Shown here: positions 1 through 64,000 of the stretch, piece by piece
Layout: each line of letters begins with the position of its first letter
How positions within the stretch are numbered: position 1 is the stretch's first letter
Assembly: GCA_963825525.1 (NCBI GenBank)
Contig: CAWGTN010000002.1
Span: 1,792,001 to 1,856,000 of the forward strand
Direction of reading: 5' to 3'
DNA length: 64,000 nt
DNA from: an uncultured Chloroflexia bacterium
Lineage (GTDB): Bacteria; Chloroflexota; Limnocylindria; QHBO01
Position numbers and translations under genes: made by a program
The notes under the pieces: generated by a model
The model's input: the letters and a program-made list of their open reading frames with translations, nothing else
What the model was told of the DNA's origin: nothing
Database searches by the model: none

Positions 1-209
1 GATTGCGCGTCGGGCGCCTGGAAACGCCGCGGACGACGACGCCTCCCGGCTCGGTCGCGGTGGCCGGAACCATGACCGCCATCTACCCCGCGGCCCTGCC
101 AGGCGGCTGGCGGATCATCGGGAACGCCACGCTGACCCTCTTCGACCCGCGATCGGATCGACCGGCGCTGTTGGTGCCCGGCGACCGCGTGCAGTTCGAG
201 CCGGCGTGA
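1..209 (+). CDS. pxpB: 5-oxoprolinase subunit B / KipI family, C-terminal part (5' truncated by window)
   Basis: RLETPRT..PPGSVAVAG..TAIYP...PGGWRIIG..FDP...LLVPGDRVQF; overlaps the pxpC start (GTGA). Confidence 0.88.
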   Translation, partial: LRVGRLETPRTTTPPGSVAVAGTMTAIYPAALPGGWRIIGNATLTLFDPRSDRPALLVPGDRVQFEPA

Positions 210-1141
210 TCGAGGTCGATGAGCCCGGCTTCCTGACCTCGGTCCAGACCGCGGCCGGACGGCCGGGTTGGCGGCACATCGGCGTCCCCGTCGGCGGCGC
301 CGCCGATCCGTGGAGCGCCCGGCTCGCCAACCGGCTCGTGGGCAACCCGGACGACGATGCGCTGCTCGAGATCGCGCTCGCCGGTCCGGCGCTCCGGTTT
401 CTGGACGCAACGACCATCGCCATTGCCGGGGCACGATTCGAGGCGACACTCGACGGCATGCCGATGGCCGCCAACACGGCACGCCACGCGCGGGGCGGGT
501 CGCTGCTGCGGATCGGCCGGGGGACCGGGGCACGGTGTTATCTCGCGGTCGCCGGCGGGTTCGTCACCGAGCCTGTGCTCGGCTCAGCCAGCACTGACTT
601 ACGGACCGGATTCGGCGGCCACGAGGGGAGGGCGTTGCGGCGAGGTGATCGAGTTGAGACCGGGCGGCCGAATGGAACCCTGTGCCGATGGCGGGGGACG
701 TTCGGCGACGGACCCATCCGCATCGTTGCGGGCGTGCATGGCGACGGCCTGCCACGGCTCACCGGTGTGGACTGGATCGTGAGTGAGATGGCGGACCGGA
801 CCGGGGTGCGCCTCGACGGTGCGCCGATCCAGCTCGAGCCGGCGGAGGTGGCCTCAATGGCCCTGCCGCTCGGCGCCATCCAGGTGCCACCCGACGGACG
901 GCCCATCGTCATGCTGGCCGACCGACCGGTGACGGGTGGCTATCCGGTGCCGGCGGTCGTCACGCGGGCCGACATCGGCCGGGTTGCGCAGCTGCTGCCG
1001 GGTCACGCCGTGCGTTTCGAGCTGGTCCCGACGGACGAGGCACGCCGGCTCCTCGGGGAGATGGAGCGCGAGCTCGCCGCGGTCGAGGTCATCGATCCGT
1101 CGACCGACGACGAGCCCGGGTGGGCCGGAGCCCTGCGCTGA
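206..1141 (+). CDS. pxpC: 5-oxoprolinase subunit C / KipA (biotin-dependent carboxyltransferase family)
   Basis: GGAAD..SARLANRLVGN, GSASTD, DRTGVRL, GAIQVPPDGRPIVMLADRPVTGGYP motifs. Confidence 0.9.
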   Translation: MIEVDEPGFLTSVQTAAGRPGWRHIGVPVGGAADPWSARLANRLVGNPDDDALLEIALAGPALRFLDATTIAIAGARFEATLDGMPMAANTARHARGGSLLRIGRGTGARCYLAVAGGFVTEPVLGSASTDLRTGFGGHEGRALRRGDRVETGRPNGTLCRWRGTFGDGPIRIVAGVHGDGLPRLTGVDWIVSEMADRTGVRLDGAPIQLEPAEVASMALPLGAIQVPPDGRPIVMLADRPVTGGYPVPAVVTRADIGRVAQLLPGHAVRFELVPTDEARRLLGEMERELAAVEVIDPSTDDEPGWAGALR

Positions 1142-1145
1142 TCGG

Positions 1146-1445
1146 CTAGTTCTGGAGCTCGCCCTGCGGCCGGAAGACGAGGCGCTCGGCGCCCTCCTCG
1201 GCGGTCACGTCGATGGCCGCTGCCTCGAGCGGCGTCGCCAGCTCGGGAGCGACGAACACGCGGAGACCGTCCTGTTCGGTCACCTGGTCGCCCTCGGCGG
1301 GATTCTCGGTGAAGCCCAGCCCGATGGTCACCTCACCCGGTTCGCTCGCTTCGGCAAAGACACGCAGGCCGTACGTCTCGGGCACGTCCTGGCCCTGTCG
1401 AAGCTCGGAGAGAAAGGTCGCGGCGTCGGGGGTGATCTGAAGCAC
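1146..1445 (-). CDS. HesB/IscA-like protein without cysteines (99 aa)
   Basis: GTG start at 1445 with AAGGAG RBS; LQITPDAA...GLRVF...GDQVTEQDGLRVFVAPE..LE...ID fits the HesB fold. Confidence 0.72.
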   Translation of the reverse strand: MLQITPDAATFLSELRQGQDVPETYGLRVFAEASEPGEVTIGLGFTENPAEGDQVTEQDGLRVFVAPELATPLEAAAIDVTAEEGAERLVFRPQGELQN

Positions 1446-1524
1446 TGCTTCTCCTTGGGATGTTCCTACGACCACAGGCGCCGCAAGACCGATGCCACCC
1501 CGCCTCTGGTAGCCTCGGAATCCG

Positions 1525-2256
1525 ATGAGCGAGACCGGCGCACCTCTTTCCGATGGGGCCTCGCCTGATGAGGCGGCTCCGACGCGCGCGGAGCGTTTCC
1601 AGCTGGTCACCGAGCTCGAGGCGGTGCTCGACGGCCCGGCCACCTACCTGGCACTGCTCTTCGCCGCGCTCCTGGTCGCCGAGATCGCGCTGTCGGCGCA
1701 GGGGATGGCGGTGCCGGCGGTCCTGGGCTGGATTCAGCTCGCGATCTGGGGCGTATTCGCGGTCCACTTCCTGCTTGGAATCACGATCAGCCCCGATCGC
1801 GGGCTATACCTGCGGCGCAACTGGCTGACGGCGCTGTCGCTGGTCGTTCCGTTCCTGCGTGTCTTCCGCGCGCTGCGAGTCATCGGCGCGATCCGAGCGA
1901 CCACCTCGCTCCGGGTGCTCGCCGGCTTCAACCGGTCGGCGCGCAGCCTTCGTGGGGTCCTGGCATGGACGCGCGCCGGGTACGCCGGCGCCCTGGCGTT
2001 GACCGCTGCGTTCCTAGGGTCGGCGGTGCTGCTGATGTTCGAGGCCGATGCGCCGAACTCCGAGATCACCGACTACCCGGAGGCGCTGTGGTGGGCATCC
2101 GCGACGCTCACCACTGTTGGTGCTGCCTCGGAGCCGGTGACCCTCGGCGGACGCATCGTGGCGCTGATCATCATGCTTGGTGGCCTGGTGCTTCTCGGCT
2201 ACGTGGCCGGGGTCCTCGCCGCCCTCCTCTTCGGCAAGCGGCCCAAGGGAAGCTAG
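1525..2256 (+). CDS. Voltage-gated-type ion channel (K+ channel superfamily) with atypical filter
   Basis: Several TM helices, S4-like LRVFRALRVIGAIR, pore helix EALWWASATLTTVG then AASEPVT..GR. Confidence 0.8.
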   Translation: MSETGAPLSDGASPDEAAPTRAERFQLVTELEAVLDGPATYLALLFAALLVAEIALSAQGMAVPAVLGWIQLAIWGVFAVHFLLGITISPDRGLYLRRNWLTALSLVVPFLRVFRALRVIGAIRATTSLRVLAGFNRSARSLRGVLAWTRAGYAGALALTAAFLGSAVLLMFEADAPNSEITDYPEALWWASATLTTVGAASEPVTLGGRIVALIIMLGGLVLLGYVAGVLAALLFGKRPKGS

Positions 2257-2780
2257 GGCTTCGGCTCGCCGGTCCAGCCCTTGACGCCCTGCAGTGAGGA
2301 TGTTCCAGCCGGGGAGCTCTCCCCGATGACCGAGAAGCTTCCGTCGGTCTCGAGCACGACGGCATGAACGGCGGCCACGCTCGCGAATCCGGCCTGTCGG
2401 ACGGCCTGGCTGACCTCTTCGGTGCTTACCCGCTGGGCGCGGGCCGCCTCGCTCAGCTCACGTCCCTCGAAAACGAGCAGTGTGGGCTCCGATTTCACCA
2501 GCTTGGGGATCACCTCGGTCCGTACGGACAGCCAGGTGATGACCAGCTGCAGGCCGATGAGGAGCGCGAACGCGGCCACGCCCTCCGCGAGCGCCACGTC
2601 CTTCGAGAGCAGGATGGTCGCCAGCGTGGAGCCCAGTGCCACCGTCACGATCAGGTCGAACGCGTTCATCTTGGCCAGCGTCCGCTTGCCCGCGACGCGG
2701 ACGAGCGCAATCAGCGCGGCGTAGGCGAGCGCGCCGACAAGCAGGGTTCGCCAGATGCCGGTCCAGTCGTCGAAGAACAT
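2253..2780 (-). CDS. DUF421 / YetF family membrane protein
   Basis: GKRTLAKMNAFDLIVTVALGS, KSEPTLLV, AVVLETDGSFSVI. Confidence 0.88.
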   Translation of the reverse strand: MFFDDWTGIWRTLLVGALAYAALIALVRVAGKRTLAKMNAFDLIVTVALGSTLATILLSKDVALAEGVAAFALLIGLQLVITWLSVRTEVIPKLVKSEPTLLVFEGRELSEAARAQRVSTEEVSQAVRQAGFASVAAVHAVVLETDGSFSVIGESSPAGTSSLQGVKGWTGEPKP

Positions 2781-2829
2781 GCCATCGGACTGTCGCAAGC
2801 GGTGGGCCAGCTGGCCGGTCCGGACCGGC

Positions 2830-3810
2830 TCAGTGTTCCGCGAGGATCTCCCGTAGCGTATCCGGACCCACGTTGCGGCCGGTGGTCACCACCGCCACGT
2901 TCCGGCCGCTCAGGTCGAGGAATTCGGGGCGGAGCGCCGCGATCCCGAGCGCCGCGCTCCCCTCGAGAAGCAGGTGCGGGACCTCCATGGCCCAGCGCAT
3001 CGCCTCGCCGATGGCCGCCTCGTCCACCAGCACCACCTCGTCGACGAACTGCCGGCACAGCTTCCAGGTGATGCTGGACTTCTCGATGTTGCCGGCCACG
3101 CCGTCGGCGAGGGTCGGCGCGATCGGCATCGGGTCGGTCGAGCCGGTCTCGAAATGCGCGTACATCGGCGGCGAGGCGGCTGGCTGGACGCCGATGAGAC
3201 GCAGATTCGGCTTCAAGGCCTTGGCCCACAGGCCGATGCCGGCGATCAGGCCGCCGCCGCCGATCGGCACCACGATGGTATCGACCTCCGGCCAGTCGGC
3301 GAGGATCTCGACGCCGACCGTCGCCTGGCCGGCGATGACGTCCGGGTCGTTGTAGGGCGGGATGTAGATCGCGTGGCCGGCGTCGTCGCGGCGGCGTGCC
3401 TCGGCCTCGGCGTCATCGGTGTCGTTGCCAACAAGCTCGACCGTGATGCGGTTCGTCTCCAGCGCGCGCAGCCGCTCGAGCTTGGCGGGCGAGACGGATC
3501 GACCGACGAGAACGGTGAGTCGCATGTCATGTCGCACGGCCGCGGTCGCAACCGCGATCCCGTGGTTGCCGCTGCTCGCCGTCACGAGCGCAGCCTCGGG
3601 TCGTTCGGACGCCACGATCGCAACCTTGTTGTGCGCCCCACGAGTCTTGAAGGCGCCGGTCGGCTGGACCTCTTCGCGCTTCAGGCGCACCTCGGCGGCG
3701 CCGGTCGCTTCGGCGAGCTCGCGGCTCGGCTCGAGCGGGGTGTGGAGGGCGATCCCGTTGAGGCGCGCCGTCGCGGCGTTGACATCGGCAAGGGAGGGCA
3801 TGCGCGGCAT
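2830..3810 (-). CDS. PLP-dependent threonine/serine dehydratase family protein
   Basis: LKREEVQPTGAFKTRGA, ASSGNHG, GQATVG, VPIGGGGLIAG, TLADG; no C-terminal regulatory domain. Start set at 3810 because TAGACT lies 7 nt upstream. Confidence 0.85.
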   Translation of the reverse strand: MPRMPSLADVNAATARLNGIALHTPLEPSRELAEATGAAEVRLKREEVQPTGAFKTRGAHNKVAIVASERPEAALVTASSGNHGIAVATAAVRHDMRLTVLVGRSVSPAKLERLRALETNRITVELVGNDTDDAEAEARRRDDAGHAIYIPPYNDPDVIAGQATVGVEILADWPEVDTIVVPIGGGGLIAGIGLWAKALKPNLRLIGVQPAASPPMYAHFETGSTDPMPIAPTLADGVAGNIEKSSITWKLCRQFVDEVVLVDEAAIGEAMRWAMEVPHLLLEGSAALGIAALRPEFLDLSGRNVAVVTTGRNVGPDTLREILAEH

Positions 3811-3853
3811 GCCGTCGAGTCTACGGCCGAATCCGCGCTTCATATCTCGCTCC

Positions 3854-3995
3854 TGGGAGTAACGGCCAGGTTGTGGCCGATTTGCACCGCCCCTGGGACG
3901 GTCGGCCAGGCAGAGGGCGTGATGTTGGCCGTTCTTGGTCCGCTACTGGGAAGATCGGCCGCATCCTGGCCCGTACTCCCACCCGCGAACCAACG
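3854..3995. repeat. ~130-bp palindromic intergenic element, copy 1
   Basis: 28-bp imperfect terminal inverted repeats (3854-3881 and 3954-3981, 24/28 matches); aligns without gaps to 8305-8446. Confidence 0.75.
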
Positions 3996-4010
3996 GCCCG
4001 GCCGGCCCAC

Positions 4011-4370
4011 CTAAGCGGCGGGGGCGGTCTCCGGCGCGGGCGTGTCGCGAAGTTCACGCAGGCGGATGCCGATGCGCATGAGCGAGCCCAGCCGATCCTC
4101 GACCCGTGCCCGCTCGACCGGCGTTGCCCAGTGGCGCAGCGAGAAGTCGACCTCGTGCTTGTGACGCTCGGCCGTGGCGAAGAGCTCTTCCACGCGTTGC
4201 CGGACGGAGTCGTCCGCGCCGCCGCCCGTGATGGCGCGGCGGCTGGCAAGAATCTCGACGTAATACGAGGTCGCCAGCCGATCGAGATCGCGCTGAGCAT
4301 CGTGATCCCAGGGCTCAGGCGGCCCCCCGAACCCGAACCTGCGCCATTCGCCCGGCTGAACCTGCTGCAT
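4011..4370 (-). CDS. Hypothetical protein (119 aa, predicted helical)
   Basis: GC3-rich codon usage, GAGGG upstream, no overlap with neighbours; no recognised family. Confidence 0.6.
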   Translation of the reverse strand: MQQVQPGEWRRFGFGGPPEPWDHDAQRDLDRLATSYYVEILASRRAITGGGADDSVRQRVEELFATAERHKHEVDFSLRHWATPVERARVEDRLGSLMRIGIRLRELRDTPAPETAPAA

Positions 4371-4447
4371 CGACTCGTCCCTCGCGGTGGTGGATTCCTC
4401 CCGAACAGAACCGTATCGGCGGGCGGGCCGGACCGCCAGATACCGGT

Positions 4448-5467
4448 ATGGCTACCGTCAGCCGGACCAATGGCGAGCGTCGTATCCTCATCAGACCCAT
4501 ACGCAATCCCACGCAGTGCCGCGCATCGCACGCGCGGCGGGAGCGGCGCAGCATCCGTCCTACGATCGACCGACACCTTCCCAAGCGCATCCGGCCCGCC
4601 TGGCGGGTCGTGCGCCGCACGATCACGAACTTCGTCGACGAGGAAGGGCTGCAGTGGTCGGGCGCGGTGGCCTTCTACCTCGTCCTGTCCGTGCCGCCGT
4701 TGCTGATCGCTGCGGTCTCCATCGGGGTCGTGGTCGTCGGCGCCGAGTCGGCGCGCAGCTTCCTGGTCGACCAGGTCGCGCGATTCCTGCCGGGCCAGCA
4801 GGGCGTCATCGAAGAGATCGTGGGACAGACGGTCGACGCCAGCGGGGCGGCGGTGGCCGCCGCCATCGGCTTCCTGCTCTTCTCGGGCAGCCGCGTCTTC
4901 GCCAGCCTGATCACCTCAATCAACCTCATGTGGCACGAGATCGAGCCGCCGGGGTTCTGGAAGCGCCAGGTCGAGCGGATCGTCATGGTCCTCACCATCG
5001 GCGCGCTGCTTGCCCTGGCGGGCGTCGCCGACGTGGCCTTCGCGTTTGCCGGGGAGCTCCTGAACCTGCCGGCCTCGGTGCGAGTACTTGCCCAGAGCCA
5101 GGTCGTGCCGGTCCTCTTCATCGGCACCGCCCTGTTCCTGCTCTTCTATCTCATCCCGCGCCGCGCGGCGACCTGGCAGACCGCGCTGATTGGCGCCGCG
5201 GTAGGGGCCGTTGCGCTGCGGGTGGCGCAGGTCGGGTTCACCACGTACGTCCGGACCTTCGGTGGCTTCGACTCCGCCTACGGGCCGATCGCCGGCCTGG
5301 CCGCAGTGCTCACCTGGGCGCTGGTCGCCTCGGCGGTGATCCTGCTGGCCGCGCACCTGGTGGCGGTGATGAACTCGCCCGACCGCGAGCCGCGGCGCGC
5401 AGATCACCACCAGCCGGGGGAGGCGGAGGCCAAGCGTCGCCCGAAGCCGAAGCGCCGGGAGGATTGA
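4448..5467 (+). CDS. YihY / virulence factor BrkB family membrane protein (start uncertain)
   Basis: AVAFYLVLSVPPLL and AYGPIAG...LTW motifs, about 6 TM helices. Confidence 0.85.
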   Translation: MATVSRTNGERRILIRPIRNPTQCRASHARRERRSIRPTIDRHLPKRIRPAWRVVRRTITNFVDEEGLQWSGAVAFYLVLSVPPLLIAAVSIGVVVVGAESARSFLVDQVARFLPGQQGVIEEIVGQTVDASGAAVAAAIGFLLFSGSRVFASLITSINLMWHEIEPPGFWKRQVERIVMVLTIGALLALAGVADVAFAFAGELLNLPASVRVLAQSQVVPVLFIGTALFLLFYLIPRRAATWQTALIGAAVGAVALRVAQVGFTTYVRTFGGFDSAYGPIAGLAAVLTWALVASAVILLAAHLVAVMNSPDREPRRADHHQPGEAEAKRRPKPKRRED

Positions 5468-5521
5468 CCTCGTTCCTGAGCCCGTGGGCGGCCTTTGTTA
5501 TCATCGGTCGGCCTCGCGCAC

Positions 5522-5596
5522 TGGGGAGTGGCCAAGCGGTAAGGCGCCTGACTCTGGATCAGGAGATCGAAGGTTCGAATCCTTCCTCCCCAGCCA
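5522..5596 (+). tRNA. tRNA-Gln (anticodon CTG)
   Basis: Acceptor TGGGGAG/CTCCCCA, D arm GCCAAGCGGTAAGGC, anticodon arm CCTGA-CTCTGGA-TCAGG, GGTTCGAATCC, encoded CCA; extended -10 TGtTATCAT at 5496-5504. Confidence 0.97.
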
Positions 5597-5639
5597 ACGA
5601 CCGCCGCCGCTACAGCGGCGGGTCAACCGAGTCCGAGGT

Positions 5640-6347
5640 TCAATCCTTCTTCGTGGCGGATACGTCGACGCATACGACTCCTTGGTTGCCGTCCTGGTCG
5701 GCGATCACGGTGAGCGATGGCGCGTCGCTGTCATCGACGACTGTGCCGCCCGCGGCGATGGCGGCGGCGATCCGTTGCTCGGCCACCTCGGGCGCCACAT
5801 AGACCTCGACGTGGAACCGCTGACGTGGGGCCTCGTGTTCATCCGCGTCGCCGAACCACAGGTTCGGTACCCGGCCCATGGCATCCCGGATCTCGTCGCT
5901 CGGTGACCCACGCCCTTGGGCTTCGGCGCTCCCGGTCAGCAGCGCGGCCCACACAGGTGCGATGGTCGCGGAGCGCGCCGTATCGAGGCCGAGCTCGATG
6001 TCGCTGACCGATGCCGGATCGGCGTCGATCCTGTGGTCCGCGGCGATCTCCGTGATCCGCCGCGCGAGGTCAATGTCCTGCTGGGTCACCCATTCGATGA
6101 CCAGTTCGGTGCCTTCGTCGTCACGGTAGATCGCGTCGTCGCTGACCAGCTTGAGGTCGACGTAGCCCTTGCCGATCGAAGCACGCGGGTGGTGGCCGAG
6201 CGCGTCACCGGCCTCGCCCACCGCGGCGACGAACCGGGCGCCGGTGGCAAAGTCGTCGACGAGATAGCGGGCGTGAAGCCCCTGGGCCAGCTTGCGCCAG
6301 TCGGCGAGGTTGGCCGCGGCGATCTGCTCGCCCTGCAACATGTCCAT
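5640..6347 (-). CDS. Pterin-4a-carbinolamine dehydratase domain fused to a VOC/glyoxalase-like domain
   Basis: N-terminal DF.TG..FV..VG..GD..GHHP...D..LAR.I; C-terminal LWF...RQRFHVEV...AGG.VVD...AD.DGN. Confidence 0.82.
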   Translation of the reverse strand: MDMLQGEQIAAANLADWRKLAQGLHARYLVDDFATGARFVAAVGEAGDALGHHPRASIGKGYVDLKLVSDDAIYRDDEGTELVIEWVTQQDIDLARRITEIAADHRIDADPASVSDIELGLDTARSATIAPVWAALLTGSAEAQGRGSPSDEIRDAMGRVPNLWFGDADEHEAPRQRFHVEVYVAPEVAEQRIAAAIAAGGTVVDDSDAPSLTVIADQDGNQGVVCVDVSATKKD

Positions 6348-6465
6348 GGGCGTTGAGTCTATCGGCCATCAGCGGCGGCGGCCTCGGAGGCTTGCCGGAA
6401 GGTCCCGCTCCCTCGAAACCCAGGACCCAGAATACCGCCGCTCGAACGGCCAACGCATCGGTGAA

Positions 6466-6491
6466 TGATTCATAACCGGCACTCCGGCGTA
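6466..6491 (+). promoter_or_regulatory. Candidate ECF-sigma promoter TGATTC-N15-GCGTA
   Basis: One mismatch from the TGATCC-N15-GCGTA ECF consensus as recalled; 50 nt upstream of the 6541 start. Confidence 0.4.
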
Positions 6492-6540
6492 TCGGAGGGG
6501 ATCGCAAGTCGCGGTCCATTCGAAACCAAGGAGAACCCTA

Positions 6541-7803
6541 GTGCGAACCTGGAAGCCGACGTCGCTGGCACTCGCGGGCATCATGGCCCTCGCCGCCTGC
6601 ACGTCCACCCCGGGCACATCCACCGAGCCGTCCGCGGCCGAATCGATGGCGCCCGAATCCATGGCCGCGGAGTCGATGGCTCCCGAGTCACCTCATGACA
6701 TGGGCGGTAACGCCGACATCACGAGCGATGCCGCCAACCTGCGAACCGACCTGAACTATCTGCTCGGTGAGCATCTCATCCTGGCCGCCAAGGCCACCGG
6801 CGCCGCGCTCGACGGGCGCAACGACCAGTTCACCGCTTATGGCGGACTGCTGAACACGAACGGCACCGAGCTCGGCGCCGCCATCGGCTCGATCTACGGC
6901 CAGGAGGCCGCTGACGAGTGGAACCGCATCTGGAGCGCCCACAACGGCTTCTTCGTCGACTACACCACCGGTGTGGCCACTGACGACCAGGCCGTGCAGG
7001 ACAAGGCCGTCGAGGATCTCACGACGATCTACGTGCCCGAGTTCAGCTCCTTCCTGGCCGGCGCCACCGGGCTGCCGGAGGACGCGATCACCTCGCTGGT
7101 GACCGATCACGTCGTCCAGACCGCCGCAGTCGTGGATGCCCAGGCTGCCGGTGACTGGGAGGCGACCTACGACGCCATCCGCGCCGCCTACGCGCACATG
7201 CAGATGATCGGTGATGCACTCGCCCCGGCCATTGCCGAGACGAACGACATCGAGGGCGATGCGGCCACGGCCGGCGTCGACTTCCGCGTCGCGCTGAACC
7301 AGCTCCTCCAGGAGCACCTGTTCCTGGCCAGCTTCGCCACCGATGCCGCCCTTGGCGGCCGGAACGATGAGTTCGCCGCGGCCGGCGCTGCGCTGAACAC
7401 CAACGGCACCGATCTCGGCGCCGCCATCGGCTCGATCTACGGCCAGGAGGCCGCTGACGAGTGGAACCGCATCTGGAGCGCCCACAACGGCTTCTTCGTC
7501 GACTACACCACCGGTGTTGCGACCGAGGACCAGGCCGTTCAGGACAAGGCCGTCGAGGATCTCACGACGATCTACGTGCCCGAGTTCAGCTCCTTCCTTG
7601 CCGGCGCCACCGGGCTGCCGGAGGACGCGATCACCTCGCTGGTGACCGATCACGTCCTGCAGACCAAGGCCGTCGTCGACGCCCAGGCATCGGGTGATGC
7701 CCAGGCTGCCGCCGATGCCGACCGGACCGCCGCCATGCACATGCGCATGATCGGTGACGCGCTCGCTCCGGCGATCGTGGAAGCCCAGCCGGACGCCTTC
7801 TAG
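6541..7803 (+). CDS. Lipoprotein with two tandem His-containing helical domains (similar proteins are often loosely labelled copper amine oxidase-like)
   Basis: AAGGAG RBS; lipobox LAAC; ESMAP repeat linker; duplicated 181-aa module with EHL, SAHNGFFVDY, DHV, HM. Confidence 0.8.
   Translation: MRTWKPTSLALAGIMALAACTSTPGTSTEPSAAESMAPESMAAESMAPESPHDMGGNADITSDAANLRTDLNYLLGEHLILAAKATGAALDGRNDQFTAYGGLLNTNGTELGAAIGSIYGQEAADEWNRIWSAHNGFFVDYTTGVATDDQAVQDKAVEDLTTIYVPEFSSFLAGATGLPEDAITSLVTDHVVQTAAVVDAQAAGDWEATYDAIRAAYAHMQMIGDALAPAIAETNDIEGDAATAGVDFRVALNQLLQEHLFLASFATDAALGGRNDEFAAAGAALNTNGTDLGAAIGSIYGQEAADEWNRIWSAHNGFFVDYTTGVATEDQAVQDKAVEDLTTIYVPEFSSFLAGATGLPEDAITSLVTDHVLQTKAVVDAQASGDAQAAADADRTAAMHMRMIGDALAPAIVEAQPDAF
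6850..7656 (+). repeat. Intragenic direct repeat, about 264 bp x2 (6850-7113 and 7393-7656, offset 543 nt)
   Basis: Near-identical by eye, about 8 substitutions and no indels. Confidence 0.92.
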
Positions 7804-7818
7804 CAGGCCACCTCTCTA

Positions 7819-7851
7819 GGGGCGGCTCCGGATCGTCCGGGCCGCCCCTTT
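7819..7851 (+). terminator. GC-rich stem-loop with short U tail between the lipoprotein and cupredoxin genes
   Basis: GGGGCGGCTCCGGA-TCG-TCCGGGCCGCCCC-TTT. Confidence 0.6.
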
Positions 7852-7874
7852 CTCATGTCTCCAGGAGAACGACC

Positions 7875-8279
7875 ATGCGACTCAGATTCCTTCTCCCCGT
7901 GCTGGCCCTCGGCCTCGCCGCGTGCAGCACCTCCGCCGCGAGCGCGGACCCTTCGTCGGCCGCACCTGCGTCCGAATCCATGGCCCCCGAAGCCGATGCC
8001 ATCGCGGTCAGCGTCCGCGACTTCATGCTCGATCCATCCGACCTCGAGGCCACCGGTCCCACGGTCACGTTCGATGTCACGAACGATGGCCCCACCCCCC
8101 ACAACCTCACCGTGCGCAATGAGGCCGGCGACGTCCTGCTGGCCACCGAGGATCTCAGCGTGGACGGCACCGAGACGATCAGCGGCGAGCTCGCGCCCGG
8201 CACCTACACGATCTTCTGCTCGCTTCCCGGCCACGAGAGCCTGGGCATGAGCGGCACCCTGACCGTGACCGGCGGCTGA
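7875..8279 (+). CDS. Cupredoxin (type-1 blue copper) lipoprotein
   Basis: AGGAG RBS; lipobox LAAC; HN...YTIFCSLPGHESLGM gives the His/Cys/His/Met ligand set. Confidence 0.9.
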   Translation: MRLRFLLPVLALGLAACSTSAASADPSSAAPASESMAPEADAIAVSVRDFMLDPSDLEATGPTVTFDVTNDGPTPHNLTVRNEAGDVLLATEDLSVDGTETISGELAPGTYTIFCSLPGHESLGMSGTLTVTGG

Positions 8280-8304
8280 CGTTCGGTTCGGGTTGGTCCG
8301 CCCG

Positions 8305-8446
8305 TGAGGCTATCGGCCAGGCAGTGGCCGAATTGCTTCGCCGGTGGGAGCGACGGCCAGGCGAAGGCCGGCTGCTTGGCCGCTCGTGGTCCGGCCCGGG
8401 GAATATCGGGCACTGAGTGGCCGTTGCTCCCACCGACGGACCAACG
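8305..8446. repeat. ~130-bp palindromic intergenic element, copy 2
   Basis: Ungapped alignment to 3854-3995, about 101/142 identical by manual count. Confidence 0.75.
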
Positions 8447-8524
8447 CTACGTGGCCGCGCGGGCCTATGGCTAGAATCGGGACCCCACCCCCACCCCAGC
8501 GACCCGCGGAGGACCTTGCCAGCG

Positions 8525-9724
8525 ATGCGCGCCCACAAGATCACGATGCTCGGCACCGGCCTGATCGGTGACTTCTACACCGCCACGCTCCACGGACAGC
8601 GCGGGCGCGACCGGGTCCAGGTCGTCTACTCCCGGACCGAGGAGCGCGGGGCCGCATTCAGCGAGCGTTGGGGGATTCCCGAGCACACCACGGACCTTGT
8701 GGCTGCGGTCAACCATCCGGACACCGACGTCGTGGTGGTCGGCCTGCCGAACCACCTCCACGTGGAGGCGGTGACGGCGGCAGCGGCGGCGGGCAAGCCG
8801 GTGCTGTGCACGAAGCCGCTCGGCCGCAACGCCCAGGAGGCCCGGCAGATCCTCGAGACGGTCGAGAAGGCCGGCGTCTTCGGTGGCTACCTCGAGGACC
8901 TGTGCTACACGCCGAAGTCGCTCAAGGCCTTCAAGGCCGTGGAGGGTGGCGCGCTCGGCGACATCACCTGGGTCCGTTCGCGCGAGACCCATCCCGGACC
9001 GCACTCTGCCTGGTTCTGGGACGGTCGGCTCACCGGCGGTGGGGCGATCATCGACCTCGGTTGCCACTGCATCGAGATCATTCGGAACTTCGTGGGCAAG
9101 GGGAACCGGCCGGTCGAGGTCATGTGCCACACCGACACCCTCGTGCACCCGATCGACGACGAGGACAACGCCATCGCCCTCATCCGATTCGAGTCCGGGG
9201 CCATCGGTCAGTTCGAGGTCAGCTGGACCTTTCGCGGCGGGATGGACCTGCGCGACGAGGTGGCGGGCACGCACGGCACGATCTGGCTCAACCACTTCCT
9301 GCGCACCGGGTTCGAGATGTTCACGGCCGGCGGACAGGGCGGCTACGTCGCGGAGAAGGCGGAGACGAGCGCCGGCTGGCTGTTTCCGGTGGGCGACGAG
9401 GCGAGTGAGCTCGGCTATGTCGACATGTTCAGCGACATGTTCAACGCCATCGACTCCGGCGGTCAGCCGCGCGAGACCATGTACGACGGGTACATCGTCA
9501 ACGAGATCATGGACGCCTGTTTCCGATCGGCGAAGAGCCGAACCTGGGAGCCGGTGGAGCTGTTCGAATGGCGCGGCGGCAGCACCGAGCGCATCGGCCG
9601 CGATCCGGAGCTCCACGACGGCAAGGTCGTCATCAAGCGCGAAACGCTGCCCGACGGCCGCGTGAAGATGATCCTCAAGGATCCCGAGTCGGGGGACTTC
9701 GCCGACGTGGTGGTCGCCGGCTGA
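8525..9724 (+). CDS. Gfo/Idh/MocA family oxidoreductase
   Basis: GTGLIG Rossmann motif, [22 protein letters not shown]; GGAGG upstream. Confidence 0.9.
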
Positions 9725-9866
9725 CCCGCGCGCGCGACCCGCGCGCGCGACCCGCGCGACGGCTGCCGAGTCCGTGCACCTATGCGTCCCGGCTGGCGTG
9801 TGGCATAGTCCGCCCGTCGAATCCCTCTCGAGCTATCCGATGGGCGCCACTCGCCACGTCGCCTTC

Positions 9867-10319
9867 ATGCGACTCCTGGTCGTGCCAGCGATGCTGGCGG
9901 CCGGCTGCGGCCCCCTCGGCATCACCGGATCGGCACCTGACTCGCGGGCTCCCGGGTTCCCATCATCGGATGTGGTCGGGTTCGAGCCGGGGTGGGAGGT
10001 GGTGTCGACCGCGTCGCACGGACCGGGCGGGGACGAAGTGCGCGAGCTCGCGCTCGTCCGCGGAGGGACGTATGGGCAGGTCGGGTTCGCGTGCGATGGC
10101 AACGGGACGATGAGCATCGTGGTGCGCGACGCATCCGCGGCACCCGGAGACGACAGCCAGGTCGCGTCGGTGAGCGCCGAATGTCGATCCACGGTGGTGC
10201 ACTTCGACTTCCCTGGCCCCGACCATGACGCCGCACTCATGCTTGACGTGACCGCCGACGGAGCTTCCCGCTACTGGGCGCTGCTCGCCGTACCCGGAGA
10301 TCGCGTCGCCTCAGATTGA
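9867..10319 (+). CDS. Hypothetical lipoprotein
   Basis: MRLLVVPAMLAAGC lipobox, a further Cys pair (FACDG, AECRS); start uncertain (9840 or 9867). Confidence 0.55.
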   Translation: MRLLVVPAMLAAGCGPLGITGSAPDSRAPGFPSSDVVGFEPGWEVVSTASHGPGGDEVRELALVRGGTYGQVGFACDGNGTMSIVVRDASAAPGDDSQVASVSAECRSTVVHFDFPGPDHDAALMLDVTADGASRYWALLAVPGDRVASD

Positions 10320-11603
10320 TCCGCCAGCGACCAGGAGGTCCTCGGTCACGTCCGCCGGCTCGCCGGCATGCAGCCACCGCCCGATGGCGTCCCTCGCGAA
10401 CAGCTGCTCGACCACCATCGCCGATGCGCCGATGACCCCCGCCAGTGCGCCCAGCGACGACCGTTCGATGATCAGGTCTCGCGTGGCCAACGGCAGCGAG
10501 CGCCGATAGACCGTTTCCCGTATGGCGGCCAGCAGCTGATCACCACTCTGCGCAACTCCGCCCCCGATCACGACCAGCGACGGGTTGAAGAAGTTGACGA
10601 GGCTGGCCAGCGTCAGGCCGACACGGTCGCCGGCCGCGTGCAGGAGCGCCACCGCCTCCGCGTCCCCGAAGGACGCAGCTCGCGCCACGTCCTCGGCCGT
10701 CACGCGACCTCGCTGGTCGAGCGCCGCCCGCAACCGCTCGCTGCGATCCTGGTGCGCCAGCGCCTCGCCCTGTCGAGCCAGCGCCGAACCGCCGGCGAGC
10801 GCTTCCAGGCAGCCGATGTTCCCGCATCGGCACACGATCGACCGATCGTCGACGACCTGGATGTGGCCGACGTCGCCCGCGGCCCCCTGCGCCCCGCGGT
10901 GGATGCGGCCGTTCGAGATGATGCCCGCGCCGATTCCGGTCCCGACCTTCACGACGATCACGTTGTCGTGCCCGACGGCGATCCCGGCCCGCCACTCACC
11001 CAGGGCCAGGAGGTTGACGTCGTTGTCGACCCAGACCGGCGCCGCGTGACGCTTCGCGAACCGCTCGCGCACCGGGTAGCCGTCCCAGCCGGGCATGATC
11101 GGCGGCGAGATGGGCCGCCCGCTCCGGAACTCGACGGGTCCCGGAACGCCGATGCCGATGCCCCACAGCCGGCCGGGCAGGTCACGCGTCGCCGTGGTGA
11201 GCTCGTCGAACAGCTGGCCGACGCGATCGAGGCACCGCTCCGGACCGTCCGCCACGTCGGCCGGCTCGTCGCGATGGCCCAGGATCCGCCCGTCGAGGTC
11301 GGTGACCGCGACATCGATGCTGGTCGCTCCGAGGTCGGCGACCAGGACGTGGCCGGCGTCGGCCCGGAAGCTGATCTGGCGCGGCGGCCTGCCGCCGGTG
11401 CTCGGACCGACCTCGCCCTCGACCACGAGTCCGGCATCGATCAATTCGTTGACCCGCTGGGCAACCACGCCACGGCTCAGCCCGGTGCGTGCGACGAGCT
11501 CCGCCCGCGAGCGCGAGCGCGCCGAACGGATCTCGTCGAGGACCGACGAGAGCGTGTCGAGCGCCTCCTCGATCGGCGCCTGGGCCACGACGGATTCGTC
11601 CAT
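10311..11603 (-). CDS. ROK family transcriptional repressor (NagC/XylR-like)
   Basis: N-terminal HTH (SRAELVARTGLS), GGRP, DLGAT, GIGVPGPV, DNDVN, CRCGNIGCLE zinc motif. Confidence 0.93.
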   Translation of the reverse strand: MDESVVAQAPIEEALDTLSSVLDEIRSARSRSRAELVARTGLSRGVVAQRVNELIDAGLVVEGEVGPSTGGRPPRQISFRADAGHVLVADLGATSIDVAVTDLDGRILGHRDEPADVADGPERCLDRVGQLFDELTTATRDLPGRLWGIGIGVPGPVEFRSGRPISPPIMPGWDGYPVRERFAKRHAAPVWVDNDVNLLALGEWRAGIAVGHDNVIVVKVGTGIGAGIISNGRIHRGAQGAAGDVGHIQVVDDRSIVCRCGNIGCLEALAGGSALARQGEALAHQDRSERLRAALDQRGRVTAEDVARAASFGDAEAVALLHAAGDRVGLTLASLVNFFNPSLVVIGGGVAQSGDQLLAAIRETVYRRSLPLATRDLIIERSSLGALAGVIGASAMVVEQLFARDAIGRWLHAGEPADVTEDLLVAGGSI

Positions 11604-11641
11604 TCGCCCGCGATGATACGGCGGAATGGCCTTGGACGGAA

Positions 11642-11666
11642 ACTTTTGCGCTTGACAGGCCGAAGT
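11642..11666. promoter_or_regulatory. Candidate ROK operator ACTT-N17-AAGT enclosing TTGACA
   Basis: ACTTTTGCGCTTGACAGGCCGAAGT in the divergent intergenic region. Confidence 0.55.
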
Positions 11667-11748
11667 ACCATTCGTAGGTGCATTCCCCGGGCTTTCGTTG
11701 GCATCCCCGTGCGTCCAGGTTATCTAGACGTCTAGATGCGGACCGTCG

Positions 11749-12909
11749 GTGACGAGCCCCAGCCGCATCGGCGCCGCCGTCATCGGCAGCGGGTTCATCG
11801 GCACGGTGCACGTCGAGGCGCTTCGTCGGCTCGGCGTGCAGGTGCACGGGCTGCTGGGCTCCAGCCCCGAGCGCGCGGCCCAGCGAGCTGAGCAGCTGGG
11901 AGTGCCACGTGGATACGCGAGCCTCGACGAGCTGCTCTCCGACGATCGCGTCGAGGTGGTCCACGTCACCAGCCCCAATCACCTTCACCACGACCAGGTG
12001 CGCGAGGTGCTCGCGGCCGGCCGTCACGTGGTGTGCGAGAAGCCGCTGGCCATGACCTCCGAGGAATCGGCTGACCTCGTGGCCCTGGCCGCCGACAGCG
12101 GACGAGTGGCCGCGGTGAACTTCAACATCCGCTTCTATCCACTGAACCAGCACGCGCGCGAGCTCGTCGCCGGCGGCGCCCTCGGCGACGTCCGGCTGGT
12201 CACGGGCCGGTATTTCCAGGACTGGCTGCTGCACGCGACCGATTGGAACTGGCGCCTCGAGCCCGATCGCGGCGGGGCGCTTCGGGCGGTGGGTGACATC
12301 GGCTCACACTGGCTCGACCTCCTGACCTTCATCACCGGCCAGCGCATCGTGTCGGTGATGGCCGACCTTGCCACCTTCATCCCGATGCGCAGCCAGCCGT
12401 CGGGGCCGGTGGAGACGTTCTCCACGGAGCGCGCCACCGATACCGTCGAGCGGAAGATCGTGACCGAGGACACCGCAACGATCCTCCTTCGATTCGAGGG
12501 AGGGGCACGGGGATCCGTGGCCATCAGCCAGCTCAGCCCCGGACGGAAGAACTCGCTCCAGTACGAGGTCGACGGCTCGGAAAGCGCGGCGGCCTGGGAC
12601 TCGGAGCAGCCCGATCAGCTGTGGATCGGTCATCGGGACCGACCGAACGAGATCCTGATTCGCAACCCGGCGCTCATGGGTCCGGCCGCCGCCGCGGCGG
12701 CCGCGTTGCCGGCCGGGCACGTCGAGGGCTTCGCCGATACGTTCCGCGCGCTGTTCAACGCCATCTACACCGACGTGATGGCCGGTGCGCCCGCCGCCCG
12801 GCCCGCCTACGCGACCTTTGCCGACGGGCACGACGAGATGCTCGTCGGCGATGCCGTGGCGATCAGTGCTCGAGAGGGCCGATGGGTCGACGTGGTACGT
12901 GCCGCATGA
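11749..12909 (+). CDS. Gfo/Idh/MocA family oxidoreductase
   Basis: GSGFIG, SPNHLH, VCEKPL, YFQDWL, GDIGSHWLD, GHVEGF. Confidence 0.92.
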   Translation: MTSPSRIGAAVIGSGFIGTVHVEALRRLGVQVHGLLGSSPERAAQRAEQLGVPRGYASLDELLSDDRVEVVHVTSPNHLHHDQVREVLAAGRHVVCEKPLAMTSEESADLVALAADSGRVAAVNFNIRFYPLNQHARELVAGGALGDVRLVTGRYFQDWLLHATDWNWRLEPDRGGALRAVGDIGSHWLDLLTFITGQRIVSVMADLATFIPMRSQPSGPVETFSTERATDTVERKIVTEDTATILLRFEGGARGSVAISQLSPGRKNSLQYEVDGSESAAAWDSEQPDQLWIGHRDRPNEILIRNPALMGPAAAAAAALPAGHVEGFADTFRALFNAIYTDVMAGAPAARPAYATFADGHDEMLVGDAVAISAREGRWVDVVRAA

Positions 12910-12937
12910 ACCAGATCACGAACGTGGAGGATCCTCG

Positions 12938-13852
12938 ATGAGGCTCGGCTTCCTGACGGCGCCATTCCCCGACACACCGCTGAGCGAGGTGGCGAGCTGG
13001 GCATCCGAGAGCGGCTTCGAGAGTCTCGAGATCGCGTGCTGGCCGCCGTCCAGCGGGAGCTCGCGCAAGTACGCCGGCACCTCGCACATCGACGTCACCG
13101 ACCTGTCGGCGCAGCGTGCGAGCGAGATCGTGGACGAGGTCACCGGCATGGGCCTCGCCATCTCCGGTCTGGGGTACTACCCGAACCCGCTCCACCCCGA
13201 CGACGAGGTGCGTGGCGCGGCCATCGCGCACATGAAGCTCGTCATCGAGGCGGCCTCGAAGATGGGCGTGCCCTTCTTCAACACCTTCATGGGCGGTGAT
13301 CCCCGAAAGAGCCAGGACGAGAACTGGGAGACGGCCCTCGAGATCTGGCCGGAGATCGCGGACCACGCTCGCGAGCACGGCGTGAAGATCACCATCGAGA
13401 ACTGCCCGATGATCTTCAGCCGCGACGAGTGGCCGGCCGGCAACAACATCGCCTGGTCGCCGTACATCTGGCGCAAGATCATCGATCAGTGGGGCGGGAC
13501 CATCGGCCTCAACTACGACCCGTCGCACCTCGTCTGGCTCATGATCGACCAGGCGCGCTTCATCCGCGAGTTCGGGCCACACATCCTCCACGTCCAGGCC
13601 AAGGACGTCCAGGTCGATCGCGACGGCCTGTACGAGCGCGGAACGCTGTCCGGTGGCATCGGCTGGCAGGTCCCCCGGCTGCCGGGCCTGGGTGACGCGG
13701 ACTGGAGCGAGATCTTCTCCGCCCTCTATCGCGCGAAGTACGACGGCGACATCATCATCGAGCACGAGGATCGCGATTTCGAGGGTAGCGACGAGCTCGT
13801 GAAGCGCGGATTCCTCATCGCGCGCGATGTCCTCCGACCCTGGATCAAGTGA
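12938..13852 (+). CDS. Sugar phosphate isomerase/epimerase (xylose-isomerase-like TIM barrel)
   Basis: GGAGG RBS; YYPNPL, IENCPM, NYDPSH, HVQAKD, IEHED metal ligands. Confidence 0.9.
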   Translation: MRLGFLTAPFPDTPLSEVASWASESGFESLEIACWPPSSGSSRKYAGTSHIDVTDLSAQRASEIVDEVTGMGLAISGLGYYPNPLHPDDEVRGAAIAHMKLVIEAASKMGVPFFNTFMGGDPRKSQDENWETALEIWPEIADHAREHGVKITIENCPMIFSRDEWPAGNNIAWSPYIWRKIIDQWGGTIGLNYDPSHLVWLMIDQARFIREFGPHILHVQAKDVQVDRDGLYERGTLSGGIGWQVPRLPGLGDADWSEIFSALYRAKYDGDIIIEHEDRDFEGSDELVKRGFLIARDVLRPWIK

Positions 13853-14608
13853 GTACCACCCACATGACGCTTTCCATCGACGACGTCACCGAGCGTCAGC
13901 TGGCCAAGACCATCGACCACTCACTGTTGCGCCCCGAGCTCGACGATGCGTTCGTCGAGGAGGGGTGCCGGCTGGCTGCCGAATACGACGTGGCGTCGGT
14001 GTGCGTGCGTCCGGCGGACGTTGCCCGTGCCCACCGGCTGCTGGACGGGACGGACGTCGCCGTCGGCACCACCATCGGCTTTCCCCATGGGAATCATCAG
14101 ACCGAGACAAAGGTGTTCGAGGCACAGCGCGCCCTCGCCGATGGCGCGACCGAGCTCGACATGGTGCTCCAGATCGGCGCGCTGAAGGCCGGTCGCGACG
14201 GCGATGTCCAGGCCGATATCGCGGCCGTGGTCGACGTGGCTCATGCTCGAGGGGCGATCGTCAAGGTCATCTTCGAGAACGCCTATCTCACCGACGACGA
14301 GAAGATCCGGGCCTGCCAGCTGGCCGAGGCCGCCGGCGCCGACTTCGTGAAGACCTCGACCGGATTTGCCCCCAGCGGAGCCACCCACGACGACCTGCGA
14401 CTCATGCGGGCCAACACTTCGCCGCACATCCAGGTCAAAGCCGCCGGAGGGGTTCGAACGCTGGACGACCTCCTCGCCGTCATGGCTCTCGGCGTGACTC
14501 GCATCGGCGCAACGCAGACCAAGCCGATTCTCGACGACTACCGATCGCGCGGACGTCGGGTGCGCGCCGCGATTGCAGCCGGCTACGTCGGACGGGAGCG
14601 CGTATTGA
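13849..14608 (+). CDS. deoC: Deoxyribose-phosphate aldolase (apparent +1 frameshift at about 14545-14585)
   Basis: IDHSLL, IGFPHG, ELDMV, KVIFE, FVKTSTGF, VKAAGGVR, RIG; the +1 frame ends ..SDGSAY* with the C-terminal Tyr typical of DERA. Confidence 0.85.
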
Positions 14609-15409
14609 ACGCGACGCCGACCGCAGTCCCGACCATGCGATGGGTCAATGAGGCATCCGCGCTCCTCGAGCGCTTCGTCTCCACCCAGGGCGAGGTCGAT
14701 CGAGCGCGCCAGCCAGTGGTGCGCCGATGCGATCGCCGCCGATGGGCTGGTCCACCTGTTCGGGACCGGCCACTCGCGGATCCCGGTCGAGGAGATGTTT
14801 CCTCGCTACGGCTCCTACCCCGGGTTCAACCCGATCGTCGAGCTGTCGATGACGTTTCACACCCAGGTGGTGGGCGCCAACGGCCAGCGGCAGGCGATGT
14901 TCATCGAACGGGTGCCGGGGCTGGCCGAAGTCATCCTGGGCAACTTCACATTCGGTCCGTCCGACGTGCTGATCGTGTTCTCGGCATCCGGTCTCACCGC
15001 CGTTCCGGTGGAGATGGCCCGTGGCGCCCGAGCTCGCGGCGTCCGCGTGATCGCCGTGACCTCAGTTCAGCAATCGATGTCGAGCGAGCCGCCACCCGAG
15101 GTTGGATCGCGTCTCCTTGACGAGGCGGACCTCGTCATTGACCTGTGCACGCCGCACGCGGATGCACTGGTCACGGTTGACGGGCTCGAGACCCCCGTCG
15201 GTCCCGGTTCGACGGTGACGGCCGTCGCCGTGGTGAATTCCCTCAAGGTCCGGATCGCCGAGCTCCTCGTCGAGCGTGGCAAGATGCCGCCCGTCATCAC
15301 CCGATCGTCGGTGGTGGGGGACGAGCGATCCCGGGAGCTGTTCGACAAGGCCTATCGAGAGCATGCCCGGCGCATCGCCCGTGCGATCGATCAGCAAGGA
15401 GGTGGGTGA
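14605..15409 (+). CDS. SIS-domain sugar isomerase family protein (apparent +1 frameshift at about 14695)
   Basis: GGAG plus TTG start overlapping the deoC stop; FGTGHS..EEMFPRYG, FSASG, VIAVTS, DLVID. Confidence 0.82.
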
Positions 15410-15497
15410 CGAAGCGACAGGCAGATGCAGAAACAATCGGAATTCACGATCGGATCGCTCCACTTGGGAGCATCGGTCATATGGAGGAGACTCATAC

Positions 15498-16616
15498 ATG
15501 CAGCAGATGAGAACGGTACGTAGCCTGGTCGCGGTCGCCGCGCTCGGGCTCGTCGTCTCAGCGTGCGGGGGCACCGGTTCGGGTTCACCCGACGCCACGG
15601 ATGGCGGCGGAGATGCGAACTACGTCATCGGCTATTCCAATGGCGGCGGCGTGGGCAACGGGTTCCGCGAGGAGCAGGTCTGCACCGCAAAGGCGGAGGC
15701 GCTGGCTCTCGGGGTCACCGAGCTCAACCAGATCCATCGCAACACCGACGCTGCCGGGCAGCTCTCGGACATCCGTGACCTGATCGCGGCCGGCGTCGAT
15801 GCCATCGTCTTCAACCCGAACGATCCGGAAGCGCTGAATCCGGCGCTCGAAGAGGCGAACGCGGAAGGGATCCGAACGGTCTCGGTGGATGCCTACGTGA
15901 CCAACGAGGACACGTACAACCTGTACAACAACCAGGTCAAGTACGCCGAGCTCGGAGCCCGCTGGCTGTTCGAGCAGCTCGGCGGCGAGGGCACGGTCTA
16001 CTACATGCGCGGTCTGGCCGGCCATCCGGCTGACTCCGACCGTGACATCGGGTTCAAGAACGTCCTCGAGGAGTTCCCGAACATCACCGTCGTCCCGAAC
16101 GAGGACGGTGTCTTCACCGGCTGGGATCCGGCGACGACCACCCAGCTGATCAATGACTTCATCGCCAGCGGTGACTACGACGGCATCGACGGCATCTGGA
16201 CGTCCGGCATGGACTCCCAGGTCGTCGACGCAATCAAGGCCGCCAACAAGGACTTCGTGCCGATCGTCGGCGCGGACCTTGGCGCATTCGTTGCGCAGCT
16301 GCTCGATGAGGAGGGCTACCCGGGCCTCGAGGGCGCGGCGGTGACCAACACCGCGGCCGTCGGTGGTGCCGGCGTCAACCTGGCAGTGAAGCTCCTGAAC
16401 GGTGACGATGTTGAAACCGCCGAGGGGGCGGATCAGCCGAACACCGTCCTTCTCGACCCGGTGCTCGCGGAGAACACCAGCGACGAGGGCAAGGATCTCC
16501 TGAGCTCATGGCAGGTCGACGGACTCGATCCCCTGTGGCCGCTTGGCCTCGAGATCGAGGGCTGGACGACCTACACCCCCGAGCAGGCCGTTGCCTGCGA
16601 GGGACCGGGCGAGTAG
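15498..16616 (+). CDS. Sugar ABC transporter substrate-binding lipoprotein (RbsB-like)
   Basis: GGAGGA RBS; lipobox VSAC; IGYSN...GNGFR, GVDAIVFNP. Confidence 0.9.
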   Translation: MQQMRTVRSLVAVAALGLVVSACGGTGSGSPDATDGGGDANYVIGYSNGGGVGNGFREEQVCTAKAEALALGVTELNQIHRNTDAAGQLSDIRDLIAAGVDAIVFNPNDPEALNPALEEANAEGIRTVSVDAYVTNEDTYNLYNNQVKYAELGARWLFEQLGGEGTVYYMRGLAGHPADSDRDIGFKNVLEEFPNITVVPNEDGVFTGWDPATTTQLINDFIASGDYDGIDGIWTSGMDSQVVDAIKAANKDFVPIVGADLGAFVAQLLDEEGYPGLEGAAVTNTAAVGGAGVNLAVKLLNGDDVETAEGADQPNTVLLDPVLAENTSDEGKDLLSSWQVDGLDPLWPLGLEIEGWTTYTPEQAVACEGPGE

Positions 16617-16630
16617 TACCCGGATCCACC

Positions 16631-16665
16631 ACGGGGGCTGTCGGTGATGCCGGCAGCCCCCGTTT
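16631..16665 (+). terminator. Stem-loop after the substrate-binding protein gene (mRNA stabiliser or partial terminator)
   Basis: ACGGGGGCTGTCGG-TGATG-CCGGCAGCCCCCGT-TT. Confidence 0.65.
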
Positions 16666-16684
16666 CAACCACCACGAGAAGGTC

Positions 16685-18229
16685 ATGACAGCGACGACCA
16701 CCGATCTCCTGCTCGAGGCCTCCGGGGTCTCGAAGGCCTACGGTGCCGTGGTGGCGTTGCGCTCGGCCTCGCTCTCGGTACGCCCGGGCGAGGTGCATGC
16801 CCTGATGGGGGCGAACGGCGCCGGCAAGAGCACATTCGTCAAGATCCTGACCGGCGCGGTGCGACCCGACACGGGCCGAATCGCCGTCCGCGGTCGCGAG
16901 CGAACCGCCCACTCCCCGCTGGAGGCGCGGCGCGGCGGTGTGATCAGTGTCTACCAGGAACCATCCCTCATCCCCGACCTGGACATCAGGTCCAATCTGC
17001 GCCTGACCGAGACGCCGATGGAGCCCTTCCGTCACTGGCTCGCCGAGCTCGGCCTTCCCAACCTGGACGTGATGCAGCCCGCGCGAAACCTGCCGCTTGC
17101 TTCGCTGCGCATCATCGACCTGGCGCGCGCCATCGCGTTCGAGCCGGACGTGATCATGCTCGACGAGATGACTGCGGCGCTGCCGGCAAACCTCACCGAA
17201 CACGTCCTCGAGGTCATCGGTCGGCGTCGCGGCGGCGAGGGATCCGTGATCTTCATCTCACACCGCATGATCGAGATCGCATCGGTCTGCGACCGCGCCA
17301 CCGTGCTGCGCGAAGGCGAGACCGTCGGCGTCGTCGATGTCGCCGAGGGCTCCGAGGAACGAATCGTCGAGCTCATGCTCGGCGAGAACGCCGTGGACGC
17401 ACCGGGCCGCCGGAGCTCGAGCTCGACCGAGACGGCCGGCGACGTGACTCCGCATCTATCTCTGCGCGAACTCACCAAGGGCACGAAGCTCAAGGGCGTG
17501 TCCTTCGACCTGCGACCGGGCGAGGTCCTCGGCGTCGTGGCGCTCGAGGGCCAGGGCCAGGACGAGCTGTTCGACATCCTGGCCGGCGCGGATCGGCCGG
17601 ACGGCGGCGAGCTCAGCGTCGACGGCGCGCCCGTCTCGTTCCGCCATCCCGCCGATGCCATCCGCGCGGGCGTGGTCTACGTGGCGGCCGACCGCGCCGA
17701 GGCGCTCCTCATGCAGCGGTCCGTTCGCGAGAACATTGCGCTGCCCTTCAGCGCGCACCCCGGCAGCTGGGGGCTGATCGACGTCGCCGCCGAGCGGCGG
17801 ACCATCGACGAGGCGGTCGCCACCCTGCAGATCGACGCGCGCGCCGGAAACGAGGTCCGGCGCCTCTCCGGCGGGAACCAGCAGAAGGTGACCATCGCCC
17901 GTTGGGTCGCCCGCGGCATCCGGACGATGCTGTGCTTCGATCCGACGCGCGGGATCGACATTCGAACCAAGAACCAGATCTATCGGCTGCTCCGCGACCT
18001 GGCCGCCTCCGGCGCATCAGTCCTCTTCTACACCTCGGAGCTCAAGGAGATCCAGCTTGCCTGCGACCGAGCCGTGGTGATCTTCGGCGGAGAGGTGGTG
18101 GACGAGCTCGATGCGGCCGATGCCGACGAGACCACGCTTCTTCGAGCGGCTCACAACCTGCCTGCCGACGAGACAGGCGAAAGCCCGCCGAGCAGCGATG
18201 GCGCCGCCGGAGGCGAGGCAGGGACATGA
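16685..18229 (+). CDS. Sugar ABC transporter ATP-binding protein (two NBDs, RbsA-like)
   Basis: GANGAGKST, LDE, ISH; second NBD LSGGNQQK, DPTRGID. Confidence 0.93.
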   Translation: MTATTTDLLLEASGVSKAYGAVVALRSASLSVRPGEVHALMGANGAGKSTFVKILTGAVRPDTGRIAVRGRERTAHSPLEARRGGVISVYQEPSLIPDLDIRSNLRLTETPMEPFRHWLAELGLPNLDVMQPARNLPLASLRIIDLARAIAFEPDVIMLDEMTAALPANLTEHVLEVIGRRRGGEGSVIFISHRMIEIASVCDRATVLREGETVGVVDVAEGSEERIVELMLGENAVDAPGRRSSSSTETAGDVTPHLSLRELTKGTKLKGVSFDLRPGEVLGVVALEGQGQDELFDILAGADRPDGGELSVDGAPVSFRHPADAIRAGVVYVAADRAEALLMQRSVRENIALPFSAHPGSWGLIDVAAERRTIDEAVATLQIDARAGNEVRRLSGGNQQKVTIARWVARGIRTMLCFDPTRGIDIRTKNQIYRLLRDLAASGASVLFYTSELKEIQLACDRAVVIFGGEVVDELDAADADETTLLRAAHNLPADETGESPPSSDGAAGGEAGT

Positions 18230-19230
18230 CCGCATCGACGCGTGCGCGCACTCCCGCGTCCGGCATGCCTTCGCAGGCCATCGCCCGCTGGGCGCGCCGC
18301 AACGCGTGGCCGCTCGGCCTGCTGGCCTTCCTCTTCCTCCTGATCCTCTTCACGCGGATGATCCAGCCGCGCTACGGCGTGGCCGGCATCCAGGGGCTCG
18401 CCATCTCCGTGCTGCCGCTGGCGCTCGCCGCGGTCGCCCAGGCCGTGGTCATCATCTCCGGCGGCATCGACCTCTCGATCGGTTCGGTCATGGCATTGAC
18501 GAGTGTCGTGTCGGCGACCCTGATGGACGGTCAGAGCGCCGAGGTCGCGATTCTGGTCGTCATCGGCGTGCTGATTCTCGGCCTCGTGATCGGCGCGATC
18601 AACGGGGCCGTGGTCGTGATCACGAAGGTACCGGACATCGTCGTGACCCTGGCCATGCTCTTCATATGGGCCGGGCTCGCCCTCGTCGTGCGCTCGGCGC
18701 CCGGTGGGGGAGCGGCCGAATGGCTTCGCTCGCTCGTGCTCGGCTCGGTCGGCGTCGAGTGGGTGCCGAAGGCGGCCCTCGTCCTCGTCGTCGTGGTGGC
18801 CGCGGTCTGGATCCCGCTCTCGCGCTCGCGGATCGGGCTCTCCTTCTACGCGATCGGCAGCGACTCGCTGGCGGCATATCGCAGCGGCGTCTCGATCGGG
18901 CGGACGAAGATCCTGGCGTACGCGGTGGCCGGCCTCTTCGCGGCGCTCGGCGGCATCTCGCTCACCGCCAGCACCGGGATCGGGACGCCGGTGCCGGGCC
19001 CGTACACCCTTCTGAGCGTCGCGGCCGTCGTCCTCGGAGGCGTCAGCCTGGCCGGTGGTCGCGGAGGGGTCTTCGGGCCGATCGTGGGCGTCTTCGTGCT
19101 GCAGCTCATCCGAACCGACATGACATTCCTGAACATCAACACCAATCTCGCGGTTGTATCCCAGGGCGCCATCCTCATCGGCGTGGTGATGGTCGGCAGC
19201 CTCATCGAGCTTCGGAGGGCGCGGGCATGA
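18226..19230 (+). CDS. Sugar ABC transporter permease (RbsC-like)
   Basis: GGIDLSIG, FYAIG..AA..SG, AAVVLGGVSLAGGRG. Confidence 0.92.
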   Translation: MTASTRARTPASGMPSQAIARWARRNAWPLGLLAFLFLLILFTRMIQPRYGVAGIQGLAISVLPLALAAVAQAVVIISGGIDLSIGSVMALTSVVSATLMDGQSAEVAILVVIGVLILGLVIGAINGAVVVITKVPDIVVTLAMLFIWAGLALVVRSAPGGGAAEWLRSLVLGSVGVEWVPKAALVLVVVVAAVWIPLSRSRIGLSFYAIGSDSLAAYRSGVSIGRTKILAYAVAGLFAALGGISLTASTGIGTPVPGPYTLLSVAAVVLGGVSLAGGRGGVFGPIVGVFVLQLIRTDMTFLNINTNLAVVSQGAILIGVVMVGSLIELRRARA

Positions 19231-20216
19231 CGGCAGGCGCGGGCGTGAGACCAGCGAGCGGCCTGGCCGGCGTGCGATCGCTGTTCCGGGATCGGCCGAT
19301 CATCCCGCTCCTGGGCCTGCTTCTGATCCTGGTGGTCGCCATCGGGATCGTTCGCCCCGGCATCGTCGGGCTGCCATGGGCCGGCGTGATCCTCCGCGCG
19401 TCCGTCCCGCTCGCCATCCTGGCCGGTTGCCAGACGCTGACGATGCTGACCGGCGGCATCGACCTGTCGGTCGGTGCGGTCGCCTCGATGGCCGGATTCG
19501 TCACCGCGACGCTGGTGAACAGTCCGGGCGGCGTCCCGCTCGGCATCGCGGTCTCGCTCATCGCGGCTGCGCTGGCCGGCTCCGTCACGGGCGTCGGCGT
19601 GGGCATCTTCCGCGTCCACCCACTGATCATGACCCTGGGCATGAGCTTCGTGGTGCTCGGGCTCGCAAACGTCTGGCAGATCATCACGGTCCAGACCGGC
19701 TCGGGCGTACCTGACTCCCTCCGCTGGCTTGGGTCGAGCACGTTCCTCGACATCATCCCGTACAGCCTGCTGTTGTTCGTCCCGCTCGCCGTGCTGATCC
19801 TGGTCGGCCTGCGCCGGTCGGGCTATGGGCGGCTGCTCTTCGCGATCGGTGACAACCCGGTGGCGGCCCGCCTGTCCGGCGTCCGCTCGTGGCAGGTCAT
19901 CGTGGTCCTGTACGTCATCTCGGCGGTGCTGGCGGCGATCGCGGGGCTGCTCATCTCGGGCCTCACCAACACCGCGAGCGTCTCGCTCGCCGATTCGTAC
20001 GTCCTGCCATCGGTCGCCGCGGCCGTCATCGGTGGAACGTCGATCCTGGGAGGTCGGGGCGGATACGGCGGCACCATGGTGGGCGCGCTGATTCTCACCG
20101 TTCTCACGGCGCTGCTCACCGTCATCGGCCTGACCGAGCCGATGCGTCAGATCCTCTTCGGCTCGATCATCGTGGTCGTCGCGGCCGCGTATACGCGGGT
20201 CACGGCAGCGTCCTGA
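19227..20216 (+). CDS. Sugar ABC transporter permease (RbsC-like)
   Basis: GGIDLSVG, FAIGDNPVAARLSG, AAVIGGTSILGGRG. Confidence 0.92.
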   Translation: MTAGAGVRPASGLAGVRSLFRDRPIIPLLGLLLILVVAIGIVRPGIVGLPWAGVILRASVPLAILAGCQTLTMLTGGIDLSVGAVASMAGFVTATLVNSPGGVPLGIAVSLIAAALAGSVTGVGVGIFRVHPLIMTLGMSFVVLGLANVWQIITVQTGSGVPDSLRWLGSSTFLDIIPYSLLLFVPLAVLILVGLRRSGYGRLLFAIGDNPVAARLSGVRSWQVIVVLYVISAVLAAIAGLLISGLTNTASVSLADSYVLPSVAAAVIGGTSILGGRGGYGGTMVGALILTVLTALLTVIGLTEPMRQILFGSIIVVVAAAYTRVTAAS

Positions 20217-20223
20217 TGGGCCG

Positions 20224-21178
20224 ATGAGCGAGCCTGCCACCACTCGCCATCTCGGGCTCGACCTCGGCGGCACGAATATCAAGTGGGTGGTGGCGCAGCA
20301 GGCTGAGGACGGCTGGAGCTCTGTGGATCGCGGCGCGGTTGCCACCGAGGCAATCGGAGGGTCCGACGGCGGTCATCCGTCGCCTGACCGAGGTGGGGGC
20401 GGAGGCCATTACCAGGTATCCCGAGGTTGCCACCGTCGGGGTCGGCGTGCCGGGACTGTATGACCCCGAGGCCGGCACGATTCGCTTCCTGCCGAACCTG
20501 CCCGGCGCGTGGTCGGGCCAACCGGTGGCGCGGGCGGTGGCCGCCGAGCTGAATCGGCCAGCCCACCTGGTGAACGACGCGCGGGCTTTCGGGCTCGCGG
20601 AGCTGCGACTCGGAGCGGGGCGCGGGGTATCGGCGATGATCGGCCTCACCATCGGCACCGGAGTCGGGGGCGTGGTCGCACTCGACGGTCGCGTCTACCA
20701 GGGCCGGGACGGCACCGGCGGCGAGCTGGGGCACCAGACGATCGACCCGGACGGTCCGTGGTGCGGCTGCGGCAATCGCGGCTGCCTCGAGGCATTCACC
20801 CGGGCCGACCAGATTGCGGTCGCCTGCGGCACCCCGACCGCGGACGAGGCGGTGAGTCGTGCCCGTGCGAACGACCCCCGAGCGGTCGACGGGATCGCGC
20901 AGATCGGACGCTATCTCGGGATCGGGATCGCAAACATGGTCGCCGTCCTCACCCCGGAGCGGATCGTCATCGGCGGCGGGGTCTCCTCGGCCGCCGACCT
21001 GTTCTTCGGCCCGATCTGGTCCGAGCTGCGGCGGCGTGTCCACACAACGTCGCTCGACGGTCTCGAGATCGTCGCGGCCGAGCTTGGGACCTGGGCCGGC
21101 GCCATCGGCGCCGCGGTTCATGGCGCGGAGAGCGTCGAGCAGGCGGTGGCCGCGGTCAGTGCCCCGATGAGCAGGTGA
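20224..21178 (+). CDS. ROK family sugar kinase (apparent +1 frameshift at about 20350)
   Basis: DLGGTNIK in the first frame; GVGVPG, NDA, GTGVGG, GELGH, CGCGNRGCLE in the second. Confidence 0.88.
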
Positions 21179-21924
21179 TGACGCCGCCCTCGTTGCCCCG
21201 CTACCGGACCATCGAGCTTGCGCTCCGCGAGCGCGCCGCCACGCTCCAGCCGGGCGACCTGATGCCGTCCGACAGCGAGCTTGTCGCGGAATTCGGCGTG
21301 AGCCGCATGACCGCCCGCAACGCGATGCAGCGGCTTGCCGAGGATGGTCTCGTCCAGCGCCTCCCGGGCCGTGGCAGCTTCGTCGCCGAGCCATCGTCCC
21401 ATCGGCGCGCGGACCGGCTCATGAGCTTCAGCTCGGAGATGCTGCGCCGGGGTCGTCAGCCGAGCTCGGTCATCGTCGACCGGGAGATCCGGCCCGCGTG
21501 GCCCTCGATCGCCGGCGAGCTTGGGGTTGGCGAGGGATCGCCGGTCGTCCTCCTGCGCCGCGTCCGCTGCGCCGATGAGGAGCCGATCGCCCTCGAGACG
21601 ACCGTGCTGGTCGGATCGACCTCGCCGGCCGTGATGGCGGCGGACCTTCGCCACGAGTCGCTGCACGCGGTCCTTGCTGCCGCCGGATGGCATCTGCGGC
21701 GCGGGGCGGCTGTGGTCAGCGCTTCGGCCGCCACGAGAGAGGATTCCCGCCTGCTGACCGTAGAGAAGGGAACGCCCATCCTGGTCGAGCGACGCGTCAT
21801 CCTGGACGCGCAACGGCGGCCGGTCGAGGTCACCGAGTCCCGATATCCCGGCGATCGCTACGCCATCGACGTGCGGTTCGCCGTCGAGGCGCCCGACCGC
21901 CACGACGAACGGCCCGCCGGCTAG
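21178..21924 (+). CDS. GntR family regulator, HutC/UTRA subfamily
   Basis: MPSDSELVAEFGVSRMTARNAM..L...G....GRGSFV plus UTRA domain (LMSFS, RVR..D.EPI). Confidence 0.9.
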   Translation: MTPPSLPRYRTIELALRERAATLQPGDLMPSDSELVAEFGVSRMTARNAMQRLAEDGLVQRLPGRGSFVAEPSSHRRADRLMSFSSEMLRRGRQPSSVIVDREIRPAWPSIAGELGVGEGSPVVLLRRVRCADEEPIALETTVLVGSTSPAVMAADLRHESLHAVLAAAGWHLRRGAAVVSASAATREDSRLLTVEKGTPILVERRVILDAQRRPVEVTESRYPGDRYAIDVRFAVEAPDRHDERPAG

Positions 21925-21940
21925 GTCAGCCGGGGCACGG

Positions 21941-22729
21941 TCAGCGGGCCGGCATGGCGGCGAAGGTCCGCTCGATGTCATCCAGGATGCGAATCGTCGC
22001 CTCGGTCACGACCTCGAGGTAGCGCTCACCGAACTCGGGCGTGGAATCGCGCGCATCGCCCCAGGTGCCCGAGTGCGTGGCACGGTGGACGGAGCCGGGT
22101 GCCGAGAAGAAGAACGCGGTATGGACCGGCGCCTGGCTCGAGACATCGGGGAAGGGCGGCATCTCGGCATTCGCCCGCTCCATGTCGACCAGATTCGGGT
22201 CGATCGCCAGGACAGCCGACGTTTCGCCCCGGTTGGCGTGCAGGCCGGCGCTAGGCCCGAAGAACTCCGCCGACTCCTCGGCGGTCATCCCGTCCCAATA
22301 GTTGATCGGGAAGGTGACGGCATCGACGGGGAGTCGTTCGCGGGCCGCGGCGCAGGCGTAGGCGATGGCATAGGTGTTGTCGTAGTGCCCATTGAGGAAC
22401 ACGATCCGGCGGAAGCCGGCATCGGCGAATGAGACGCACAGGTCCTCGATGAGCGCCATGAAGGTCTGCACCCGAATGTGGACCACACCGGTGAACCCGA
22501 CGTGTGGGTAGGAGAGCGCGTAGTTGATCGGCGGCGCGACGACGGCGCCGACGCGCGGTGCGGCGCGCCGAGCCACCTCCTGCGGCACCAGGACATCGGT
22601 GAGCAGCGGGCCATGGGGTCCGTGCTGCTCGGTCGACCCGGTGGGGACGATCACGGTCTGGTGCTCGCGCAGGAACGCCTCGACCTCGGGATTGGTCATT
22701 TCGCCCAGGAACACGGTGGACGGTTTCAC
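21941..22729 (-). CDS. Creatininase / creatinine amidohydrolase family protein
   Basis: GSTEQHGPH...TD, NGH, HA..GETS; GAGGAGG RBS before GTG. Confidence 0.9.
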   Translation of the reverse strand: MKPSTVFLGEMTNPEVEAFLREHQTVIVPTGSTEQHGPHGPLLTDVLVPQEVARRAAPRVGAVVAPPINYALSYPHVGFTGVVHIRVQTFMALIEDLCVSFADAGFRRIVFLNGHYDNTYAIAYACAAARERLPVDAVTFPINYWDGMTAEESAEFFGPSAGLHANRGETSAVLAIDPNLVDMERANAEMPPFPDVSSQAPVHTAFFFSAPGSVHRATHSGTWGDARDSTPEFGERYLEVVTEATIRILDDIERTFAAMPAR

Positions 22730-22755
22730 GCGATGCCTCCTCAAAGACGGGTTGG

Positions 22756-23604
22756 TCAGCCGATGTGGGTCGTGAGCTCGCCGATCCCCTGGATCCAGGC
22801 CGTCACCTCATCGCCACCACGCAGCCGGCGGCCCGGTCCCGGCGGGGTCGACAGACGCGACGGGGTGCCGGTGGCGATCAGGTCGCCCGGCTCGAGACGG
22901 ACGTGCCGCGAGAGGTAGGCGAGGATTTCCGGAATCCGGGTCCGCATCAGCGAGGTGCGAGCGTCCTGGATCGTCTCGCCGCTGATCCTGCAGCCGAGCG
23001 CCAGGTCGTCGGGGTCGAGGGAGTCGGCGGTCACGACCCACGGACCGACCGGGCAGAAGCCGGGCAACGACTTGCCGATCAACCACTGGTCGCCGTCGAG
23101 CCACGGGTCGCGGGCCGAGACGTCGTTGATGATGGTGTAGCCGAAGACGTGCTGCATGGCTCGCTCGGGCGCGACGTTGAAGGCCGGTGCGCCGACGACC
23201 ACCCCGAGCTCGACTTCCGCGTCCACGTCGTCGCTCACCGATCGGTCCCACGTGAGCGTCGTATCGTGCGCACCAACTGAGTTCGCTGCCTTGCCGTACA
23301 CGAGCGGCCGCTCCGGGGCCTCCTCGGCCGCCGGGTCGGCAGAGCGGTAGTTGTGCCCGATGGTGTAGATCGCGCCCGGATCGGTGACCGCCGGCCCGAT
23401 GACGACGTCCTCGAGCCCGGCCCAGCCGCTCGGTGGCTGGGCGTCGGCCCACGAGGCAACCCGTGCCAGGAGCTCGGGACCGCCCGCCGCGACCGATCGC
23501 ATCGAGGCGAAGGCCGGTTCGGCGGGGTCGAGACTCAGGCAGCGATCGTCGCGGACGACGGCAACCCGTGGCGCTGCACCGTCGACGATCGTGGCGAGTC
23601 GCAT
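22756..23604 (-). CDS. Fumarylacetoacetate hydrolase family protein
   Basis: IGHNY, DAEVELGVV, GYTIINDVSARD, GKS..FCPVGP, GDLIATGTP. Confidence 0.9.
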   Translation of the reverse strand: MRLATIVDGAAPRVAVVRDDRCLSLDPAEPAFASMRSVAAGGPELLARVASWADAQPPSGWAGLEDVVIGPAVTDPGAIYTIGHNYRSADPAAEEAPERPLVYGKAANSVGAHDTTLTWDRSVSDDVDAEVELGVVVGAPAFNVAPERAMQHVFGYTIINDVSARDPWLDGDQWLIGKSLPGFCPVGPWVVTADSLDPDDLALGCRISGETIQDARTSLMRTRIPEILAYLSRHVRLEPGDLIATGTPSRLSTPPGPGRRLRGGDEVTAWIQGIGELTTHIG

Positions 23605-23607
23605 GGG

Positions 23608-24465
23608 TCAGGCGCTCGCCGAGGGGTCGGCCAGGAGCGGGGCGACCGCTCGGCGCATGACCTCCGCCATGCCAGCCACTCCCGTCCAGCGCTCGAAGGC
23701 GATGGACGCCTGGGCGATGAGCATCTCCGAACCATTGGCTGCCCGCAGCCCTCGTCGCCGCGCGGCCGCGAGCAGCGGCGTCTCAGCCGGGACGTAGACG
23801 AGGTCAAAGACCGTGGCCCCATCGGGAAGAAGCTCGACCGGGATGGTGACGCCCGGGTCGACCATGCCGACCGTGGTCGCGTTGACCGCCAGATCGGCGC
23901 CGCGCAGCCCATCGCGGAACCGCAGCCCGCCGATCGCCCCGCCGCTCACAATCCCGCGGCCGGTCGAGGCCATTCGAGTCGCAAGCGCCTCCGCCGCATC
24001 GGCCGTCCGGTTCCCGATCGTCACCTGTGCGGCACCGGCCGCGAGGCATGCGTGCACCACCGCGTGAGCCGCGCCTCCCGCCCCGGCCACCGCGACCGAC
24101 GCCCCGGCCAGAGGACGGCCCATGGCAAGCTCCACGCCGGCACGGAAGCCCGGTGCGTCGGTGTTGATGCCGATCAGCCGCGCGTCGTCTGTCCGTACCA
24201 CGTTGTTGACCGCACCGATTGCCAGGGCATCAGGCTCGACCTCGTCGCACAGGCTCGCGACGGTTCGTTTGTAGGGCGCCGTCACGCCGAGCCCCAGCCA
24301 GCCGTCGCCGCGGGCGGCGCTGACTGCCGCACCCACGCCGTCCGCCTCGAGCTCCAGGAGCTCGTAGCGAGCGTCGATCCCGGCCGCGTCGAAGGCCGCG
24401 TTGTGCATGACCACCGAGTGCCTCCGGCGAAGCGGATGTCCCAGGAGCGCGACGCGCCGGGTCAT
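23608..24465 (-). CDS. Shikimate/quinate dehydrogenase family protein (AroE-like)
   Basis: MHNAAF, VTAPYK, GAVNN, NTD..GF, GAGGAA, NAT.VGM, DLVY.P.ET, ML..QA. Confidence 0.88.
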   Translation of the reverse strand: MTRRVALLGHPLRRRHSVVMHNAAFDAAGIDARYELLELEADGVGAAVSAARGDGWLGLGVTAPYKRTVASLCDEVEPDALAIGAVNNVVRTDDARLIGINTDAPGFRAGVELAMGRPLAGASVAVAGAGGAAHAVVHACLAAGAAQVTIGNRTADAAEALATRMASTGRGIVSGGAIGGLRFRDGLRGADLAVNATTVGMVDPGVTIPVELLPDGATVFDLVYVPAETPLLAAARRRGLRAANGSEMLIAQASIAFERWTGVAGMAEVMRRAVAPLLADPSASA

Positions 24466-25508
24466 CGGCCCCAGCGCGCCGGAGGCCGGCGCACCGGTCC
24501 GGCCGTGTCGGGGAACGTGACGTTCGGGATGATCTCGTCCACCCATTGCTGGAGCTGAGCCGGATCCGGCGTCATGGTGTGCAGGAAGAAGTACTCGACG
24601 CCGGCGTCGACTCGTGCCTGGAGCGAGGCGATGACCTCATCCGGCGTCCCGAACAGGTAGACCGACTCGAGGTACTCCGGTCCGCGCTCGTTGCTCATGA
24701 CCTTGAGGAAGGCCCGATGCTGCTCTTCGCGCGCCTTGGCAGGATCGTTCGTCATGACGAGGTGGAGGAAGTTCTCGTGCGCGACGAGCGTGTCGGCCGG
24801 GTCACGTTCGGCGTCACGGATGGCGACCTGGAGCTCGTCCCAGTCCCGAGCGATGTCCTGCGGTGGGCACGTTGGACGGGGGATCCAGCCATCGGCCCTT
24901 ACCGTCCGCCGCTTCACCGACTCGACGAAGCGCGGGACGTCCGGCGATTTCGGGTCGGCCAGCTGCGAGCCGCCGCCGATCCATAGGAGCGGGCGCTGGG
25001 ACGTGCGGGGTTCGATGAACATGTCGTCGACGGAGTAGAAGTCACCGTGATAGGTGACCGTCTCGCCCTCGAGCATGGGCATCATGATGTCGAGCATCTC
25101 GTCGGTACGCTTGCCGCGCTCCGACTTCTTCACGCCGACCGCGTCGTACTCCGCCTCGTTCCACCCCACCCCGGCACCCAGGATGACGCGGTTGTCGGAG
25201 AGGAACTGGAGGGTCGCCAGCTCCTTCGCCAGGACGACCGGGTTGCGCAGCGGCATGATGAGGATCGAGGTCCCGAGCCGGACACGCTCGGTCGCACCGG
25301 CGGCGACGGCCAATGTCGTCAGGGGCTCGAGCCAGTTCACGGAGTAGAAGCGTCGTGCGGCGAGCAGGTGGTCGGTGATGAAGAGGCTGTCGAAGCCCAG
25401 ATCCTCGACCTGCCGGGCGAAGGCCTTGATGCCGTGAGCCCGCTCCGGGCCATCGCCCTCCCAGATGTACGACGGCAGGAAAACCCCGAACCGCCCGACG
25501 TCAGCCAT
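24462..25508 (-). CDS. LLM-class (luciferase-like) flavin- or F420-dependent oxidoreductase
   Basis: GFDSLFITDH, LGTSIL..PLRNP..LAK, GAGVGW...EY, WIGG. Confidence 0.9.
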   Translation of the reverse strand: MADVGRFGVFLPSYIWEGDGPERAHGIKAFARQVEDLGFDSLFITDHLLAARRFYSVNWLEPLTTLAVAAGATERVRLGTSILIMPLRNPVVLAKELATLQFLSDNRVILGAGVGWNEAEYDAVGVKKSERGKRTDEMLDIMMPMLEGETVTYHGDFYSVDDMFIEPRTSQRPLLWIGGGSQLADPKSPDVPRFVESVKRRTVRADGWIPRPTCPPQDIARDWDELQVAIRDAERDPADTLVAHENFLHLVMTNDPAKAREEQHRAFLKVMSNERGPEYLESVYLFGTPDEVIASLQARVDAGVEYFFLHTMTPDPAQLQQWVDEIIPNVTFPDTAGPVRRPPARWGR

Positions 25509-25535
25509 GAATGTGCAACCCTCCAATTGGGCGAC

Positions 25536-26315
25536 CTAGCGGCCGCGATACTTCGGTTCTCGCTTGTCGAAGAAGGAGCTGGCTCCCTCGAGCATGTCCT
25601 CGCTGGCGAAGACCCGGTCCGAGGCATCCAGCTCGGCTCCCAGTCCGGTCGCGAGGTCCACGTCACCCGCCAGCGCGATGAGGCGTTTCGCCTCGCGCAC
25701 CGCGACCGGACCGCGCGTCGCGATTTCCTCCCCGATCGCGGTCGCGGCGCCCAGTGCCTCGCCCGCCGGCACCACGCGATTCACGAGGCCGATCCGCTCC
25801 GCCTCGTGAGCGTCGAGGATCCGTCCCGTCAGGATCAGCTCCCGGGCCCGAGCCTCACCGACGACGCGCGGCAGGCGCTGCGTTCCCCCTGCGCCCGGCG
25901 TCACGGCCAGGCGCACCTCCGGCAGGCCCAGCTTGGCGTGCTCGGATGCGACCCGCAGGTCACAGCACAGGGCGAGCTCCAGCCCGCCGCCCAGGGCATT
26001 CCCCTCGATGGCGGCGATCGTCGGCATGGGCAGGCGCGCGAGCCGGGAGGCGACGCCCGACTCGAGCTCGTGTCGCTCGCGTCCGGCCGTACCACGCTGG
26101 TTTTCGAAGTCGCCAACATGGGAGCCGGCCGAGAAGGCTCGCTCACCGGCGCCCGTCACCACCACCACCCGGACCTCGCCGGGATCGGCGGCCTCGAGCG
26201 TGGCCAGGGCGGCATCGAGCTGCGTGAGGAGCTCGCGAGTGACGAGATTGAGCGGCGGATTGTCCAGCGTCAGCCTTGCGACCGGCGCCAGATCCAGGTG
26301 AATGAGCTCGCTCAT
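25536..26315 (-). CDS. Enoyl-CoA hydratase/isomerase family protein
   Basis: FSAG, ALGGGLELAL.CD.R, LPEV.L...PGAGGTQRL. Confidence 0.92.
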   Translation of the reverse strand: MSELIHLDLAPVARLTLDNPPLNLVTRELLTQLDAALATLEAADPGEVRVVVVTGAGERAFSAGSHVGDFENQRGTAGRERHELESGVASRLARLPMPTIAAIEGNALGGGLELALCCDLRVASEHAKLGLPEVRLAVTPGAGGTQRLPRVVGEARARELILTGRILDAHEAERIGLVNRVVPAGEALGAATAIGEEIATRGPVAVREAKRLIALAGDVDLATGLGAELDASDRVFASEDMLEGASSFFDKREPKYRGR

Positions 26316-27871
26316 CCGTCCGCGCCGAAATCGGCCGCCAGGCCCATCGGCCCCTCGGCATACAGGCGACGGTCCATGGTCGCCAGGTCGTCGGCGACAC
26401 GTGGGCGGAAGGCCATCTGGCCGAGCACGTCGCGTTCGAGGTCGATGCCCGGTGCGATCTCGATCAGGACCAGGCCGTCATCGGCCAGGGCAAAGACGGC
26501 CCGATCGGTGATGTAGCGCACCTCCTGCCCGCGCTCGCGCGCCAGGCGACCGCTGAACGAGATCTCGCGAACTTCCGGCACGAACTTCGGCAGCTTGCCC
26601 TCGGTCGTGATCCGCACTCCGTCGGCGATCTCCAGCTCGAGGCCCTGTGCGGTGAGGGTGCCGACGAAGTTGATGCGCGGCGTGCGCGCGCTGATGTTCG
26701 GGAAGCCGCCCGGGCCGCGCACGCGACCTTCGAACGCGTGGACGTTGACGTTGCCCTCCGCGTCGACCTCCGCGAACGAGAGGCTGGCAATGTCGAGGCC
26801 TCCGCCGTCATAGAAGTCGAACATGTACGGCTGGTCGATCATGGCCTGGTAGTTGAAGCCGGCCCCGCCCTCGTTGCCGGCGATGGGGACGCCGCCGAAC
26901 ATGCCCTGCTCGACGGTCAGCACCAGCTGGTCGGTGATGCCCTCTTCCCACGCCACCCGGCCGATGAGCTGGCTGATCCCGAAGCCCAGGTTGCAGATCG
27001 CCCCGCGCGGAAACTCGAGCAGGGATCGTCGAGCGATGATCTTCCGCACGTCGAGCGGCAGCGGCGGCTCATCGGTCACCGGTCGGCGCATTGCCCCCGC
27101 GTAGTAGGGCGAGTCGCGCGTGATGTACGTCTGCCACTGGTCAGGGTCGACATAGACGTGGTCCACCAGCGCCCCGGGAACCTTGACGCCGCGCATCGGC
27201 AGGCTCCCGCGCCGCGCGAGCTGGCGAACCTGCGCGATGACGATGCCACCGCTGTTGCGCGCGGCCATGGCCATCGACAGCATCTCGCCCTGGACCGCCT
27301 CGCCCTCCATGGTCAGGTTGCCGTCCTCGTCTGCCGTCGTGCCGCGGATGACCGCGACGTCGATCGGGAAGGCGTGGAAGAGGAGCCATTCCCGGCCGCG
27401 CAGGGTGACCACCTCGACCAGATCTTCGGTCGTCCGGGAGTTCTGCTTGCCACCGGTCTGGCGTGGGTCGACGTAGGTGCCCAGGCCGACTTGGGTGACG
27501 AGGCCGGGCCGCCCGGCCGCGATCTCGCGTGTCAGCTGGCTCAGGACGCCCTGCGGGAACGAGTACGCCTCCAGCTCGTTGGCCTCCACCAGGGCGCCAA
27601 GGCGTGGCTCGTTGCCGATGTTGCTGCCGATCGTCCGTCGCATCAGCCCCGGCAGGCCCAACTGGCTGAAGCCCCGCTCGGCGAAGTCGCCGATGCCGAC
27701 CACGCGCACGGTGGTCAGGTCGCGGGGCCGTCCCTCCGTCTCGAAGACGGTCGCGAGCTCGTCGATGAAGCGCTGCGGGAGGGCATGTCCCGCGCCGGAT
27801 CCGCCGATGAGCACCGTGCTCCCATCGCGGACGAGGCCCACTGCGTCTCTGACGCCGATCACCTTGCTCAT
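26312..27871 (-). CDS. Acyl-CoA:carboxylate CoA-transferase, fused alpha/beta (YdiF/Pct-like)
   Basis: PQG, GLGTYVDPR, RGTTADEDGN, NLGFG, catalytic TVEQG, YDGGGLD, GPGGF.NI. Confidence 0.9.
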   Translation of the reverse strand: MSKVIGVRDAVGLVRDGSTVLIGGSGAGHALPQRFIDELATVFETEGRPRDLTTVRVVGIGDFAERGFSQLGLPGLMRRTIGSNIGNEPRLGALVEANELEAYSFPQGVLSQLTREIAAGRPGLVTQVGLGTYVDPRQTGGKQNSRTTEDLVEVVTLRGREWLLFHAFPIDVAVIRGTTADEDGNLTMEGEAVQGEMLSMAMAARNSGGIVIAQVRQLARRGSLPMRGVKVPGALVDHVYVDPDQWQTYITRDSPYYAGAMRRPVTDEPPLPLDVRKIIARRSLLEFPRGAICNLGFGISQLIGRVAWEEGITDQLVLTVEQGMFGGVPIAGNEGGAGFNYQAMIDQPYMFDFYDGGGLDIASLSFAEVDAEGNVNVHAFEGRVRGPGGFPNISARTPRINFVGTLTAQGLELEIADGVRITTEGKLPKFVPEVREISFSGRLARERGQEVRYITDRAVFALADDGLVLIEIAPGIDLERDVLGQMAFRPRVADDLATMDRRLYAEGPMGLAADFGADG

Positions 27872-28623
27872 GGCATGTGTGCTCCGCCGTTCGGATTGAG
27901 GGTCTGGCCGACGAACAGGCTCGCCGCATCGGTCAGGAGGAAGATGACGGCCTCGGCGACCTCGTTCGGCGTGCCGAATCGACCGAGCGGGATGTCGCGC
28001 AGGCGCTGGCGGCCGGCCTCCGACTCGGCGAGATCGGCGGTCATCTCGGTGACGATGAAGCCGGGCGCGACGGCGTTGACGCGAATGCCGTGCGGGCCGA
28101 ACTCGCGCGCCAGCGACCGGGTCAGCCCGATCAGCCCTGCTTTGGCCGCGCTGTACGCCGCGGTCTGAGGCACGCCGGCCTGTCCGAGGCGCGAGGCGAT
28201 GTTCACGATGGCGCCGGTTCCTCGTTCCAGCATCCCGGGAATCGCGGCCCGGCAGGTGTGGAAGGCGGCGCTGAGGTCGGTTCGGATGACCTGATCCCAC
28301 TCCGCCGGATCGATCTCGAGGAACGGTCCAACCTGCGTCAGCCCCGCGTTGTTGACGAGGGCGTCGAGCTGTCCGAAGTGGTCGATCACCTCGGCCACGA
28401 GGGCCTCCGCCCGTGCTCCATCGGCCAGGTCGGCGGTGAAGCCGGTTGCCTCGCCTCCGGCCTCCCGGATCCGGGCGAGCGTTCGTTCGGCGGCATCCCC
28501 ACCGTGCAGCGAGTGGACCGCAACCCGGGCGCCGTTCGCGGCTGCCATGACCGCGATCTCGGCACCGATGCCCCGGCTGCTGCCGGTGACCAGCACCACG
28601 CGGCCCGCGAGCCGATCCGTCAT
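27868..28623 (-). CDS. Short-chain dehydrogenase/reductase (FabG-like)
   Basis: TGSSRGIG, NNAG, YSAAK, NAVAPG. Confidence 0.92.
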   Translation of the reverse strand: MTDRLAGRVVLVTGSSRGIGAEIAVMAAANGARVAVHSLHGGDAAERTLARIREAGGEATGFTADLADGARAEALVAEVIDHFGQLDALVNNAGLTQVGPFLEIDPAEWDQVIRTDLSAAFHTCRAAIPGMLERGTGAIVNIASRLGQAGVPQTAAYSAAKAGLIGLTRSLAREFGPHGIRVNAVAPGFIVTEMTADLAESEAGRQRLRDIPLGRFGTPNEVAEAVIFLLTDAASLFVGQTLNPNGGAHMP

Positions 28624-29537
28624 CGGGTCAATCCCGCGGCGGCCAGTGCGTCGCGGACCGCAGTCACGGCGTCGTTTCCGACGGGAAGGAGCGGCGGCCG
28701 CATGACGGTGCTCTCGATCACGCCGAGCTCACGCAACGCGACCTTGGTCCGCGCGCGATAGTCGCGGACCGGCGGCCCGTAGACCGCCTCCTCGAGCGGC
28801 AGGATCCGCTCCCAGATTGCGCGCGCGTCGGCCCAGCGGTCCTCGCGGGTGAGCCGCACCATCTCCACCTGGAGGTCGGTGGCCAGCGTGCCGAAGCCGA
28901 TGAGCGCGCCCTCCGCCCCCATCACGAACGACTCGTAGATGAAGTTGTCGTCGCCGGTGAGGAGGTCGATCGGCCGTTCGAGGCGTTCGATCATGCGACG
29001 GGTGGCGAGGTAGAGGCGCGCGTCGAACGAGGCCTCCTTGAGCGCGACCACGCTGTCGATGGCGGCGATGCGTCGCAGGATCTCCTCCGAGAAGATGACG
29101 CCGCCCAGTGCGGGCTGGAGCTGGAACGCGATGAGGGGCAGGCCGCAGCCCCGTGCGATCGCCTCGTGGTATGCGACCGGGACGGCCGGATCGAGCGGGG
29201 TGCCCTGGTAGACAGGGATGGGGAACACCAGCAGGCCGGCAGCCCCGGCCTGCTCGGCGCGCTTCGCCTCTTCGACCGCCTGCGCGGTGTACTGGGCGGA
29301 GAGCCCGGCCACGATCGGGATGTCACCGGCGACGTCGACCGCCACCCGGAGGACCTGCTGACGCTCGTCCGGGGAGAGATGCGGACCCTCGCCCGTATCG
29401 GCATTGATCGCCAGCGCCACCGGCCCCTGGGGAAGCAGCCACTCCAGGTAGCGTCGATATGCGGACTCGTCGAATCGCCCGTCGGCGTCGAAGGTGACGA
29501 TGCACGCGGGCACGATCCCGCGCAGGTTGAGACTCAT
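28620..29537 (-). CDS. Dihydrodipicolinate synthase / N-acetylneuraminate lyase family aldolase
   Basis: ADTGE..LS..ER, Schiff-base LKEAS, LTGDD, RPPL; canonical GTTGE and Tyr are altered, so probably not DapA. Confidence 0.85.
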   Translation of the reverse strand: MSLNLRGIVPACIVTFDADGRFDESAYRRYLEWLLPQGPVALAINADTGEGPHLSPDERQQVLRVAVDVAGDIPIVAGLSAQYTAQAVEEAKRAEQAGAAGLLVFPIPVYQGTPLDPAVPVAYHEAIARGCGLPLIAFQLQPALGGVIFSEEILRRIAAIDSVVALKEASFDARLYLATRRMIERLERPIDLLTGDDNFIYESFVMGAEGALIGFGTLATDLQVEMVRLTREDRWADARAIWERILPLEEAVYGPPVRDYRARTKVALRELGVIESTVMRPPLLPVGNDAVTAVRDALAAAGLTR

Positions 29538-30580
29538 GCTGATCCTTTCGTGGCGGTGAGGAGGCGTCCGGGGACCCCGGTGGAGTCGCGCATCACGACC
29601 TCGGTCGGGAGCAGCTCGGGCTCGGGACGATCCCCGGCGATCTGCCGGATGGCGAGCTCGAAGCCGCGACGGCCCAGCTCACGCAGGGGGAGGCGGACCG
29701 TGGAGAGGCGCGGCGCCGTGAGGCTCGCGGTCGAGATGTCGTCGAAGCCCGCGACCGACACGTCGCCCGGGACCGAGATCCCGCGCTCGGCGAGATGCGT
29801 CAGGGCGCCGAGCGCGAGCAGGTCGTTGGCGCAGCAGATGGCCGTGAAGTCGGCGCCCTTCGAGAGGAGGGCCTCAACGCCGAGGGCACCACCCTCGCGG
29901 TCGAAGGCGGTCGACACGATGAGCGACTCATCGACCTCGATACCGACCTCGGCCAGGCCGCGCCGATAGCCCTCGAGCCGTTCGCGCGCCACGTAGAGGG
30001 CGGTGGGACCTGCGAGGAAGGCGATCCTGCGATGGCCGAGCTCGGCCAGCGCCGCGACCATGCGAGCGATCCCGGCGGCGTTGTCCACGCCCACCTCGGG
30101 GCTGCCGAACGCGTGCGGGGACAGGTGGACGACCGCCGCGCCGTTGGCGCGAATGCCGTCGAGGTGACGACGGAGCGCCTGGTTGTGGTCCGGGTCATCC
30201 ATGCCACTGCCGGCGAAGATGACCGCCGCGGCACGCATCGAGCGCAGGAGTCGGACGTACGAACCCTCGCGCTCGGGGCTGCGGTCGGAGCTGCACGTGA
30301 TCACGAGGTAGTCACCCGGCGTCGCGGCATCCTCCACGCCGCGGACGACCTCGGAGAAGTACGGGTCCGTGATGTCGTGGACGATCACCCCGACCACGGC
30401 GATCTGCTGCTTGAGCAGGCCGCGGGCGAGGGCGTTCGGCACGTAATCGAGCGCGGTGGCCGCGTCGAGGACGCGCTTGCGGGCACCCGGGCTGACGGGG
30501 TAGTCCGCCGCCCCGATGACGCGCGAGGCAGTGGCAATCGACACCCCTGCCAGTCGCGCCACCTCGGTGATCGATGTCAT
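29534..30580 (-). CDS. LacI family transcriptional regulator
   Basis: SITEVARLAGVSIATASRV, Y.PN.LAR.L, GHRRIAF, NDLLA.G, VPGDVSVAGFDD. Confidence 0.95.
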   Translation of the reverse strand: MTSITEVARLAGVSIATASRVIGAADYPVSPGARKRVLDAATALDYVPNALARGLLKQQIAVVGVIVHDITDPYFSEVVRGVEDAATPGDYLVITCSSDRSPEREGSYVRLLRSMRAAAVIFAGSGMDDPDHNQALRRHLDGIRANGAAVVHLSPHAFGSPEVGVDNAAGIARMVAALAELGHRRIAFLAGPTALYVARERLEGYRRGLAEVGIEVDESLIVSTAFDREGGALGVEALLSKGADFTAICCANDLLALGALTHLAERGISVPGDVSVAGFDDISTASLTAPRLSTVRLPLRELGRRGFELAIRQIAGDRPEPELLPTEVVMRDSTGVPGRLLTATKGSA

Positions 30581-30589
30581 CCGATCGAC

Positions 30590-32077
30590 TCAGTACGGGT
30601 GCGGGAACGACTTGGGCTCGTCGCGGACGGTGACCCACTGCCACTCGGTGAAGGCCTCGAGGTTGGCCTCGCCCCCGAATCGACCGCCGTTGCCCGACAT
30701 GCCCATCCCGCCGAACGGGATGACGGCCTCGTCGTTGATCGTCTGGTCGTTGACGTGGACCATGCCGGCCCGGATCCGGTTGGCAATCGACAGGCCGCGC
30801 GAGATCGAACGGGAGTACACGGCGCCGGCAAGCCCGTAGTCGCTCGCGTTGGCGAGCGCGATCGCCTCGGCGTCCGACTCGAACGTCACGACCGGCGCCA
30901 CCGGCCCGAAGATCTCATCGGTCCAGGCAGGGTGATCGGTCGTGACATCCGCCAGTACCGTGGGCCGGTAGAAGAGCCCCTCGTGCGTCCCGCCCTCGGC
31001 GACCCGCGCGCCCCCGGCCACCGATCGCTGGACGATCCCGTCCACGCGCGCCAGCTGCTGCTCGTTGACGATCGGGCCCAGGTCGACGTCCTCGCGGTAC
31101 GGATCGCCGGTCCGCAGGCGGCGAGCCTTCTCCGCCAGCAGGCGCACGTACTCCTCGGCCACCGACCGATGCACGATGTGCCGTCCGACCGCGAAGCAGA
31201 CCTGTCCCTGGAACTGGAACGAGGAATAGGCACCGGCGGATGCCGCCGCCTCGAGGTCGGCGTCGTCGCAGACCACGAATGCGTTGTTTCCGCCGAGCTC
31301 CAGCGAGACCTTCTTCAGCAGGCCGCCGGCGAGCGCGCCAACGTGGCGCCCGACCTCGGTCGAACCGGTGAACGACACGACGCGGATGTTCTTGTCGGTG
31401 ACGAGCGCCTCGCCCGCCTCGGCATCGCCGATGACGATCTGCAGGAGACCGTCGGGCAGTCCCGCGGCCGCGAAAACGGCGGCGAAGACCGCGCCACCGC
31501 AGACCGGGGTCTGGGGATCCGGCTTGAGCACCACCGCGTTCCCGAGCGCCAGCGCCGGCGCCACGACCCGCATCCCGAGGACGCTCGGCGAGTTCCATGG
31601 CGTGATCGCGCCGATGACGCCCACCGGCACGCGCCGGGACATCGACAGCCGGCCGGGCTGCGCGGACGGGAGCAGCGAGCCGTAGGGCTGGGACGGCAGC
31701 GTCGCCGCGTTCAGGATCTCCTGCGCGGTGAAGTTCTGCTCGTGGTGCATCTTGTTGCGATGCGCCCCGGTCTCGCGCTGGGTCCAGGCGCCGAACTCGT
31801 CCCGGTGTGCCTCGTAGATGTCGGCCGCCCGGCGCATGATGGCCGCCCGCTCCTGGTAGTTCGTCTCGGCCCAGGCCAGCTGGGCCTCCGCCGCGGTCGT
31901 CGCCGCACTTCGCACGTCCTCGACCGTCGAGCGCTTGAGCGTCAGCAGGGGGCGGCCGGTTGCCGGCTCTCGCACCTCGTAGGACTCGCCCGAGCCCGGC
32001 TGCCAGCCGGCCAGGAAGTCGTCGAGCCAGCCGGGCTGGCCCTCGTCCGTCGTCGTTTCAGGCGCTGTCGCCACCAT
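30590..32077 (-). CDS. NAD(P)-dependent aldehyde dehydrogenase (benzaldehyde-dehydrogenase-like)
   Basis: ITPWN, LKP, FTGST, LELGG, GQVC, EIFGP, PFGG; GGAGG RBS. Confidence 0.92.
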   Translation of the reverse strand: MVATAPETTTDEGQPGWLDDFLAGWQPGSGESYEVREPATGRPLLTLKRSTVEDVRSAATTAAEAQLAWAETNYQERAAIMRRAADIYEAHRDEFGAWTQRETGAHRNKMHHEQNFTAQEILNAATLPSQPYGSLLPSAQPGRLSMSRRVPVGVIGAITPWNSPSVLGMRVVAPALALGNAVVLKPDPQTPVCGGAVFAAVFAAAGLPDGLLQIVIGDAEAGEALVTDKNIRVVSFTGSTEVGRHVGALAGGLLKKVSLELGGNNAFVVCDDADLEAAASAGAYSSFQFQGQVCFAVGRHIVHRSVAEEYVRLLAEKARRLRTGDPYREDVDLGPIVNEQQLARVDGIVQRSVAGGARVAEGGTHEGLFYRPTVLADVTTDHPAWTDEIFGPVAPVVTFESDAEAIALANASDYGLAGAVYSRSISRGLSIANRIRAGMVHVNDQTINDEAVIPFGGMGMSGNGGRFGGEANLEAFTEWQWVTVRDEPKSFPHPY

Positions 32078-32609
32078 GATCTCCTCCTTCCGGCTGACGC
32101 TCGGTCGGCCAGTAGCGTTCTGCATAGGTCTGGGGCGCACTGCCCTGGATGACCGCGCGGGACCCGGTCGCAGGGTCGCGCCACACCGGGCCCCGGGCCA
32201 CGACGGCGTCGATCAGCCCCTCCTCGAGGTACGGCGGGACGGTCCCGGTGGGCAGGTCGATGGCGAGCTGTCCGGGGTAGCCGATGAGCTCACGCACCCG
32301 CCGGTCGGTGTAGTAGGCACCGACGATCGCCAGCTGGAGCGCCGCAAGGCTGTCGGGCTCGTCTCGCCCGAGAGTCTCGAGACGCCGATCGGGGTCGTCG
32401 CCGAGCTCCGACCGGAGCGCGGAGGTGAGTGGCTCGGCGAGATCGGGCCGCGCGCGCAGCACGAATCCGATGCGCTCCGCGTCAACGACCACCCGCGCCG
32501 ATGGCATGCCGTGAGCGTCCGGGATGAGCTTGTCCGCCACGTCGCCGAGGACGGCCATTGCTCCCTCGCCGAGGGTGCCGAGGGGATTGTCCGCGTCGCG
32601 GCCGCTCAC
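32058..32609 (-). CDS. Gluconate 2-dehydrogenase subunit-3-like partner of the GMC oxidoreductase
   Basis: D.LIP...MPSA ... GAYY....V...IGYPG motif; translationally coupled to the GMC gene. Confidence 0.7.
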   Translation of the reverse strand: MSGRDADNPLGTLGEGAMAVLGDVADKLIPDAHGMPSARVVVDAERIGFVLRARPDLAEPLTSALRSELGDDPDRRLETLGRDEPDSLAALQLAIVGAYYTDRRVRELIGYPGQLAIDLPTGTVPPYLEEGLIDAVVARGPVWRDPATGSRAVIQGSAPQTYAERYWPTERQPEGGDHGGDSA

Positions 32610-34216
32610 GCCGGCACCTGCTGCTCGAAGCGCGTCTCGATCATGTGCTCGGCCGCGCGCAGCGCCAGCGCCACGATCGTCGAGGTCGGATTCACGCCGC
32701 TCGACGTCACGAAGCAGCTTCCGTCCACCACGTACAGGTTCGGGACGTCGTGCGTGCGGTTCCAGCGGTCGAGGACCGACGTCTCGCGGTCATCGCCCAT
32801 GCGCGCCGTGCCGAGCAGGTGCCAGCCGGAGTAGCGCATCAGGCGATCGACCTCGATGGTGTGGGCACCGGCCTCGAGGAGCGACTCGGTCGCGCGCTCG
32901 ATGTGGAAGTCGAGCATCTTCCTGGCGTTGTCGCCCATGGCGTACTGGATGGCCGGCGCCGGGATGCCGCTCGTGTCGCTGATGGTGGATGACAGGGTCA
33001 CGCGGTTCGCCTCGTCGGGCAGGTCTTCGGCGAAGAGCCCCCAGTTCGCACCATGGCCGAGATGTGAGCGGACGTGAAGGTGGTGATCCGGACCCCAGAC
33101 CTGGGTGCCGGCCCGGCTCGGCAGGGCCGTGTTGATCGGCCCGCCCGTCGGGGCGAGGCCCCAGCGCGCTCCGCGAACGAATCCACGACGCTCGTCGGTC
33201 TCGTAGAACTCGAGCGACTCGATGAGGTCGCCGAACTGTCCCTGCCAGCTCATGAGAGGCTCGTCGAACAGGCCGGCGACGTTGGCGAACGGATGCATCA
33301 TCAGCCGCTTTCCGACGAGCCCCGACGAGTTCGCCAGTCCATCGGGATGGCGGTCATCGGCTGACAGGAGGAGCAGGCGCGCCGTCCCGATCGCGTTCGC
33401 TGCCAGGACCACGACCTTGGCGGGCTCGAAATGCTCCGCCCCGTCACGGTCGACCCACGTCGCGCCGGTGGCCAGGCCACGGGCGTTCGTCTCGATGCGT
33501 CGCACCCGTGCCCCGGTCACCAGGCGCGCCCCCTTGGCGATCGCCTTCGGCCAGTGGGTCAGGTCGGTCGATGCTTTGGCGCCCTCGTTGCAGCCCGACT
33601 GGCAGGTGCTGCGCTGGACGCACGGCCGCCGCCCGTCGTACGGCGCGGACAGGATCGAGTTGAACTCGGGCCACCAGTGCCAGCCCAGGCGGGTGTGGGC
33701 GCGGGCCACCCTGAGCCCGGCCGCGCCGATCGGCAGCGGAGGCAGCGGCGGGTCCTCGGCGTCGGGTGGATAGGCGGGATCACCGGCCAGGCCCGATACC
33801 CCGAAGTCGCGATCGGTCTGGCGGAAGTAGGGGAGGAGCTCGTCGTAGGTCAGCGGCCAGTCATCGGCAATGCCGTCGAGGGAGCGCACGCGAAAGTCGG
33901 AGGGCAGCATCCGCGGCCAGGCTCCGGCGAAGATGAGCATCGAGCCGCCGACCGCGCTGTACATGAGCGGCGAGACCGGGCTGTTCTCCTCGATCGGGTA
34001 GTCCTCGGGCAGGCCTCGAATGTTCGGGCTGGTGGCCCACTGCTTCCTGGCGGCCAGCTCCCAGTCCAGGTGCGCGCCCGGGTACTCGGCTCGGTCGTGC
34101 CAGTCGCCCTGCTCGAGGCAGACGACTCCGTAGCCCGCCTCCGCCAGCCGCCTGGCCACCACGCCGCCGGAAGCACCGGCGCCCACGATGAGAACGTCTG
34201 CTGGTTCGACGGCCAA
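32606..34216 (-). CDS. GMC family flavin oxidoreductase
   Basis: GAGASG, VGGS, C....C..GC...AK, NSSGLVGK.LM.H, HLLGTARMG, NLYVVDGS, NPT; AAAGGAG RBS, TTG start. Confidence 0.92.
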   Translation of the reverse strand: MAVEPADVLIVGAGASGGVVARRLAEAGYGVVCLEQGDWHDRAEYPGAHLDWELAARKQWATSPNIRGLPEDYPIEENSPVSPLMYSAVGGSMLIFAGAWPRMLPSDFRVRSLDGIADDWPLTYDELLPYFRQTDRDFGVSGLAGDPAYPPDAEDPPLPPLPIGAAGLRVARAHTRLGWHWWPEFNSILSAPYDGRRPCVQRSTCQSGCNEGAKASTDLTHWPKAIAKGARLVTGARVRRIETNARGLATGATWVDRDGAEHFEPAKVVVLAANAIGTARLLLLSADDRHPDGLANSSGLVGKRLMMHPFANVAGLFDEPLMSWQGQFGDLIESLEFYETDERRGFVRGARWGLAPTGGPINTALPSRAGTQVWGPDHHLHVRSHLGHGANWGLFAEDLPDEANRVTLSSTISDTSGIPAPAIQYAMGDNARKMLDFHIERATESLLEAGAHTIEVDRLMRYSGWHLLGTARMGDDRETSVLDRWNRTHDVPNLYVVDGSCFVTSSGVNPTSTIVALALRAAEHMIETRFEQQVPA

Positions 34217-34282
34217 GGCTCACTCCTTTCGCGGGGGTCGGGTGACGCGGCGGTGGCCGCGCGCGCCGGTGGTGAGCCTACA

Positions 34283-34294
34283 GTAAACGTTTCC
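34283..34294. promoter_or_regulatory. Candidate LacI operator (GTAAACGTTTCC)
   Basis: AAACGTTT palindrome with central CG upstream of the operon that encodes a LacI regulator. Confidence 0.6.
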
Positions 34295-34313
34295 TATGCT
34301 GCTGAAAACCCCG

Positions 34314-35471
34314 TCAATCCGCCGACGCGACCGCCACGCGCGGCAGGCGCGGCCCGAGGGTCGAGAGCACCTCGTTCGGGATGGTTCGGCGATGGCGCGC
34401 GATCTCATCCACGCCGATCCGCTCCGTGCCCTGCGCTCCCAGGAGCACGATCTCGTCTCCGGGCCCGAAGCCCGGGACGTCGGTCACATCTGCGCAGACG
34501 GAGTCCATGGAGACCCGCCCGACGAGCGGCACGCGTTGTCCACCGGCCAGCGCCGTGGATCCCGGCCATGACGCACGCGGCCATCCGTCCGCGTAGCCGA
34601 TGGCGACCGTCGCGACGCGCGATTCCCGTGCGGCCGTCCATTCGCCTCCGTATCCGAGCGAGGCGCCGCTCGGCAGGGTCTCGAGTCGCACGGGCCGAGC
34701 CTTGATCGTGAGCGCCGGCCGCAGCCGCGCGGCCGCCTCGGCACGCTCCGGGTGCACCTGGAAGCCGAGCCCGAGCTCGCCATAGAACGCAAGCCCGATG
34801 CGGACCAGGTCGTAGGCGGGTGCCGTGGCCGCCAGGAGACCCTCGCTGGCAAGCAGATGGCGGGTCGGCATCGCCCGCCCCTCGTCGGAGAGATCGGCGA
34901 GCATCGCGTCGAAACGGGCCGCCTGCTCCCCGGATACGGTGGGGTCGCGGCCGTCGGCGAGGTGCGACCAGATGCCGCTCAGCTCGACCCGATCGGCCAT
35001 GCGGATGGCCCGAACCGCCTGCCGTGCGGCGTCCGGGGCCACGCCGCCGCGGCCCATCCCGGTATCGACCTCCAGGTGCAGCCGCAGCGGTCCGCCCTTC
35101 GTGCGCGCCGCGCCCCAGGCGTCGAGCGTCCGTTCCACGGACGAGAGGCCGGACACGCAGACCGCGATGTCGGCCGCCGCCGCATCGGCCACGGCGTCAG
35201 GGGGGATCGGGTACACGACGAGAATCGGCGCGCGAATGCCGGTGGCTCGCAGGTCGAGCGCCTCCTGCAGCCCGGCGACGATGAGTTGATCGGCCCCGCC
35301 TGCCAGCGCAGCGCGTGCGCCGATCTCCAGGCCGTGACCGTAGGCATTCGCCTTGACGAGCACGCCGAGCGCGGCTGATGCGGGCGTGATGGCTCGCAGC
35401 GCGCGGGCGTTCTCCGAGAGCGCCGAGGTATCCACCTCGATCCAGGTTGGGTGCATGCGGGGATCGGCCAC
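34314..35471 (-). CDS. alr: Alanine racemase
   Basis: VKANAYGHG, VDTGMGR.G, SH, R.G...YG, GYG, IGYADG, GRVSMD. Confidence 0.92.
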   Translation of the reverse strand: MADPRMHPTWIEVDTSALSENARALRAITPASAALGVLVKANAYGHGLEIGARAALAGGADQLIVAGLQEALDLRATGIRAPILVVYPIPPDAVADAAAADIAVCVSGLSSVERTLDAWGAARTKGGPLRLHLEVDTGMGRGGVAPDAARQAVRAIRMADRVELSGIWSHLADGRDPTVSGEQAARFDAMLADLSDEGRAMPTRHLLASEGLLAATAPAYDLVRIGLAFYGELGLGFQVHPERAEAAARLRPALTIKARPVRLETLPSGASLGYGGEWTAARESRVATVAIGYADGWPRASWPGSTALAGGQRVPLVGRVSMDSVCADVTDVPGFGPGDEIVLLGAQGTERIGVDEIARHRRTIPNEVLSTLGPRLPRVAVASAD

Positions 35472-35602
35472 GCGGCATTCTAGTCAGGCGGACGGTTCCG
35501 TCTTGACCGATTCGCCGACGATCTTCGATAATCGATCATCCCAGGCCGAGCGACCGGCCTCCGTCTCTGCGACGACGACTCCCGTACTCCGGAGGGTTCC
35601 CG

Positions 35603-36415
35603 ATGACGACCACCCCGCCCACGGCAGCGGCCGACGAGCTGAGCCGGTTCCGGCTGGACGGCCGGGTGGCGGTGGTGTCCGGTGGAGCCGGTGGCATCGG
35701 CAGCCGCCTGAGCCTGGCACTCGCCGGAGCCGGCGCCCGGGTCGCCGTGCTCGGACGCTCGGCGGCGGAGGCAACCGATCTCGCCTCGGCCATCGAGGGG
35801 GTCGGATCGGAAGCTCATCTCGTCTCGGTGGACGTGACCCGCCGCGCCGACGTCAATCGGGCGATGGACGAGATCGTGGAGCGGTTCGGGCGGGTCGACA
35901 TCATCGTCAACGCGGTCGGCGGAGGAGCCGGGACAGCCCTCTATCCCGCGGAGGAGTATCCCGAGGACGAGTTCGACCGGATCATGGACCTCAACTTCCG
36001 CAGCGACCTCCTGCCGACGCAGGCCGCGGCCCGGGCCATGATCGCGGGCGGACGCGGCGGACGGGTGCTGCATATCTCGTCGGTGCGCGGGCAGCTCGGC
36101 ATCAACCAGGGCTTCTCCGCATACGTGGCGGCCAAGGGCGCGATCAACTCGCTGACGCGACAGCAGGCGACCGAGTGGGCGAAGCACGGAATCACGGTCA
36201 ACAGCATCGCCCCCACCTTCGTGGCGACGCCCCAGGTCGAGAGCCTGCTCGCCGACGAGGACTTCAAGCGCGGCCTGCTCGCCCGCATCCCGCTCGGTCG
36301 GGTGGCCGACACCGATGACCTCGTCGGCGCCGTGCTCTTCTTCTGCTCGGACGCATCGGCCTTCGTCACCGGTCAGATCCTGACCCTGGACGGTGGGCTG
36401 ACAGCGACCCAGTAG
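35603..36415 (+). CDS. SDR oxidoreductase (gluconate 5-dehydrogenase-like)
   Basis: GGAGGIG, YVAAK, IAPTF, RIPLGR, DGG; GGAGG RBS. Confidence 0.9.
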   Translation: MTTTPPTAAADELSRFRLDGRVAVVSGGAGGIGSRLSLALAGAGARVAVLGRSAAEATDLASAIEGVGSEAHLVSVDVTRRADVNRAMDEIVERFGRVDIIVNAVGGGAGTALYPAEEYPEDEFDRIMDLNFRSDLLPTQAAARAMIAGGRGGRVLHISSVRGQLGINQGFSAYVAAKGAINSLTRQQATEWAKHGITVNSIAPTFVATPQVESLLADEDFKRGLLARIPLGRVADTDDLVGAVLFFCSDASAFVTGQILTLDGGLTATQ

Positions 36416-36417
36416 CC

Positions 36418-37292
36418 ATGCAGCAGGTCACCCCGAACGTCCGCACGGCCACCGATATCCGCGGCTGCAACCCGAGCTACGTGACGACCGCCGACGGGGT
36501 GGTGGTGATCGACACGCCGCAGCTGCCGACGCGGGCCGTGGCCATGCGCGAGGAGGCGGAGGCGTTCGGGCCGATCCGATACGTGGTGAACACCGAGCAC
36601 CACGTCGACCACATCTTCGGCAACTACTACTTCAAGGGCGCCGGCCGGATCGTCCATCACCAGGGCGTGGCGGACAACTTCATGGTCGTCGGGCCGATCC
36701 TCGACCCATTCGCGTACGCCGCCGAGGCGATTCCCACCAACGACCCCGAGGGCGCCGGCATCTTCCCGGAGCGCGACGTCTACGAGGCCGATCCGAACCG
36801 AGGCCAGATCGTGTTCAGCGGGCGACCTTACGCTGGACGTCGGCGAGCACACGTTTCGAGCTCATCCACACGCCCGGGCACACGCCGGGCCAGGTGGCCG
36901 TCCACGTTCCCGCCGAGCGCGTGGTGTTCACCGGTGACACCGTGTTCAGCGAAGTCCAGACCTGGCTCATGGCCTCCGACATCGAGGAGTGGGTGATCGC
37001 CCTGGACCGCATCGCCGCCCTCGACGTGGACCACGTCGTGCCCGGCCACGGCCCGGTGACGACCACGGCCTACCTGGCGACCCAGAAGGCGGTCCTGCTC
37101 GAGTGGCGAGCTGCGGTGGCCGATGCGGTGGCCAGGGGCTGGTCACGCGAGGAGACGATCGCCCGGGTGAACTTTGCGGACCGCTTCCCGGTCGACATCG
37201 GGCAGGAGTACATGATGGAGTACATCCAGAAGCACAACGCCGGCGCGCTGTGGGACCGGCTCAGTGCCCCATTCCGTCGAGGCCCGAGCTGA
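36418..37292 (+). CDS. MBL-fold metallo-hydrolase (two apparent +1 frameshifts, about 36822 and 36855)
   Basis: IDTP, NTEHHVDHIFGN; the corrected frame reads SGDLTLDVGEHTFELIHTPGH, then FTGD and VPGHG. Confidence 0.85.
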
Positions 37293-38179
37293 GCGACTAT
37301 CACCTCCACCTCCATCCACACACGCCGGTCCCCGGTGCCCCGCCGATGGGCGTCTATCCGCCGGGATACATCGACCGCTACGTCGAGGCGGCGCTGGCCC
37401 GCGGGGTGCGCGAAATCGGCTTCACCGAGCACCTGTACCGATGCGTGGAGTCGGAGCCGGCCCTCGGCCGGTGGTGGGAGCGCGACGCTGATCCGCGACT
37501 CGGAGCCGAGTTCGGTGAATGGATTGCCGGGCAGCGCACGCTCTCGCTCGAGCGTTACGTGGAGGTCGTCCTCGACGCCAAGGCGCGCGGCCTGCCCGTC
37601 AAGCTCGGACTCGAGGTGGACTTCGTCCCCGGAACCGAGCGGGCCGTGCTCGACCTGCTGTCCGGGATCCCGTTCGACTACCTGGTGGGGTCGATTCACT
37701 GGATCGGCGCCTGGAACTTCATGCGTGACTCGGCGGTGGCGGAGTTCGCTCAGCGCGGAGCCGACCGGGTATTCGCCGAGTACTTCGCCCTCGAGGCGAG
37801 CCTTGCTGCATCGGGAATGGTCGATGCGCTCGCCCACGTGGACGTCATCACCCGGCACCGCATCCGCCCGGATGGCAGCCTGGCCGATCTCTACCGGCCC
37901 GTTGTCGCGGCGGCGGTTGCCAGCGGCACGGCGGTGGAGGTGTCGAGCGCCGGGCTGCGTCACGAGGTCGGCGTGGTCTATCCCGCGCCCGAGTTCCTCT
38001 CGCTCTTCCATGAAGCGGGTGTCGGCATCACGCTCGCAAGTGACGCGCATCTCCCCGAAGACGCCGGATGGGGCCACGACGAGGTCCTTGTCGCCGCGCG
38101 CCGGGCGGGCTACCGCGAGTACCTCCGCTTCTCGGCGCGCCAGCGTCTGCCCACGCCGTTGGCGGGCGAGGACTCCTAG
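37289..38179 (+). CDS. PHP-domain histidinol-phosphatase (HisJ) family protein; start codon appears to be CTG
   Basis: DYHLH, GFTEH, GLEVD, GSIH, AH.D, E.SSAG, SDAH.P. Confidence 0.85.
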   Translation: MSDYHLHLHPHTPVPGAPPMGVYPPGYIDRYVEAALARGVREIGFTEHLYRCVESEPALGRWWERDADPRLGAEFGEWIAGQRTLSLERYVEVVLDAKARGLPVKLGLEVDFVPGTERAVLDLLSGIPFDYLVGSIHWIGAWNFMRDSAVAEFAQRGADRVFAEYFALEASLAASGMVDALAHVDVITRHRIRPDGSLADLYRPVVAAAVASGTAVEVSSAGLRHEVGVVYPAPEFLSLFHEAGVGITLASDAHLPEDAGWGHDEVLVAARRAGYREYLRFSARQRLPTPLAGEDS

Positions 38180-40438
38180 CCCTCGGCGCTTCGGTCACGG
38201 ATGGCTCGCCAGATCCGTTCGGGCGTGATCGGCAGATCTCGGAGGACGACGCCGGTGGCATCGGTCACGGCCGACGCGATGGCCGGAGCGGTCGACAGCA
38301 GCCCACTCTCACCGGTGCCCTTCGACCCGTACGGGCCGGGTCCGTCCTCGTTCTCGATGAACAGCGAGGTCATCTCGAGGGGCACGTCCTTGGTGGTCGG
38401 GATGCGGTAGTCGAGCGCGCCGAGATTCGCGACCCGACCGACCTCGTCGAACACGAGGTGCTCCATGAGGGTCTGGCCGATGCCCATGATCGCGGCGCCC
38501 TCGTCCTGCATCGCCACGTGGCCCGGATTCAGTGCCTTGCCGACGTCCGACACGGTCACGTGACGCAGGAGCTCCACCTCGCCGGTCTCGGAGTCCACCG
38601 CCACCTCGGAGGCGGTGCAGCTGAACTCGTAGAAGGCCGCGTGCCCGCCGAGCGGATGCCCCGCAACGTGGGCGCCGCGTCGCTCGCCGGTGCCGATGAC
38701 CTCGCCAAGCATCGGCCCGAAAGCCCGCGTCATGATCTCGACGAAGCCGACCTCCCGGTCGCCGATGCGCAGAACGCCATTGCCGGGCTCAACCTCCTCC
38801 GGCGGCACCTGCTCCAGCTCGGCCGCCATCTCGCGCACCTTTGCCTTGACGTCCCGGCAGGCGTTCAACACGGCCGTGCCCATGAATACCGTCGAGCGGC
38901 TGGCCGAGGTCTGCATGTCGTACGGCGCGGCCGACGTGTCACCCATGACGATGTCAACCCGCTCGAGGCCGACGCCGAGCTCCTGCGCGGCGATCTGCGC
39001 CAGCACCGTCCGCGCGCCCTGGCCCATGTCGGAGGTCCCCGCCAGCACCGTGACGCTTCCGTCATGCAGCAACCGAACGATTGCATACGAGGCCCCGGTG
39101 GTCGCGGACGACTTGATTCCCAGCGCGATGCCCCGGCCCCGTCCCTTCGGGGTCGGCGTTCCCCAGCCGATGGCGTCGGCGGCGGCTCGCACGGCCTGCT
39201 CCCACTCGCCATCGGCCGGCGTGTCGCCCGCGCCGCGCACGATCGCCTCGCCACGTCGCGCCAGGTTGCGGAGCCGGATCTCCAATCGGTCCATGCCCAG
39301 CAGACGCGCACCCTCGTCCATCTGCGATTCGAAGGCCCACGCCATCTGCGGGCTTCCGAAGCCGCGCAGTGCGGTGGCCGGTGGCGTGTTCGAGAGGAGT
39401 GCGCGCACGTGGATCCGCGCGTGCGGGACGCGGTACGGCCCACAGGCCAGGTAGCTGCTCTTCGAGACCACGCGGTGGCCGATGTCCGCGTACGCCCCGA
39501 GCAGTCCGTCGCTGACGATGTCCTGGAAGGCGATGGTCCCGTCGCGCTCGAAGCCCGTGCGGATCGGCGATCTCGAAGGTGGGTGATCTGACCGCCTGGA
39601 ACGTCTCCTCCAGGGTGAGGATGAGGCGGACCGGGCGCCCGGTCCGCAGCGCCAGCAGCGCCAGCAACGGCTCGAACTTGGCGTGCTGCTTGCCGCCGAA
39701 TCCACCGCCCGGGTCGGGGGCGAAGACGCGGACGCGCGAGAGCGGCATGCCCAGCGTCTCCGCGACAAGGCGCTGGAGCACGTAGGGATGCTGGATGGAG
39801 CTCCAGATGGCCACGCCGTCGCCGTCGGGCGCGGCCATGAACCCATGGGGCTCGATCGCGAAGTGGGTGGTTGAGGCGGCGGTGTATCGGCGTTCGACCA
39901 CGTGCTCGGCGGTCGCGCCCTCCACGTCGCCCCAGCCGAATCGCCACTCGGTGAGGATGTTCGTGGCGCGGAACTCGTCGTCCGCTGCTCGCAGCTGCGG
40001 GTTTCGGACGAGCGGGGACGCGGGGTCGAGCGCCTGCGCGACGGTCAGCACCGCGGGGAGGGCCTGATGCTCGACGCGCACCAGGCGCGCCGCCTCGTCG
40101 GCGGCATCCCGCGTTTCGGCCACGACCGCCGCCACCGGCTCGCCGTGGTACGTCGTCTCGTCAACGGCAAGCAGCGGCCGGTCGGCGTAACCGGGTCCGA
40201 AGCGCGGAACAGGTTGCGGCAGCTGCTGTGCGGTGACCACGGCGATGACGCCCGGGACGCGTTCAGCGGCGGCCGTGTCGATCCGGTCAATCCTGGCTCG
40301 GGCGACGTCGAGATGCACCAGCCGCACGTGCTGGACTCCCTCGAGCGCGATATCGGCAACGTAGCGCTGCGCACCGTTGACGCGTTCGGTCCCGCCGATC
40401 CGTCGCTCCGACCTGCCGATCGGATCTGGACGCGTCAC
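38176..40438 (-). CDS. Xanthine dehydrogenase family molybdopterin-binding subunit (apparent +1 frameshift at about 39565)
   Basis: GGGFGGK, LRGFGSPQ, DMGQG, SRST, DYRIP, KGTGE (catalytic Glu); own GGGAGG RBS before GTG at 40438. Confidence 0.9.
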
Positions 40439-40921
40439 CGGTCGTCCTCCCGCCGACTCCGCCGCGACGCCCACGGCCTCGCAGATCTGGTTGTAGCCGC
40501 CACATCGGCACAGGTTGCCGGACAGTCCCTCGCGGATCTCCGCCGCGGTTGGACGCGGGATGCGCGCCAGCAGGTACTCGGCCGACATGACCATTCCCGG
40601 GATGCAGAACCCGCACTGGACGCCGCCGGTGGCGAGGAACGCGTCCTGGACCCGATCCAGGCGGTCGCCGTCTGCCAGTCCCTCGACAGTCGCCACGTCC
40701 CGGTCCGCGGCCTCGACCGCGAGCACGAGGCACGAGTTCACCGCGTGGCCGTCGAGCAGCACGGTGCACGCTCCACATTCACCCTCCGCACAGCATTCCT
40801 TGGTCCCCGTGAGGCCGATGTCGTCGCGCAGCATGTCGAGAAGGGTGTGGTGGACCGGGACGTCGACCTCGCGGCGCGTCCCGTTGACCCGCACGGACAT
40901 GCGCATGCGGTCGGTGGTCAC
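40435..40921 (-). CDS. Xanthine dehydrogenase family 2x[2Fe-2S] subunit (stop probably lost to a +1 error)
   Basis: CAEGECGAC...C and QCGFC...NLCRC. Confidence 0.9.
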
Positions 40922-41772
40922 GCTGCGCCTCCGGCCAGGTTGGCCAGCGCGCGGTCGAGCGCGCGCCGGCTCAGCACCAGGAGCATCGCCTCGCGGTACT
41001 CGCGGCTGGCCCGCACGTTCGAGATGGGTGCCGCCTGCGACGTGAGGCGGGCGAGGATCTCCTCACGGTCGGCGGGTGCGGCGCTCAGATCCGCCAGGTC
41101 GCCGGTCTCGTCCGAGACCAGGAACGCGCGGGGGCCGACCGCGCCGTAGGCGAAGGTCGTGATGCCTGATGCGGAAACCGTGCACGCCAGGTTCACGGTT
41201 GCGAGGTCGACGCCGCGCCTCCGCGTCATGCGCCCGAACGATGATCCGCGGCGCTCGGTCGGCATCGGCAGCTCGATGGCGCTGACAATCTCGCCGGATC
41301 CGAGAACGGTCCGGCCCGGGCCGGTGAGGAACTCGTCGAGGGAGACGCGACGCGTGCCCGCAGAGCTGGTGAGCTCCACCACCGCTCCGTACACGAGCAA
41401 CGGAGGCACCGTGTCGGCAGCGGGGGAGGCGTTGCAGATGTTGCCGGCCAGCGTCGCGCGGTTCCGAATCTGGATCGAGCCCACCACGCTCGCCGCCTCG
41501 ACCAGCGCGGGAAAGTCGTGGCCGATCAGATCGTCCTCGATCAGCGAGGTGATGACCGCCGTGGCACCGATTCGCACCGATGACGCCCGCCGTTCGATGC
41601 CGGATTCCAGCTCAGCGACCCGCTTGATGTCGATGACGAGCGGTGCGTGGAACTTGCCCTTCCGCAGGCCGACGATGAGGTCAGTGCCACCGCACAGGAC
41701 GCGGGCCTGCGGCGCGTCGCGCAGCAGCTCGAACGTCTCGGCGAGCGACTCCGGTCGAGCGTAGGCGAACAT
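40918..41772 (-). CDS. Xanthine dehydrogenase family FAD-binding subunit (CoxM-like)
   Basis: GGTDL, QIRNRATLAGN.CNASPAAD, P....RAS.EYR. Confidence 0.92.
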   Translation of the reverse strand: MFAYARPESLAETFELLRDAPQARVLCGGTDLIVGLRKGKFHAPLVIDIKRVAELESGIERRASSVRIGATAVITSLIEDDLIGHDFPALVEAASVVGSIQIRNRATLAGNICNASPAADTVPPLLVYGAVVELTSSAGTRRVSLDEFLTGPGRTVLGSGEIVSAIELPMPTERRGSSFGRMTRRRGVDLATVNLACTVSASGITTFAYGAVGPRAFLVSDETGDLADLSAAPADREEILARLTSQAAPISNVRASREYREAMLLVLSRRALDRALANLAGGAA

Positions 41773-41780
41773 CGGCGTCG

Positions 41781-42443
41781 TCAGCCCGTCTCGAGGACCT
41801 GGCTCTCGGCCTGGCGTGCATGCGTGCGCATGACGTCGGCCGCGGCATCGGGATCGCGCGCTTCCAGGGCATCGAGAATCGCGACGTGCCGCTCGGCGAG
41901 CCAGTGGAGGTCAGCGCCGGGGACCGACGCGGTGAGATAGGATCGCGCAAAGGGCTCGAGCATCGACCACATTCGCTGGAGCGTCCGGTTGCCCGATGCC
42001 GTGATGACGCAGGTGTGGAACTCGGAGTTCTGCTGTGCCTGGGCGTGCGCGTCGCCGGCATCGGCACTCGCGCGCATCGCGTCCAGCAGCTCGCGCATCC
42101 GGGTCAGTGTCTCGGGGCTGATGAGCCTGGCCGCGCTTCGGGCCGCGATCGCCTCGAGCTCGCCGCGCAGCTCCATCGCCTCGACCAGCTCCTGGGGGTC
42201 CGGTTGGCGGACCCGCGCGCCGCGGTACGGATGCATCTCCACCAGGCCCAGCGTGGCCAGATCCCGGAGTGCCTCGCGCACCGGTGCCTGGCTTGTCCCG
42301 AGCTGCCGCGCGATCCGGGTCTCGATGATCCGTGATCCCGGAGCGAGCTCTCCCTCGAGGATCCACTGCAGCATCCGGTCCTTGACCTGGGCGCTCAGGA
42401 CGCTGCGCGCGAGTGGGATCCCGGAGGAATCGAGGGCGGCCAT
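41781..42443 (-). CDS. GntR family regulator, FadR/FCD subfamily
   Basis: I..G.L.PG.RI.E..IA..LGTS..PVREAL; FCD N..FH, H..I..AL. Confidence 0.92.
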   Translation of the reverse strand: MAALDSSGIPLARSVLSAQVKDRMLQWILEGELAPGSRIIETRIARQLGTSQAPVREALRDLATLGLVEMHPYRGARVRQPDPQELVEAMELRGELEAIAARSAARLISPETLTRMRELLDAMRASADAGDAHAQAQQNSEFHTCVITASGNRTLQRMWSMLEPFARSYLTASVPGADLHWLAERHVAILDALEARDPDAAADVMRTHARQAESQVLETG

Positions 42444-42444
42444 G

Positions 42445-42735
42445 TCAGTCCATGGTCACATACAGGGCGCGTTCACGGCGCTCCAGGCGCGGGACGGCCT
42501 CACCGCGCACGAGCCGCTCGAAGTGCTCGGTCGCGAGGTGTGCCTGGAAGCCGGCCTCGTCGTCGTACTGCTCGTACAGGAAGAAGTCGTGGGGATCCTC
42601 CGGCGATTGGTGAGTGATGAAGAGGCGACAGGCGGGCTCGGCGCGCACGAGCGGCGCAATCTCGCCGAGCAGCCGTCGGACCTCGTCCTCCTCGCCGTCC
42701 CTCGCTCGCCAGGTCGCGGCGACCACGTAGGTCAT
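42445..42735 (-). CDS. Antibiotic biosynthesis monooxygenase (ABM/YgiN-like) protein
   Basis: R.EP.C, FFLYEQY.D..GF.AH..T.HF. Confidence 0.85.
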   Translation of the reverse strand: MTYVVAATWRARDGEEDEVRRLLGEIAPLVRAEPACRLFITHQSPEDPHDFFLYEQYDDEAGFQAHLATEHFERLVRGEAVPRLERRERALYVTMD

Positions 42736-44498
42736 GCGCTGAACAGGTCGTTGCGAGGCTGAGCCGCAGCCTCGAGGATCTCGACCGTCCCGGTGCCACC
42801 GTCCACCCGGATCCGATCTCCGGTATTGACGCGCTCGGTTCCGTCCTGGGTGCCGACCACGGCGGGGATGCCGAACTCACGGGCCAGCACCGCCGGATGA
42901 GCGGTGAGGCCACCGGCGTTCGTCACGAGGCCGGCGATCTTCGTGAACAGCGCGACCCAGGCAGGGTTGGTCATGTGGCAGACGAGGATATCGCCGGCAC
43001 GGACCCCGTCGAACTGGTCCTCGCGCAGCACGACGCGAGCGGTGCCCTCGATGACGCCCGGTGAGCCGCCGATGCCGCTGAACTGACCGGCCACGTCGCC
43101 CTGCTTGCGATGGAACTTCTCGGGGAAGCCCCAGTTCGTCAGGTACGGGAATGCCAGCTGGCTCTCGGTGGCCGTGCCGATCCAGGCGGGTGGGCGGAAG
43201 CCGTAGGCCCTCTCGCGCTCTGCGCGCCGCTCGGCGACGATCGCGCGCGCGTCCATTCCCGCTGGATCACCCATGAATACTCGCAGCTCGTTGTAGCGCA
43301 GGAAGATCACGTCGTCGGGCTGGTCGAGGGCCCCGAGCTCGACCAGCTTGCGCCCGATGGCGATCAGCACCACCCGCAGGTGAGCATTCGCTCCCTGGTC
43401 GATGTAGAAGTGATGGTCGGGGGTCAGTGGCGCCATCCGCAGGTTGACCTCGTTGGCCGAGCGCATCTCCTCCAGCGCCTCACCCTCCAGAACCTCGAGG
43501 ATCTCGCGTGACGCCGCCTCGATGTCGTCCTTCAGGCTGCCCACCGTCGCCGGATAGTCGTAGTCGGTCTCGACGTATCCACGCACGAGCTCGATCACCG
43601 GCTCCATCTGCTCGTACACCGTCGGGAAGACGAACTCGTGGCTCCACACCGCGTGCCAGCCGAACTCCTTCTGGTACGGCTTCACGCGCTCGCCGATGAA
43701 GCTCCGACCGCGCTCTGAGCCCTCGAGTGCGGCAATGACTTCGCCGGCGCTCTCATGCTCGAATGACGATGTCAGGTCGGCGTCGGACATCACCTCCTGC
43801 TTCATCTCCCACAGGGCGCGGATCGAGTCCCAGTTGCGATCGCTCGCCGAGTTCTGGAGCCGCCCCAGGAGGGCCTCGTCGACCGTGCCGTGGGTCTTCT
43901 CCATCACGGCGCGCAGCTTGAGGGTGGCCGACAGCTGCGCGAAATTGAGCATCCAGTGGATCTTCCAGTGGCGATCGTGGATGTCGATGGCGTCCTCGAA
44001 CAGGACGGCCAGCTCCATGAGCGTCATCGAATCCTGGCGGTCGAGCACCTTCTCCAAGTAGGCGAAGTTGCCCTCCATCTCCGGGACGAGCCGATCACGC
44101 CACCAGTCCACGAAATTCTCGCCGTACACCGGCAGCACCGCGTCGAGATAGGTGCCGATCTTGTCGCTGTACTCCGGATCCAGCGGGACCCTGGCGCCGT
44201 AGCGTGCTCCGTACTCCATGGCGTCGACCCGCCAGGCGGGGTCAGCCGGCACGGCAGCCGTGAACAGGTAGCCGTTCACGTTCTTGGTGAGCCAGTCGCA
44301 GGCGAACGGAGTACCGAACCGCCGGAACATGTGATCGCAGGTCAGCCACCAGCCGCCGATCTCGTAGAACATCGGGCTCAGCGGATGCGGGCAATGGAGA
44401 TCGTCGAAGACCCAGAAGAGCGCCTGCTCCTGCTCCGACTCCCACGTGATCGGGAACTCGTCTGACCCGAGGAACTGGTCGAGGATCGGCTCGCTCAT
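42732..44498 (-). CDS. PEP-utilising-family protein: substrate-binding domain plus phospho-His swivel domain, no ATP-grasp (phenylphosphate synthase alpha-like architecture)
   Basis: C-terminal GSPG..EG.ARV, GDILVC..TNP.W, GGLTAHPAVLAREFGIPAVVG, VDG..G.V; N-terminal FWVFDDLHCPHPLSP. Confidence 0.82.
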   Translation of the reverse strand: MSEPILDQFLGSDEFPITWESEQEQALFWVFDDLHCPHPLSPMFYEIGGWWLTCDHMFRRFGTPFACDWLTKNVNGYLFTAAVPADPAWRVDAMEYGARYGARVPLDPEYSDKIGTYLDAVLPVYGENFVDWWRDRLVPEMEGNFAYLEKVLDRQDSMTLMELAVLFEDAIDIHDRHWKIHWMLNFAQLSATLKLRAVMEKTHGTVDEALLGRLQNSASDRNWDSIRALWEMKQEVMSDADLTSSFEHESAGEVIAALEGSERGRSFIGERVKPYQKEFGWHAVWSHEFVFPTVYEQMEPVIELVRGYVETDYDYPATVGSLKDDIEAASREILEVLEGEALEEMRSANEVNLRMAPLTPDHHFYIDQGANAHLRVVLIAIGRKLVELGALDQPDDVIFLRYNELRVFMGDPAGMDARAIVAERRAERERAYGFRPPAWIGTATESQLAFPYLTNWGFPEKFHRKQGDVAGQFSGIGGSPGVIEGTARVVLREDQFDGVRAGDILVCHMTNPAWVALFTKIAGLVTNAGGLTAHPAVLAREFGIPAVVGTQDGTERVNTGDRIRVDGGTGTVEILEAAAQPRNDLFSA

Positions 44499-44533
44499 CG
44501 CGGCATGGCACCTCTCGTCGCTGTGCGTGAAGG

Positions 44534-44552
44534 ATCGATCATCGATGATAAT
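44534..44552. promoter_or_regulatory. Palindrome ATCATCGATGAT with tandem ATCGAT, overlapping divergent -10-like hexamers
   Basis: Perfect 12-bp palindrome at 44538-44549 in a 62-bp divergent gap; GATAAT (+) and TATCAT (-) overlap it. Confidence 0.45.
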
Positions 44553-44560
44553 GCAGCGCG

Positions 44561-46100
44561 ATGACCAGCCGCTACGTCCACGACTTCGATTCGACCCCCG
44601 ATATCGAGCCCGACGAGCTCGTTCGGCTTCTCGGCGGCAAGGGCGCCAACCTGGCGGTCATGGCCACCGAGCTTGGCCTGCCGGTGCCGCCGGGCTTCAC
44701 GATCTCGACCGAGGCGTGCGTCGCGTATCTGGGCGGCGCGTGGCCAGATGCACTTGACGATGAGCTGCGTGATCACGTCGCGCGGCTGGAGGAGCTGATC
44801 GGCCGCCGATTCGGGCACGCCGACGACCCGCTCCTGGTGAGCGTCCGCTCCGGTGCCCCGGTCTCGATGCCCGGGATGATGGACACCGTCCTGAACCTCG
44901 GGCTCAACGAGACGACCGTCCGCGGCCTTGCGGCAGCGACCGGCGATCCCGATTTCGCTGCCGACTGCCTCCGCCGATTTCACGACGGCTACCGTCAGGT
45001 GATCGGAGCTCTGGAGGCGCCGGAGGATCCGTGGCGGCAGCTCCGCGAGGCGATCGAGGCCGTGTTTCGCTCCTGGAACAGCGAGCGCGCCCAGGCGTAT
45101 CGGCGACGGGAGGGGATTCCGGACGACATCGGCACTGCGGTCACCGTGCAGGCCATGGTGTTCGGCAACCGTGGACCGGACTCGGGAACCGGCGTGCTGT
45201 TCACACGCAACCCGTCGACGGGGGAGCCGACCCTGTTCGGCGACATCATGTTCGACGCCCAGGGCGAGGACGTCGTGGCAGGCACGCATGAGCCGCAGCC
45301 GCTTGACGCGCTGGACGGTCGTCTGCCCGAGGTTGCGAAGCGAGCTTCGATCGCATGCCGATCGGCTGGAGCGGCATTACCGGGATCTGTGTGACATCGA
45401 ATTCACGATCGAGCAGGGCAGGCTGTGGCTGCTCCAGGTCCGCGCCGGCAAGCGGAGCCCGCAGGCCGCGCTGCGGATGGCGATCGACATGGCCGAGGAT
45501 GCGAGCTTCCCATTGTCACGGGAAGAGGCCGTGCGGCGGGTGGCGGCGCATCTCGCCGATCCGCCGCGGGTCTTCGTCAGCGCCGGGGATCGGCCGATCC
45601 CGATCGCGACCGGGCTGCCGGCCTCGCCGGGCGTCGGTTACGGAGCCATCGTCCTGACCTCGGACGACGCCGAGTCCGCCGCGGCCGATGGACGCACGGT
45701 GATCCTCGTCCGGAGCGAGACGTCGCCGGAGGATGTTCGCGGCATGGCCCGTTCGGAGGGGATTCTCACGGCGCGCGGGGGCCTCGCAAGCCACGCGGCG
45801 GTCGTGGCCCGCGGTTGGGGGATCCCGGCCGTGGTCGGCGCCCGTGACGTCGTGCCCGGCAATGATGGCGTCGAGATCGGCGGGCAACGGTTTGCGGCCG
45901 GAGCTGAGCTCACGATCGATGGGAGCAGCGGCGAGGTCTTCAGCGGCTCGCTGGAGGGGACGTGGGAGATGCCTCCCGAGGCGGCGACGCTGCTTGCCTG
46001 GGCCGACGAGCTTGGGGTTGAGCGTGACGCCATCCGATGCCGACGCGACTGCGGCGAAGGCCCCGACTCGCAGGCGATGCCCCAGCCGGCGAGGACGTGA
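44561..46100 (+). CDS. Pyruvate phosphate dikinase-like protein lacking the C-terminal pyruvate-binding barrel (apparent +1 frameshift at about 45340)
   Basis: LGGKGANL, PVPPGF, VRSGA..SMPGMMDT.LN, QGEDVV.G, DIEFT, LQ.R..KR, ASPG, ETSPED, GG.ASHAAVVAR; homology ends after the His domain. Confidence 0.88.
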
Positions 46101-46714
46101 CGGCCGACGACGTGCTGCGCGCACTTCTCATCAAGGGCGCAACCGAGCCCGAACAGCTCGCCGACGCTCTGCGGTCCACGGCCACGGACCTCGAGGCGGT
46201 CACGACCGAGCTCGGCGACGAGGGAGCGATCGAGCGGATCGATACGGCGCTTCGCCTGTCCACCGATGGGAAGCTTCGTGCCCGTGCGTTGATCGCCGAC
46301 GATCGGGCGGAGGTCGGCGAGGCCCGAGCCGGCGAGCTCCTGGAAGCGTTCCACGCCTTCGACGGGCGGATGAAGGAGATCGTGACCGCGTGGCAGGTGC
46401 GGGACGCGGATGGTCAGCAGACCCTCAATGATCACCAGGACGCGGAGTACGACGCACGAATCCTCGACGACCTGGCCGCGCTGCACGCCGATACCTCGTC
46501 ATGGATCGAGGCACTTGCCGTCCAGCTCGCTCGGTATGCCGGCTACCGGCAGCGGTTGACTGATGCGGTGTCACGTGCCCGGGACGGGGACCAGCGCTAC
46601 GTGGCCTCGCCGCGCGTGGACAGCTATCACGGCGTCTGGTTCGAGCTCCACGAGGACCTGATCCAGCTCGCCGGCCGGCGTCGGTCCGACGAGGCTGCCG
46701 CCGGCCGCGCCTGA
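46097..46714 (+). CDS. Winged-helix-like protein resembling the mycobacterial ppdK neighbour (Rv1126c-like); possibly the fused C-terminus of the upstream gene
   Basis: VLRAL.IKG, F...D..MK..VT.WQ, Y..RL..A, DSYH.VWFELHEDLI motif, recognised from memory. Confidence 0.68.
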   Translation: MTADDVLRALLIKGATEPEQLADALRSTATDLEAVTTELGDEGAIERIDTALRLSTDGKLRARALIADDRAEVGEARAGELLEAFHAFDGRMKEIVTAWQVRDADGQQTLNDHQDAEYDARILDDLAALHADTSSWIEALAVQLARYAGYRQRLTDAVSRARDGDQRYVASPRVDSYHGVWFELHEDLIQLAGRRRSDEAAAGRA

Positions 46715-46715
46715 G

Positions 46716-47522
46716 TCAGCCCTCGCTGACGGACCACCCGCCGTCCACGTCGATCACCTGCCCGGTGATCATGCGCGCGCCCGGCCCCAGCAGATGGAGC
46801 GCGGTGGGCGTGACGTCCTCCACCTCGATCGGCCCGCGCGCCCGTGGCTGTTTGCGCTCGAGGAAGGCTCGTACCGCGGGGTCCTCCTGGGCTCGCCGGC
46901 TCATCGGCGTGGCGACCAGGGACGGGGCGATGGCGTTGACCCGGATGCCGTGGGTGGCGTAGGCCGAGGCCATCGAGCGGGTCAGGGCCTCGATCCCGCC
47001 CTTGCTGGCGGCGTAGGCGTGGGTGCCGAAATGCTCTGCCGATGGATGGCGGGACAGCACGCTCGACATGTTGAGGATGACGCCGCGCTCGCCGTGCGCG
47101 TCCGGCTCCTGGGTGAGCATCTGGCGCACGACGGCGCGGCAGACGAGGAAGAGGCTGGTCAGGTTGCCGCCGATGACCGCCTCCCAGCCGGCCAGCGACG
47201 CCTCGTGCACGGGACCGTCGCCGAAGCGGCGGCCGCTGATGCCCGCGACGTTGTAGGCGGCATCGATCCGGCCGAAGCGCTCGATCGCCGCCGAGACGGC
47301 CCGTTCGGCGTCATCTTCCCGGGCCAGGTCGGCGCTCTCGTACGCCACCGAACCGCCACCGGACTCGATCTCGGCCGCCAGCGAACGGACACGCTCTGGG
47401 TCCCGCGCGACGAGGAACACGCTGCCGCCCTCGTCGGCGATCGCGCGGGCGGCCGATGCGGCCATTCCCGTCGACCCGGTGACGAGGGCGACACGACCCT
47501 CGAAGCGGCCGGGATGGGTCAT
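46716..47522 (-). CDS. SDR oxidoreductase
   Basis: NVAG.SG, YAASK, NAIAP, DGGW. Confidence 0.9.
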   Translation of the reverse strand: MTHPGRFEGRVALVTGSTGMAASAARAIADEGGSVFLVARDPERVRSLAAEIESGGGSVAYESADLAREDDAERAVSAAIERFGRIDAAYNVAGISGRRFGDGPVHEASLAGWEAVIGGNLTSLFLVCRAVVRQMLTQEPDAHGERGVILNMSSVLSRHPSAEHFGTHAYAASKGGIEALTRSMASAYATHGIRVNAIAPSLVATPMSRRAQEDPAVRAFLERKQPRARGPIEVEDVTPTALHLLGPGARMITGQVIDVDGGWSVSEG

Positions 47523-48159
47523 GACCCGGCGATCAGCCGCACGAGGTCGCGGCGTGCTGCGGCATCGGCCTTCGTGATGGCGCTCCCAACGCCCACGGCG
47601 ACGGCCCCGGCCTCGAGGTAGGCGATCGCGTTGCCGGCGTCCACGCCGCCGGTCGGGATGAGCTCCACTTCTGTCATCGGGCCTCGCACCTCACGGACCA
47701 TGGCCGGCCCCGACGGCCGAGGCGGGAAAGAGCTTGACCATGGTTGCACCTGCCGCCCACGCCGCGCCGATCTCGGTCGGGGTCATGGCGCCGGGAATGA
47801 AGGGGAGTCCCCGCCTCGGTGGATGAACGAAGCAGGTCGAGGTCGAGGAGCGGCGCCACCGCAAAGTCGGCGCCGGCCCCGCGGGCTGCGGTCAGCTGGT
47901 CGCCCGTTCGCACCGTTCCCGCGCCGACCAGGAACGGGCCGTCGTCACGTCGGCCGAGATCGGCCCGCAGCGCCGCGAGGTCCTCCGCGCCCGCCGCCGA
48001 GTCCAGGGTGACCTCGAAGATCCTGGCGCCCGCGTCGGCGAGCTCACGGGCCATGGTCAGCAGGTGCTCGCGGGGCTCGATCCGTCGAAGGACCACGACC
48101 AGCCGATGACGGCGGATGGCCTCGGCCACCGGGCTGCGCCGCAGCTCGAGGGCGGTCAT
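47519..48159 (-). CDS. KDPG/KHG aldolase family protein (two apparent +1 frameshifts, about 47810 and 47745)
   Basis: VVLR, EVTL, VGAGTV, GA.F.VAP; corrected PGAMTPTEI, VK.FP, PTGGV, AVGVGS. Confidence 0.82.
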
Positions 48160-49453
48160 CGGGCCAACGCCGCGGGAAGCGGATCCAGCAACGCTCCGTC
48201 GGCTTGAAGCCGGTCGCGCAGGGCGACTGGCATCCACGCTCCGTGGCGTCGTCCGCGACGCCACTGCCATGGCGGCGGCGGTCCCGGCGGCCTGCCCCAT
48301 GGCCATGCAGGTCGCCATCGAGCGGGCCGAGGCATGGGCGTCGTGCGTGGCCGAGAAGCATCTGCCCGCGACCAGCAGCCCCTCGACATCCTGCGGCAGG
48401 AGCGATCGGTACGGAATGCCATAGACGCCGGACTCGTCGACGTAGCGCCATTCGGTGTCGCCGCCGGCGTGGTGATCCTCGATCGGTGCGCCGCACAGGG
48501 CGATCTCATCGTCGAAGCGGCGCGCCTGGAGCACGTCCTCGCGGGTCAGCCGGTAGTCACCGTGCACGCGACGGCTCTCGCGGACGCCGATCGACGGGCT
48601 GGTGGCGACGACGACCGACGCCTCGAAGCCGGGGACCCGGTCGCGCAGGAAGCGGGCGTACTCGCGCACCTGGCGGCGGCCCTCGACCTCGGCGCGGGTG
48701 AGCTGCTCCGGGATCCGTGGCGTCGACGTTCGGGATGCGGGTCATGTGGATGAGCACGATCCCCTCGAAGGGAGTCCGATGCCACGACCCCTCGATGCGC
48801 GGCAGGCGGTAGTCGCCCGAATCGGCGGCCGCTCGCATGAGCTCCCAGAGCTCGGCCTTGGGGACGGCCGACGCACGCGCGACGTCCACGTTCGCGACCT
48901 TGAACAACGTCGAGAGCGACTGGACCTGCCCGGTGGCCTGCGCATTCTCGTACGGAACCCCGGCCAGGGCGCTGACATCGGCATCACCTGAGGCGTCAAC
49001 GATCGCATCGGCGCCGATGAACCGTTCGCCGCCCTTGTTCCAGATGCGGATGCCGGTGATGCGGTCACCATCCATGGTCACGCCGGTGACCCAGGTGTGG
49101 AGCAGCAGCTCAACGCCCGCATCCTCGGCCAGCTGCTCCCACAGCAGCTTGAGCGCCTCCTGGTCATACGTGACGCCCGTGCCCGCTCCGTAGGTGTTCG
49201 GCCGCTCGAAGGCCACGCCATCGCCCGTGAGGCGTTCGACCACCTCCCAGCCGATGCCGCCCACGACCCGTCGTGGATCCTCGCCGGGTGTGTAGAACGC
49301 GTAGAACGTGTCGAGCACGGCGGTCGAGGTGCCACCCATGAACCCGAGCCGGTCGACGAGCAGCGTCGAGGCGCCGGACCGAGCCGCCGCGATGGCGGCC
49401 GTCGACCCGGCCGATCCGGAGCCGACCACGGCAACGTCGTAGCGGTCCCTCAC
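48156..49453 (-). CDS. FAD-dependent oxidoreductase (two apparent +1 frameshifts, about 48712 and 48225)
   Basis: GSGSAG..AA..AAR.G, MGG..T, DASGDAD, GVRESRR, YGIPYRSL.P, LLVAGRC.S, R.M..C..MGQAAG.AA. Confidence 0.85.
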
Positions 49454-50406
49454 GATGCAGTCCCCGCGAGGGCGAAGGCACGGGCCGGGTTGTTGACCAG
49501 GATGCTGTCGACCGCGTCGCCGCCGATCCGACTGCGGAGGCGCGGGACGAACGTCTCCATGAGGTAGCGCAGGCCCGGGCCGCCTCCGTAGGCGCGAAGC
49601 ATCGATCGCCGGCCCATGTCGAGGCCGAGCATGATCCGATCGAGGTGACCGGCGCCGGCGACCGCCTCGATCAGGCCCAGGATCTCGCTGTCGGGCCGGT
49701 ACTTGGTGCGCCCGATGGTGTCGTACTCGAGAAACACGCCTCGTGCGGCGATCTCGGCGTGGAGCTCGGGATCGGGGTTGCGATCCATGTGGGCCAGGAT
49801 GATCCGGTCGTTCGCGAGCCCATGCCCGGTGAGGATGTCGACGATCTCGTGACCGAACGTCCCCACCTCGGCGTGGACGAGGACGGCGACTCCTGCCCGC
49901 AGCGCGCCGATCGCCGAGGCCTCGAGACGCCGACGCTCGGCATCGCTGGCGTGGTGGTACGACGCCCCGGCCTTGATGACGCCGGCCCGAGCTTCGTCCG
50001 GCATGGCATCCGGGTCGTCCCAATCGCCGGGGTGCATGCCGACTTCGAGGTCGCGCACGACCCTGTCGGCCAGCATCTCGACCGACGCCTCATGCACCCA
50101 GTGACCCGCCGGGTAGTGCGCGTCGCGGTGATAGCCGGTGGCGCCGATGATCGGCATGCCGCTGGCCGTCGAGACCGCGCGGAGGAGGTCCGGTCGTCGC
50201 CCCAGTCCGATCGGTGTGACGTCGACGATGGTCCCGATTCCACTCTCGCGGCCCTCGAGGGCCTCGGCGGTGGACAGCCCGAGATCCTCGAACTCGTCGC
50301 CGGGAAGGGCTGGAGTACGGAGAAAGAGGTGGTCGTGGGCATCCACCACGCCAAGACGGGAGACCGGCACGGCGCCGGTCACGGTCATCACCTCGGGCTC
50401 GGGCAC
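49450..50406 (-). CDS. Phosphotriesterase-family (PTE/Php-like) metallo-lactonase
   Basis: HDHL, VD.TP.G.GR, ATG, G.IK, VHAE, AH.DR, YD, G.D, NPAR. Confidence 0.9.
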   Translation of the reverse strand: MPEPEVMTVTGAVPVSRLGVVDAHDHLFLRTPALPGDEFEDLGLSTAEALEGRESGIGTIVDVTPIGLGRRPDLLRAVSTASGMPIIGATGYHRDAHYPAGHWVHEASVEMLADRVVRDLEVGMHPGDWDDPDAMPDEARAGVIKAGASYHHASDAERRRLEASAIGALRAGVAVLVHAEVGTFGHEIVDILTGHGLANDRIILAHMDRNPDPELHAEIAARGVFLEYDTIGRTKYRPDSEILGLIEAVAGAGHLDRIMLGLDMGRRSMLRAYGGGPGLRYLMETFVPRLRSRIGGDAVDSILVNNPARAFALAGTAS

Positions 50407-50476
50407 GTCTCAACCACTCCGCCGCTCCAGCACTGATCCCCTCGGCATGGTAGCGGCGAAGCGAGGCCCGGGCAGA

Positions 50477-50641
50477 TCAGCCCCGGTGCGTCTCGTCCTC
50501 GCTGTCGGGGTCGGCGTCGGATTCCGGGGGAATGTTCGCTTCGTCGGCGTCGGTCATCTCCGGGTCATACGCCTTCCCCTCGTCCGGCGGTGGGCTCTTG
50601 GGCTGCTCGATGCTCCGGGCATCGGTGTCGTGGTCGCTCAT
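50477..50641 (-). CDS. Small acidic hypothetical protein (54 aa)
   Basis: GGGGAGG RBS; MSDHDTDARSIEQ...; D/E/P-rich. Confidence 0.5.
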   Translation of the reverse strand: MSDHDTDARSIEQPKSPPPDEGKAYDPEMTDADEANIPPESDADPDSEDETHRG

Positions 50642-50667
50642 GCCGTTCGCCTCCCCGTGGTCGGTCA

Positions 50668-50889
50668 TCAAGAGTCTCCTGCCCGTCGCACGTCATCATC
50701 CCCTGCCTGGTCGCCCTCGCGGTGACCCTCGGGCCAGGCTCCCTCGCGCGGGGCTGGTCCCGATTCGTTGTTGGTGACCGCCACGCGCTCGGCTCCATCG
50801 TCCAGCCCTTCACGCACCTGCTCGGTGTTCTCGTCGGGGTGCTGTCCGATCCAGGCGCCGCCCTCGCGCCGCTTCGTGTCGTCCTGCAT
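50668..50889 (-). CDS. Small hydrophilic hypothetical protein (73 aa)
   Basis: AGGAGG RBS; MQDDTKRREGGAWIGQ...; G/E/D/R-rich. Confidence 0.55.
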   Translation of the reverse strand: MQDDTKRREGGAWIGQHPDENTEQVREGLDDGAERVAVTNNESGPAPREGAWPEGHREGDQAGDDDVRRAGDS

Positions 50890-50984
50890 CCGTTCGCCTC
50901 CTGTGTGATGGCGATCCTGTTGCAAGGCGCACGCCGAAACTGGCCACGGTCTTCCTGGGCCGAGCGCCTCGGCCCTGCGTGCGG

Positions 50985-51507
50985 CTAGGTGTTGTACGCG
51001 GACATGATCCGATCCTTGGCGCCGGTCTTGTGATCCGGGATCGGTGTCATGCGTGTCGGTGCTGCCCGGGGCGGGAACGGCGGCCGCGATGTCGACGCCG
51101 GTGTCGACCAGCAGCGCATTGACCGCGTCCACGTAGGCCCCCACCGAGGCCTCGAGGATGTTCTCGCTCACGAACGTGCCCGGATACACGGGGCCGCTCT
51201 CGTCGGCCCGGCTGCGCACGGCAACGGAGACGGAACCCTTCGTCTCGTGGCCCGGACCCTGGGCATGGACGTCGTAGGAGACCAGCGAGATGCCGTCGCC
51301 GAGGACCGGCGCGAGAGCGTCATCGACCGCTCGCATGAGCGCATCCACCGCGCCGTTGCCGTCGGCGTGCGCTCGCCAGCGATGCCCGCCACCGTGGAGC
51401 ACGAGCGAGGCACGGCTGCCGCGGTCGCTGCCGCTGGTTGCCGACCAGCGCTCGATGCTCAGGCCGGCCGCGGTGCCGGCCGTCTCGTCGGGCTGGGAAG
51501 TGGTCAT
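50985..51507 (-). CDS. Stand-alone LeuA/CimA allosteric (dimerisation) domain protein (apparent +1 frameshift at about 51038)
   Basis: AAGGAG RBS; GNGAVDAL..AVD.AL, L.SY.V, V.V, NILEAS..AY..AVN mirror the LeuA C-terminus in this window; the corrected end is ..KDRIMSAYNT*. Confidence 0.8.
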
Positions 51508-51538
51508 CGGGTTCGGTCTCCTTGCGGTCGGGCGGCGC

Positions 51539-52480
51539 TCAGATCGAGGTGAGCCAGGATGCGTAGCGCTCGTCCGTGCCACGGACCGCGGCGAAGTAGC
51601 GTTGCTGGATGTCGAGCGATGTCGGGAACTCGCCCGTGCCCACCGGACGATCGTCGACCGAGGAGATCGGCGCAACCTGCACGCCGGTCCCGGTGAGGAA
51701 GATCTCGTCCGCCAGGTACAGCTCCGAGCGGTCGATTCGCCGCTCGGCGACGTCGTGGCCCGCATCGGCCGCGATGCGCAGGATCGCTGCACGCGTGATG
51801 CCGGCCAGGACGTCATCGGTCAATGGCGGCGTGGCGATCTCGTTGCCGCGCACCACGAACAGGTTGGCGGCCGACGCCTCGGCCACGTGCCCGTCACCGG
51901 TCAGCAGGATCGCGTCGTCATAGCCGCCGGCGTGCGCGTCCTCGGCGGCGAACGCGGCGTTCACGTACGAGCCGCTGATCTTGCCGCGAGCCGGGATGGC
52001 GTTGTCACTGACGCGCTGCCAGCCCGAGACCGTGACCCGGATCCCGCCGGTCGGCAGGTAGTCGCCGAGCGGGATGGTGAAGATGCCGATCCGATCCTCC
52101 AGGCCGCTGAGCTGGACGCGGATCGACGGCGCCGACTTGTAGACCAGCGGCCGGATGTAGGCGTCGCCCTCGTGCGCATTGCGTCGCAGGAGGTCGAGCG
52201 TGATCTCGACCAGGTCGTCCGCCGACTCCGGCACGGTCGCCCGCAGCAGGCGCGCGTTGCGCAGGAGTCGCTCGTAGTGCTCGCGAGCGAAGAGGATCGC
52301 GCTGCTGCCATCGGCCTGGCGATAGGCGCGAATGCCCTCGAACACGGCCGTGCCGTAGTTGAAGGTGTGCGTCGCGATGCTGACATTCGCCTCGCCGATG
52401 GGCACCACGGCGCCCTCGAAGTACGCCCAGGCGCCCAGGCCGGCGGCCGATGCCGCGGGGCGCGGTTCGGTCGCCGTCAC
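51539..52480 (-). CDS. ilvE: Branched-chain amino acid aminotransferase
   Basis: YGTAVFEGIRAY, YIRP, GK..G.Y.N, E.SAANLF, L.GITR, E.FLTGT. Confidence 0.93.
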   Translation of the reverse strand: MTATEPRPAASAAGLGAWAYFEGAVVPIGEANVSIATHTFNYGTAVFEGIRAYRQADGSSAILFAREHYERLLRNARLLRATVPESADDLVEITLDLLRRNAHEGDAYIRPLVYKSAPSIRVQLSGLEDRIGIFTIPLGDYLPTGGIRVTVSGWQRVSDNAIPARGKISGSYVNAAFAAEDAHAGGYDDAILLTGDGHVAEASAANLFVVRGNEIATPPLTDDVLAGITRAAILRIAADAGHDVAERRIDRSELYLADEIFLTGTGVQVAPISSVDDRPVGTGEFPTSLDIQQRYFAAVRGTDERYASWLTSI

Positions 52481-54129
52481 GATGCCTCCCCGGCGGTAAG
52501 CCGATCCCGACGCAGCGCCGCGTGCGAAGAGCTGCGCTCGTCTCGACGGTTGGGACGCGCGTCGAGGCGCCAGATGGCGTACTCGAGCGAGTCGTGGAGT
52601 GCGGCCAGGCTGGCGGCAATGATGTTGGCCTCGGCGCCGGCCGTGATCCACGTTCCCGTTTCGTGGCCGGTCTCGATGATCACCCGCGTCCGTGCCTTGG
52701 TTGCCGCCTCGCCGTCGATGATGCGCACCTTGTAGTCGACGAGGTGCACGTCATCCAGCGCGGGGTAGAACGCCCCGAGCGCCTTGCGCAGCGCCAGGTC
52801 GAGTGCGTTGACCGGGCCGTTGCCGTCGGCCGCGGTGTGGAGGATCTCGCCATCGACCTCGACCTTCACGCTGGCCTCGGCCCGGGGCGACGCGCCGTTC
52901 CGTCGCTCGACGATGACCGTGTAATCCACGATCCGGAATGGCGCCACGTAGTCGTCGCGCCGTCGCCGGACGAGGAGGTCGAATGACGCGTCGGCGCCCT
53001 CGAAGCTGGCGCCCTCGGACTCGAGCTGCTTCACGAGGCGTGACAGCTCCGCCGGGTCCAGCCCCTCCGATGCCAGCTCGCCGAGCTGGCGCACGCGCCA
53101 TGCGGCGTTCGCCTTCCCGCCCAGCTCGCTGACGACGAGACGCGACGTGCCGCCGACGATCACCGGATCCACGTGCTGGTAGGCCTGCTCGACCTTTGCC
53201 GTCGCCGCTCCGTGGACGCCGCCCTTGTGGGCGAATGCGCTCGTGCCGACGTACGGCTGATGGGCATCCGGCGCGATGTTCGCCACCTCCGCCACGAAAC
53301 GCGACAGCTCGGGGAGGTGAGTGAGGTCGTCGCCGGCGGGAACGGTGGGAAGTCCCAGCTTCAGCGCCAGGTTGGCCCAGATGGTGACGAGATTCGCGTT
53401 TCCGCAGCGCTCGCCATAGCCGTTGATCGTCCCCTGGACGTGACGAGCGCCGGCCTGGACGGCGGCGAGGGAGTTTGCCACCGCCAGGCCGGCATCGTCA
53501 TGAACATGGATGCCGAGGGCCACGTCGGTGCCCAGCTCGTCTCCCACGCTCCGCGTCAGGGCGGCGACCTCATCGGTGAGGCAGCCGCCGTTGGTATCGC
53601 ACAGCACCACGGTCGTCGCGCCGGCCTCGACAGCCGCGCGCAGGGTGGCGAGGGCGTAGGCCGCATCGGCCTTGTAGCCGTCGAAGAAGTGCTCCGCGTC
53701 GTAGACCACCTCGCGGCCGGCGTCGCGGAGGAAGGCGACAGACTCGGCGACCATCGCCAGGTTCTCCTCCGCTGTGGCGCCCAGGACGTCGGTGACGTGG
53801 AGCAGCCAGCTCTTGCCGAAGATGGTGGTCACCGGCGTCTCCGCCTGGATCAGCGCTCGCAGGTTCGGGTCATCCTCGGCACGGTTCGACCGGTGTCGCG
53901 TGGAGCCGAAGGCCGACAGCTTTGCGTTGCGGAACGTCATGCCGCGGGCCGCCGCGAAGAACTCCTCGTCCTTCGGGTTCGAGCCCGGCCAGCCGCCCTC
54001 GACGTATGGGAAACCGGCCTCGTCGAGCCGTCGCGCGATCTTCAGCTTGTCGGCCAGGGACAGGACGAGGCCCTCGCGCTGCGTGCCGTCACGCAGGGTC
54101 GTGTCGTAGAGGAGGATGGGCGAGGTCAC
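52477..54129 (-). CDS. cimA: Citramalate synthase
   Basis: DTTLRDGTQ.EG, EGGWPGSNPKD, IFGKSW, YDAEHFFDG, CDTNGG, AFAHKGG.H, VSEL.G, FEGADASF. Confidence 0.92.
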   Translation of the reverse strand: MTSPILLYDTTLRDGTQREGLVLSLADKLKIARRLDEAGFPYVEGGWPGSNPKDEEFFAAARGMTFRNAKLSAFGSTRHRSNRAEDDPNLRALIQAETPVTTIFGKSWLLHVTDVLGATAEENLAMVAESVAFLRDAGREVVYDAEHFFDGYKADAAYALATLRAAVEAGATTVVLCDTNGGCLTDEVAALTRSVGDELGTDVALGIHVHDDAGLAVANSLAAVQAGARHVQGTINGYGERCGNANLVTIWANLALKLGLPTVPAGDDLTHLPELSRFVAEVANIAPDAHQPYVGTSAFAHKGGVHGAATAKVEQAYQHVDPVIVGGTSRLVVSELGGKANAAWRVRQLGELASEGLDPAELSRLVKQLESEGASFEGADASFDLLVRRRRDDYVAPFRIVDYTVIVERRNGASPRAEASVKVEVDGEILHTAADGNGPVNALDLALRKALGAFYPALDDVHLVDYKVRIIDGEAATKARTRVIIETGHETGTWITAGAEANIIAASLAALHDSLEYAIWRLDARPNRRDERSSSHAALRRDRLTAGEAS

Positions 54130-55227
54130 GCGGCCACCCCGGCACCGGCCCCGATACGAGCCAGCAGGAAGGACGCGACGGCCTCGGTCCCGTCCGTACC
54201 GCCCAGGTCGGCGGTCCGCGGACCGTGCTCGATGGCCGCGTCAACGGCAGATTCGAGCAGGTCGGCGGCGCTCGGCTTGGCCCAGGCTCAGGCGCAGCAT
54301 CATCGCGGCGCTGGCGACCGTGGCCAGCGGGTTGGCGATGCCGTCCCCCGCGATGCCGGGAGCGCTGCCATGCACGGGCTCGAAGAGGCCGAACCGGCCA
54401 CCCGCGGTCGGGCGCGTGCCCAGGCTGGCCGATGCCATGAGCCCCAGCGATCCGGCAATCGCCGCCGCCTCGTCCGAGAGGATGTCGCCGAACAGGTTCT
54501 CGGTCACGATCACGTCGTAGGCGGTCGGCTGAGTCAGGATCAGGTAGGCGGTCGAGTCGACCAGCGCGTGCTCGACGGCGACCGACGGATGCCGCTCGGC
54601 AATCTCGTTGACGACCTCCCGCCACAGGCGGCTGGACGCCAGGACGTTGGCCTTGTCCACGCTCGTCAGCTTCCCGCGCCGCCCTTCCGCCAGCTCGAAT
54701 GCCAGCTCCACGATGCGCTCGATCTCGCCGCGCGTGTAGCGCAGGGTGTCGACGACCGACTCGACGCCGTCATGTGCCTCGCGCCCCTGCGGGCGTCCGA
54801 AGTAGAGGCCGCCGGTGAGCTCGCGGAGGATGAGGATGTCGGCGCCGGCTCGCACCTCCGGCCGGAGCGGCGAGGCCGATGCGAGTGCCTCGTGCGCCTG
54901 GACCGGGCGCAGATTGGCGAAGAGCTCCAGCTCGGCGCGCAGGGCAAGCAGCGCGTCCTCGGGCCGTGCCGGCGCGCCGGGATCGTCCCATTGCGGCCCG
55001 CCGACGGCACCGAGCAGCACCGCGTCCGCATCGCGGCATGCCTGCAGCGTCGCGGCCGGAAGCGCGGCGCCCGTCGCATCGATGGCGGCTCCGCCGACGA
55101 GCTGCTCGTCCCAGGTGACCGCGAAGCCGAACCCGAGGCCGGCCGCGTCCACGCAGCGCCGCGCCACGTCACAGACTTCGGGGCCGATGCCGTCGCCGGG
55201 GAGATACGCGACCCGATGATCGGTCAT
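54126..55227 (-). CDS. leuB: 3-isopropylmalate dehydrogenase (apparent +1 frameshift at about 54277)
   Basis: PGDGIGPEV, GAVGGP.W, ANLRP, RELTGGLYFG, VDKANVL, N.FGDILSDE, EPVHGSAP.I; the corrected end has RTADL. Confidence 0.93.
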
Positions 55228-56864
55228 GGATGGCTCCCTGCCGGTGAGGGGAGTGGCTCGCCCCCGGCTCGACGCTGTCGCGCTGCCTCCATGGCATCGG
55301 CGGCGACCGGGTGCTCGGCGATGAGCTTGTTCACGGCCGCCAGGTAGGCGCGCAGCGAGGCCTCGACCACGTTGGTCGACAGGCCGTGCCCGGTGAAGAT
55401 CTGCGGCACGTCGCCATCGCCCGCCGGCGCGGAGATCTTGACCGTCGCCTCGCCCTGTGCATCCTCGCCCGAACCGACCGAGCGGAGCTGGTAGTCCACC
55501 AGCTGGGGTCGCCCGCTGATGATCTGCTCGAGGGCGTTGTCCACTGCGGAGAGCAGGGCGTCGACCGGGCCGTTGCCGCCGGCGAAGGCGCGGAACGTCT
55601 TGCCCTCGTAGAACAGCGAGACGTTGCCCGAGCTCGACTCGCCCTGCCGGCTGGCGGCCGCCCAATGCTCGAGGCCGATGAGCTGAGGAACGGGATCGGC
55701 GTGCTGCTCGGCCAGCGCCATCAGGTCGGCATCGGTCACCTGCTTCTTCTGGTCGCCGAGGGTGATCGCCTCCGCGTAGAGGAGGTCGAGCGTCTCCGGC
55801 TCGACGTGGATGCCAAGGCGTCGCAGGCGCTCGTCGAACCCGGCGCGACCCGAGAGCTTGCCGAGGGTCAGCGTCGAACCCGAGAGCCCAACCGACTCCG
55901 GCGTCATGATCTCGTAGGTCAGCGGGTTCTTCAGGAAGCCGTCCTGGTGAATGCCCGATTCGTGGGCAAAGGCGTTGGCGCCCACCACGCTCTTGTTGGG
56001 CTGGACCGCGATGCCGGTGAGGTAGCTCACCAGGCGGCTGGCGCTGGTCAGCTGCTCGGTCGTCACCCCGGTGGTCGCGCCTCGAAACTCGGTGGGACGG
56101 GTGCGAAGTGCCATCACGACTTCCTCGAGTGCCGCGTTGCCCGCCCGCTCGCCCAGGCCGTTGACGGTGACCTCGACCTGGCGTGCGCCGGCCTGGATGC
56201 CGGCCAGGGTGTTGGCCGTCGCCAGCCCCAGGTCGTTGTGGCAATGCGTGCTCACGATGGCCCGCTTCCCGACCAGCTTGACCACCTGCCGGATGACCGC
56301 GGCGTACTCCTTCGGCTCGGTGTAGCCGACGGTGTCGGGAACGTTGATGACCGATGCGCCCGATTCCACGGCCGCCTCGTACGCCTCGAGCAGGAAGGGC
56401 AGGTCGGACCGCGACGCGTCCTCGGCGCTGAACTCAACGTCATGGTCCGGGCCGACCATGCGGCGCGCCTGCTCGACGCAGGTCCGAATGCGCTCGAGCA
56501 CCTCCTCGCGCGTCGTCCGCAGCTTGTGGGTGATGTGGATGTCGCTGGTGGCGATGAACACGTGGAGCTGGCGCTTGCGGGCCGGCTCGAGGGCCGCCGC
56601 CGCGACCGTCACGTCGGCCGGGACGCAGCGTGCCAGGGCCGCTATGGCCGGCGCGTCGTCGGCCGCTCCGACCTCCTGCGAGATCCGCCGAACCGCCTCC
56701 GCCTCCCCGGGCGACGCGGCGGGGAATCCCGCCTCGATCACGTCGACGCGCGTGCGGGCAAGCTGCCGCGCAACGGTCACCTTCTCCTCGACCGTCAGCG
56801 ACGCGCCGGGCGTCTGCTCGCCGTCGCGCAGGGTGGTGTCGAAGATGCGGATGCGACGCGCCAT
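55224..56864 (-). CDS. leuA: 2-isopropylmalate synthase
   Basis: [55 protein letters not shown]. Confidence 0.95.
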
Positions 56865-57928
56865 CAGGATCCGCCCTCGCCGGACGTGGCATCGGCCGTC
56901 TCGCGTGCGTCGCCGGCCCAGCCGTCGGGTGCCTGCTTCGGGCCGATGAAGGCCATGTGGGACCGCAGCTCGGCGCCGACCTCCTCGAGCCGCGAGCCCG
57001 CGTTCTCGGCGCGCATCCGCTTGAACTCCGGCGCGCCCTTGCGGCCCTCCTCGATCCAGCGCTTCGCGAACGTCCCGTCCTGGATCTCGGTCAGGATGCG
57101 CTTCATCTCGGCCCGGGTCTCCGCGTTGACGATCCGCGGGCCGGACACGTAGTCGCCGTACTCGGCGGTGTCGCTGATCGAGTAGCGCATGTACTGCATG
57201 CCGCCCTGGTACATGAGATCGACGATGAGCTTGAGCTCGTGCATCGTCTCGAAGTACGCGAGCTCAGGCTGGTACCCCGCGTCCACCAGCGTCTCGAACC
57301 CGGCCTGGACCAGCGACGTGACGCCGCCGCACAGGACGGCCTGCTCGCCGAACAGGTCGGTCTCGGTCTCCTCGGCGAACGTCGTCTCCAGGATTCCGGC
57401 CCGTCCCGCACCGATGCCGCGCGCGTAGGCGAGCGTGCGCTGGCGAGCGGTCCCGGTCGCGTCCCGATGCACCGCGAACAGGGCGGGGACGCCACCGCCG
57501 CCCTCGTACAGGCGTCGGACGAGGTGCCCCGGGCCCTTCGGCGCGACCATGCCGACGTCGATGCCGGCGGGCGGGTCGACCTCGCCGAAGTGGATGTTGA
57601 AGCCGTGGGCGAACATCAGCAGCGCCCCGTCGGCCAGGTTCGGCTCGATCTCGCCGTGGTACACGGCCGGTGCCGCGGTATCCGGCACGAGCACCATGAC
57701 CACGCTGGCACGAGCCGTTGCGCTCCCGGCATCGGTCACCTCGAGGCCGGCCTCGCGTGCGCGCTCGGCGGACGTGGAGTCGGGTCGCAGACCGACCACC
57801 ACCCCGACGCCGGACTCGGCGAGGTTGCGGGCGTGTGCCTCGCCCTGGCTGCCGTAGCCGATGACGGCCACCGTCTGGCCGGCCAACGCCGATGGATCGA
57901 TGTCGGCGTCGTAGATGAGCTTGGTCAT
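56864..57928 (-). CDS. ilvC: Ketol-acid reductoisomerase
   Basis: [47 protein letters not shown]. Confidence 0.96.
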
Positions 57929-58496
57929 TCCGGTGTGGCTCCGTTCTCGGTATCGCTGGATGAATCCGCTGCCATGGCCACGGCACCGGCACGCACGAGG
58001 CGGCGCAGACCGTGGCCGCGAAGCGCCTCCAATGCGCGGTTGATCGCGTCGGGTTCGGCCGTCAGGCGGGCGCGCCAGGCCGATGCATGGCGGGTCAGGA
58101 TCTCGCCGCCGGCCGACGCCAGGACGCCCTCCAGCTCGCGCTTGTCGGCCGTGCCGCGCGGCGGGGTCAGCTCGACCAGGACGAGCTCGAGCTCGAGGTG
58201 CGGTGCGCTCGTCAGGTCCGTCACCTCGAGGACCTCGATGAGTCGCTCGAGCTGGGCGAGGACCTGGCGGAGGTGGCCGTCGTCCCCGCGGATGGCGATC
58301 GTCATGCGTGAGTGGCCCGGTTCGTGGGTCGTGCCCACCGTCAGCGACTCGATGTTGAAGCTCCGCGCGCGGAGCAGCCCCGCGACGCGGTTGAGCGTTC
58401 CGGGTCGGTCGACCACCAGCGCGCTGACGATGTGGCGTCGGTGGACCGCATCGGCCTCGCCGGCCGGTCGAGTCTGACGGGCAGCTGCCATGGCGC

Positions 58497-58500
<4 letters not shown>
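57925..58500 (-). CDS. ilvN: Acetolactate synthase small (regulatory, ACT) subunit
   Basis: [33 protein letters not shown]; GTGA overlap with the corrected ilvB stop. Confidence 0.9.
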
Positions 58501-60243
<1,743 letters not shown>

Positions 60244-60264
60244 GGTTATCGGGTCCTCTGGGAG

Positions 60265-60301
60265 AAACAAGAACCCCGCCTGGCTCTCGGCCTGGCGGGG
60301 T
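60265..60301 (-). terminator. Attenuator terminator upstream of ilvB
   Basis: Minus strand ACCCCGCC-aggccgagagcca-GGCGGGGT-TCTTGTTT. Confidence 0.85.
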
Positions 60302-60332
60302 GGCGGTTGCGCTGTTCGGGTTGCCTGTCCGG

Positions 60333-60476
60333 CTACTCGGTCGAGCGTCCTCCATCCCGCCATCCAAGAAGGATGACGAGCCGAAGAATGCTGATGAGTA
60401 CGAGCACGCCGAGGATCCCGGACGAAGCCGGGCGCACGGTGGACTCGGCGGCGACAGTGCCGCGCTCAGTGGACAT
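60333..60476 (-). CDS. ilv operon leader peptide (47 aa)
   Basis: MSTERGTVAAESTVRPASSGILGVLVLISILRLVILLGWRDGGRSTE*; 14 of 17 consecutive codons are Ile/Leu/Val. Confidence 0.85.
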   Translation of the reverse strand: MSTERGTVAAESTVRPASSGILGVLVLISILRLVILLGWRDGGRSTE

Positions 60477-60482
60477 GGGGCG

Positions 60483-60511
60483 ACCCTACCAGTGCTGTCA
60501 ACCCCGCGCAA
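60483..60511 (-). promoter_or_regulatory. Sigma70-type promoter of the ilv leader (TTGCGC-N17-TAGGGT)
   Basis: Extended -10 (TGG-TAGGGT) 6 nt before the leader ATG; no SD sequence. Confidence 0.6.
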
Positions 60512-60566
60512 TCTTCGTGCTCAGTCGCTGCGTCGCGGGCGTCCCGTGCGATGCCGCCAGCGTTCC

Positions 60567-60711
60567 TGCCAGATTCATACGAGAGCCGCACGAGCGGCGC
60601 AATTCAGCCCGATTTTCGTCATATGCCGAATGGCGTGCGCATGGATGAGCTGGCCGTGGCAGAAATCGACTCCGCGTGGCCGCCACACGCGCACCTCATC
60701 TGAATCTGGCA
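60567..60711. repeat. 145-bp element bounded by 17-bp imperfect inverted repeats (MITE/REP-like)
   Basis: TGCCAGATTCATACGAG ... CTCATCTGAATCTGGCA (15/17), with a weaker inner inverted pair. Confidence 0.55.
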
Positions 60712-60736
60712 AACATTCACCGTGCGTTCGCCACAC

Positions 60737-62461
60737 TCAGCGCTTGCGCAGCATTTCCGAAAGGCGCGCGCCCGTCGTGACGGCACCCTCCGAAGCCGAT
60801 GAGACGAGCGCCGCGTACTTCGCCAGCACGCCTCCGGGATATCGAGGTTCCGGTGCCGACCAGGCGGCCAGTCGTCGCGCCACCTCGTCGGCGTCGACCT
60901 CCAGGTCGAGCGGTCGAGCCTCGACGTCGATCGACACGGTGTCGCCCTCCTGGACGATGGCGATCGGCCCGCCCAGGGCAGCCTCCGGAGCCACGTGTCC
61001 GATCATCAGTCCGTGGGTTCCGCCGCTGAACCGCCCGTCGGTGAGCAGGGCCACGTCGCCGCCGAGGCCCTCGCCGACCAGCGCGGCGGTGACCGACAGC
61101 ATCTCCTGCATGCCGGGGCCGCCAACCGGCCCCTCGTAGCGGATGACGACGACATCGCCCGGGCCGATGCGCTGCGCGCGCACCGCGTCGTAGCAGTCCG
61201 CCTCCGAGTCGAAGACGCGCGCCGGACCGCGGAACTGCCGCATCTCGTGGCCGGCCAGCTTCACGACGCAGCCGTCGGGGGCCAGCGAGCCGCGCAGGAT
61301 GGCGAGGCCGCCCGTCGGCTTGATCGGGTGCTCGAAGGAGACCACAACCTCCTGGCCGATGGTCTCAACGGTCGCATCGGCGATCTCGGCCAGGGTCCTG
61401 CCGTCAACGTTGCGGGTCGAACCGTCCAGCCGATCACCCTTGAGCAGCTCGCGCGCGACGAGCCCGATGCCTCCAGCCTCGTGGATATCGAGCGCGGTGA
61501 ACCGCCCGCCGGGCATGAGCGAAGCAACGATCGGCGTCCGCTCGGCGATCCGGTCGAAGTCCTCCAGCTCCAGCGCAATCCCGAGCTCGTGGGCAATCCC
61601 GAGCAGATGGAGCACGCCGTTCGTCGAGCCACCGGTCGCCGCGACCGAGGCGATCGCGTTGTCGATGGCTGCACGCGTCATGATCGCGGACGGCCGAATG
61701 CCGTCGTTGACCAACTCCATCACCAGCTCCCCGCTGCGTCGCGCGGCATCCAGCTTCGCCGGATCGGTGGCCGGGATGCCGTTCAGGCCCCCCGGCGAGA
61801 TGCCCAGGAACTCGAGCGCGGTGCTCATCGTGTTGGCCGTGAACTGGCCGCCGCAGGCGCCGGGGCCGGGGCACGACAGGTCCTCGATCTCCCGCAGCTC
61901 CTCCAGCGAGATCTTCCCGGCCCGATAGGCCCCGATCGCCTCGAACACGGTCACCACCGTGGCGTCGCGCTTGCCGCGGATCACGCCCGGATTGATCGTG
62001 CCGCTGTAGAGCACGAGGCCCGGCAGGTCCAGGCGCGCCAGCGCCATTGCCGCTGCCGGGATCGTCTTGTCGCAGCCCACCACGCAGACGACACCGTCAA
62101 ACAGGTGACCGCGCGCCACGAGCTCGATCGAATCGGCGATCACCTCGCGGCTCACGAGCGAGGCCTTCATGCCCTCGGTGCCCATCGACACGCCATCGGA
62201 GACCGCGATCGTGTTGAACTCCATCGGCGTGCCGCCCGCCGCCCGGATGCCCTCCTTGACGTGCTCCGCCAGCTCGCGCTGGTTGTAGTTGCAGGGCATC
62301 GTCTCGATCCAGGTCGTGCCGACGCCGATGATCGGCTTCGACAGGTCCTCGTCGGTGAATCCGATGGCCTTGAGCATCGCGCGCGCGGCAGCGCGATCGG
62401 GGCCGTCGAGAAGCACGCGCGAGTGCTCGCGCGGGTCGTAGGGTGGGGCAGGCTCGGTCAT
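60737..62461 (-). CDS. ilvD: Dihydroxy-acid dehydratase
   Basis: [62 protein letters not shown]. Confidence 0.96.
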
Positions 62462-62496
62462 GCGCCGGACTATAGGCGCTGTGTCGAGTGGCCCGC

Positions 62497-63075
62497 TCAG
62501 CTCCGTTTTGCCAGGAACTCGAGCACGCGGCCGATCATGAGCTCGGTGGCCGCGGGGTCATGCGAGGGCAGTGAGGCGTCCGACCACAGGTGCTGGTCGC
62601 CGGGGTAGACGAACAGCTCGGCCTCGTCCGTCGCATCGGTCAGCGCCCGCGCCGCGTCGAGGTCGCCCTCGCCGGCGAAGATCGGATCGGCGTCCATGCC
62701 ATGGACCTGGACCGGCACGCCATCGGGCCACCGCTCGCCGAACTCCTCGACCGGGATGCAGGAGTCGATCAGGATCGCGCCGCGCGCGCCCTCTCGCGTC
62801 TGAGCCAGCTGCTGCGCTGCCATCACTCCCATCGAGACGCCGATGTAGACGAGGTCCGGCGGCAACGCCTCGGCCGCTGCCACGCCGCGCTCGAGGATCG
62901 TCCCGAAGCCGATCGACTTGGCGTGGGCCATTCCCTCGTCGAGAGTGGGGAACGTTCGGCCATCGAAGAGGTCGGGCGTGTGGACGGTGTGCTGCTCACT
63001 GCGGAGCCGGTCGGCGAGCGCGGACATGCCCGGGGTGAGGCCCTGGACGTGGTGGAGCAGGATGACGTCGGCCAT
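62497..63075 (-). CDS. Dienelactone hydrolase family alpha/beta hydrolase
   Basis: HH..GLT.G, G.SMG nucleophile elbow, H...D, YPG..H. Confidence 0.85.
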
Positions 63076-63100
63076 GGATCGAATATCTCCGTGCGAGTAT

Positions 63101-63120
63101 TGATCGGGATTTCCCGATCA
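63101..63120. promoter_or_regulatory. 9-2-9 inverted repeat, candidate ArsR-type operator
   Basis: TGATCGGGA-TT-TCCCGATCA between the divergent hydrolase and wHTH genes. Confidence 0.7.
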
Positions 63121-63145
63121 TTCGAGAATGCTAGTCTGATCCATC

Positions 63146-63731
63146 ATGGCTGACAAGTCGCCGGGTCCCGACTACCGCCTGCGAGACGAGCTCGTCCTTG
63201 CATCGGCGTCCCAGGTGCAAGCCATCGGCCATCCACTGCGGACCACGATCCTCGGACTCCTCCACGAACGTGCCGCCAGCGTGACCGAGGTGGCGACCGC
63301 GGTCGGGAAGCCGAGGAGCACCGTCGCGTACCACATGGACGTCCTGCACGAGGCGGGGCTGGTCCGCGTGGTGCGCACGCGTCGCGTTCGGGCCATCGAG
63401 GAGCGGTACTTCGGCCGCACGGCGCGCATGTTCTCGGTCGGCGTCGGTCGACGGGAGCGCGGCGAGCCACTGCCGCTCGACTTCAACGACCTTGATGTCG
63501 CGGCCGATGAATCGCAGTCGGCGTACCAGGCCCATCGGCTGTGGTCGTACATCCGCCACGCCCGGATCCCACCGGAGCGCGCGGCCGAGTTCTGGGCGCG
63601 AGCCGTCGAGCTGGTGAACGAGTTCGACCGCCTGCCCCGTTCGGGCAGCGACGGCGTATGGCTTCGTTCTGGGGATCTACCCGATCCCTGACTATCCGCT
63701 GCTTCCCGACCCGGAAGAGCCCGATTCCTGA
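63146..63731 (+). CDS. ArsR-like winged-helix transcriptional regulator (apparent +1 frameshift at about 63652)
   Basis: HPLR..IL.LL, A...G..RSTV.YH..VL..AGLV, ERYFGRTA; the corrected end is YGFVLGIYP...EPDS*. Confidence 0.85.
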
Positions 63732-63753
63732 CCTGGCTTCGCGCCGGGGAATG

Positions 63754-64000
63754 TCACGCGACCGCCGTGGGCTGCCCGATGTGTTCGGACCAGGTTTCCA
63801 GCGGCTCCGTCCGTCCGCGCAGCTCCAGGCGCCGCGACTCCAGGACGGAGGTATCGAGCCCGGCCGCGCTTGCTGCCCGGGCGCTGATGAGGATCTCGCC
63901 GCCGGCCGCTTCCGAGCCCAGCCTGCTGGCGACATTGACGGGATCGCCGAGCGCGGTGAAGTCGCGGACCTGGTCCGTCCCACCAACGAACCCGACCCAC
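63754..64000 (-). CDS. Class III adenylate/guanylate cyclase, C-terminal part (truncated by window; frame missing from the ORF track)
   Basis: Minus frame from 63999 reads WVGFVG..VRDFTALGDPVNVASRL..AAGGEILIS...LRGRTEP. Confidence 0.85.
   Translation of the reverse strand, partial: WVGFVGGTDQVRDFTALGDPVNVASRLGSEAAGGEILISARAASAAGLDTSVLESRRLELRGRTEPLETWSEHIGQPTAVA

Follow-up and report, generated by a model that had tools for sequence, protein, structure and literature searches.

A short PPDK-type protein with a conserved tail domain accompanies a PpsA-like acceptor and a molybdenum enzyme in Chloroflexota

A locus from a soil Chloroflexota bacterium encodes a PpsA-like acceptor protein (one half of a split small-molecule dikinase), a short relative of pyruvate, phosphate dikinase (PPDK) and a three-subunit molybdenum enzyme of the xanthine dehydrogenase (XDH) family, all within the 64,000-nucleotide stretch of DNA that we analysed (the window). 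Judging from the sequences, we lean slightly towards the view that these genes serve catabolism as one conserved module: an ATP-dependent dikinase made of several parts would work with the Mo enzyme on a hydroxylated aromatic or N-heteroaromatic compound. The ATP-binding half is an unusual cut-down PPDK that carries an extra tail domain.

The acceptor gene (42732–44498, minus strand) encodes 588 amino acids, with a substrate-binding region of ~470 residues followed by a C-terminal phospho-His swivel. A preliminary description of this DNA had reported an intact swivel without an ATP-grasp, and this was borne out by a Pfam scan: the PEP-utilizers swivel (PF00391, residues 500–570) was the single local match, the motif GGLTAHPAVLARE was present and the PPDK_N ATP-grasp was absent. 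NCBIfam PRK08296.1-5 aligns with the protein over its full length (residues 21–576), the C-terminal half aligns with the RPH, PigC and RedH models (RPH positions 681–864), and residues 375–576 match PDB chains 5fbs/5hv1. The catalytic His is invariant in all 45 aligned orthologues, with a mean column identity of 76%. By these sequence criteria, the protein is the acceptor half of a split dikinase of the rifampin-phosphotransferase/PpsA type. Two-component small-molecule dikinases comprise HpeHI, PpsAB(C), CreHI and AcvAB, with rifampin phosphotransferase as a single-chain relative, according to the available portion of a recent report (JBC 2025, PMC12167813). Like HpeH and PpsA as described there, the acceptor has an RPH-type substrate-binding region and a swivel His near its C terminus, and the nucleotide site lies on another polypeptide.

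The short PPDK gene (44561–46714, plus strand) diverges from the acceptor gene across the 62-bp gap noted earlier (44499–44560). It encodes an ATP-grasp, a swivel His (GGLASHAAVVAR), a flexible linker and, at the C terminus, a winged-helix plus four-helix domain; Pfam matched PPDK_N and PEP-utilizers on two pieces. The preliminary description had placed an ATP-grasp and a His swivel without a barrel at 44561–46100; the domains are there, but neither the single open frame nor the gene end at 46100 held up. The window ORFs 44561–45394 and 45171–46100 lie in different frames and the gene runs on into ORF 46037–46714, with tblastn matches in frames +2 (44567–45337), +3 (45324–46022) and +2 (46085–46696) that are separated by single-letter insertions near 45340, 46023 and 46065. 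Three-piece coverage was available for 55 related loci, and in 44 of them the gene is one ORF of 700–746 amino acids. The label 'truncated PPDK' also needs correction, because a conserved domain of ~225 residues, missed previously, stands in the place of the pyruvate barrel. Pfam returned PF01326 and PF00391 only, with no PF02896-type barrel match, and TIGR01828 aligns over just positions 192–526 of its 865. The protein is closer to PPDK (422 bits against Clostridium symbiosum PPDK chains) and shares only 28% identity with the PpsB-type protein of Thermomicrobium roseum. Assignment as a canonical pyruvate, phosphate dikinase was rejected: the short PPDK of the related locus L007 scores 540.2 bits on TIGR01828 against a cut-off of 843.45, and the barrel is absent.

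Both the swivel His and the C-terminal motif SPRVDSYHxVWFELHEDLI are invariant in 44/44 short PPDKs. Structure models reached a pLDDT of 91.7 for the tail and 89.9 for the whole protein, with the linker (490–511) below 50. Tail residues 27–101 superpose on MarR-family winged helices (Z 12–12.8, root mean square deviation 1.5 Å over 75 residues), and NCBI annotates tail homologues as MarR regulators. The tail takes the position that the PEP/pyruvate barrel has in PPDK and contains many invariant polar residues, among them D116, K120, N138, H140, D142, D146, H205, E210, H212 and E213 (tail numbering). Its four-helix part weakly resembles the CheA P1 phosphotransfer bundle at Z 10.5, a value that for helical bundles (Z 10–12) is inside the stated noise of the structure-comparison tool, and Foldseek gave no match at E ≤ 0.001. 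One could read the invariant polar residues, the barrel-like placement and the likeness to CheA as signs that the short PPDK and its tail are a complete dikinase for another intermediate, with the four-helix tail as acceptor or substrate site and the 588-residue protein as a phosphotransferase between intermediates, so that the genes would share only a pathway or regulon. The occurrence of the tail family without a PpsA-like neighbour also suits this arrangement, which we nevertheless hold to be very improbable: besides the noise-level bundle match, it gives no reason why the PpsB-type gene disappears at the very point where the short PPDK comes in.

That pattern emerged from 12 fetched Chloroflexota loci. 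The seven with acceptors of 49–62% identity all encode an ATP-grasp of the PpsB type and lack a short PPDK, and in both loci at 25–31% identity PpsB lies directly upstream. By contrast, the three loci at 66–73% identity have no PpsB-type gene, and a short PPDK was seen in two of them. Among 80 closer loci, drawn from 595 confirmed stretches and with acceptor genes 68–83% identical, a separate PpsB-type gene was found in none, and all 22 weak matches fell inside the short PPDK. The preliminary description had counted homologues beside a PpsB-type gene as evidence against its proposal; this turned out to be half the case, because the more distant homologues do adjoin such a gene and the 80 closer ones do not. 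The displacement supports the short PPDK as the ATP-activating partner.

T. roseum, a cultured organism whose cluster is uncharacterised, illustrates the other state. On the megaplasmid of strain DSM 5159 (NC_011961.1, TRD_RS09580–09640), a 49% identical acceptor shares one cluster with ABM, GntR and XDH Mo, FeS and FAD genes. The cluster differs in having a 323-residue PpsB-type ATP-grasp protein, a cyclase-family protein, an FAH-family hydrolase and a UPF0261 plus PEP-hydrolase pair. Neither a short PPDK nor a tail homologue is present, and the tail shows no relationship to a neighbouring 205-residue protein (hhalign probability 0.15%).

The genome of the source organism offers a single other ATP-grasp candidate. 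In the 2.58-Mb, 91.8%-complete assembly, PF01326 occurs at two places only, the window locus and, on contig C1, a gene for full-length PPDK, and the four swivel domains belong to the acceptor, PPDK, the short PPDK and PtsI. The same two genes are the only PF01326 genes in three of five further genomes of the clade. The absence of a PpsB-type subunit and of a UbiD carboxylase, earlier reported for the window, thus extends to the whole genome, and the possibility that a cognate ATP-grasp partner is encoded elsewhere narrows to the housekeeping PPDK.

Linkage across the related set points the same way. In the 41 loci whose flanks each extend over at least 9 kb, the XDH genes and the tail domain are always present (41/41 each), the short PPDK is present in 40 and GntR in 36; the single locus without a short PPDK core is L065. 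The co-occurrence of PpsA-like acceptor, short PPDK and XDH genes that the preliminary description anticipated therefore holds in 40/41. The gene set is strongly conserved although its order varies: the short PPDK is adjacent and divergent in 16 loci, further upstream in 13 and downstream of the XDH genes in 33. Linkage, displacement and the lack of another ATP-grasp all favour the earlier proposal that the short PPDK is the ATP partner serving the Mo enzyme; the gene model on which it was based did not survive.

The tail domain can also be followed outside Chloroflexota. Standalone homologues of ~200 amino acids lie beside short PPDKs in actinobacterial loci and on a Mycobacterium branderi plasmid, whose 'MarR' neighbour is 42% identical to the fused tail. 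A triad of short PPDK, tail-like protein and PEP-utilizing enzyme occurs on that plasmid, on a Rhodococcus oxybenzonivorans plasmid and in locus L090. Of 17 actinobacterial loci selected for the presence of this domain, 10 have a short PPDK next to it, only three to four have a PpsA-like gene nearby, and four have neither partner. The two short PPDK groups form separate clades, one with the proteins described here and one of the M. branderi type, in a tree whose deep order is not settled.

The one short PPDK studied so far is VadK (Rv1127c) of Mycobacterium tuberculosis, which is encoded with an operonic partner, Rv1126c. Going by the accessible part of one report (EMBO Rep 2026, PMC13400623), VadK autophosphorylates at His422, and Rv1126c comes off it only with a 2 M NaCl wash; its proposed role is that of a regulatory kinase for enzymes of the methylcitrate cycle, not that of a phosphoryl donor to a small-molecule kinase. 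As presented there, VadK likewise resembles PPDK in its ATP-grasp and swivel His but has no PEP/pyruvate barrel. Its companion of ~200 residues is encoded alongside, whereas the corresponding tail is fused in 44 of our loci, and the neighbours here are a PpsA-like acceptor and a Mo enzyme instead of methylcitrate genes. By analogy with the M. branderi arrangement, Rv1126c may be homologous to the fused tail. On the Rv1127c equivalog model NF004531, the L007 protein scores 507.9 bits (cut-off 456), a threshold that the N-terminal parts of canonical, full-length PPDKs also pass in 159 of 201 Actinomycetota genomes (with the unpublished genomes G091, G131, G191, G044, G163 and G061 counted in); true short forms score 710–890 bits.

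Behind the acceptor gene, the same-strand run described earlier was confirmed by Pfam. It begins with a small ABM-family (antibiotic biosynthesis monooxygenase-like) protein (42445–42735, minus strand; PF03992, E 1.5e-17), found in 9/41 full-flank loci and also in the T. roseum and family-f25 clusters. There follow a GntR/FCD transcription regulator (41781–42443, minus strand; Pfam GntR and FCD), which is 45% identical to its T. roseum counterpart, and the XDH-family FAD subunit (40918–41772, minus strand; FAD_binding_5 and CO_deh_flav_C), which scores 182.9 bits on NCBIfam XdhB, under the cut-off of 310. The 2Fe-2S region (40454–40921, minus strand; Fer2 and Fer2_2; tblastn frame −1, 40888–40454) shares one frame with the molybdopterin subunit (38176–40534, minus strand; Ald_Xan_dh_C, MoCoBD_1 and MoCoBD_2); in relatives such as L007, whose separate 2Fe-2S gene encodes 163 amino acids, the two are overlapping genes. 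The Mo subunit is itself split in the window, between tblastn frames −1 (40534–39548) and −2 (39582–38191), and its MoCoBD_1 match is spread over two ORFs (positions 7–134 and 139–244). Among solved structures, the intact L007 Mo protein matches the alpha subunit of 4-hydroxybenzoyl-CoA reductase best (313.6 bits; next, 231.9). Identity with that enzyme was rejected: the window Mo pieces reach 162.3 and 266.3 bits on TIGR03194 (cut-off 994.55), and the 284-residue FAD subunit reaches 116.1 bits on TIGR03195 (cut-off 404.55). The beta subunit of 4-hydroxybenzoyl-CoA reductase has an extra iron-sulfur insertion.

Several of these genes are broken in the window by about five single-letter differences in 8.6 kb (39565, 40449, 45340/41, 46022/24 and 46065/66), which are one-letter insertions relative to short-read contigs from four runs of four other studies. 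At 39565, one letter is absent in contigs of runs X2 and X12; at 40449, between 2Fe-2S and Mo, contigs of other runs differ by −1 or +2 letters. The frameshifts are probably consensus errors of a long-read assembly, because the short-read contigs lack the extra letters and frameshift candidates occur throughout the assembly (48 in the surrounding 518 kb, roughly 1 per 11 kb). That the differences are denser here than nearby, and that the genus has the orthologue only patchily (at E < 1e-100 in 5 of the 41 relatives searched, counting G000 and the unpublished G006), could instead indicate a decaying pseudogene cluster, with real frameshifts and no function in this genome even if the module works in relatives. 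We judge this unlikely: neighbouring window genes are split in the same way (a metallo-beta-lactamase at 36418–37292, and an FAD oxidoreductase and KDPG aldolase at 47519–50023), and the 588-residue, ABM, GntR and FAD genes are intact. Moreover, the same kind of break affects the short PPDK in 6/55 three-piece loci, all six of them 'MFD' series records, which we take to be long-read MAGs.

The pairing of a split dikinase with a Mo enzyme has one published genetic precedent. As far as the available text describes it, the 3hpd cluster of Ensifer adhaerens HP1 encodes the 3-hydroxypyridine dehydrogenase HpdA1–4 together with a 'pyruvate-phosphate dikinase' (orf9) and a 'PEP-utilizing protein mobile subunit' (orf10), and genetics shows this dikinase-type pair to be essential for the conversion that depends on the Mo enzyme (10.1101/2020.01.08.898148). 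Compared on that description, both systems combine an XDH-family Mo/FeS/FAD enzyme with two paired dikinase-type genes and a regulator of the GntR family. The ATP-binding protein here carries a swivel His of its own, with the tail fused to it. Pfam found neither the Ensifer SRPBCC subunit (HpdA3) nor the maleamate-pathway hpdBCDE families among window ORFs chosen by codon-position GC content.

In the module that we slightly favour, the 588-residue protein would hold a small substrate and carry a phosphoryl group on its C-terminal swivel His, like HpeH, PpsA and CreH. Its ATP-grasp-only partner of the PpsB/HpeI type would have been replaced in this lineage by the PPDK-derived protein of ~715 residues, which combines the PPDK ATP-grasp with its own invariant swivel His and the fused tail. 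The short PPDK would take up the beta-phosphate of ATP, and the phosphoryl group would reach the acceptor His by one of two routes, straight at the ATP-grasp or relayed through the short PPDK's own His, before transfer to a hydroxyl of the substrate. The resulting phospho-compound would be the substrate of the Mo enzyme or a trapped form of its product. Domain content, conservation, linkage and displacement are observations; all phosphotransfer steps, which of dikinase and Mo enzyme acts first, and the kind of substrate are inferences from them. The partner would thus differ from those of PpsAB, HpeHI and CreHI, which are ATP-grasp-only proteins of the PEP-synthase/RPH type, and the coupling here is with a Mo enzyme in place of a carboxylase. 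More tentatively, the short PPDK and its Rv1126c-like tail might start a His-to-His phosphorelay, with PPDK-style autophosphorylation from ATP (possibly converting Pi to PPi), transfer to the acceptor swivel His and phosphorylation of a ring hydroxyl for the Mo enzyme. The invariant swivel His of the short PPDK is otherwise unexplained, because an ATP-grasp alone suffices in the PpsAB/HpeHI model. If true, serving PpsA-like acceptors would be a general, perhaps ancestral, job of VadK-type truncated dikinases, and the unexplained dikinase requirement of some Mo hydroxylases would be accounted for.

The winged helix and the promoter region raise a different, somewhat doubtful option: the short PPDK as a VadK-like autophosphorylating sensor of ATP or energy that regulates the cluster, by binding the palindrome ATCGATSATCGAT or by phosphorylating or binding enzymes, with the 588-residue protein phosphorylated from elsewhere, for example by the housekeeping PPDK or by a phosphorylated metabolite. 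We retain it because VadK-type relatives of the short PPDK are described in print as regulatory kinases; in the available part of that report, VadK is a regulatory histidine kinase that interacts with enzymes, although its RNA-seq gave no transcription control by VadK (PMC13400623). The MarR-type start of the tail fits DNA binding, and HpeH alone moves phosphate between aromatic compounds, as far as its report describes (PMC12167813). Yet the cluster already keeps a dedicated GntR/FCD gene (36/41 loci), and four of six clade genomes would be left without an ATP-grasp for the acceptor other than the PPDK of central metabolism. PpsB-type ATP-grasp and short PPDK also exclude each other across clusters, a pattern predicted by the replacement of one function, not by an added regulator.

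The palindrome ATCGATCATCGAT (44534–44546), inside the 62-bp divergent promoter region, is a candidate operator for the cluster regulator, which could be GntR/FCD or the short PPDK through its winged helix. It is the sole exact ATCGAT[CG]ATCGAT site of the 2.58-Mb genome and is kept in 10 of the 11 relatives whose genes diverge in this manner. Exact ATCGATNATCGAT sites number 60 across the 80 loci, compared with none in 20 shuffles, and 26 of 78 loci have such a site within 400 nt upstream of the acceptor gene.

An ORF and Pfam scan recovered the genes named in the preliminary description, namely the acceptor, an ABM protein, GntR/FCD, the xanthine-dehydrogenase-family (XDH) subunits and a divergent PPDK_N neighbour. 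The acceptor gene (42732–44498, minus strand; 588 aa) is followed downstream by ABM (42445–42735), GntR/FCD (41781–42443), the XDH-type FAD subunit (40918–41772) and then the 2Fe-2S and molybdopterin domains; the divergent neighbour, here called the short PPDK, starts at 44561, 62 bp from the acceptor gene, and encodes PPDK_N and a second swivel domain. The window has a G+C content of 70% and its genome comprises 2.58 Mb in four contigs (91.8% complete). In the acceptor, the sole match to our local Pfam copy was the PEP-utilizers swivel (residues 500–570); its N-terminal part is assigned in the source database to the precomputed family PF27448, which lies outside that copy. Against NCBIfam, the protein aligned over its full length to the unnamed PRK08296 group, and its last 200–400 residues aligned to rifampin phosphotransferase, PigC and RedH. 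The best solved chains, 5fbs and 5hv1 (residues 375–576), are deposited as 'phosphoenolpyruvate synthase', and we take them to be rifampin phosphotransferase structures. The closest named database relatives come from Candidatus Limnocylindria and other uncultured Chloroflexota. Acceptor relatives are encoded by at least 595 stretches in the collection of species-level genomes, and the protein is very strongly conserved (mean column identity of 76% in 45 orthologues); a compound common in soil is therefore the probable substrate.

The short PPDK had been described as one gene at 44561–46100. This interval instead holds two overlapping ORFs in different frames, and the gene extends into a third ORF (46037–46714). 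Relatives carry all three segments as a single ORF of about 700–746 aa: among 55 loci with all three, 44 were intact, 6 had frame changes, 3 ran off a contig end and 2 had no start that could be found. Tblastn of proteins from a reference locus with intact genes (L007) against the window returned frames +2, +3 and +2 for the short PPDK and −1 and −2 for the Mo subunit. We also compared 38100–46800 with contigs from four public runs, each of a different study; these contigs represent close relatives (90–99% alike) and perhaps another strain than that of the window. The window has one extra letter each at 39565, 45340/41, 46022/24 and 46065/66, and it differs from these contigs at 40449, the 2Fe-2S/Mo junction. 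Further window genes are broken likewise (for example, 36418–37292, 47519–50023 and 14648–19230), and a codon-position frame-path script flagged 48 frameshift candidates in 518 kb of the same genome (G000:C2:1500001–2018507), 6 of them inside the window. An indel error rate near one per 10 kb is probable for this assembly, and apparent truncations or fusions of genes in this genome therefore call for checking. We consider the breaks in the short PPDK and Mo subunit likely to be long-read consensus errors. Since the local break density exceeds the background, we retained the rival reading that the breaks are real and the cluster is decaying in the window strain, which seems improbable. Elsewhere in the window, a metallo-beta-lactamase gene (36418–37292) is split into two ORFs, and FAD_oxidored and KDPG-aldolase pieces overlap (47519–50023). 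An 812-aa ORF at 57925–60363 joins the three TPP-enzyme domains of acetolactate synthase to the small-subunit ACT domain, and is either a natural fusion or an indel read-through.

The core of the short PPDK is, by sequence, clearly of the PPDK type, scoring 422 bits against solved PPDK chains across the ATP-grasp and swivel domains, and its catalytic His and ATP-grasp residues are unchanged across 44 orthologues. Residues 490–511 are predicted to be disordered (pLDDT < 50) and stand after the linker helix that in PPDK reaches the TIM barrel. Beyond this stretch lies a C-terminal tail with a confidently predicted structure. Tail residues 27–101 match MarR-type winged helices (VIA-align on the predicted structure, Z 12–12.8), and the remainder is modelled as a four-helix bundle plus a hairpin; the bundle scored Z 10.5–12.1 against FAT domains and CheA P1, which the tool itself rates as helical-bundle noise. 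Foldseek returned no match of the tail to the PDB at E ≤ 0.001, and no Pfam or NCBIfam family covers it. Its motif SPRVDSYHxVWFELHEDLI is strongly conserved and many polar residues are invariant. A profile of the tail found 1868 cluster representatives at E ≤ 0.001; in some the tail is a separate protein of about 200 aa, in others it ends a protein of about 700–800 aa. At one locus (L065, 16837–17418), the only such case with full flanks, the tail stands alone 3′ of the Mo gene and lacks the short-PPDK core, an arrangement that could have arisen by natural splitting or by loss.

We then asked which ATP-binding partner accompanies the acceptor in more distant relatives. Among 301 drawn Chloroflexota genomes, 24 had an acceptor homologue at E ≤ 1e-50, and 12 loci were fetched. 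All seven loci at 49–62% identity, from families f25, f12 and f51 (the Thermomicrobium group), had a PpsB-type, ATP-grasp-only gene in the cluster and no short PPDK; six also had XDH genes, the seventh being a 4.8-kb contig. The two most distant loci (25–31% identity) had PpsB directly upstream and no XDH genes. The three loci at 66–73% identity had no PpsB-type gene: one carried a complete short PPDK, one its end at the locus edge, and one contig ended just past the Mo gene. The Thermomicrobium roseum megaplasmid has a like layout, with a 323-aa PEP/pyruvate-binding protein, a 49%-identical PEP-utilizing enzyme, ABM, GntR and XDH genes, together with a cyclase, FAH and a UPF0261 and PEP-hydrolase pair. 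When the T. roseum PpsB was used as the query against 80 close loci, no separate gene was found, and the only matches, in 22 loci, fell in the ATP-grasp of the short PPDK itself. PF01326 occurs in the window's own genome only at the short PPDK locus and in a full-length PPDK, and the fourth swivel protein of that genome is PtsI; of five more clade genomes, three had only those two PF01326 genes and two had one more, within an open reading frame of about 750 aa. Judged from gene content, the short PPDK replaces the PpsB-type ATP-binding module within equivalent clusters. The preliminary description had proposed the short PPDK as the ATP-activating partner, and because the two modules swap inside equivalent clusters, this displacement pattern provides the main support for such a role. 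A 205-aa neighbour in T. roseum was rejected as a tail homologue (nothing by BLASTP; hhalign probability 0.15%, shown as 0.2 in the result table).

A scan of one genome per species gave 599 stretches, 595 of them confirmed relatives, and the best 80 (68–83% identity) were fetched with 10-kb flanks; an earlier orthologue tally among relatives takes in the unpublished genome G006, the sequence of which was not used. Flanks of 9 kb or more on each side were available at 41 loci; of these, 40 had the short PPDK, all 41 had XDH genes and the tail, 36 had GntR and 9 had ABM. The position of the short PPDK, seen in 62 of the 80 loci, varied: 16 loci had it divergent and adjacent, as in the window, 13 had it further upstream, and in 33 it lay downstream of the Mo genes. 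Its retention despite rearrangement argues for a functional tie.

The only studied short PPDK is VadK (Rv1127c) of Mycobacterium tuberculosis, for which PMC13400623 describes ATP- and Mg-dependent autophosphorylation on His422, a regulatory kinase role in the methylcitrate cycle and a co-expressed 'operonic partner', Rv1126c, whose separation took a 2 M NaCl wash. Tblastn of the tail against plasmids found proteins of about 200 aa, labelled 'MarR family' or 'hypothetical', adjoining short PPDKs and PEP-utilizing enzymes. The order in Mycobacterium branderi is a 522-aa short PPDK, a tail-like protein and a 543-aa PpsA-like protein; in Rhodococcus oxybenzonivorans, a tail-like protein and a short PPDK have a biotin carboxylase set and a phosphatase as neighbours. 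A tail homologue occurred in 19 of 201 drawn Actinomycetota genomes, a tally that takes in the unpublished G125, whose locus stayed unfetched. Of 17 fetched actinobacterial loci, 10 had an adjacent short PPDK, 3 to 4 a PpsA-like gene and 4 neither. In a tree of the ATP-grasp and swivel domains, five canonical PPDKs from both phyla formed one clade (support 84/89), and the short forms fell into four well-supported clades whose deep order the tree does not resolve; the loci of these short forms were chosen by tail presence, which biases the association of short form and tail. The window's clade is separate from the M. branderi type. The intact L007 protein scores 507.9 bits against NF004531, above the cut-off, but we rejected this as proof of VadK membership because canonical PPDKs also pass in 159 of 201 genomes (a tally that takes in the unpublished G091, G131, G191, G044, G163 and G061, with their sequences unused). 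Given this non-diagnostic cut-off and the tree separation, we do not file the short PPDK as a VadK orthologue; it appears to be built like, and by analogy probably works like, the VadK/Rv1126c pair fused in one chain. On R. oxybenzonivorans plasmid pRB98 (L089, 555961–564094), a 202-aa tail-like protein and a short PPDK directly precede genes for a biotin carrier, biotin carboxylase, carboxyltransferase, thiolase and tyrosine-type phosphatase, with PEP-utilizing enzymes nearby, a layout that recalls the hydroxyphenylethanone (Hpe) pathway with the short PPDK in the place of HpeI.

On balance, we lean towards a model in which the short PPDK would supply an ATP-derived phosphoryl group to the 588-aa acceptor, whose His would take the group either at the ATP-grasp itself or through a relay that uses the swivel His of the short PPDK; the acceptor would then phosphorylate a ring hydroxyl within a pathway that also involves the Mo enzyme. 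That the short PPDK is purely regulatory, a role of the kind reported for VadK, is conceivable yet rather unlikely for a protein that swaps with PpsB-type partners, and an independent dikinase seems highly improbable. Split dikinases (HpeHI; PMC12167813) and truncated autophosphorylating PPDKs (PMC13400623) are already in print, and one preprint shows genetically, in the single case of 3-hydroxypyridine in Ensifer, that a Mo hydroxylase requires a dikinase pair (bioRxiv 10.1101/2020.01.08.898148). Searches of openly accessible literature found neither a follow-up of the Ensifer requirement nor a link between VadK-type proteins and PpsA-like acceptors (PEP-utilizing enzyme, phenylphosphate synthase or HpeHI). 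New here are the quantified swap of PpsB-type and short-PPDK partners, the tail fold and how it connects to companions in actinobacteria, the candidate operator motif, the evidence from public sequencing runs that the breaks are probably artefactual, and the warning that NF004531 fails to separate short from full-length PPDKs. The swap in otherwise equivalent clusters offers a concrete, testable hypothesis both for why a Mo hydroxylase requires a dikinase pair and for the recipient of phosphate from cut-down, VadK-type PPDK relatives, with genes from uncultured soil Chloroflexota and cultured T. roseum as convenient, non-pathogenic study material.

Among solved proteins, the intact Mo subunit scored highest against the alpha subunit of 4-hydroxybenzoyl-CoA reductase (313.6 bits), followed by quinoline 2-oxidoreductase (231.9 bits) and then CO dehydrogenases. 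The FAD subunit is unlike the special beta subunit of 4-hydroxybenzoyl-CoA reductase, and the NCBIfam equivalog scores of the XDH subunits all lie far below the cut-offs. Between PpsB-type and short-PPDK clusters, the XDH subunits share 29–37% identity and the acceptors 49–62%. A second XDH-family locus in the same genome (C2:313285–316182) encodes Mo and FAD subunits 31–34% identical to those of the cluster.

The 62-bp divergent region contains ATCGATCATCGAT at 44534–44546, its sole exact match in the genome, and the palindrome was kept in 10 of 11 relatives with the divergent layout. Exact ATCGATNATCGAT sites numbered 60 in the 80 loci and 0 in 20 shuffles, and 26 of 78 loci had such a site no more than 400 nt upstream of the acceptor gene. 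We therefore propose the palindrome ATCGATSATCGAT as a candidate operator. A promoter and terminator scan of 38000–47000 gave no promoter-like and one terminator-like signal, not above shuffles.

Several genes outside the window's cluster recur in relatives, among them SDR, metallo-beta-lactamase, Zn-ADH and split transketolase genes. A divergent transaldolase/FSA-family gene (123 bits on PF00923; L007, 11784–12902) adjoins the acceptor gene in 48 of 80 loci. The orthologue in the window's genome (C2:1992733–1993786; 67–68% identity) lies 155 kb from the cluster, in two frames. Most relatives also encode, between GntR and the FAD subunit, an unnamed protein of about 300–338 aa (L029:12421–13437, L014:13740–14744, L115, L116 and L117), which was not found in the window or its genome. 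We rejected it as a hidden PpsB, as it had no Pfam or NCBIfam match and no PpsB similarity; its neighbours in the Atlas, unnamed 'PEP carboxykinase family' and HPr-kinase-like clusters, give no more than a lead. UbiD and UPF0261 were looked for in the window's genome, and neither was found. Some relatives carry UPF0261 (9/80) and PEP-hydrolase-like (7/80) genes. These adjoin the acceptor gene in T. roseum (L087, 6490–8593), L029 (7554–9946) and L041 (8553–9806), and are 72–76% identical between T. roseum and the L029 and L041 lineages. UPF0261 (Tm-1-like) was lately demonstrated to be an aromatic kinase, MarK. The genes could provide a second kind of aromatic kinase within these clusters.
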